Part shown: positions 1 through 39,889 of the stretch, piece after piece
How the letters are laid out: the number at the start of each line of letters is the position of its first letter
How positions within the stretch are numbered: position 1 is the stretch's first letter
From: Chiloscyllium plagiosum
Taxonomy: Eukaryota
Assembly (NCBI RefSeq): GCF_004010195.1
Contig: NC_057718.1
Coordinates: 58,859,284-58,899,172 of the forward strand
DNA: 39,889 nucleotides
Reading direction: 5' to 3'
Position numbers and translations under genes: made by a program
Notes under the pieces: model-generated
What the model was told of the DNA's origin: nothing
What the model saw: only the letters and a program-made list of their open reading frames with translations
Database searches by the model: none

Positions 1-98
1 CGATTCTCCTGTTCCTTGGATGCTGCCTGACCTGCTTTGCTTTTCCAGCAACACATTTTCAGCTCTGATCTCCAGCATCTGCAGTCCTCACTTTCTCC
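1..98 (+). mobile_element. Penelope-like element 3' terminus (family A), cut by the window start
   Basis: Near-identical to 23975-24039 and to the PLE end at 26039-26136 (gattctcctgtt..ggatgctgcctgacctgct..ttttccagcaacac..ctgatctccagcatctgcag..ctcactttctcc). Confidence 0.8.
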
Positions 99-258
99 TC
101 CTGTACACCTGCACCATGACTTCTCAACTCCTACATTCAGCATTCTGACCAATGAAGGCAAGGTGCCAAATGCCTTCTCTACCATTCTGCCCAGCTGCAA
201 TGCCACTTTCAAGAAACTATGCACCTGTACCTCTAGGTCTCTTTGTTTGTCAATATTT
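99..258 (-). mobile_element. CR1 LINE ORF2 fragment
   Basis: Resembles the CR1 segments at 15115-15240 and (reverse complement) 9815-9940, the 'VKKAFGMLAFIGQ..EYRS' region. Confidence 0.7.
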
Positions 259-265
259 TCAAGAG

Positions 266-327
266 GAAGGCAAAAGTGAGGACTGCAGATGCTTGAAATC
301 AGAGTCTACATTAAAGTGGTGCTGGAA
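266..327 (-). mobile_element. PLE terminus (family A/A'), left part, interrupted by the L1
   Basis: aaagtgaggactgcagatgct..agtggtgctggaa continues at 6064 as aaagtggtgctggaaaagc..caggcagcatcc. Confidence 0.75.
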
Positions 328-492
328 GACTCGGCAAGACGGCAGCGATTCTGTAGGACTGCTGTGGACAGCTCTGCCTAACAGCCAAGACATACCGGTG
401 TTTTTTTGCCATCCCTGGCCAACTTACATGATGGAAATATTAGTTTAAAGCCTTACAGAACACATATTTGTTAATATTTGGGAGTGGGAAGG

Positions 493-1361
493 ATGCCAAA
501 GGGAAAAGGAGCAAACAAGCAGCAGCAGGGAAGACACTGCCCTGCAGCATCAGGCATACCAGAGACTGCAGCAACAGCAACCTCTCCTGAACCCTCTGGG
601 GACCTGACAGACTCACAGGAATTGGCTGCGGCGATGGAGAGACTTACCTTGAAAGTTGCGGCTGCAATTGAGGAGATCCGTGGGGAGATTCGTGCCCAGG
701 TCCAACCTATCACATCCATGTTGCAGAAGCACGAGTAGGAGATCCAGGGCTTCGGGGAGAGTCTGGAGGAGGTGGACAGTCGAACTAAGGCCTCGGAAGC
801 TGCGATGGAGTCCTCATCCAGTCAGATCCAGGTGCTGGAGCGAGAGGTGCAAGCCTTGCGAAACCATATCGACGACCTCGAAAATCAAGGTCGGAGGATA
901 AATCTCCGAATTGTCGGGCTCCTTGAAGGTGAGGAAGGTGAGGAAGGTGAGAAGCCAGTCAGTTTCTTTGAAAACTGGCTGCCGAAGTTGTTGGGCCTTC
1001 ACATCGCGTCTGGCAGGCTGCAGATTGAAGGGCGTATTCGGTTACAGTGCACAGATCAGGGCCGGTGCAGCATCCCCGCCCGGTCCTAATGTACTTCCAT
1101 TCACATAAGAACAAGCGAAAAGTCATGGAAGCTTCCAGATCCCTGGGAAAAGATCCGCAGGCGCTGCTGTTTTTCCAGGATTTTTCAGTAGCTGTAATTT
1201 GAAAGAGGAAGTCCTTCGATGAAGTTAAAAAGAGGCTGAGGAACCTAGGCATCCAGTACTCCATGAGATACCCCGCAGTGCTTCGTTTCAGCCACGAGGA
1301 CTCAGTTTATACATTTAACTCAGCGGATAAGGCTAAAAACTTTATGGACACTTTAAAATAG
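493..1361 (+). pseudogene. L1 ORF1 (coiled coil + RRM + CTD), disrupted
   Basis: Reads MPKGKG.., heptad region, DDLENQGRRINLRIVGL.EGEE (L1 ORF1p RRM signature), FQDFS..KRKSF..YSMRYPA.L. There is a premature TAG at 736-738, a frameshift near 1030 and a terminal TAG at 1359-1361. Confidence 0.85.
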
Positions 1362-1969
1362 CCCCTGCTATTGGCCTGAAGAATATGGTTAATGTTTGTT
1401 CTCTTTTCTATTTTTCCCTATGTTTTCCCTTCCTTTCTTTTATTTCTTTCTTTCTTCCTAATAATTTCCTTTTTGGAAAGGGGGAAAAGACTGGAATAAG
1501 TTGTTCCTTTTTTTTAATAACTGGATTTTCTGATGGGAAATTTTGCGGATGTTCTTTGGTGTCTCTCACTTTTTTTTGTTTGTTCTGCTTCTCTTTTAGT
1601 CACAAGTCGGGGTGACATGAAGCTAGGGATGGGTGGAGTGCTCATCCTGACTTGGTCTTTTGATTTAAGGATCATGTCCTTGTTTTTTTTTTCTGGCCTA
1701 AGGCTGGGGCACAGTCCGGGTTTGAAGGAGCTGTGAAGGACAGGATGGGTAGGGTGAGTGCCCCCTATGAGCAGGGGGAAGAGTCTTCCATTCAAGGTTG
1801 TATAGTTGGTTTTCTTTGTAGCTTTGTAATGGTAATAGTTGTTTATAGTTATGAAGAGTAATTTTTGTATATATAGTTCTTTGATTCTATGAGTCTTTAT
1901 TTACTTATGCTCGGTGCTTTGTAAGCAGGGTTCTCCCTCCGAGGGGTTCAAAGTTCTCTGAAAGGGGAT

Positions 1970-4900
1970 AAGGCTAAGTGTCTTATTAAATGGTGCACCT
2001 GGAACATTAAGGGAAGTCATTCGCCTATTAAAAGGAAAAAAGTGCTTTCTAGCCTTAAGAGAGAAAGAGTTGATATTGCTTTGTTGCAGGAAACCCATCT
2101 TGATGATGGGGAACACCTGAAATTACAACAGGAGGGTTATGACCAGGTATTCTTTTCATCCTTTACTACTAAAAGTAAGGGAGTGGCGGTACTTATCCAG
2201 AAAAATCTTCTGTTCACATTATTAGAGCAGATAAAAGATGAGCAGGGACGGTTTGTGATACTTAAAGCCCTGATACATGGGGAGGAGTATGGCAATTTAA
2301 ATGTCTACTGTTCTCCAGTGCATCCCCTCAAATTTTTGATTAGTGCTTTCTCTAAGTTGAGTGCTTTTGGAACATGGCACATTATTATGGGGGGGGAGAT
2401 TTTAATTGTCTTTTGGATCCGACAATGGACAGGATGCCTTGTGGGTCCCCAACTATTTCTTCACAGGCCAAGCAGGTGGTTTACTTATGCGAGGAGTTGG
2501 GGCTGGTGGATATTTGGAGATGTCTTCACCCTACAGGCAGGGACTCCACCTTTTTTCAAACCCACATAAATGTCACACGAGGATTGACCTCTTTCTGGCT
2601 CCCTCGGCCCTTCTGGATTCGATTATGAGTTGTAAAATTGGGAATATAGCTATCTCTGATCATGTGGCAGTATATTTGGAGGTTAAGACCAAGAGTGAAG
2701 GGCTAGGTTTGCGGCACTGACGTTTGGACCCTTTTCTCCTTAAGGATTCCAAATTTGTGGAATACTTTTTGAAGTAGTTTCAGGAATTCTTGACTATCAA
2801 CTCAGGCACGGCTAGTAGTCCGTCCATGCTATGGGAGACTGCTAAGGCCTTTGCTAGGGGATTAGCTATTTCCTATTTGACTAGCCGGAAACGACAGAAG
2901 GAGGAACAGCAGCGTCTAATTGAGACATGGTTGAAAGCCGCGGAGGCAGCACATTTTGCGGGGCCTTCGGTCACTAAGCTACAGCGGATCACAGCCCTTC
3001 GGGCTATGACAAAAAACGCAAAGAACTTGCTATTGCTAGACAGAGGCTGTTCGAATATGGGGACAGGCCAACGAAGTATTTAGCGTACCTGACTAGGAAA
3101 AAGTGTGCTCCCCAATCCATTACTGCAATCAGAGACAGCGCCGGGGTCCTTACATAAGATGCTAAAAAGATTCATGAGGCTTTTCGGAGCTTTTACTCTG
3201 AATTGTATCGGTCTGAAGGTTGCGAAGACAGAAGTAAGAACCTGGACCTCCCAGGAGTAACCTTGGAACAGGCCTCTCTCCTTAATGCCCCCTTAACAGT
3301 TCAGGAAATGTATGAGGCAGCATCGGCAACTTCAGAGTGGGAAAGCGCCTGGCCCTGATGGTCTCCCAGGTGAGTTTTATAAGGAGTTTATAGAGATTCT
3401 GTCAGGGTTCTGTTGGAGATGTACAATCACTCCTATATGCATGAACGCCTACCACCATCTTTGAGAGAAGCTAATATTTCCTTAATTTTTAAGAAGGGGA
3501 AGGTTCCTGAGGATTGTGCCTCATACAGGCCCATCTCTCTATTAAAATGCAGACTTCAAGATTCTGTCCAAGACCCTGGCACTGAGATTGGAAAGGGTGT
3601 TGCCCCATATTATTAAAGAGGACTAGACAGGTTTTATAAGGGGCCGTAGGTCCTTGAATAATATTAGAAGGTTGCTGAATATGGCCCAAGTTTGTCAGCA
3701 ACGATCGGTTCAGGGGTTGGTGATTTCCTTAGATGCAGAGAAAGCATTTGACCGGGTGGAATGGCCGTATCTTTTTTATGTCTTAGAACAGTTTGGTTTG
3801 GGTGGAATCTTTGGTAGGTGGGTGGAGGTTTTATATCGCCACCCTCTGGCCGCAGTCATCACCAAAGGAGTGGATTTTAGGATTGGTCGGGATAGTCAGC
3901 AAGGCTGCCCCCTCTCACCGTTGTTGTTTACGTTAGTGATAGAGCCGCTGGCAGAGGCTATTCATCAGAACGTCCATATAACTGCTCCGGAAGTGGGATT
4001 GAGGGCACACAAGACTACATTGTATGCAGATGACGTCCTTCTGTTTTTATTGAACCCAATGACCTCTGTACGCCATTTTATACAATGTATCAATTCAATT
4101 GGGGCTATTTCAGGATATAAGATTAACTTTGCAAAATCGGAGGCTATGCCTTTGGGGAACATTAAGGATGAGCCAGAAGTTGAAGGTGGCCCTAAGTTCC
4201 CTTTTAAGTGGTCACAGGCAGGGTTCCAATACCTAGGCATTTTTATTACCCCCACGTTTGATCTGTTATTTCGGACTAACTTTGCTCACTTGCTCGACAA
4301 TATTAGGCAAGATCTCCAGAGATGGGAGACTCCTCCAATTTCATGCTTGGGCCGAACATCTCTCATTAAGATGAATGTTCTTCCTCGTTTGCTTTATCCC
4401 ATGAGTACACTCCCTATAATGTTTCCCAGGTCAACGCTGCGGAAGCTTATGGGGTGGTTTGGTTCCTTTGTCTGGCATCATGGGCAGCCCCTCATCCAAC
4501 TTATTAAATTGCAGTTGCCTCAAGGAGGGGGAGGAGTTGATTTCCCAGATATCAGGAGGTATCAATTGAGTTCCCTGCTGTCCTTTGTCTGCGATTGGGT
4601 AGGTAACGATCCAGGCTCAATATGGCTGGATAGTGAGGCCTCCCAAGCAAAGTGCCCTCTTATTAACCGGTTGTTCATGGATAAGATGAGGACAGTAATG
4701 GACCACTGCCAGAACCCCATTGTCATTAGTACAGTCAGGGCTTGGAGGGCGATGCGTCAGAGTGAGGGTTGTTTATCCAAGACTTCGCCACTTACACCTA
4801 TAGTTGGTATGCCAGGGTTCCGACCAGGGATGATGGACTCAGGGTGGAGTTTCTAGTTTAGGAGGCTTGTTTGAGGGAGAGGTTATGATGTCTTTTGAGC

Positions 4901-5690
4901 AACTGAGCCACAAATACGGGTTGCCCAGCAGAGATCTTTTCTGTTTTTTTCAGGTTAGGGATTTCATCCAGAAGAAGACTACGCTTCTCACTAAGCCCTA
5001 TAAGCCCAATACAGAGAAGTTGTTGCTATGTTCCACAAGCACCCTTTCAGTTAGTGCCCTGTATTGCCAGCTAGGTGGCAGGGCCTGGCAGGATATTAGC
5101 TGGTTATGTGAGGTCTGGGAGCAAGATCTGGGAGTGGAGATCTCTTCTGAAACATGGGAGAACATATGGGAGAATACTCGAAAGATCTCAATCTGTAATA
5201 GGACATGCGCTACGCAGTTTAAAGGTCTGCACAGAGCTCATCTGGCACCAGACCGTCTGGCGAAGTTTAAAAAAGGGACATCTTCAATGTGCCCCAAATG
5301 TATATTAAGTGTAGGTACTCTTACCCATTGCTTCTGGACATGCCACAGGCTCCGTGTTTATTGGAGCACTGTGGCGGGAGAGATAGGGAGGGTATTGAGG
5401 ACTGAAGTCAAAGTAGACCCGATATCTCTCCTCTTATGGTTTACCAAATTTACCATCTTTAGACGGGCATAGGAAGAAACTATTTAATATTCTTGCACAC
5501 TGTGCACGGAAGAATATTCTGATGAATTGGGTATCTGAGAACCCGTTGGGCTTGCTGGGATGGCAGAAATTAATTATGGAACACATTCCCTTAGACTTTT
5601 TCACAAACATGGTGCACCACACAACAGACCATTTTTATAAGATATGGAAGCCCTACTGGAGTTATTTGGATATAGATTTGTCAGTTTAAT
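1970..5690 (+). pseudogene. L1 ORF2 (APE endonuclease, reverse transcriptase, CCHC knuckle), frameshifted
   Basis: Motifs WNIKG, LLQETHL, GGDFN, RIDLFL..ISDH, KAPGPDG, YRPISL, SLDAEKAFDRVEW, QGCPLSPLLF, LYADD and CPKC..HCFWTC. There are multiple stops and frameshifts, and the start codon appears mutated. Confidence 0.92.
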
Positions 5691-6063
5691 TAGGGCATTT
5701 GTTTAATGAGGATGATTAGATTTGTCAAGCCCTGGGCCCTGGAGGGGGTTTCCTGAGTTAATGCGGGTATGTATACAATGCTCCCGTTCCTTTGTTTGGG
5801 AGCCTTGTGCCGAGCATAGCTGTTCTGTATTTTGTGGGGTTTTTTTTTGCTTTTTTTGCTTCTCTTTCTTTTTTTTTGGTGTTGCTTTGCACAGTGTTAG
5901 GGTTTGCTTTGTATTATAAAGTAGTTAGTAGTTAGTAGATAGTAGTTGTATTGTAATTTGTGTTTTATTCTTTTTATTATACTGATATTTGTGAATGTTT
6001 TTTTCAATAATTTTATATGTTTGTAAAGTTAAAAAAATTGCTAATAAATATATTTACAAAATA

Positions 6064-6220
6064 AAAGTGGTGCTGGAAAAGCAAGCTGGTCAGGCAGCAT
6101 CCGAGGAGCAGGAAAATTTACTTCATCAGAGGCTTGAAAAATATGTTGCTGGAAAAGCGCAGCAGGTCAGGCAGCATCCAAGGAGTAGGAGAATCGACAT
6201 TTCTGGCATAAGCCCTTCTT
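6064..6220 (-). mobile_element. PLE terminus (family A/A'), right part, two tandem partial copies
   Basis: gctggaaaagcgcagcaggtcaggcagcatcc..gaatcgacatttctggcataagcccttctt matches 23877-23947. Confidence 0.8.
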
Positions 6221-6239
6221 CTTGTCTGGCAGCTCACGA

Positions 6240-6610
6240 AACACATCATTCCCTGATTTAAGAAAATTGACCAGTTCAGGCATTAAATCTAAAACATCTT
6301 TGCAGGAATCTCCCTTGAGTTAAGTAGCTTGTATCTGCATAGAGGATTAGTTCACAATAGAAGCATCAAGTTTATCCAAATAATGATTTAAACCAAAGTT
6401 GAAAAGGACTTTTGTTTAAATTGAATTTGTAATCTTAACAACAACTTGCATTACTTAAGAAGAATCTATACTTGCTAATACTTGCCGGTAGACTCCACAT
6501 TGGGAATTGAAAGAAGAGGGGAAATGTGGATCATTTCTGAAAAATGCAACATCGTTGGTGCAAGATTAGTTGAAATGGAAACCAATTTCTTGATTGGAAT
6601 CTTTATTTTC
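6240..6610 (-). pseudogene. hAT (Charlie/Buster, GTF2IRD2/FAM200-like) transposase relic, piece 4
   Basis: Reverse-strand translation across frameshifts gives KIPIKKLVSISTNLAPTM (cf. LVSITTDGAPAM), VMQVVVKITNSI, ELILYADTSYLTQGRFLQR (cf. VRWLSxGxxLxR) and LDLMPELVNFLK. Confidence 0.7.
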
Positions 6611-8831
6611 AAGAACATAGGGACAAAAGAACTCGGAGCAGGAGTACGCCATCTGGCCCTCCCAGCCTGCTCCGTCATTCAATTAGATCATGGCTGATCT
6701 TTCCATGGACTCAGCTCCACTGACCCACCCTCTCACCATAACCCTCAATTCATTTACTGTTCAAAAAATTATCTATTTTAGCTTTAAGAACGTTTACTGA
6801 GGAAGCCTCAATCACTTCACTGGGCAGATAATTCCATAGATTCACAACCCTCTGGGTGGAGAAGTTCCTTCTCAATTCAGTCCTAAATCTGCTCCCCCTC
6901 ATTTTGATGCTATGCCATCTTGTCCTAGTTTCACCCACCAATGGAAACATCATCTCTACTTTCCTGCTCTATTCCTTCATAATTTTATATGTGTCTATTA
7001 GATCCCCAACTCATTTTTCTAAATTCCAATGAATATAATCCTAGTTCACCTAGCCTGTCCTCATAACCCAACCCCCTCAACTCCGGAAGCAATCTAGTGA
7101 CCCTCGTCTGCACCCCTTCCAGTGCCAGTACATCCTTTCTCAAGTAAGGAGACCAAAGCTGCACACAATACTCCAGGTGTGATCTCAACAGCCCCCTGTA
7201 CAGCTACAACATAAACTCCCTGCTTTTAAACCCAATTCCTTTAACAAAGAAGGACAAAATTCCATTTGCTTTCTTAATTATCTGTTGCACCTGCAGACCA
7301 AGCTTCTGTGATTCATGCACAAAGACACCCAGGTCCCTCAGCACAGCAGCATGCTGCAATTTCTTACCATTCAAGTAATAGTCCTTTTCACTGTTATTCC
7401 TACCAAAATGGATGACTTCACCTTTATTAACATAGTACTCCGTCTGCCAGACCTTTGCCCACTCACTTAAACTATCTATGTCCTTTTGCAAAGCTTCACA
7501 GTTCTCTGCAAACTTTGCCGTACCATTTATCTCAGCGTCATCCACAGACTTTGACACACTACACGTGGCCCCCAACTCCAAATTATCAATGTAAATTGTG
7601 AATAATTGTGGTCCCAACACTGATCCCTGAGGCACACCACTAGTCACTGATTGGCAACCACAATAGCATTCATGTTTCCCACTCTTTGCTTTTGCTTCCA
7701 GTTGGTTATTCAATCCTCGATACATGCTAATTCATTGCCCATAATGCCTTGCACCTTTATCTTATGGAGCAGTCTTTTGTGCTGCACCTTGTCAAATGGC
7801 TTTTGTTAAACTAGATACACCATATCTACTGGGTCCCAATTGTCCACCGTGTTCATAATGTCTTCATAGAATTCCAAAAGATTAGTGAAGCATGACCTCC
7901 CTTCACGAACCCATGCTGCATCTGCCAAATGGGACAATTCCTATCTAGATGCCTTGCTATTTCGTCCTTGATAATAGACTCAAGCATTTTTGCCACTACA
8001 GGAGTTAAGCTAACTGGTCTATATTTCTCCATCTTTTGTCTATCCCCCTTTTTAAACAGTGGCGTCACATTCACTGTCTTCCAATCTGCTGCAATTGCCC
8101 CAGAGTCCAGTGAGTTTTGAAAAATTATCACAAGTGCATTTGCTATTTCTCTCACCATCTCTTTTAGCACCCTGGGGTGCATTCCATCAGAGCCAGGAGA
8201 CATGTCTACCCTCGGCTCCATTAGCTTTTCCAACACTACCTCTTTCATGATAGCGATTGTTTCCTGGGCCTCACCTACCCTTGTCTCTTTGTCAATCACT
8301 GGCATGTTATTCATTTCCTCCACCAAGACCAATAAAAAGTACCTATTCAGTGTCTTGGCCATTTCCTCATATCCCATTTCTAACTCCCTCGTCTCATCCT
8401 GTGAAGGACCAATGTTTACTTTAGCCACTGTTTTATGTTTTATATATTTATAGAAACCTTTGCTCTCTGTCTTTATATTCTGAGCTAGTTTATTTCTCAT
8501 ACACTATATTACTTTTCTTTATAGCTCTTTTTGTGGCTTGCTGTTGACCTTTAAAGCTGTCCCAGTCTTCTAGTTTCCAACTGATTTTGGCAACTTTTTA
8601 TGCCTTCTCTTTCAATTTGATAGCCTCCCTTATTTCCTTAGACATCCATGGCAAATAACCCCTTTCCCTACGGTCCTTCCTTTTCATTGGCATATACTTT
8701 TGCTGAGCACTTTGAAAAATTGCTTTGAAAATCCTCCACTGTTCATCAACTGTCTCACCATAAAGTCTTTGCTTCCAGTCTACTTTAGCCAACTCCTCCC
8801 TCAGCCTATTGTTGTGCCCCTAGTTTAAGCT
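6611..8831 (-). mobile_element. CR1 LINE, 5'-truncated, degenerate
   Basis: Motifs SPGSDGMHPRVLKE, YRPVSLT, QHGFVKG, SGVPQGSVLGP and HLEYCVQLWSP; the 3' tail is near 6611. Confidence 0.9.
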
Positions 8832-8915
8832 CAAATCTTTTGAATTCATTGTAATGTCCTTACCTTTTGTTCTGGTTTTATGGGGATAAAGAGTGAGAAG
8901 ATCTTCTTTAGTTGC
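8832..8915 (-). pseudogene. hAT transposase relic, piece 3
   Basis: Reads TKEDLLTLYPHKTRTKGKDI..NEFKRF (cf. KEELLxLxPLKxxTxGxDI). Confidence 0.65.
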
Positions 8916-9540
8916 TAAAACATAAGAACATAAGAATAGCAGCAGGATTAAGACAATCAGTTCCTCAACCCTGCTCCATCATTTAACAAGCTCTTAGCTG
9001 ATTTACCACCCCCCCCAGCCTCAACTTATCTTTCATGCCAGCTCAGCATAGCTCTCACTTCCCTGATTTTTCAAAAATCTACTTCTCTTTAAATATTTAC
9101 AGTGATCTAGCCTCCACAACTCCTTAGCGTAGAAAATTCCAGACAAATATTACACTCTGGGAGAAGAAATTCATTTGCCTCTGTTTTAAATAAGTGTTAC
9201 CTCAGTTTGTGAGTATGTCCTCTCCTTCGAGACTACCCAACCAGTGGAATCATCTGCTCAACATTTACCCGATAAGTCCCTTCAGAATCTTGTGTGTTTC
9301 GATAAGATCATCTTCCATTCTTCTCAAGTCTAATAGATAAAAGCCTAACCTGGTTAGCAGCTCTTGATAAGACAACACCTTCATCCCATTTGAGTCTCTC
9401 TTGAACAGCCTCCAATTCCACAATATTCTTTTTTGAAATACAGGGATTGAAACTTTTTACAGCACTGCAGGTTCAGCCTCACTAATGCCTTGTATAGTTG
9501 TAACAAGACTTCCCTGTTTTTAAACTCGAATCCCTACACA
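8916..9540 (-). mobile_element. Old CR1 LINE 3' fragment
   Basis: An aacataagaacataag tail is followed by sequence collinear with 6611-7240. Confidence 0.75.
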
Positions 9541-9811
9541 AAAGCTTAAAAAGACATGCACACAGAATGATCAGCTGGACTGTGTTGTTTACGTCAATGG
9601 ATTCAAACTGCAGTGAGAAGCATTCACAATCCCTGAGGTCCTGCTATAGCTGCTAAAGATTATGTCAAACAGTCACCTTTCTACTGTGGAGTCACCAAGT
9701 GAAATTCTTTGGATTGCTGTTATTATTTGAATAAAGCATCATCAATCAAAATTAAAGCTTCTTTAAATGCTTCACCATTTGTGAATGATTTCTTGTTCTG
9801 CACCAGAAGTT
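9541..9811 (-). pseudogene. hAT transposase relic, piece 2 (first catalytic Asp region)
   Basis: Reads QLLVQNKKSFTNGEAFKEAL (cf. AKxxKPFTDGE), AIQRISLGDSTVER and QDLRDCECFSLQF-ESIDVNNTVQL (cf. FSLQLDESTDVxxxAQL). Confidence 0.75.
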
Positions 9812-10517
9812 GGCAAATTCATAGCTCCCTGAAAGTGGAGTCGCAGGTAGATAGGATAGTGCAGAAGGCCTTTGGTATGCTTTCCTTTATTGGTCAGAGT
9901 ATTGAGTACAGGAGTTGGGAGGTCATGTTGCGGCTGTACAGGACATTGGTTAGGCAACTGTTGGAATATTGTGTGCAATTCTGGTGTCCTTCCTATCGGA
10001 AAGATGTTGTGACACTTGAAAGGGTTCAGAAAAGATTTACAAGGATGTTGCCAGAGTTGGAGGATTTGAGCTATAGGGAAAGGCTGAACAGGCTGGGGCT
10101 GTCTTCCCTGGAGCGTCAGAGGCTGAGGGATGACCTTATAGAGGTTTACAAAATTATGAGAGGAATGGATGGGATAAATAGACAAAGTCTTTTCCCTGGA
10201 ATCGGGGAGTCCAGAACTAGAGGGCATAGGTTTAGTGTGAGAGGGGGAAGATATAAAAGAGACCTAAGGGGCAACCTTTTCACGCAGAGGATGGTACATG
10301 TATGGAATGAGCTGCCAGAGGACATGGTGGAGGCTGGTACAATTGCAATGTTTGAGAGGCATTTGGATGGGTATGTGAATAGGAAGGGTTTGGAGGGGTA
10401 TGGGCCAGGTGCTGGCAGGTGGGAACTAGATTGGGTTGGGATATCTGGTCAGCATGGACAGGTTGGACCGAAGGGTCTGTTTCCATTCTGTACATCTCTA
10501 TGACTCTATGACTCTAT
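9812..10517 (+). mobile_element. CR1 LINE 3' fragment
   Basis: Reads LEYCVQFWCPSYRKD..LERVQKRFTRML, TRGH and HVWNELP, and ends in a (ctctatga)n tail at 10495-10517. Confidence 0.9.
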
Positions 10518-10935
10518 AAATGTGAAATGATGCCTCAACGTGGGTCTTACCTTTTGCTGCTGGGTTTAGTAAAGAATGTCTGTTGAACTTTCAAAGCAGC
10601 CTTCGGCTCATCAATGTTCTACATCCGAAGTATGCTGTTCGTGGGAAACCTATCCTTGAGTTCACTGTGCATTGTTGTGTGGGGTTATTCCAAATTCAGC
10701 TTGAGTTCTTAGTATACTTTAGTGACATGTAAATTAAACACGTTTTTTTACAAATATGGACAGAGATACATTTTGCCATTCTGTGTGGAATCTGTTATTA
10801 CTGGTGGCAGTGGTGGATTCCCAGTCATGAAAATTGTTACATTATTAGCAATATAAATAGTTACTCCAAAGCTTTGACAGATTTTCACCTTATTTGAATC
10901 CCTTAACTGATAAGAAGGGATGTTGGACACCCATC
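10518..10935 (-). pseudogene. hAT transposase relic, piece 1 (N-terminus) and probable 5' TIR
   Basis: Reads FHTEW..NLE..TTMHSELKDRFPTNS..IDEPKAALKVQQTFFTKP..EASFHI, which joins piece 2. ttggacaccc at 10923-10932 resembles the reverse complement of a Charlie-type CAGGGGTGTCCAA TIR. Confidence 0.6.
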
Positions 10936-11245
10936 CTACAGTGTTGCATTCAATAAATTTGCAAACTCTCCCAGTTCAATCATTGAAAAATCGTACTCCA
11001 TTGGTTAAGAGCCAATGGAGAAGTTTATGATGTTTATGTGTACTTTGAAATAATTAATAAGTGTGGCTACAGTTGAACGCAATTCATGGAAAAAAGACCT
11101 GTATCGCTTTCTTCCCAATAACAGAGCTACTCCTCACTCAAATGCTGCAAACTCTCCAGTTGCATTCATTTCTGTCCATCTCACACATCTTCAATAGCTG
11201 CACAGTGCAGCTAATAATCAACATGTAGCAAATGTAGTCAAGAAT

Positions 11246-11571
11246 GGGCAGCACTACTGTCTCACAGTGCCAGGGATCTGGGTTCGATTCTACCCTCAGC
11301 GACTGTCTGTGTGGAGTTTGCACATTCTCCCTGTGTCTGGGTGCTCCAATTTCCTCCCACAGTCCAAAGATGTGCAGGTTAGTTGGATTGGCTGTGCTAA
11401 CTTGCCCATAATGTCCAGAAATGTGCAGGCTAGGTGGATGAGCCATGGGAAATGCAAGGTTACAGAGATAGGGTAGGGCAGTTGGGTCTGAATGGCATGC
11501 TCTTCGGAGAGTCGGTGTGGAATCAATGGGCTGAATGAACTGTTTCCACATTATAGGGATTCTATGATTCT
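11246..11571 (+). mobile_element. tRNA-derived SINE, HE1/V-SINE-like
   Basis: B-box ggttcgattc, the gactgtctgtgtggagtttgcacattctcc..gtccaaagatgtgcagg body and a CR1-like attctatgattcta tail. Confidence 0.85.
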
Positions 11572-12289
11572 AAAACCGAAAGATCGAATGAGAGTAAATG
11601 TAGAGTGAAATATAAAAGTCAGAGATCGATCACAAGATGAAGTGCTTGTGAAATGTAATAGTCATATTGGAAAATAAACTACCTCAATGACATGCAGTCA
11701 TTTCCTGTGATTGACACATAAAGGTCAATTATCACTCTAGAGTGTGGTTTGCAAATCTTCACACAAAGTGGGGTCATTCTTCAAAACACTGAAAGCACCA
11801 TGCAGAAGCAGTAAATCCAAATCCAACACCAACATCTCAGTTGAAGAGTATGAGTTAAATAAGGCCACGCCTGATGTTAGATATCATCCTATTCAGATGA
11901 GAACATTTTTACCGTACTGAAGTGACTATGTTACAAAGTGAATTTAAGTTTTAAATGAAATGTTCATCTCATTGTAGATGATCAAGGATATTGTTAAAAA
12001 GCTTGTATTTTCACGATCTATTCAAATTTACTGTTCATGATTTGGAAATGGATCGTTGAAACATGCTATTTCACAAATTTACTAAAAAGGGGAAGAGTGT
12101 ATTGCATTGAAAATGACTGTGCATTTTGTGCACTCGATGTTTGCATAAGTATATGCACTAGCACCAAGAGTCTGATAGGAAGAGAATAATAACAGATTCA
12201 TGTCTAATAGCTTTGGGAGTGCTAAACATAAAAGACTTTTGTTGAATCGTTACCTTTTTCTATTCTATGACTTCATTCTTGGATCTTAA

Positions 12290-12830
12290 AATCAGTGTCT
12301 AATGAGGTAGTAGGTTCATTATGTTAATTTTCTAAATTATTCGATTCTGAAAAGATTCCTCAAAACTGTAAAGTAGTTTATATAGCCCCTCTATTCAAGT
12401 AGGGGAGCAGGGAAGCAAAAAAAAGGCAACTATTGGTGTCTGTCATGGGCAAGATGTTTTACACTTGCAAAACCCCAACATAATTAGAGGAAGTCTGTGA
12501 AAGGGAAATCATGTTTAACCAATTTATTGGAATGCTTTGAAGGAGTAACATGCACTGTGGATAAAGGAGAGTCTGTTTATATACTGTACTTGGATTTTCA
12601 GAAGTCTTTTGATAAGGATCCACATAAGTATTTGTTGTATAAAGTAGGACCTTGTGGTGTCGGGGGAAACGTATCAACTGGGCTAGCCAGCAGAAAGCGG
12701 ATTAGTGTGCACAAATGGGATTTTTTTTCAGTTTGGCAATGTGGAATTCAGAACAGAAAAATATCAGCCATTATCTAATTGGATGGCAAAGCAGATTTGA
12801 AGGGTGAATGGGTCTACTCAGGCACCTATG
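12290..12830 (+). mobile_element. Old, internally deleted CR1 fragment
   Basis: Reads KGKSCLTNLLECFE..YLDFQKSFDK.PH; a CR1-like 3' end follows at 12780-12830. Confidence 0.7.
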
Positions 12831-13393
12831 TTTGTGTGTAATCCATCTTAGACATGCCAATGGCATGCTGCAAAAGTAGGAAGGGTTTCCTGGACAGTGA
12901 TCTAATTGAGAGGAAGTTGGAGTTATCATCATTATCCAAGGATCCAGAGTACAGCATGCAAATGAAAGTGCATATTGCTATAGCAACATGCCACTATTTT
13001 AATCACCAGTTTAATGGGGAAAATTGATTCGTTGCTAGGTGAAGATTGTAAGAAGATGAGTTAGTACCAGAAGAAGCTCATCAAGGTTTAAACTTTTAAA
13101 TCTTTGCTCATGAGATGAGCTTGCTCTTTTGGAGAGCACAGGAATAGGTTGGTCTCCTTTAACCTGAGGTTCTGCTTCATTTCTCAGCTGAAACAACATT
13201 TTGGAAACTAGTTTCTCAGACATCATAAAGTCATCTGAATAGATTGGAAAGCTTGACACCAACTCAGTATTCTCAGGCCCAATCGCTTTTCCATCTGCTT
13301 ATTATTGATGTGGAGGTGCCAGTGTTGGGCCCGGGTGGGCAAAGTTAAAAATCACACAACACCAGGTTATAGTCCAACAGGTTTATTTGAAAG

Positions 13394-13428
13394 CACTAGC
13401 TTTCAGAATGCTGCTCCTTCGTCAGGTA
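13394..13428 (-). ncRNA. Minimal type I hammerhead ribozyme motif (family B), weakened stem II
   Basis: Reverse strand reads tac CTGACGA a ggagc agc attct GAAA gcta gtg. Confidence 0.5.
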
Positions 13429-13805
13429 ACTAGTGGGGCAAGATCAGAAGACACAGAATTTATAGCAAAAGATTATAGTTTCATGCAATTAAAATGCTCT
13501 TTTACAATGGGTTGCAGGTTTAGGTTCATTAATATGTAAATCCCAGAACTATTTTCAAGTCACATTCTTGAGATAACTTAAGGTTTTATAAAAAAAGATG
13601 ACATCTCAGCTCAGACAATGCATTAAAGGTGTGAGGCTAGAGCCTGTTTGAATCCCAATCTTGAGTTACACTAGTTCTATTTCCAAAGTAGGAATTCATA
13701 AAGTGTTTTATATACATTGATTACCGTAGGTTGTGTGCTTTTTGAGCAAAAATAGAATGCATCTGCAAATACAATTCTGCAAATGCAAATTCACCCCATA
13801 GACTT

Positions 13806-14112
13806 ATATATGTGTGTATGTGTGTATATGTGAGGGAGAGAAAGAGAGTGTGAGTGCGTGCATGTGAGTGTGAGTGCACATGTGAGAGGGGGCATTTGTG
13901 TGTGTGCTTAGTAGAATGTGTGCATTAGTGATGGAGTATAAGCCTGTGAGAGGGTGTGTGCATAGGGGGTGTATGTGTGTGTGCCTGAGAAACCGCATGT
14001 ATGCCAGATGGTCTGCATGACTGTGTGAGTATGTAAGTGTGTGTGTATATGTGCTATGTAAGGGTGTGTGTATGTGTGTGCTTTTGTGTGTGTGCATGTG
14101 TGAGAGAAAGAG
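13806..14112 (+). repeat. Degenerate (TG)n/(GA)n microsatellite
   Basis: Directly visible; it lies between the inverted arms of the family B element. Confidence 0.9.
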
Positions 14113-14411
14113 AGTACTTTGGGAATAGAACCAGTCTGAGTCAAGATTACAATACAGACAGACTCTAACCTCACACCTTTAATACATTGTCTGAGCTGAG
14201 ATGTAATTTTTTAAATAAAACCTTAAATTAACTCGAGAATATGACTGAAGAGAAGTTCTATGATTTATATATTAATGAACTGAAATCTGCAACCCATTCT
14301 AATAGATGAAAGACTTAACAATAATCTAAGTTTGTTCAATGTATTATTTCAATTGCATGACACTGTGATATTTTGCTTTAAATTTGTGTCTTATGATTCT
14401 GCCCCACTAGT

Positions 14412-14446
14412 TACCTGATGAAGGAGCAGCGCTCTGAAAGCTAGTG
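14412..14446 (+). ncRNA. Minimal type I hammerhead ribozyme motif (family B)
   Basis: Reads tac CTGATGA a GGAGC agc GCTCT GAA AGCT A gtg: intact core, palindromic AGCU stem III and a predicted CUA cleavage triplet. Confidence 0.7.
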
Positions 14447-14530
14447 CTTCCAAATAAACCTGATGGACTATTACCTGGTGTCATGTGATTTTTAACTCTG
14501 CTTATTATTGACAGACAACAGAAATATATA

Positions 14531-16480
14531 AAACAAAGAACAAACAAAGAAAATTTATAGCCCAGGAACAGGCCCTTCGGCCCTCCAAGCCTGAGCCATT
14601 CCAAGTCCACTGTCTAAACCTATCACTCAATTCCTAAGCATTTGTATCCCCACCTACTCATGCATCTGCCCAGACGCATCTTAAATGAATCTACTGTGCC
14701 TGCCTCCACTACCTCTGCTGGCAATGCAGTCCAGGCGCCTACCACCCTCTGTGTAAAGTACTTGCCATTTGTATTGCCCCTTAAACTTTTCACCTCTCAC
14801 CTTGAAAGCGTGACCTCTCATCATTGAATCCTTCACCCTGGGAGAAAGCTTATCTCTGTCTACCCTTTCTATACCCTTCATGATTTTGTAGACCTCAATC
14901 AGGTTCCCCCTCAATTTCCTTTTTTCTAATAAAAACAAACCTAACCTATTCAACCTCTCTTCATAGCTAACACCTTCCATACCAGGCAACATCCTCATAA
15001 ACCTTCCCTGTACCCTCTCCAAAGCATCCACATCCTTTTGGTAATGTGGGGACCAGAACTGTAGACAGTATTCTAAATGCGGCCAAACCAATGTCGCGTA
15101 TAATTTTAACATGACCTGCCAGCTCTTATACTCAATATCCCATCTGATGAAGGCAAGCATATCATATGCCTTCTTGACCACTCTATCTACCTGTGCAGCA
15201 ACCTTCAGTGTACAATGGACCTGCACTCCCAGATCTCTCTACTCATCAACTTTTCCCAAGACCCTGATGTTTACTGTATAATTCGCTCTAGAATTAGACT
15301 TCCCAAAATGCATCACCTCACATTTGCCTGAATTGAACTCCATCTGCCACTTTTCCACCCAACTCTCCAGTCTATCTATATTCTCCTGTATTCTTTGACA
15401 TTCCCTTATGCTTTCTGCTACTCCACCAACCTTTGTGTGATCTGCAAACTTGCTGATCATACCAACAGTGCCCTCTTCCAGATCATTTATGTATATTACA
15501 AACAACAGTGGCCCCAGCACTGATCCCTGTGGAACACCACTGGTCACCTTTCTCCATTTTGAGAAACTCCCTTCAACTACTACTCTCTGTCTACTATTAC
15601 TCAACCAGTTCTTTATCCATCCAGCTAGAAGACCCTGCACACCATGTGACTTCACTTTCTCTATTAATTTACCATGGGGAACCTTATCAAACGCCTTACT
15701 AAAGTCCATGTATATGACATCTACAGCCCTTTCTTCATCTATCAATTTGGTCACTTCCTCAAAGAACTCTATAAAGTTGGTAAGGCATGAACTCCCCCGC
15801 ACAAAACCATGTTGCTCATCACTGATAAGCCCATTCTTTTCCAAATATAAATAGATTTTATCCCTCAGCACCTTCTCCAGCAACTTTCCCGCCACTGACA
15901 TCAGGCTCACTGGTCTGTAGTTTCCTGTACAAGAAGGGTAGTAGGGATATTCCGGGTAACTACCCTTTTTGTACAGGAGAACATGAGCAACCCTCCCGTC
16001 CTCCGGCATCTGACTGTGTTTAAGGATGCTGCAAAGATATCTGTCAGGGCCCCAGTTATTTCCTCTCTCACCTCCCTCAGCAACCTGGGGTAGATCCCAT
16101 GCAGGCCTCGGGATTTGTCCATGTTAATAACCTCTAGCTTATCCAACACATCTTCCCCACTTATGTCAACGTGATTCAGAGTAATCAAACTTCTATCTCT
16201 AATCTCAAAATTCATCATGTCCCCCTCCTTAGTGAACACTGATGCAAAGTGAATCATTCAGAATCTCACCCATTCTCTCAGGTTCGACACACAACCTTCC
16301 TTCATTATCCTTTAGTGGACCAATCCTTTTTCTAATTACCCGCTTGCTTCTTATATAAGAATAAAAGGCTTTGAGAATCTCCTTAATTCTGCTTGCTAAA
16401 GCTATGTCATGACCCATTTTAGCCTGCTTGATTCCTTGTTTAAGACTTGTCCTACTCTTCGATATTCCTCCAAGGTCCAT
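14531..16480 (-). mobile_element. CR1 LINE, 5'-truncated
   Basis: Motifs YRPVSL, QHGFVRG, MDFSKAFDKVPH, SGVPQGSVLGPLLF, SKFADH and HLEYCLQFWSP; aaacaaag tail. Confidence 0.92.
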
Positions 16481-17024
16481 TCTGCCTGGACCTGTGAAAG
16501 AATTCCCTGACTGCCTTTCCTATGGTTCACTCAATATTTATTTTTCAGATCAAGCAACCACTAGCTCTCGTTCTGATTCAGCTAAACTCAGAAGCCTCAC
16601 AGAAGTGGTGGCAAGCTACAAGACAACCTCCGCCATTTCTGCAAAGGTCTAGTGTCATTTTCCAGTACTATGGTGGTCCAGAACTATACTCAGGGCTATG
16701 GAAACTGCTGTTGTGATCCAAAAGCAGGTTATTACCGTACTTCCAAATCAAATCTGTTAAGTTCCAAGATACCAAATAATCGAGATCCCATTAAATCTCT
16801 GTAACAGTGATAGTTGATGACTCTCCAGTCATTGACCAAAGACCCCTGTCACTGCTTGGAACTTTCACAGGTAGGGCAATTTCCAAATTGGCCTGGACAG
16901 GATGGGAATGAATAATAGGTTGGGTCTGTGCAATATCATCCAGGACATTTATGATTTTCACAGATTCATAGTGTTGCATACGAAAAGCCCGGATTATATC
17001 TTATGCAAAATGCAAGTGAAACTC

Positions 17025-17322
17025 ATGGTGGCTCAGTGGTTAGCACTGCTGCCTCACAGCCCCAGGGTCCCAGGTTTGATTCCAGCCTTGGGCGACTGTC
17101 TCTATGGAGTTTGTACATTCTACCAGTGTCTGCATGGATTTCCTCTGGGTGCTCTGGTTTCCTCCCACATTCCAAAGATGTGCAGGTCAGGTGAATTGAC
17201 CATGTTAGATTGTCCATAGTGTTAGGTGCATTAGTTGGGAGGGAGGTGGGTTACTCTTCGCGGGGTCAGTGTGGACTTGTTGGGCCGAAGGGCTTGTTTC
17301 CGCACTGTACGGAATCTAATCA
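17025..17322 (+). mobile_element. tRNA-derived SINE, HE1/V-SINE-like
   Basis: A-box tggctcagtggtt, B-box ggtttgattcc, conserved body and tail ggccgaagggcttgtttcc..aatctaatc. Confidence 0.88.
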
Positions 17323-18329
17323 TTTTATCTGGCATCCAATCAATATGCAATGCCTGATGATTTAAAATTTGAGATGTTGTCAAATTAATTAGTGTCTACA
17401 TCAGTAATAACATACATAATGTTATGTTTCACCTCCAGATTTTTAGATTGGAACCTTTCACTGTTTAAGTAGATGTGCATATTCTTGACAGAAAATGCTT
17501 TTGACAATATATATAGTAGCCATTGCATTAGGGAATAATACAGTGATGCAGAAGGTCTAGGCATTCTTGCTTCTAATACAGTAAATTTGTAAAATGAAGT
17601 ATTAATATTTTCTCTTGAACAAAGCAATGCAAAGTTATCTTGCAAATGAATATCAAGAGTGCTCAGACCCCTGCAGTCACTATCATTGATATTTATATTA
17701 GCCTAATCCTCCACATTATTTTGACTCCTCACATGTCATAAATTATTTACTTATAAAATTTAAATTTAATGTTTAAATCTGTGCTTCTTTTCAGTATGTG
17801 TTCGTGAGTCCAGAAGAATCCTTCTGTCATCTACATCAAGATTCAAACAGGCTGCTGTATTGGCTCCTTCTGAACAGGGCTCGGTAAATAGTAATTAAGA
17901 ACACAGGTAAAAAATGTAAAAGTACGAAGAGACACTGATTAAAAAATATGATAAGCATGCATGGCTTCAGAAGTGTCCTCCAATCAAAGTTCAAGCCAGG
18001 TTTCAACAATGAAGGCATAGATTTGGAAATTGTAAGTTTTTCTTAATTACCTTTGATAATTTGAGTTTAAAAAATGCTGCTTTTTTTTGTCTTCAGGTGC
18101 TCAGTTTAAAAATAAGATGAAAGGACCTGATTAGTTCAAAGCCAGTTTTGTAACAAATGACCACTTATGTTTCATTTCCTTGAATGGGGAATAATAAAAA
18201 AGAATTGTGCGTCATATACAGTGAGATATGGCAGTAGACAATCTTTAAAAGCTTATGCTTGCCATCCTCTAAATTGCAGTGTAGCACAAAATGTGCATTT
18301 TTATTTTGTTTTTGCACACAGTATATAGA

Positions 18330-18585
18330 GGTCACTGGTTCAGCCAACATTTATTGTCCATCTTCCAATTAAACTTGAGAGGGTAGAACTGCTGTAATCT
18401 ATATTGTCCAGGGACATCCATTGTGTTATGAGGAAGGGAGATCCAGGATTTTGACTGACTAAGCGTGAAGAAATAGTGATAGAGTTTCAAGTCTCGATGG
18501 TGTGTGGTTTCGAGGGGAATTTGAGGTGGTGGGGCTCATATGTGTTTGCTCTATTTATTCTTATGGGTGGTAGAGTTTGTGGATT
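18330..18585 (-). mobile_element. Old 3' fragment of CR1/L2-group LINE family 2
   Basis: Collinear with 20100-20375 and 34820-35100. Confidence 0.6.
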
Positions 18586-19309
18586 TAAAAGGATACCAAT
18601 GTTACCTGGTATCATTGAATCATTGTTTTCAATTCACTGCAGCCTTAGGTCCACTGAACAATAGGCAAGGAGTAGGAGATGTAAAGACTGCCACAATGAC
18701 AATAAATCCTTCAGAAAATAAATAAAACAAACATTTAGCTTGGCTTAGTCACACCAGTTTGGCACAGTCAAACCAGCAGTATTTTTTCTGATCCTATTTC
18801 CCTAAGCAATCTATACTGAAGGTATAGATTGAATCCTGAAGGTGTTAATTCCTCACAGTGATGCAGTTCAATAAAGTGCCGGTTGCCTCTGTTACCAGCC
18901 TCAAGTGGCTGATATTCACACATTAGCCCTGACAGAAACGTGATACTGGGTTGTCCAAGCATGAAGGTGAATACTGCTCTCATCCAACATCTGCACTGAG
19001 ACGCTTCCATCACGCGGCACGGAATAACAATCAGAACTAACTCAGGAGAAACTCATCAGATAAATTTGCTCAGGCAAGGGGAAAATCCAAATAGTTAATC
19101 TATCAAGTGCCTCTTCTTTCGACAGGAGCAAAATGACTGTGAACAAATACAGCAAAGAATGAATGAGAAAGTAATATTCACTAACAGAGGTGAACTCTAT
19201 CTGCACAAGCAAACTTAATGCACAGAGTGAGTAATCAGTTGATGACAATAAAATCAAGGGCTGCAACAATCCTGATCTACACATTCCCTGACCACTTCCT
19301 ACATCAAAA

Positions 19310-20006
19310 TTAGGATCAGGAGTAGGCCACTCAGCCCTTCAAACCTATTCTGCTATTCAGTGAGATCATGGTTGTGTTCAACTTAAATACCATTTTCTTT
19401 CACTAACCTCTTATATTTTGATATTTTTAACATGTAAAAAAATCTAATTTCAATCTTGAACATGCTCAACGATGGAACCTTCACAACACTCTGGGGTAGA
19501 GAGCTTCAATGATTTCTCCTCATCTCAGTCCTAAGTGGTTAGCCCCTAATACTGAGACTATGTATCCTGCTTCTAGAACTCCTCCCCCCAGGGGAAACAA
19601 TCTTCCTCCATCTACCCTTTCAATTCATGTAAGAATATTGTATGTTTGAATGAAATCATCTCTCATTCTCCTAAACTACAGAGAATATAAGCGCCCTTTA
19701 TTTAATCTTTTCTCACAAGTCAACCTTTTATTCCAGGAAAGAGTTTGGCAAATCTTTCTTGCACTCCTTCTATGGAAGCATACTTTTTTTTAAAGGCAAG
19801 AACATCAAGGCGCACACACTACTCCAGGTATAGTCTAAACATGGTTCTATATAATTGTAGCAAGACAGCTTTAGAGTTGAAAATGTGTTGCTGGAAAAGC
19901 GCAGCAGGTCAGGCAGCATCCAGGGAACAGGAGAATCGATGTTTCGGGCATAAGACCCAGCAAGACAGCTTTACACTTGTATTCAAAACCTCTTGTAATA
20001 AAGGCC
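19310..20006 (-). mobile_element. Old CR1 3' fragment containing an 85-bp PLE insert
   Basis: Collinear with 6630-7250 (aggagtaggccactcagccc..). Confidence 0.7.
19874..19958 (-). mobile_element. 85-bp single-arm PLE terminus (family A) with 15-bp TSD
   Basis: TSD agcaagacagcttta at 19859-19873 and 19959-19973. Confidence 0.85.
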
Positions 20007-20069
20007 CTTCCACCTCAATTCTAGCAAAGAATTGATAGAAATCAGACTCAAACTGAAGCCCAAAGGATT

Positions 20070-21275
20070 TATTTTGATTCTTTTTTATCATTTGTGGGAT
20101 CTGGGCTGGCCAGCATTTTTATTGCCCATCCTTGGTTGTCCTTGGTGGTGGTGATCTGCCATCTTGAACCGCTATAGTCCACCTACTGTGGGTTGACCCA
20201 CAATGCCATTAGAGAGGGAATTCCAGGATTTTGACCAAGTGATAGTGAGGGAACCACAATCTATTTCCAAGTCAGGATGATGAATGACTTGAAAGGGAAC
20301 TTGAAGGTTATGGTGTTCCCATATATCTGCTGCCCTTGTCCTTCTGGATCGAAGTTGGCCGTGAATGTGGAAGGTGCTGTCTAAGGATGTTTGATGAATT
20401 TCTGTCGCGCATTTTGTAGATAGTGCACACTGTTGCTACTGAGGTTCAATGGTGGAGGGAGTTGAAGCTTGTAGATGTAATGCTAATCAATCAGTTTGCT
20501 TTGTCCTGAAAGGTGTCAAGCTTTTTGAGTGTTATTGGATCTGCACACATCCAGGCAAGTGGGGAGCATTTCATCATACTCCTGACTTGTCCCTTGTAGA
20601 TGGTGGACAGACTATTTGCCCTGTGGTTGGTGAACAGGCTAAAGAAAGTCAGGAGGTGAGTTACTTGCCATGGTATTCCTAGCCTCTGACCTGCTTTTGC
20701 AGCCATTGTATTTTTGTGGTCAGTCCAGTTGAGTTTTTTGATCAATGGTAGCCCCTAGGATGTTGATAATGGGGAATTCAGTGATGGTAACAACATTGAA
20801 TGTCAAGGAGGTGTGGTTAGATTGTCTCTTATTGGTGATGATCCTAGCCCGGCATTTGTGTGGCATGAATGTTACTTGCCATTTGTCAGCTCCAGCCTGG
20901 ATATTGCCCAGATATTGTTGAATTTGAGCATGGACTGCATCAGTATCTGAGGAGTTGCAAATGATGCTGAGCATTGTGCAATCATTGGTAAACATCCCCA
21001 CTTCTGACCCTGTGATGGAGGGAAGATTACTAATGAAGCAGCTGAAGATGGTTGGGCCTAGGAAACCAATTTGAGGGACCCTGCAGAGATATATTGGAGC
21101 TCAGATGACTGACCTCCAATAACCACAACCACCTTTCTATACGCCAGGTATGACTCCAACCAGTGGAGAGTTTGACCTCTGACACCCAGTGATTCCAGTT
21201 TTACTAGGGCTCCTTGATGCCATACTCAGTCGAATGCAGCTTTGATGTCAAGGGCTGTCATTGTCATCTCATCTA
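20070..21275 (-). mobile_element. CR1/L2-group LINE family 2, 5'-truncated
   Basis: Reverse strand reads EVGMFTNDCT (FADD motif), QAGADKWQVTF and YKGQVRSMM..PLAW. Its 3' end is shared with 34800-35670. Confidence 0.8.
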
Positions 21276-21360
21276 ATCTCACCTCATTTTAATTCATGGC
21301 AAGAATTGGGTATTGGTTGGAGCAGGCAGAGAAATCCTGCTACATGGCACCCTGACTAAG

Positions 21361-21558
21361 GTTAAAAATCACACAACACCAGATTATAGTCCAGCAGGTT
21401 TAATTGGAAGCATTAGCCTTTGGAGCACCGCTCCTTCATCTGGTGAGAGCGGTGCTCCGAAAGCTAGTGCTTCCAATTAAACCTGTTGGACTATAACCTG
21501 GTGTTGTGTGATTTTTAACTTAGTACACCCCAGTCCAACACCGGCATCTCCAAATCAT
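21361..21558. mobile_element. Fold-back PLE-derived element (family B), ~200 bp
   Basis: Arms 21361-21434 and 21447-21520 are inverted, with the tail 21521-21558 on the right arm only. Flanking direct repeat tg(a/g)ctaaggtta at 21353-21364 and 21558-21569. Confidence 0.88.
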
Positions 21559-23827
21559 GGCTAAGGTTAGGATTTTGCATTTAACCATGAGACATAACAC
21601 AAAACGAACTCATTTTTATTCCAATGTTTCATGAATATTTAGAGGTGGGCTTCCCTACTGATTGTCTGCAGAGTCAGGCAGTCCACTCATGTGGTGTCAC
21701 TAATTTGAATATGTTTTCCAACGTTATTTGAAAAGAGTTGTATCCATTTATTAAACATGGTCAAAAGGTAAGTAGATTTCTGATGTGGAAATTGTCATGG
21801 CAGGTCCACAGTTTGAGGCTCCCCAATTTGTTTCGATCTGGACAAGATATCCTTAATGATTGCACACATGAGTGAAGATCAATGAATTAATTCCCTTTTT
21901 TAATTTAACCCCTCTCTTGGTTATGATAAGATTCATCTTTTAAAAAAATTCCTGTCTCATGGATTTCCATTTCCAAACCAATTGTTTGAAGCAGCCATAA
22001 TTAACATAGTTTTCTTCACTTAAAGAAAGGATGAGCTTATTAGCTACAAAATCTGTGAAAAAATAATAAAACAAAATGTCACAGGTATAGCATAGTCTAG
22101 AAACATGAATTGAGTAAAAAGATAACAATTAAAAAGATACAAAACTAAATCCCTGGTTTCTATGAAGAGCAAATAATGGAAAATTATGTCCATTAGGTTG
22201 GAGTAAAGCTGACATTGACAGTAAAGCAGTCAGTTCAAGATTCTTGACTCTGCAGTTGGCTGACAGGCTTTTGTCCTTTTCCCTTCTCTATGTTGACTTA
22301 ACTGGCTTTCTGGGTGTGCAGCACTCAGATTGAGATAGATACTTTATTTCAACTACAGTGCAGGGGTATCTAATGGCTATCCTCAGGCTATGAACGAACT
22401 GTGAACATCCTTTAATGCTCATCAGAGCATTAATAATCAAAGATCAGTAATTGCAGTTTTTTTAAATCTTTTTTTTGTGAATTTCTAGAAGCATAAAACA
22501 CAAACATGTCTACAGTTAGAGATATAATTCACAGTAGATACTTTACACTGAGAGGTGCATTAACCCCTTTTAACTGTCTCTCTTTTGAAAATTCCTTGAC
22601 ACTCTACAGGTGTGATATCCAATTGATTCACACAGGACTATCATGGACAGTCACTAAATGTAATTCCACAGACATCTTTTGACTGTTTCAAAAGCACATG
22701 TTGTAATTAGAACTTCACTTTATTGATAAGTAACCTGAGTTCAGAATCCATTGTTATGACAAGTGGTTTAGGGAAGGAATTTCAGAGCTTAAGACCCACG
22801 TACTGAAAGGTGATGATGTGGTGATGAAAATTGAGGATGTGTAAGAGCTGATATTTGGATGAGCTCAGATAGAGTCATGCAGTCATGGAATCATAGAGAT
22901 GTACGGCATGGAAACAGATCCTTCGGTCCAGATTGTCCATGTTGACCAAATATCCCAAACCAATCTAGACCCACTTGCCAGTGCCTGGCCCACATCCCTC
23001 CAAACCCTTCCTATTCATATACCCATCCAGATGCCTTTTAAATATAACATTGCATCAGCCTCCACCACTTCCTCTGGCAGCCCATTCCATACATACACCA
23101 CCTTCTGCGTGAAAAAGCTGCCCCTTAGGTCTCTTTTATATCTTTCCCTTCACTATAAACCTAGTTCTGGACTCCCACTCCCAGGGAAAAGACCTGATCT
23201 ATTTACCCTATCCATGCCCCTCATGATTTTATAAACCTCTATAAGGCCACTCCTCAGCCTCCGATGCTCCAGGGAAAACAGCCGTAGCCTGTTCAACCTC
23301 TCCTTATAGTTCAAATTCTTCAATCCTGGCAATATCCTTGTAAATCTTTTCTAAACCCTTTCAAGTTTCACAACGGCTTTCCAGTAAGAAGGGGACCAGA
23401 ATGGCATGTAATATTCCAAAAGTGGCCTAACCAATGTCCCGTACAGCCGCAACATGACCTCCCAAGTCTTGCACTCAATATTCTGACCAATAAAGGTCTC
23501 TTTGTTCAGCAACACTCACTAGGACCTTACCATTAAGCGTATAGATCCTGCTAAGATTTGCTTTCCCAATATGCAGCACGTCACATTTATCTAAATTAAA
23601 CGCCATCTGCCACTCCTAAGCCCATTGGCCCATCTGATCCAATATCCCGTTGTAATCTGAGGTAACCTTTTTCGCTGACCACTACATCTCCAATTTTGGT
23701 GTTATCTGCAAACTTACTCACTATACCTCTTATGCTCACATCCAAACCATTTATATAAACAGTGAAAATTAGTGGACTCTGCACCGATCCTTGTGGCACC
23801 CATTGGTCACAGGTCTCCAGTCTGAAA

Positions 23828-24039
23828 GGAGAAAGTGAGGTCTGCAGATGCTGGAGATCAGAGCTGGAAATGTGTTGCTGGAAAAGCGCAGCAGGTCAGG
23901 CAGCATCCAGGGAACAGGAGAATCGACGTTTTGGGCATAAGCCCTTCCTGAAGAAGGGCTTATGCCCGAAACGTCGATTCTCCTGTTCCCTGGATGCTGC
24001 CTGACCTGCTGCGCTTTTCCAGCAACACATTTCCAGCTC
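23828..24039. mobile_element. Fold-back PLE-derived element (family A), 212 bp
   Basis: Arms 23861-23947 and 23953-24039 form an almost perfect inverted repeat, with a 33-nt tail (23828-23860) on the left only. TSD ctccagtctgaaa at 23815-23827 and 24037-24049. Confidence 0.92.
23946..23977 (+). ncRNA. Minimal type I hammerhead ribozyme motif (family A)
   Basis: Reads tc CTGAAGA a GGGC ttat GCCC GAA ACGT C ga; predicted GUC cleavage triplet. Confidence 0.7.
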
Positions 24040-24525
24040 CAGTCTGAAAAACAACCCCCCACCACCACCCTCTGTTTTCTATCTTCGAGCCAGTTCTGTA
24101 TCCAAATGGCTTGTTCTCCTTGTATTCCATGAGGTCTAACTGTGCTCACTAATCTCCCAAGGGAAACCTTGTTGAATGCCATACTGAAGTCCATATAGAT
24201 CACATATATTGCTCTGCCCTAATCAATTCTCTTTGTTATTCCTTCAAAAAACTCAATCAAGTTTGTGAGGTGTGATTTTCCATACACAAAGTCATATTGA
24301 CTATCAGTCCTTGCCTTTCCAAATACATTTACATCCTGACCCTTAGGATTCCCTCCAACAACTTGCCCAATACCGAAGTCAGGCTCACTGGTCATAGTTG
24401 CCTGACTTGTCCTTACCACCTTTCTTAAACAGTGACACTACGTTAGCCAACTTGCAATCTTCTGGCACCTCACCTGTGACTATCGATGGTACAAATATCT
24501 CAGCAAGAGGCCTAGCAATCACTTT

Positions 24526-26136
24526 CCCAACGCCTTATCTTCACCATGGTCCCCAACGCCTTATCTTCACCATGGATCCCCAATGCCTTATCTTCACCAT
24601 GGACTCATCTCTGCATACCTCAACATGGTCCTGTCCCCCTTAGTCCAAGAACTCCCCACCTACGTTCGGAACACCACCCACGCCCTCCACCTCCTCCATG
24701 ATTTTCACTTCCCCGGTCCCCAACGCCTTATCTTCACCATGGACATCCAGTCCCTGTACACCTCCACCCCCCATCACGAAGGACTCAAAGCCCTCCGCTT
24801 CTTCCTTTCCTGCCTTACCAACCAATTCCCTTCCACTGACACCTTCCTTCGACTGACTGAACTGGTCCTCACCCTGAACAACATCTCTTTCCAATCCTCC
24901 CACTTCCTCAAACCAAAGGAGTAGCCATGGGCACCCGCATGGGCCCCAGCTATGCCTGCCTCTTCGTAGGATATGTGGAACAGTCCATCTTCCGCAGCTA
25001 CACTGGCACTCCCCCCACCTTTTCCTCCGCTACATCGATGACTGTATCGGCGCTGCCTCATGCTCCCACGAGGAGATTGAACAGTTCATCCACTTTACCA
25101 ACACCTCCACCCCGACCTCAAATTCACCTGGACCGTCTCAGACTCCTCCCTCCCCTTCCTAGACCTTTCCATTTCTATCTCGGGCGACCGAATCAACACG
25201 GACATTTACTATAAACCGACCGACTCCCACAGCTACCTAGACTACACCTCCTCCCACCCTGCCCCCAGTAAAACCGGCATCCCATATTCCCAATTCCTTT
25301 GTCTCCGCCGCATCTGCTCCAGGAGGACCAGTTCCAATACCGAACAACCAAGATGGCCTCCTTCTTCAAAGACCGCAATTCCCCCCCAGACGTGGTCGAC
25401 GATGCTCTCCACCGCATCTCCTCCAATTTCCGCTCCTCCGCCCTTGAGCCCCGCCCCTCCAATCGCCACCAGGACCGAACCCCACTGGTCCTCACCTACC
25501 ACCNNNNNNNNNNNNNNNNNNNNNNNNNNNNNNNNNNNNNNNNNNNNNNNNNNNNNNNNNNNNNNNNNNNNNNNNNNNNNNNNNNNNNNNNNNNNNNNNN
25601 NNNNNNNNNNNNNNNNNNNNNNNNNNNNNNNNNNNNNNNNNNNNNNNNNNNNNNNNNNNNNNNNNNNNNNNNNNNNNNNNNNNNNNNNNNNNNNNNNNNN
25701 NNNNNNNNNNNNNNNNNNNNNNNNNNNNNNNNNNNNNNNNNNNNNNNNNNNNNNNNNNNNNNNNNNNNNNNNNNNNNNNNNNNNNNNNNNNNNNNNNNNN
25801 NNNNNNNNNNNNNNNNNNNNNNNNNNNNNNNNNNNNNNNNNNNNNNNNNNNNNNNNNNNNNNNNNNNNNNNNNNNNNNNNNNNNNNNNNNNNNNNNNNNN
25901 NNNNNNNNNNNTCACCTTGACCTCCTTCCACCCATCACATTTCCAATGCCCCTCCCCCAAGTCCCTCCTCCCTACCTTTTATCTTAGCCTGCTGGACACA
26001 CTTTCCTCATTCCTGAAGAAGGACACATGCCCGAAACGCGATTCTCCTGTTTCTTGGATGCTGCCTGACCTGCTGTGCTTTTCCAGCAACCCATTTTCAG
26101 CTCTGATCTCCAGCATCCGCATTCCTCACTTTCGCC
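24526..26136 (+). mobile_element. 5'-truncated Penelope-like retroelement (RT fragment, family A 3' end)
   Basis: PLE-type RT motifs IFTMDIQSLYTS, GVAMGTRMGPSYACLFVG, FLRYIDD and YYKPTD..YL; it ends in the family A terminus. A 16-bp TSD gcctagcaatcacttt lies at 24510-24525 and 26134-26149. Confidence 0.9.
25504..25911. other. Assembly gap (N run)
   Basis: Run of n characters. Confidence 1.
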
Positions 26137-26568
26137 TAGCAATCACTTTTCTTGCTTCCCACAGAGTTCTAGGGTACACCTGATCAGGTCCTGGGGATTT
26201 ATCCACTTTGTTGCATTTCAAGACATCCAGCACTTCCTCCTCTGTAATATAGACATTTTTCAAGATGTCACCATCTATTTCCTTACACTCTATATCTTCC
26301 ATGTCCGTCTCCACAGTAAACACTGATGCAAAATGCTCATTTAGTATCTCCGCCATCTCCTGCGGTTCCACACAAAGACCGCCTTGCTGATCTTTGAGGG
26401 GCCCTATTCTCTCCCCAGTTACCCTTTTGTCCTTAATGTATTTGTAAAAACCCTTTGGATTCTCCTTAACTCTATTTGGCAAAGCTTTATCATGTCCCCT
26501 TTTTGCCCTCCTGATTTCCCTCTTAAGTATACTCCTACTGCCTTTATACTCTTCTAAGGATTCATTTG

Positions 26569-26704
26569 GGTTAGTGGTGCTGGAAGAGCACAGCAGTTCA
26601 GGCAGCATCAGGAGCTTCTCTTTGGATGCTGCCTGAACTGCTGTGCTCTTCCAGCACCACTAATCCAGAATCTGGTTACCAGCATCTGCAGTCATTGTTT
26701 TTAC
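26569..26704. mobile_element. Fold-back PLE-derived element (family A'), 136 bp, lacking the hammerhead core
   Basis: Inverted arms ttagtggtgctggaagagcacagcagttcaggcagcatc / gatgctgcctgaactgctgtgctcttccagcaccactaa, with a tail on the right only. TSD ctaaggattcatttg at 26554-26568 and 26705-26719. Confidence 0.9.
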
Positions 26705-28096
26705 CTAAGGATTCATTTGATCTATCCTGTCCATATCTGACATATGCTTCCTTCTTTTTCTTAACCAAACCCTCAATTTCTTTTGTGATCCAGCATTCCC
26801 TATGCCTACCAGCCTTTCCTTTCACCCTAACAGCAATATACTGTCTCTGGATTCTCATTATCTCATTTCTGAAGGCTTCCCATTTTCCAGCTGTCTTTTT
26901 AAATGGATTCCTGGAGATGTTATTATGTGCCCATACAATTACCCGAACAACACATGCATGCTTGTGACGTGCTATCTCCCAATTTAATTAGATATCATTA
27001 GACTCAATATCTAAGATCCTTGATTGTCGGCCAGATAGTCTTTTGTTCCATTTTTGATCATTTTACTTTGGCTAAAGAGAAAGTTTAAAAAATTACTAAG
27101 ATAAATACAACCCTTTATAATGTCCAAATGATTTTTCTCCAGGATTACACATGGTGTTCAGATAACTGATCTCCAATTCCAGGTGACTCTGGGTCAATCC
27201 TGGATGATTGGCAACGCTCGAAGCAAATGTACAAAAGAGTGAAGATGGAGCCCCTCCTGGCTATCCAGACAGTGAAGAATCCTGCGAGCTCGTGAGCTGC
27301 AAATGAGGGTGCCCTTGGATTCTGACTTAGAGATTCTAAGATACCAATTATATCACAGTTTTCTATTTGGTCTGAAACTGACAAGTCCATCATGATGTTG
27401 TATTAAAATACAGCAGGTGTCAGTATGGTTTCATCTAAATTGAGATTAGGCCTTTGAATTAAGATCCTCACATACATACAAAAACTGATGAGTTGAAATG
27501 TTGGGGCAGGCAGCTCTGCTGTGGGAAGGAGGCAATGCATACTCAGATATGATTTACAATTTTTTGGCTACCTTAATGCAAAGGGTGGGCTAGGTTAAAG
27601 CCAGTGCTTATATCTCTGCTATTCATATCTTCGCTCCATCTGAGCCTTGATTTACTAGTCAGCCTGAAAACCTAGGTTTTCAAAAGAATTATTTGTGTTG
27701 TCACATAGTTAATGTATGAGCATGGAACATTTAGTCAGTATGTCAGGGACAGAAGTGAAATGTGATATATATCTCCTTAACTGAGACAAACTGGATAACT
27801 CATGAATAACAAATCTTGAGTATTTGAATTATGGCCAACCTCATGCACATGAGTGCTTCATATATCTCACTGACGGTCTGACACTTCCTATATCTTTCAT
27901 TATTTACATTATGTTCTTATATCATTTGTTTTTAACACTATCTCCTAAATATCTCCACTATTTGCAGACACGATGATTTACTTTACCATAAGGGGAATAG
28001 TTTATTACTATTTCATAATAAAACAATCAAACAGTCCTCCTGTGTGTGATTCTTCAGCTTCATGAATCATGCATTTTTTTTAGCAACTTACTTTTC

Positions 28097-28505
28097 ATTT
28101 TATTATTATTTGTTCATGGCATGTGGCTTGGCCAGCATTTATTGCTCATCACTAATTGCCCAGAGGACACTTAAGAGTTAACCGCATTGCTATGGGTCTG
28201 GAGTCATATGCAGGCCAGACCAGGTAAGGATGGCAGTTTCCTTCCCTAGAGGACATTAGTGAACCAGATGGCTTTTTCTGACGATCAACAATGGAGACTC
28301 TTAATTCCAGTTTTTTTTAAATTGAATTCAAATTCCTCCATCTGCCATGGTGGGATTCAAATCCAAGTCCCCAGAACATTGCCTGGGTCTCTGGAACAAC
28401 TCGTCGGATGCTGCCTGAATTGCTGTGCTCTTCCAGCATCTGCAGTCATTGTTTTTACCTCTGGATTAACAGTCCAACAATAATATCACTAAACCATTGC
28501 CTCCT
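28097..28505 (-). mobile_element. tRNA-derived DeuSINE (SacSINE1-like) containing a small PLE insert
   Basis: The reverse strand has a tRNA-like head, a Deu-like core (ggttcactaatgtcc..ggaaggaaa..ccttacctggtctggcct..gactccagaccc) and a tail shared with LINE family 2. A PLE A' fragment at 28396-28458 is flanked by ctctgga repeats. Confidence 0.75.
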
Positions 28506-29924
28506 CATTCAGATGAGTCTTTTTTAATATTGCTGAGAGATTAAAAGAAAAACCTATCTTAATAAACTGTGTACACAAAATCAGGTACCCATGTTAGTTC
28601 ATAAATCAAATTTGTTGAAGATAACATGTTACTGTCTGTTAGGACTGTCCATGACTGGGTAGCACAAAATGGCTGACAACTGTCCCTGACAAGCTCTGAA
28701 GAAAATGGCTGACAGTAGTTAGAGTGTGTGGAAAAATATATGCTTAATACAGCCTTAGCAAGTAGGACAGTAGCATCTCTATAAGAAACAAGGTTACTGG
28801 CTGAGGTGGAATGTGCAGCTGCAATTGCTGACATAGATAAGAACATTTTACACTAAGTAGTCATTGCTCTTGAATTATTTAATTAATCTGTTACAATATT
28901 AAGCATAGGTTTTAGTTCAGGTCATTCAGATAATCATGGATATAGATTCCGAGTTATATATTCACACATACACAAAAAAGAATCACCAAAGGAAAAGATT
29001 CAAGCCAGTTTCAGGCAGTAGAGTAGGCCCCACTTATTATTAAAGTCTGTGAAAACATCATCACCGGGGCTGGACCACCAGCCTATCTGCCTCTTTAAGC
29101 GCTGTACCAGAGAGCCAATCACAGAGGGGTAACCCGGTACCAATAGTATCAAAGGGAGCAGCGTGCGCACTTTACGTTTTAACTGTTTAAAATTTGAAGT
29201 TTTTGTGTGCCTTGCTGTGAAGAAAATCTGAAGCTGTAGTGAAGTTGTACCAAAATAAAGTTGTACCTGAATCTATCACTGGACTTGAATTCTCATTCAA
29301 AAATATGAGATCTCATACTGTCACATGAAGAAAGGTGCAGTGTTCATATAATGCAGTTTGATATGTGAATATATTTGAGTTCTGCAGCATTTTGTTAGGA
29401 GCAGGGAGAAATAAATGTGAAAATATTTGGAATATACAAAATATGTAACTTATTGTTGAATATCCTCCATCTTTTCATGACCACTTGAGCAGGGATAACT
29501 GATCTTTCTCCTTTCTCATTGAACATCTGACCACAAGAAGGTTTTGAATTTAAAAATAGGATGGTGAATTATCATTTCTGTGTGCGCATGGCTGTTTGCA
29601 ATTTGTAAGAATTACTACTGACACTTATATTCAAGTCAAACACAATAAAGTTAGTTTTTTTGGTCAAATCCTAATTAGGTAAATGTAACTAAAAAATGGT
29701 TTAAGTTGTACAGATACAATTCACTAACACCCCAACAAAAATGTTCTTCCAGATACAGGGAAGCAATTTGACTTTACAGAGTATTGAATGTTAAACTTGG
29801 CCAAGTAAGATGCAGCTAACAAGGTAAAGTTAATAATGTTCACTGATTGCATCCAATTATCTTGGTTCTCATGAGGCAATTGTTCCCTATACAAAAAGAG
29901 AAGTGACTCAAACATCACATCAGC

Positions 29925-30445
29925 TCTGGCAGCATCTGTGGAGAGAAAGTAGAGTTAACATTTAGGATGCAGTGAAACTTCTTTATAACTGATGGTAGCG
30001 GGGAAAAGGTTGTCTTTTTATGCAGAAGATAGGGTAGAGGGAGGGGACAGGAATAAACAATAGGTGGAAATAGAGCCCAAAAAGAGTGAAGAACAGGAGA
30101 AAAGACAGGGCTCTTAGCCCACTCTGACCCATCTCCTGCACTTCAGCCCTCTTTTCCCTCCCACCATTGTCCTCATCTACCATCCCACCAGCATCCACAT
30201 TCAGAGGATCATTAGCCACAATTTCCACCACATCCATCAGGATGCGACCACCAGATACATACTCTGTCAGCATTCTTCATGGACTGTTCTGTCCTGTGTC
30301 ACCATGGTCCACTCCTCCTTCACTGCCAACACATCCCCAGAGCACCTTCCCCTGCAACCGCAGAAAGTGTAACCTGCCCATTTACTTCCTCCCTTTTCAG
30401 TATGCAAGGGCCCAAACACACTTGCCAGGTGAAGTAGCACTGTAG
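29925..30445. mobile_element. Old PLE (family C): reverse-strand terminus followed by a plus-strand ORF fragment
   Basis: ctggcagcatctgtggagagaa.. matches the reverse complement of 33545-33566. The plus strand reads TFPCNRRKCN, a Cys-rich RT-EN linker. Confidence 0.6.
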
Positions 30446-30697
30446 CAATGTAGGCTTAAATAAAATGTTGCAGAGAGATGGAGAGAAAATCTCACCCTGC
30501 CATCTTAGGTGAGCGCTTACCAAATCTATATTCGACATTCACAGAAAGGGTTGTAAAACATGACCTCTCGTTGTTAGCAGTATACTCTAAACGTCAGTTT
30601 ACCAACTCATGCCGCCCAACTTACCTTTAGCCATGGTTCTTTTTAATCAAGGTGATTAACTTTTAATATCCCTGTGGTTGACTTTTTAAAAATTCAG

Positions 30698-30830
30698 GGA
30701 GAAAGTGAGGTCTGCAGATGCTGGAGATCAAAGTTGAAACTTTATTGCTGGAACAGCACAGCAGGTCAGGCAGCATCCAGGGAACAGGAGATTCGACGTT
30801 TCGGGCACAGGCCCTTCTTCAGGAATGAGA
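30698..30830 (-). mobile_element. PLE terminus (family A) with tail
   Basis: Matches 23828-23947 and extends through the whole hammerhead. Confidence 0.88.
30791..30826 (-). ncRNA. Best-preserved minimal type I hammerhead ribozyme motif
   Basis: Reverse strand reads ATTC CTGAAGA a GGGC ctgt GCCC GAA ACGT C GAAT: stem I ATTC/GAAT, stem II GGGC/GCCC and palindromic ACGU stem III. Confidence 0.78.
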
Positions 30831-31190
30831 AGAACAGAAACAGAATCCCCAAGTGGAAAATGAAGTGTTGTTCTTTGAACTTGCGTTAAGGAACACTGCA
30901 ACAGATCTGGGACAGAAATGTTGGTGTAGGAACACAGTGGTGTGTTGAAGTGGAGGCAGTGGGAAACTCTGGGTCATGTTTTACAGACAGAGTGTAGGTG
31001 TTCAGCAAAGCGGTCATCAAATCTGTGTTTCATCTCCCCCGATATACAGGAGACCACATTCTGAGCAGTGAATGAAATAAATGAGTTGAGAGAAGTGCAG
31101 GTAAGCTGCTGCTTCACCTGGAAGGTGTGCCTGAGGCCTTGGATACTGAGGTTGGAGGAAGTAAATCGGCAAGTAAGTCACCTTGTGCAA
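30831..31190 (-). pseudogene. PLE GIY-YIG endonuclease relic
   Basis: Across frameshifts it reads QVKQQLTCTS..CSECGLLYIG.EMKHRFDDRFAEHLHSV..HFNTP..KFKEQHFIFHLG. Confidence 0.75.
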
Positions 31191-31249
31191 GACCAACCCC
31201 TTCCCACAAACGTCACTTCAATATATTACCACCTTTCCTGAGCTGTTAA

Positions 31250-31295
31250 CAGTTCTGATGAAGAATCGCCAGACTCGAAATATTATCTTGCTTTC
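31250..31295 (+). mobile_element. PLE family C terminus with degenerate hammerhead; continues at 32985-33072 after a CR1 insertion
   Basis: Reads CTGATGA a gaatc gcca gactc GAAA tatt; downstream half tctcacagatgct..atttctgttttgtttc..tccagcat. Confidence 0.55.
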
Positions 31296-32985
31296 AAAGA
31301 ACACAGAACATTACAGCACAGTCCAGGCTCTCTGACCCTCAATGTTGTGCTGACCTGTGAAACCAGCCTGAAGCTGAACTAACCTGCATTGTTGCATTAT
31401 CATCCATATGTTTATCCAATGGCCATTTAAAAAGACATTAAAGTCGGTGAGTCTACTACAGTTGCAGGCAGGGAGTTTCACGCCATTACTACTCTCTGAG
31501 TAAAGAAACTACCCCTCTGACATCTGTCCTATATCTATCACCGCTCAATTTAAAGCTATGTCCTCTCATGCTAGCCATCACTATCCGAGGAAAACGTCTC
31601 TCTCTGCTAACACTATCTAATCCTCTGATCATCTTTCACATCTCTATTAAGTCACCTCTCAACCTCTTCCTTCTAACGAAAACAGCCTCAGGTCACTCAG
31701 TCTTTCCTCAGAAGACCTTCCTTCCATACCAGACAATATCCTCATAAATCTCCTCTGCATCTTTTCCAAAACTTACACATCCTTCCTATAATGTGGTAAC
31801 CAGAACTGTACGCAATACTCCAAGTGCGGCCACACCATAGTTTCCTACAGCTGCAACATAACCCCATGGTTCATATGCCTTCTTAACAATCCTATTAACC
31901 TGGGTGGCAACTTTCAGGGATCTATGTACATGGACACGGAGATCTTTCTGCTCATCCACACTGCAAGAACCTTACCATTACCCCAGTACTCTGTATTACT
32001 GTTACTTCTTCCAAAATGAATCACCTCACACTTTTCTGCATTAAACTCCATTTGCCACCTTTCAGCCCAACTCTGCAGCTTATCTATGTCCCTCTGTAAG
32101 CAGCAATATCCTTCAGCACTGTCCACAGCTCGACCGACCTTAGAGTCATTTGTAAATTTACTAACCCATCCTTCTACGCCATCATCCAGGTCATGTATAA
32201 AAATGACAAACAGCAGTGGCCCCTAAACAGATCCTTATGGTATACCACTAATAACTGAACACCAGGATGAACATTTGCCACCACCACTCTCTGTCTTCTT
32301 TCAGCTAACCAATTTCTGATTCATACCACTAAATCACCCTCAATCCCATACCTCCATATTTACTGCAACAGCTTACCATGGGGAACCTTATCAAACGCTT
32401 TACTGAAATCCATGTACACCACATCAACCACTATACCCTCATTCATCTTCTCAACCATCTCAATAAGCTTTGCGAGGCACGACCTGCCCTTCACAAAACT
32501 GTGTTGACTATCCCTAATCAAATTGTTCCTTTCTAGTTAATAATAAATCCTATATCTTATAATTCTTTCCAGCACTTTACCCACAACTGAAGTAAGGCTC
32601 ACTGCTCTATAATTACCAAAGTTGTCTCTACTCCCCTTCTTGAACAAGGGGACAACATTTGCTATCTTCCAGTCTTCTGGCACAATTTCTGTCGACAATG
32701 ACGACATAAAGATCAAAGCCAAATGTTCTGCAATCTCCTTCCTGGCTTCCCAGAGAATCTGAGGATAAATCACATCCGGCCCAGGGGACTTATCTATTTT
32801 CACACTTTCCAGAATTGCTAACACCTCCTCCTTACGAACCTCAGTCCCATCTCATCTAATAGCCTGTACCTCAGTGTTCTCCTCAACAACATTGTCTCTT
32901 TCCAGTGTAAATACTAATGAAAAATATTCATTTAGCACCTCTCCTATCTCCTCGGACTCCAAGCACAAATTCCCACTCCTGTCCT
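31296..32985 (-). mobile_element. CR1 LINE, 5'-truncated
   Basis: Motifs KSPGPDVIYP, NVVPLFKKG..NYRAVSLTSV and WAERWQMEFNAEKCEVIHFG; aaagaacacagaaca tail. Confidence 0.9.
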
Positions 32986-33427
32986 TTCTTCTCACAGATG
33001 CTACCATATCAGCAGAGTCTCTGCAGAAATTTCTGTTTTGTTTCCAATCTCCAGCATTCGCTGTTGTGTTTTAATTCCCAAATGAGCCTGACTTTACAAG
33101 CAAATGTGACTGACTGAGTTCCAGCTGACAAAGAGGGAAGGAGCAGAAAAGCTGGGTGACTGGTTGGCCAATAAAATCTGAGTGCTTTGCTGAAGCATGC
33201 AAATATTTTTCAAAGCACAACATCTGTCAGACAAATAAGTCATTTGTTTAATCTCCGCAAAGAACTATTCAATGCTGATGGCTTGTGAAGGCTTATGATG
33301 CTGGGAGCTTAGCTTCAGTAATGTGTGTAAGATCCTTTCATTGTTCTAAATACCTACAGTGTGGCTGTTAGAAGATGCAGCTTGTGGGCTGTTACATCCA
33401 CATTTCTGTCAAGTCCTAATGATATGT

Positions 33428-33567
33428 TAAAAGCCAAAAGAACTGCGGCTGCTGTAAATCAGAAACAAAAACAGAAATTGTTGGAGAGACTCTGCTGGTA
33501 TGGTAGCATCTGTGGGTTCTGAGGCTCAGTCGACCCAAAACGTTTCTCTTCACAGATGCTGCCAGCT
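33428..33567. mobile_element. Degenerate fold-back PLE-derived element (family C)
   Basis: tggtagcatctgtg and cacagatgctgcca are inverted around a decayed ctga..gacccaaaacgtt core; the left arm matches the reverse complement of 32990-33070. Confidence 0.55.
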
Positions 33568-33917
33568 CTAATGCTATGTTCTAGGTTCAGTTACAGAAAG
33601 CAAGCAAGCAGGCTCTTGCTCAAAGTTTTCTCCGCCTCTCGTTCCTTTACCTCATAAAGGATAAAGCTGGATGGGATGCTGAGACATTTTCTTATTTGGT
33701 GAGGGATCCACTGGGAATGATAACTAAGCAGAGATACTTGCCATGTGTTCAGTGTGTCGGTCTCTGCTGTCTGCTTTGCCTGGAGCTGCTGCTTCCATTA
33801 TGCGCCTGGGACCCATGATTTTCATCGCAACTCACTCTGTGATTATCTTTTTGAATTGAGACTCAACAGCATTTGGCAAGATTTAACAATGTTACTCAGG
33901 GCTGGCAACACAGAAAC

Positions 33918-34082
33918 AAAGTTAAAAATCAGACAACACTAGGTTATAGTTCAACAGATTTATCAGCTACCTGATGAAGGAGCAGTGCTCCGGAAGCTAG
34001 TGCTTCCAAATAAACCTGTTGGACTATAACCTAGTGTTGTCAGATTTTTAACTTTGCCCACCTTAGTCCAACACCGGCACCT
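33918..34082. mobile_element. Fold-back PLE-derived element (family B)
   Basis: Arms 33918-33963 and 34011-34056 are inverted. The hammerhead at 33968-34002 has GAAA changed to GGAA, and the tail is on the right arm. Confidence 0.85.
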
Positions 34083-34782
34083 AGCAGGTTGTCTGTGCGG
34101 CGATTCCGGAGGCGGTTGTTTGGGCCGCGATCATGAAGGTTGCGCGGTCGGTGGGGGCGGAAGTGACGTCATCGTCGGCGGCGTCTGCGGCTATTGCCGC
34201 GGGCGCTGTAGCGGCCGCGTGTGTAATGGCGCCGGACTGGTTTCGGAGGCCGATGGAAGTTTCTGGAACGGTTGAGGTATCCGGAGTTTGGGGGTAAGTG
34301 CATGAAAGTTTTTGGTACTTACTGCCTTTAATTTCCGATATGGCTAGAAAGAACTGTTTGTTCAGTCTATGGATTCTTCTGTGGATGAAGAACAGTAGAG
34401 GTCCTTTACATGTCTGTGAGAGAGTTGTCCTGAGCTGGGGTATGTCGAGTTGCAGGGAATGTAGGTACCGGCGCATGGCTGCAAGCGTGGAGTGGAGGAT
34501 CTGGAGGGAGGTCCGTTGCTGGAGGCTGCGGATTTGTTGCAGGTACTGGTAGTCCTGGTTGGGTCCAAATTGTGTTGGTCGGAAGGTGATCTGGAGTCCA
34601 TGGGGGATCAGTCGGTTCCGTAGGCAGGTGCTGAGAAAGGAGATATGGCTGTGGTAACGAGTCTGCTTCAGAATGTGGCTGAAGAGCTTCTGTGCAGAGG
34701 AGATGACCTGGGGTGTGCAGTGAGAGAGGGACTCACTGAAATCTTTGTAGAGAGAGGCAGAGAGCTTCTTCAAGGAAGGCAT
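34081..34782 (-). CDS. Uninterrupted 233-aa ORF, probable N-terminal part of a PLE polyprotein (3'-truncated)
   Basis: ATG start; HISFLSTCLRNRLIPHGL resembles the PLE N-terminal 'HxxFLxxCxxxxxIPxGL' motif. It is CpG-rich and ends at the junction with the family B tail. Confidence 0.6.
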   Translation of the reverse strand: MPSLKKLSASLYKDFSESLSHCTPQVISSAQKLFSHILKQTRYHSHISFLSTCLRNRLIPHGLQITFRPTQFGPNQDYQYLQQIRSLQQRTSLQILHSTLAAMRRYLHSLQLDIPQLRTTLSQTCKGPLLFFIHRRIHRLNKQFFLAISEIKGSKYQKLSCTYPQTPDTSTVPETSIGLRNQSGAITHAAATAPAAIAADAADDDVTSAPTDRATFMIAAQTTASGIAAQTTC

Positions 34783-34799
34783 CCTTGTAAGGCATCCTT

Positions 34800-35670
34800 T
34801 AAAAATTCACTCCTGGAGCATGGCTGACCAGCATTTATTACATGTTCCTAATTGCCCTTGAGAAGGTGGTGGTGAGCTGCCTTCTTGAACTGCTGCAATA
34901 CATATGCTGTTGATTGATCCACAATAACCAAAGGGAGGAACTTCCAGGATTTTGACCTTGTGAGACTGAAGGAACAGTGATATATTACCAAGTCAGGATG
35001 GTTAGTGGCTTGGAGGGGAACCTGCAGGTGGTGGTGTTCTAATATATCTGCTACTCTTATCCTTTCTAGGTGAAAGTGGTCATGGGTGTGGAAGGTGCTG
35101 TCTAAGAATTTGCCCTGGATGGTGTTAAGCTTCTTCAGTGTTGTTGGAGCTGCATCCATCCATATGGATTCCATCAGACTCCTGACTTGTGCCTTATAGA
35201 GATGGTGGTCAGGCTTTGGGAGTCAGGAGGTGAGTTACTTGCCATAGTACTCCTAGCCTCTGACCTGCTCTTTTAGCCACTGTGTTAATGTGGTCAATAG
35301 TAACCCCAAGAATGTTGATAGTGTGGAATTCTGTGATGGTAATGCCATTGAATGTCAAGGGATGATGTTTAGATTATCTCTTTTTGGAGGTCAGCCCAAG
35401 CCTGGATAATTGTCCTGATCCAATTGCTTTTGAACATGGACTGTTTCAGTATCTGAGGAATCGCAAATGGTGATGAACATTGTGAAATCATCAGTGATCA
35501 TCTCTACTTCCGATTTTCTGGTAGAGGGAAGGTCATTGATGAAGCAGCTGAAGATGGTTGGGACTTGGGCACTACCCTGAGGAACTCCTGCAGAGATGTC
35601 CTGGAGCTGTGATGAATGATCTCCAACAACTGCAACCATCTTAACACATGCCAGATATGCCGCCAATCAA
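34800..35670 (-). mobile_element. CR1/L2-group LINE family 2, internally deleted
   Basis: Reads AGVPQGSAQVPTIFSCFINDLP..EMITDD; collinear with 20100-21180. Confidence 0.8.
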
Positions 35671-35944
35671 TGGAGAAATTGCCCTGTATGATTTATCCCT
35701 CTATCATGATGAACTGGAAAGAGCTGTTCGCATCGCCAAGGCTGCCATTATTTGGCTTAGACTCTGTGTAGATTTTGAACTCCATGGAATGGAATGTGGC
35801 TTCACAGCTGCAAATTTACAACTACTTCAAGCCAGTGGCCTTTGTTCAGCAATAGAGCATATTCAAAGAAAATTCTACATCCAGCTGATGAAATTACAAT
35901 TTATTGTTTAATATAGTTCACCTTCATGACACTTACAATAGCAT

Positions 35945-36705
35945 TCCTCTTAGGGATGTAGGGGTGTTTGAGTCTGCGTGGGCCAGACATGTCGAGGGTC
36001 TTCTTGCCAGAGATGTTTGAGGGACGTTGATGTGGTTTCTTCTCTGACTGGGTGCCTTCTGACTCCTCCCTCTCTCCTGGGGCATCTGGTGAGTGTACCA
36101 GGTTCCCTTGCCACAGTAGCTTTGGTTCTGATGACCTGAGCGGGGTCTCTGGGGTGCAGTTGTGTGTATCTCCCTACCAGTCCCTGATTGCCGATCCTGT
36201 CCTGACAGGGGCTGAGCTGGTGCCTGCTTTCCAGCTGCCCTCTGAGTGCCAGCGATCTGGAGCATCTCTCTCTCAGCCACCTGCGGAGCTGTGAGGTGCT
36301 CACCAACTTGTGCTCCCATATTTTGCAAGGCTAATATTCAACTTGACATTTCAGTTTCTGATCTAGTGAGGGATGTTGGAGGCAGCCTTACCAATGCTTT
36401 CCCCAATGCTGTGGTGCTCTGGTCCTTAGAGATTGAGGATAGAGATAGATAAAGACATCTGGCACAGCTGAACAATGGAGCGGGTGGACATCCCATAAAA
36501 AAACTGCACAACAAAAGCAAGAGAAGGCATCATGACCTGTGGTTAGGAATGCATTCCCTTTCAGCTGTGCAGTAGTGTATGAGCACAACCAATCCAAGTA
36601 TCCACACATCGTTACACTGACCATGCAATGATGTCTCCTTCCCAAAATCAATGCTAAGTGAGGACCTCAGAAAGTTAGAGGAAATACTGGTCAGAAGTGA
36701 TATTA
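35945..36705 (-). pseudogene. Probable Gypsy-like integrase C-terminal relic
   Basis: Across frames it reads DFGKETSLHGQCN (cf. TSSPxYPQSNG), FFMGCP..SAVP (cf. LFMGRxLRTxxP), QLHPRDPAQV..TKATVAREPGT (cf. LxPGDxV..TV..TPRSY) and VRRHPVRE. Highly decayed. Confidence 0.35.
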
Positions 36706-36710
36706 GATTA

Positions 36711-37019
36711 CTTACAATGTGGGAACAGGCCCTTCGGCCCAACAAGTCCACACTGACCCGCCGAAGCCCAACCCACCCAGATCCATTCCCCTACATTTAC
36801 CCCTTCACCTAACACTATGGGCAATTTTAGCTTGGCCAATTCAACTGCCCTGCACATCTTTGGACTGTGGGAGGAAACCGGAGCACCTGCAGGAAACCCA
36901 CACAGACACGGGGAGAATGTGCAAACTCCACACAGGTCAGTCGCCTGAGGCGGGAATTGAACCTGGGTCTCTGGTGCTGTAAGGCAGCAGTGCTAACCAC
37001 TGTGCCATCGTGCCGCCCA
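36711..37019 (-). mobile_element. tRNA-derived SINE, HE1/V-SINE-like
   Basis: Reverse strand reads gggcggcacgatggcacagtggttagcactgctgcc..ggttcaattcc; tail ttgttgggccgaagggcctgttccc. Confidence 0.9.
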
Positions 37020-38530
37020 CAATACAATGAATGAGCCTGGCAGCAGGTGACTGGGAGAGTTGCAGTGGACTGAAGAGTCGGATTATTTTGATGACGGAAC
37101 ATGAAATGATACTGGTCTTGTGCTGTAAGGACCAGGCTTCTCTTCTCCTAGGAGCTGAGGAGTCTAAAGTAGGGCACCTTTCCACTTATCTGGGCCCTTT
37201 CTATCCTAGTATTAGTTGTCTATTCCTCTAAAGAGAGAAAGGGAGAAATTGAATGAGCTGAAAGATGGTGGCATGGCTGTTAATCCTGGTGTATGTGGGG
37301 AAACAGGGCTGAAGTGTCCCAGGCCAGGGAGTAGTCACCCATTGGTTTCAACCTGCCTGGTTTCAAATTTAAACAAAGCTTAGCCGGTAAGTGTTAATCC
37401 CTACTAATTTGTGCATTCACCATGGAAGGTTCCAGATGTAGGGGATTTGCATATCAGAAAATTCAATTCCCTGGGCTATTCCTGTGGACTCATCAGTGCT
37501 AGAGATTCTGCATGGAGCTGACTTTTAATTCCAGTCTATGCTGTTCTAATGACTCTCTGATCATCAGAATAACTGAAACTATATAATCATCAAAAAGTTC
37601 TTTCTGTGTTTGAAGAATGGTTTTATAACCGTATCACATTGTTCTTGCATGTAATATTAGCAAATTCAGAATGCATTCCTCATCTGTCATCTCCACATGT
37701 CATGTTTGTTTGAGTTTGTTTGGACTTGCTAGCTGTTGTGTTGCATTAGGCTGACAGTATGACTCTTCAATGAAATTAAAGTTGTTATTGTATAGGATTA
37801 TCAGCAGTTGCTGTAGAGAGTGCAAAAGTTGTTTGCAGTTTGCCCTGTACATGTGCTGTTTCATAAGCGACTAACAGCAATCTCAGCTGGAATTGTTGCC
37901 TTCTTGGAGGCATTTGTGCAGGTTCTGTTTCATAAGTACAGACATGATGTGTTTGTGTTTGCCTTTGTAACCACTTTCAGAGCATTGATATAACCTGAGA
38001 ACTTTTTGCAAGACTATGTGACTAGAAGAGGTCTTTTATAATGATTAGGTAGCTCTCAGTATCTGACAGTGCTAGAGAAACATGGTAAATTGGTCGTCAA
38101 AATTCATTGGGCTGTTCTTGAAAAAGTACTGCCCTTAAATTTGGAGCTGAGCTGATTGCTGCAACCCTGGTCAATACTGATGGATTATGATGTGAAATCC
38201 ATGTTCCTTTGATCCTTTGAAATGCCTGTTCCAGATTTTGGAATCCAACACAATGCTCAAGCTTTGTTTAAAAGTTGTTTTAAGACGTTCTATGACTTAC
38301 ACCAAGTTAGGGAGAAATTTTTCCAGCTATTAGCCATTCCAAGAAATTCTTGGACAACATTGTGTGAGATATTGTACTATAGGTTATCTTTATTAACAGT
38401 CACTAGCTCACTATACTCATTAATACTGGGTTCCTGTATATTCATTCATAACCCTTTACTAACCCATTATTTACGATAACACGGTTTCATTCATTCATTC
38501 ATAAAACCGTGGTTCTGTAATATAATTTAC

Positions 38531-39273
38531 TGTTGCAGGATAGACAAACACGAAAGCAATCCTTACAAGCCCATTTATCTTAAACCCTTATAAGGCCCAT
38601 TTCTACATCAAAAGCTACTTCTGAAGAGGTGTCAATATTGTAAACAAGACCGTTCCCATGCAAGTATCCACGAAACATTATAATATTAATCAGCCCTTAC
38701 CAACTGTCTCCTGGAATGGAATAGATTGCAGAACACCAAACATTTTCCCCAATTAGTATGTACTTGTTAAATGCCTTTTTAACTGGACTGTTACCCCTTT
38801 AAGAAACTGTCAAAACAGTGCTTAACTGAAATAACATGAATGAATGAAACTCAGACTAGCAAATAATAAAAAAATGTCATAACCCAGCTGCAGTAATCAG
38901 TTTAATCTCTTTTATTCTTTTATTAAGTACAGGTACAATTTCTAACTTACTTGGAGCATGTAGGTTTAGTATTTTTACTAACATTTACTAACTTAAAAGA
39001 CAAAAGAACTCTCTTAATCCCATCAGCAGTAGCAACCAGCACTTAGCACATGTTTTAACCCATCTCCTGTCTCCCAGGACAGAAGCCCCTCAAACATTTG
39101 TATACTATAAATACAACAATGTAGCACCATAGTAATGGAATTTTAATATATGTAAGAACTGTATTTTGGGATTCTATTGCTGTCTTGAACTTGTGCTGTG
39201 ATTGCCGAATAAAAGAGGCTATTTTCACTCCTCACCAACTTTGGTTGTGTGATTTGAACACGATCCCCCAATA
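38531..39273 (+). mobile_element. Possible solo LTR
   Basis: Imperfect terminal inverted repeat tgttgcaggat / atcccccaata, TATAAA near 39106 and AATAAA near 39208. No TSD found. Confidence 0.25.
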
Positions 39274-39592
39274 GATATTGGGAATTCACTAATGGTTCTT
39301 GTCTTGTTATGGGTCCGCCAATATGCCCTCACTACTAACAATGTGCCCTAAGAAGTGAAAATGAAACCCAGGATGAGACTAGGTTACAGGTCTTCAAAAG
39401 CAAAATTTAATGGAGTTACTAAATATAACTTGACATTCATTGTATCATATTGGTGCACTATATCCCATTTCAAAACATGTTATTTTAATTACATTTTCTG
39501 AATCACCCTGTTCAACGATGTTACTACACACTCCTGGAGCAGGTGGGATTTGAACCTGAATTTTCATACTCACAGAGTCATAGAGATATACA

Positions 39593-39889
39593 GGTAAAAA
39601 AAGGGCTGCAGATGCTGGAAACCAGATTCTGGATTAGAGTGGTGCTGGAAAAGCACAGCAGTTCAGGCAGCATCCGAGGAGCAGGAAAATCGATGTTTTG
39701 GGCAAAAGCCCTTCATCAGGAATACAGACAGAGTGCCTGAAGGATGGAGAGAATACAGGCACTCTGCCTGTATTCCTGATGAAGGGCTTTTGCCGGAAAT
39801 GTCGATTTTCCTGCTCCTCGGATGCTGCCTGAACTGCTGTGCTTTTCCAGCACCACTCTAATCCAGAATCTGGTTTCCAGCATCTGCAG
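39593..39889. mobile_element. Fold-back PLE-derived element (family A') with two decayed hammerheads; runs off the window end
   Basis: 39606-39738 is an inverted repeat of 39757-39889. Confidence 0.9.

Follow-up and report, generated by a model that had tools for sequence, protein, structure and literature searches.

Is a 212-bp fold-back insertion in a decayed LINE of Chiloscyllium plagiosum a MITE, a hairpin that copies itself, or a product of retrotransposition, and did it form on its own or by amplification of a preexisting hairpin? We addressed this question within a stretch of 39,889 nt (the window), in which the insertion is designated A and the other inverted insertions B to G (Table 1). 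The layout given in the original prediction, with two 87-nt arms around a 5-nt spacer, a 33-nt tail and a 13-bp TSD overlapping the short arm by 3 nt, proved exact. The arms are 99% complementary (1 mismatch in 87 nt). At the center, the microhomology belongs to both arms and the spacer to the tailless arm, where it continues the sense strand as found in a sister copy of a Penelope-like element (PLE) at 26010-26018; the tail aligns with sister-copy tails at 66-98, 26104-26136, and 30698-30730. Divergence between the arms is 1/87, compared with 4/84 to 21/112 for other copies, and two minority alleles occur on both arms (23867/24033 and 23910/23990). Because divergence is so low and these alleles are held in common, the arms stem from one event and one template lineage; judged by the same arm identity, A is young.

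Table 1. Coordinates of element A, of the other inverted insertions, and of the source family in the window
Feature	Position	Strand	Description
Element A, whole	23828-24039		212 bp; fold-back insertion
A long (tailed) arm	23861-23947	-	Antisense PLE 3' end, truncated inside hammerhead core
A short (tailless) arm	23953-24039	+	Sense PLE 3' end, ends 33 nt before tail end
A tail	23828-23860	-	33 nt, unpaired; left arm only
A center	23945-23952	+	3-nt microhomology plus 5-nt spacer
A, left TSD copy	23815-23827	.	13 bp, host LINE DNA
A, right TSD copy	24037-24049	.	First 3 nt common to A short arm
Minimal type-I hammerhead-like motif, A	23948-23979	+	Core, 4-bp stem II, palindromic helix III, weak stem I
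Hairpin B	21361-21558	.	Second family; tailless arm left, tailed arm right; TSD 12 bp, 1 mismatch
Hairpin C	26569-26704	.	Sister subfamily of A; TSD 15/15; without hammerhead core
Hairpin D	33917-34082	.	Second family; tail cut short; tailed arm holds center
Insertion E	13309-14497	.	Second family; 1.19 kb; TSD 15/15; hammerhead motif in both arms
Hairpin F	33428-33567	.	Third family, decayed; TSD 13 bp, 1 mismatch
Hairpin G	39592-39889	.	C subfamily; runs off window end; arms 134 nt
5'-truncated PLE, A family	24526-26133	+	Longest copy in window; no inverted arm
Its decayed RT region	24604-25502		tblastn E 1e-121
Its N gap	25504-25911		408 N, between RT part and 3' end
Its 16-bp TSD	24510-24525 and 26134-26149		
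Solo copy, A family	19874-19958	-	85 bp, non-inverted, tailless end, 15-bp TSD

Element A splits a LINE RT remnant, presumably of CR1 type, and the reading frames on both sides carry the same four residues at the duplicated site; a similar window ORF (15242-16123) matches RVT_1 in Pfam. The two TSD copies agree at 13/13 positions, and the last base of the left copy (23827) also fits the family tail end. Among 1500 random boundary pairs drawn from the window, only 3 gave a direct repeat of at least 12 nt with at most 1 mismatch. An empty form of the LINE, with the upstream flank joined directly to 24037, is present in 13, 13, and 14 contigs of three DNA runs and in 21 RNA reads, in each case in paralogous LINE copies rather than in an allele or orthologue of locus A. 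Because these paralogues join the flank directly to 24037, the 13-bp repeat is a true duplication of host DNA. The best run contains 0.61 of the sampled words. No listed contig spans locus A, which would fit a hairpin that arose by folding back during assembly or library preparation. However, such an artefact would hardly produce an exact 13-bp host duplication, asymmetric arms and a mismatch between them, a TSD also bounds five more cases, and comparable joints occur in three other sequencing runs from two organisms; we consider an artefactual origin barely credible.

The arms of A match 26010-26136, where a unit flanked by a TSD and containing RT remnants has its 3' end. The relatives of this RT remnant comprise 105 proteins, with shark and ray members reaching 82% identity, and some of them combine PF00078 (RT) with PF01541 (GIY-YIG), the architecture of PLEs. 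The C-terminal part of these relatives matches another decayed copy at 30893-31183, and the GIY-YIG region of the longest copy falls in or beyond its N gap. Pfam scans returned no match for either PLE RT fragment or for the ORF at 34084-34806, the latter also being matched by 0/105 of these relatives, and the PLE identity accordingly rests on protein relatives and tblastn rather than on a direct Pfam match. An RT-coding partner within the window exists for the A family only, with B, D, E, and F having no coding partner there.

A is bounded on both sides by termini of its family. At the tail end, 1015 contigs stop at 23827 and 387 at 23828 in DNA run X1, and because they break there into unrelated flanks, this end is a sharp terminus of the whole family. 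The short arm of A and the solo copy terminate at the same base; the short end of A is absent among the loose ends listed from the sequencing runs. The A family thus comes as plain tailed copies, plain tailless copies, and hairpins that combine a tailed with a tailless copy, with TSDs of 13-16 bp. The solo copy, the 16-bp TSD around the RT-bearing PLE, and hairpin G had all escaped the original prediction.

Because non-inverted copies have the same ends and TSDs of 15-16 bp, A is a PLE product and not a MITE, as the original prediction had proposed; the terminus of an RT-coding PLE in the arms and a TSD range (12-16 bp) common to inverted and non-inverted copies bear this out. Size, long inverted arms, lack of coding sequence, and a fold-back look do give A and its kin the appearance of MITEs moved by a DNA transposase. 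Their ends, however, are those of a retroelement and recur on non-inverted solo copies as well as on the element that codes RT; the arms do not form symmetric terminal repeats, since a 33-nt unpaired tail occupies one end; and the TSDs, far from having the fixed 2-9 bp named in the original prediction as the mark of true MITEs, vary between 12 and 16 bp. Moreover, a Pfam scan of 7 out of the 30 window ORFs detected no transposase family. We give the MITE reading practically no credence.

Similar insertions occur in the window at a density of about one hairpin per 6 kb, and in all of A to G both 3' ends point outward. The claim that several other sites follow the same plan as A stands for B, C, E, and F, which are TSD-bounded, but requires qualification: D lacks a TSD, E at 1.19 kb is not a mini-element, and one arm of F is short. 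In D, the best direct repeat is 5-6 nt and the tail ends at 34082 beside unrelated sequence; likewise, no TSD of at least 10 bp was found at 6063-6221, 28400-28460, 30698-30825, or 32993-33065. The arms of E are ~380 nt long, the right arm of G extends ~20 nt into the tail, and tails measure 33 nt in A, ~38 nt in C, and ~35 nt in B and E. A family-specific endpoint of the short arm, also claimed, holds in A, whose short arm stops at the base of the solo copy, but not more widely: endpoints scatter over ~10 nt in the second family, and that of F is far off, ~45-50 nt before the tail start of its long arm. TSD lengths are 12, 13, 13, 15, and 15 bp for hairpins and 15 and 16 bp for non-inverted copies; because this range is common to both, a single integration reaction seems to underlie all of them, whether or not inversion accompanies it.

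Whether each hairpin was made anew can be read from its center. As the original prediction had stated, each center is different, and this applies to 7/7 window hairpins. In three DNA runs, 14/15 of the joints listed link an antisense to a sense arm, at different places and in 1-6 contigs per run (10 of the 14 were flagged "between: not known", and joint sides are 19-28 letters long); many of them carry a few extra letters at the junction. Because centers differ both among window hairpins and among these listed joints, they favor formation at each insertion, in agreement with the preference expressed at the outset for independent events. The competing idea is a non-autonomous family of hairpin RNAs that propagates itself, remobilized whole by PLE proteins. 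Such a family would account for joints 10-25 times deeper than long contigs (depth 14-22), some with summed depths of 460-512, and for the 4/14 listed joints that recur in all three DNA runs; either small multicopy groups exist or the depth figures are too high. A 3-nt insertion at 23943, present in 17, 9, and 8 contigs of the three runs (3%, 0.6%, and 0.6% of local depth) and in 2/246 RNA reads, could be a recurrent center or an alignment effect at contig ends. Another center, 1-2 nt from that of A, was found in one contig (depth, 9.8), and 7 RNA reads, with 5 starts among them, run through it. Non-autonomous derivatives of PLEs are also on record (PMC8557442; preprint 10.64898/2026.07.22.740005). 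Against a hairpin RNA family stand the different centers of all window hairpins and the depth of the arm-to-arm joints listed, none of which exceeds a summed depth of 512, compared with ~10 million on the arms (joint counting was saturated in DNA runs X1 and X3). A reinserted hairpin RNA should, in addition, itself be truncated and inverted.

The hammerhead motif bears on the same idea. A strict motif scan, requiring the hammerhead core and stem II, passes at 23948, 13425, 14415, and 30822. Among the seven hairpins it passes only in the right arm of A and in both arms of E, so that the description of these elements as ribozyme-bearing fits A and E but is too broad for the set, in which 5/7 fail, C lacking even the core. 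The predicted motif has an extra base before stem II and a palindromic helix III, the features described for minimal hammerheads in PLE pLTRs (PMC4209133). At E <= 1, Rfam gave no hammerhead match in the window, and 7/8 of its matches are sub-threshold miRNA models lying on the hairpins; all of the miRNA matches on the hairpins score far below the gathering threshold, and we rejected a miRNA identity. Nor did a placement of centers at the ribozyme cut site find support: the predicted cut is followed by base 23976, where 2/14 joints resume, but 23950 and 23955 are each used just as often. In one poly(A) single-cell RNA run, a library type uninformative on ribozyme cleavage, no position had many molecule starts or ends. 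The predicted fold of the whole element has a free energy of -195.4 kcal/mol, versus -161.0 kcal/mol with stem II enforced, and the motif would therefore be sequestered in the long hairpin if A were transcribed whole. Because forming stem II within the whole-element helix is predicted to cost 34 kcal/mol, the folding model argues against a hairpin RNA with an active ribozyme, as does the failure of most hairpins in the motif scan. The self-propagating class entertained in the original prediction gained no positive support and is very unlikely, the one row with a possibly recurrent center (23943) being ambiguous. That a minority of hairpins has been remobilized as units by PLE proteins, forming small families with shared centers, we regard as very unlikely; the 23943-shifted center and the joints seen in two organisms would be the candidate members.

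We conclude that A and its kin are very probably dead-on-arrival insertions of EN+ Penelope-like elements, each made anew. As to how they are made, we consider priming on both target strands reasonably likely as an overall mechanism. The RT/GIY-YIG protein would cut the two target strands at positions staggered by 12-16 bp, and each target 3' end would prime reverse transcription, with one cDNA starting at the tail-end site and the other at an internal site ~33 nt upstream. In A, top-strand priming at the tail-end site would have produced the cDNA seen as the left arm, and bottom-strand priming at the inner site that seen as the right arm. Both cDNAs would stop after ~40-130 nt, in A near the hammerhead core; their ends would be joined head to head, either by microhomology of 0-3 nt, as in A through 23945-23947, or with a small number of extra bases, and fill-in would yield the TSD. 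If a single RNA or source element served as template for both arms, as we suppose, the usual one-sidedness of the tail would be accounted for. The tail is on one side only in 6/7 window hairpins (chance ~0.06 at 50%, the ceiling for independent use of two start sites), a pattern that hints at two primers engaging one RNA at its two start sites and that, with n = 7, is only a lead.

Several published observations have a bearing on this mechanism. In vitro, the protein of Poseidon PAc cuts and extends both target strands, is predicted to form a dimer, and uses two adjacent RT start sites whose spacing equals the tail (PMC11167929), and new PLE insertions in Chlamydomonas have a median length of 128 bp (PMC9977147). 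Within the window, the TSD and the element overlap at 8/9 scorable ends, by 17 nt in total (P = 0.001-0.05, depending on the assumed match rate; the tail end of B, for which there is no sister sequence, was omitted from scoring). Because of these overlaps, the sequences suggest primer-template pairing over 1-4 nt. The PAc start site was itself termed non-homologous to the target (PMC11167929). Arm reach was scored in A, B, and D, where sister copies allow the arms to be assigned (an assignment that C, E, F, and G lack): the tailless arm reaches further upstream in A and B and the tailed arm in D. That either arm can be the longer one fits the prediction of two separate cDNAs; a later central deletion could mimic such unequal reach.

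Head-to-head arms might also form by self-priming, in which a first cDNA or an antisense RNA folds at a short inverted match and copies itself during the same insertion. Near-identical arms with common minority alleles and the 3-nt inverted match at the center of A are what this route would leave, and antisense-template self-priming has been proposed for head-to-head pLTRs of rotifer PLEs (PMC3846280). However, snapping back of a tailed cDNA cannot give the 5 extra upstream bases on the tailless arm of A or the ~13 on that of B, a tailless cDNA cannot give a tail, and a single cDNA could lead to A or B only with a later deletion added. The template used in vitro, moreover, covers the sense pLTR-ORF junction (PMC11167929). 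On balance we find self-priming unlikely; the snap-back arguments apply to its cDNA version rather than to the antisense-RNA one.

A further possibility is secondary collapse, in which long inverted PLE insertions later lost their centers through microhomology-mediated deletion while keeping the TSD. Long palindromes are deletion-prone, and E represents a long form with the same plan. Microhomology-mediated deletions have also been reported in Penelope copies (PMC3846280). Collapse does not, however, account for the solo copy, which is extremely truncated without inversion and has an intact TSD, and it sits poorly with the youth of A and with the frequency of new PLE insertions of ~130 bp (PMC9977147); we hold it to be distinctly unlikely. 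Ordinary as elements, the short copies have modest practical value: with both ends, the center, and the TSD all preserved inside 200 bp, they lend themselves to an inexpensive census that sets two-strand priming against self-priming. They also form an annotation pitfall, resembling both MITEs and microRNA hairpins. Transcribed inverted Penelope copies are a source of siRNA in flies (PMC3681739).

The combination of an inverted copy, a one-sided tail, and a TSD has already been published for PLEs (PMC3846280; PMC8557442), and the original prediction, too, treated inverted pLTRs with a 3' extension as established for Penelope. Rotifer PLEs have head-to-head inverted pLTRs, a 31-bp one-sided tail (Pen2a_Av), and TSDs of 8-10 bp (PMC3846280), shorter than the 12-16 bp seen here. 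An inverted 5'-truncated copy with a 30-40-bp tail is considered typical of the PLE class in a paper that calls the formation of inverted insertions undefined (PMC8557442), and inverted pLTRs and extensions are mentioned in general terms elsewhere (PMC8969392, PMC12910113). As far as these descriptions go, A shares with complex EN+ PLE insertions the head-to-head inverted 5'-truncated copy, the one-sided tail, the outer TSD, and the pLTR hammerhead; here, in contrast, both copies are only 40-130 nt long and no ORF is left. The likeness to Poseidon PAc of Anolis carolinensis lies in two RT start sites separated by the tail and in the cutting and extension of both strands (PMC11167929). The PAc hammerhead lies upstream of the start sites and is dispensable for insertion; the sections of that account available to us draw no link to inverted insertions and describe a non-homologous start site, whereas 8/9 ends here have overlaps of 1-4 nt. 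Our search, which left subscription journals and supplements mostly outside its reach, found no paper dedicated to miniature or shark PLE hairpins.

Non-LTR retrozymes, which have been reported in one cartilaginous fish, are likewise non-coding, derived from PLE pLTRs, and equipped with a type-I hammerhead (Li et al., 10.64898/2026.07.22.740005). As described there, they consist of units repeated directly in tandem and contain two or more intact ribozymes, whereas the elements studied here are inverted pairs in which the motif is mostly broken or masked. A tandem array of at least two hammerhead units is absent among the 6 tandem-repeat rows for the window; fold-back families with shared centers, if they exist, would be the fold-back counterpart of tandem retrozymes. 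In L1 twin priming, both target strands prime, microhomology occurs at the inversion point, and TSD length is variable. An L1 inversion combines two segments of a single RNA that do not overlap, whereas both arms here copy the same stretch, so that two templates or a second pass over one template are needed. Set beside these systems, A is the shortest form of the published PLE insertion pattern, not a new self-copying element.

The truncated Penelope-like element (PLE) at 24526-26133, which bears a decayed reverse transcriptase (RT) region and belongs to the family of hairpin A (a 212-bp inverted pair of PLE 3' ends), contains an N gap of 408 bases (25504-25911), across which its RT part and 3' end are assigned to one element on the strength of the scaffold and the shared target-site duplication (TSD). 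At its 5' junction, immediately inside the TSD, lie about three copies of a 27-bp unit (24526-24603), possibly products of RT slippage at the truncation point. Two C-terminal coding pieces derive from a different PLE (see table), and between them lies a 128-bp tailed end of hairpin A's family (30698-30825). The arrangement spanning 30166-31183 is possibly a nested insertion or a longer inverted one.

Hairpin D, from a second PLE family, has no detectable TSD, which the neighboring open frame may explain. A profile search of the frame's translation returned no Pfam matches, and none of 105 PLE-related proteins matched it; it may represent a 5' portion of an ORF from a retroelement.

Selected features of the window, with positions and orientation
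Feature	Position	Strand	Remark
PLE C-terminal coding piece	30166-30276	plus	PLE other than 24526-26133
PLE C-terminal coding piece	30893-31183	minus	same PLE as 30166-30276, opposite orientation
Open frame, 241 residues	34084-34806	minus	adjoins cut tail of hairpin D
Decayed LINE	1925-5472		endonuclease (PF03372) and RT (PF00078) remnant
Hairpin regions with sub-threshold Rfam microRNA matches	23893-24007; 26574-26662; 39674-39821		

Two antisense PLE ends of different subfamilies form a direct tandem (6063-6221) for which we looked for a TSD and found none; the first lacks stem II, its hammerhead core running straight into downstream sequence. Two tailed ends of hairpin A's family (1-98 and 273-327), oriented tail to tail across a 168-nt gap, are probably separate insertions. 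At 28400-28460, an end of the sister subfamily typified by hairpin C lacks about 25 nt internally, the deletion being flanked by two similar short words. Besides the decayed LINE, several further RT remnants are scattered over the window.

In the Rfam search, seven of the eight matches were sub-threshold microRNA models on the hairpins, which are a likely origin of false microRNA calls.

Follow-up and report, generated by a model that had tools for sequence, protein, structure and literature searches.

The window, i.e. the whole stretch of 39,889 nucleotides analysed here (58859284-58899172 of the contig, in an assembly of 3.56 Gb), is repeat-rich vertebrate DNA whose repeats resemble those of cartilaginous fishes. 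Scattered through it are pieces of Penelope-like elements (PLEs) of three families, termed A, B and C, whose termini carry hammerhead ribozyme motifs (Table 1). A sequence-only reading had proposed nine such sites, and all nine are present to within a few bases: each has CTGANGA, one extra A and a stem-II-like hairpin. The extra base between A9 and stem II, seen at 9 of 9 sites, is a feature already published (PMC4209133). Numbered by C3 of the core, the sites are 23948+, 26013+, 30822-, 39719- and 39776+ (family A), 13425-, 14415+ and 33971+ (family B) and 31255+ (family C).

Table 1. PLE-derived features of the window and parts of the family A hammerhead at 30791..30826
Feature	Position	Strand	Remarks
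Minimal hammerhead, family A, complete	30791..30826	-	36-nt monomer is predicted to fold stems I and II, -7.1 kcal/mol
Stem I of this motif	30826-30823 with 30794-30791	-	4 bp
Core of this motif	30822-30816	-	extra A at 30815
Stem II of this motif	30814-30803	-	4 bp; GAAA at 30802-30799
Stem III of this motif		-	palindrome ACGU, C17 next; predicted cut between 30795 and 30794
Solo family A PLE stub with this motif	30698..30833	-	begins 7-11 bases before core, ends at +124
Family A fold-back insertion	23828..24039	.	+ arm core complete (C3 23948), 2-bp stem I
5'-truncated family A PLE	24540..26136	+	start approximate; terminus hammerhead damaged (C3 26013)
Family A fold-back, two damaged hammerheads	39594..39889	.	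C3 39719-, 39776+
Family A ORF start	34084..34782	-	ATG at 34782
Family A stub starting within hammerhead (+8)	19873..19957	-	17-base target duplication
Similar core-less family A stubs	1-98, 6138-6221, 26567-26704, 28401-28438		
Family B inverted pair, TG-rich centre	13311..14500	.	hammerheads C3 13425-, 14415+, both structurally complete
Family B stub, short inverted arm	33916..34082	.	hammerhead C3 33971+
Further family B fold-back	21358..21553	.	both cores damaged; missed by the sequence-only reading
Decayed family C hammerhead	31251..31290	+	C3 31255
Decayed PLE endonuclease remnant	30890..31165	-	43% to family C endonuclease of L063

A strict minimal-hammerhead descriptor (stem II of at least 3 bp, GAAA, a palindromic stem III, UH and stem I of at least 3 bp), a check proposed with the original reading, passes three window sites (30822-, 14415+ and 13425-) and none in any of 300 dinucleotide shuffles; a relaxed form gives six window matches against a shuffle mean of 0.07 and a maximum of 2. 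Could these be chance matches to a short consensus? CTGANGA alone does occur 45 times in the window, but the empty shuffles, reversed controls that gave 0 matches and the fixed position of the motif in PLE termini leave chance with practically no likelihood. The Rfam hammerhead models, also proposed as a check, found nothing: the scan of the window at E<=5 gave no hammerhead match and nine sub-threshold matches to miRNA/lncRNA models, most of them on fold-back arms.

Only the family C site had been regarded as decayed, but by sequence five of the nine are damaged, and core, stem II and palindrome are complete at only four, one of which (23948+) has a 2-bp stem I. In family A, the palindrome and UH are gone from 26013+ and its stem II contains a mismatch, 39719- reads AAAA in place of GAAA, and 39776+ shows ATGT as well as a G facing a G at the stem II base. 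The family B site 33971+ has a GGAA core change, and 31255+ of family C shows stem II mismatches and a stem I of 1 bp. The other two family B sites, 13425- and 14415+, have a 3-bp stem I, with G-U at the stem II base.

The stub at 30698..30833(-) is downstream 100% identical to the terminus of an ORF-bearing element elsewhere in the genome (L167); no target duplication was seen at it. In the fold-backs 23828..24039 and 21358..21553 the junction lies at the 5' edge of the hammerhead. The truncated family A element at 24540..26136 contains broken reverse transcriptase (RT) pieces and an assembly gap (25504-25911), and its 88% relative L181 has a Pfam RVT_1 match. Family B inverted pairs, with a spacing of about 0.9-1.3 kb, recur in the genome; the window pair at 13311-14500 turns round inside the TG/CA repeat of the 3' region, which suggests an inversion at the microsatellite. 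The endonuclease remnant at 30890..31165 is inverted relative to the family C hammerhead. A further decayed PLE fragment, of endonuclease and linker, lies at 30128-30442(+), with no terminus of its own seen nearby. The window stub 1-98 and locus L292 both follow a run of N and have their first base one position ahead of the predicted cut; these starts are probably assembly breaks and were not counted as ends. Other mobile elements are present as well. A broken LINE-1-like element (739-5472, +) has a coiled-coil ORF1 piece, an endonuclease (PF03372) and an RT (RVT_1), and four minus-strand LINE fragments, which we take to be CR1-like, lie about 8 kb apart and are 60-80% alike (7204-8503, 14681-16257, 22863-24393 and 31720-32851).

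PLE coding sequence is linked to all three hammerhead families. None of the five PLE fragments of the window that were searched matches a Pfam family, and their identity is drawn from longer relatives. In family A elements elsewhere in the genome, the ORF starts 163 bases behind C3 where the upstream terminus is kept, and a second hammerhead follows about 3.9 kb later; the order is ORF start, RT (RVT_1, E 1.5e-7), GIY-YIG (E 3.5e-5) and hammerhead. The middles read N, and no gap-free full PLE ORF was seen. The family A ORF in L163 and L155 has, behind a conserved N-terminal domain, a long stretch rich in Ala, Thr and Pro that is partly tandemly repeated. For family B, the adjacent loci L083-L084 give RT, CxxC linker, endonuclease, CA repeat and then hammerhead. 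In family C, 2 of 20 loci (L055 and L063) have endonuclease frames 230-330 bases ahead of the motif. The B and C endonucleases have no Pfam match of their own and match that of A at E 7e-16 (B) and 2e-39 (C). A CX2-5CxxC linker precedes the endonuclease, intact in the A and B translations and decayed in C; it is a feature of Neptune and Nematis elements (PMC8557442). By this linker and by the order of RT and GIY-YIG, families A, B and C are assigned to the EN+ PLEs of Neptune/Nematis type.

Are the three termini unrelated, as had been stated? Not so, because the endonucleases are 29-43% identical (A-C 43%, A-B 31%, B-C 29%) and one of two comparisons of the A and C tails beats all 500 shuffles (41 vs a maximum of 25), the other scoring 20 vs 29; the family B tail matches neither. 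A fourth PLE family was found in the genome sample and not in the window (L088:3127-3172 and L132:6310-6355). It has an extra U and an 18-base stem-loop II, and its endonuclease end is presumably Penelope/Poseidon-like; the extra U occurs in 5 of 29 descriptor matches of the genome sample.

The core, the extra base, the lack of a loop III and the position in PLE terminal repeats all agree with the type proposed at the outset: judged by their sequence features, the motifs are metazoan PLE minimal type I hammerheads with a palindromic stem III. Covariation-like support had been claimed as well, and part of it stands. In a descriptive pair table of seven natural copies from four families, the letters of stems I-III change while pairing mostly holds, with ACGT as stem III palindrome in A, C and D and AGCT in B. 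Pairing kept across families with different letters therefore suggests that the source elements kept the fold. Variation of loop II within family A is a different matter and is not covariation, because loops say nothing about pairing.

The claim of a very large dispersed population is borne out. Exact patterns of core, stem II and palindrome occur 96,662 times genome-wide (A 80,723; B 15,808; C 131, the last being the undamaged form of that family), with 0 matches for the reversed-pattern controls; when a 3-bp stem I is included, 12,517 A and 12,463 B copies remain, about 25,000. A general descriptor with stem I of at least 2 bp gave 43 matches in 770 kb (reversed control 0), all 43 with one extra base and no loop III; with stem I of at least 3 bp it gave 29 in 1.35 Mb, again with the extra base in 29 of 29, and in both searches zero extra bases was allowed. 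If the sampled stretches are typical, the genome total extrapolates to about 76,000-200,000. A pattern found 61,357 times falls to 15,561 when nine upstream bases are added, in agreement with frequent truncation, the second pattern missing some subfamilies.

RNA reads offer a partial view of cleavage. In a single-cell poly(A) run, of which about 2% was read, 2,140 reads fall on the family A terminus and 3,267 on the family B terminus, and sense-strand transcription of the motifs is seen; contig runs X1 and X15 attest presence only. On neither terminus do read starts or ends pile up in this run. In family B the sense-strand depth is unbroken across the cut site. The mapping of RNA ends after GUC/CUA that had been suggested thus comes out negative, as a weak test: a poly(A) library would probably lose short cut products, and the reads therefore prove uncut RNA and not the absence of cutting. 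At the family B terminus (L049:1537-1559, equal to window 14451-14473) about 1,400 reads have poly(A) from 55-58 bases behind C3, some 15 bases past an AATAAA/AATTAAA signal and upstream of the ends of the DNA copies. The family B repeat appears to supply a polyadenylation site in cells.

Where do the copies begin? The 5' ends were mapped, with C3 as 0, against natural long copies in an unselected sample of 1.40 Mb (140 stretches of 10 kb, the window and its two neighbours), and expected numbers follow from the background rate. Two references were dropped, L037 for an inserted tRNA-type SINE and L020 for an inverted arm, and the others were capped at -100; in family A, 32 shared-flank and 37 censored copies were left out of the end counts. 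In the interval -6..+5, which was picked after a first look at the data and in which fold-back arms, being non-independent, are counted twice, there are 80 family A ends vs 9.7 expected (n=248 arms), about 8-fold. The peak is broad, with its mode at -4 (20 ends), the first base of stem I. Non-inverted family A copies alone give 34 ends vs 4.5 expected. A target duplication confirms the end in 16 of the 76 non-inverted copies, and 10 of these 16 ends lie in the interval. Family B gives 20 ends vs 2.6 expected (n=65), its non-inverted excess being weak (5 vs 1.6, P 0.047), and family C gives 8 vs 0.9 (n=24). A splice acceptor at -4 of family A, an idea by analogy with Drosophila virilis (PMC4209133), was rejected: flanks are unshared and the last two bases are mixed (AG in 3 of 52).

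The predicted cut site shows no such excess. In family A, 2 of 204 ends are at +27/+28 vs 2.6 expected and 5 are at +24..+31 vs 10.1, figures that would accommodate a few percent of cut-site ends; in family B the count is 1 of 57, or 3 of 57 vs 1.0 expected in a wider interval (P 0.096), two of the three apparently being one duplicated locus. Copies that run into the ORF were treated as a separate set of 30, extending from +37 into the ORF, which are the best 30 of 40 scored from 3,274 candidates and include the query's own locus; 18 of them reach the front of the hammerhead. Only 1 of these 18 continues beyond -12, and 17 stop at the first bases of stem I; among ordinary copies 56 of 144 continue (Fisher P 0.004). 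The ORF-linked set is biased against copies that extend further upstream, because tandem junctions are often gapped (L162, L169, L170 and L292).

We consider it fairly probable that these are minimal hammerheads of Neptune-type PLEs, represented by about 100,000 mostly decaying stubs, and that the 5' ends lie at stem I because transcripts begin at that place and serve as templates without being cut. Transcription would be driven by a promoter within the terminal repeat and set in at about -4, where stem I has its first base. Such a start is likely, to judge from the position of the copy 5' ends; the A at -4 of family A sits in what we take to be an initiator-like pyrimidine context. Among the family A reads of the poly(A) run there is no place where many molecules begin. 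Penelope itself has an internal promoter in its pseudo-LTR (PMC2377424). A full-length RNA would then open with a hammerhead and carry another in its 3' repeat. Reverse transcription might start about 85-125 bases behind a hammerhead, and internal initiation has been shown for a related element (PMC11167929). When started behind the 5' copy, it would run off the RNA end after about 130 bases and leave a solo or fold-back stub. Against this, it has been argued that inverted junctions may come from self-priming on an antisense template (PMC3846280). Copying behind the 5' repeat or across the whole element would end at -4, and copying from the 3' repeat would pass on. A physical RNA end at about -4 would thus give a hard stop for ORF-linked copies and a partial stop for the rest.

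What would the ribozyme do in such a scheme? By analogy with published systems, it may be functional only in source elements, cutting slowly as a dimer via the 4-base palindrome, probably with help from the element's protein, and the cut RNA would seldom become a genomic copy. If the RNA starts at stem I, the 5' and 3' ribozymes could be partners without a tandem array. If stubs are run-off copies of uncut RNA, cleavage would therefore decap or retire the RNA and not make the template. The whole of this proposal, with RNA beginning at the first stem I base in three families, stubs as run-offs of uncut RNA and cleavage as a means to decap or retire it, is tentative, with the odds somewhat against it. 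The function of the PLE hammerhead has been called unclear (PMC8557442).

The main rival to an RNA start at -4 supposes a longer RNA, tandem or circular, with a hot spot at which reverse transcriptase is blocked or switches template, owing to the hammerhead fold, a bound protein or microhomology, and at which 5' ends therefore gather. In its favour, 33 of 52 family A ends at -6..-1 are fold-back junctions, and assembly gaps may hide tandem copies. An ATT overlaps the target duplication in several copies, and a related enzyme prefers cutting at ATT (PMC11167929); yet families B and C peak at the same place without ATT, and the ATT at +29..+31 of family A has the lowest rate of ends. A fold would be expected to halt the enzyme 3' of itself, although the rate of ends on that side is low, and ORF-linked copies should pass a block as often as ordinary ones, which they do not. 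We regard a block or switch as unlikely, although it deserves more weight than the other alternatives. Another proposal, the model of PMC4209133, has the hammerhead process tandem or two-ended PLE RNA to unit-length, possibly circular RNA as the main insertion template. The structure is kept across four PLE families in the genome, and a full-length RNA would carry two copies able to pair. Linear cut RNA, on the other hand, should leave ends at +28, where none are in excess, a circular template would not explain why copying stops hard at -4, and ribozyme-dead mutants insert normally in vitro (PMC11167929), all of which makes a cut main template very improbable.

Might the dispersed copies themselves be an active self-cleaving population, whose transcripts pair in trans via the palindrome and trim host transcripts? 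The exact copies with 3-bp stem I are numerous, the motifs are transcribed in sense, and the poly(A) library could hardly have kept short cut products. But in the unselected sample the structure is complete in just 42 of the 248 A copies and 10 of the 65 B copies, and a U-U mismatch takes the place of the third stem I pair in 137 of about 200 family A copies. Family A positions have decayed to much the same extent as the sequence around them, CpG sites most of all; G12 and the CpG of stem III (78-84% kept) behave in this respect as ordinary CpG sites do. In a simple energy model the pairing probability of stem I is 0.10-0.16 in the 129-nt stub, and the two-strand minimum-energy prediction for 36-mers pairs the stem II arms and not the palindrome. 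Reads run across the site with no pile-up, and the minimal hammerheads in the literature showed no activity as monomers and little as dimers (PMC4209133). Nor are the neighbours in the window tandem dimers, because copies lie on opposite strands, and a transcript through close opposite-strand copies would be a long hairpin rather than a tandem dimer. Selection on inserted copies was also considered and set aside: 56 of 1381 core cells are off-majority vs 278 of 4394 downstream, a comparison confounded by subfamily differences. An active dispersed population is thus improbable, about as much so as a cut main template, and the stubs are most likely inert. The description of the population as potentially self-cleaving fits the source elements, and the dispersed stubs much less.

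How do these elements compare with known systems? In Cervera and De la Peña (2014; PMC4209133) the nucleotide between 9 and 10.1, the palindrome, predicted dimers and massive dispersal are already described, with about 4,000 motifs in Latimeria and about 9,000 in Xenopus, and with no monomer activity and low dimer activity for minimal hammerheads. The shark motifs share with these the type I form without loop III, a palindromic 15.2-16.2, one base between 9 and 10.1, G10.1-C11.1 and a short stem I, as well as the location in PLE terminal repeats, mostly as single dispersed motifs, also as opposite-strand pairs, and in many families per genome. They differ in a stem II of 4-5 bp, vs 7-8 bp in Schistosoma, and in copy number, here about ten times the highest given there, with search methods that differ. 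The available portions of that paper do not treat 5' end positions of copies, and two of its three supplements contain no shark terms. In the literature, as far as its accessible parts go, no report of shark PLE hammerheads or of a truncation peak at stem I was found; the dimer study of Lünse et al. (cited in PMC6765202) may list shark examples.

The Poseidon element PAc of Anolis (Frangieh et al. 2024; PMC11167929) is similar in having a hammerhead at the junction of repeat and ORF, reverse transcription that sets in some 90 bases behind the cut, and RNA-seq data that show no ends there. PAc belongs to the Poseidon clade, with its start codon inside the hammerhead, whereas the elements here are Neptune-type with a start codon 163 bases behind C3; its activity has been measured, whereas those here are known from sequence and RNA reads. 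PAc is reported to be cleaved only with the element's protein and to insert in vitro without need of cleavage. Non-LTR retrozymes (PMC7229834; bioRxiv 10.64898/2026.07.22.740005), reported in one chondrichthyan, likewise have type I hammerheads and are animal repeats derived from or related to PLE termini, but they are head-to-tail tandem repeats and the copies here are solo or inverted. Membership of the retrozyme class was rejected: among 39 intact cores in the sample, a same-strand neighbour lies within 500 bases of 1 and within 5 kb of 2.

EN+ PLE insertions are described with 5' truncation, an adjacent inverted copy and a 30-40 bp tail (PMC8557442; PMC3846280). Fold-backs and solo termini, target duplications of 12-17 bases and the CX2-5CxxC linker are shared with the elements here; truncation is variable in those reports, whereas here it peaks at the 5' edge of the hammerhead. 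Motif, extra base, palindrome, the dimer idea and mass dispersal are thus already known (PMC4209133), as are fold-backs and tails (PMC8557442; PMC3846280). To these the present genome adds scale, about ten times the published maxima, and through it a fossil record of where copying stopped. A modest mechanistic addition is that the 5' ends lie at stem I: the record speaks against a cut RNA template and singles out one base at which the RNA probably starts.
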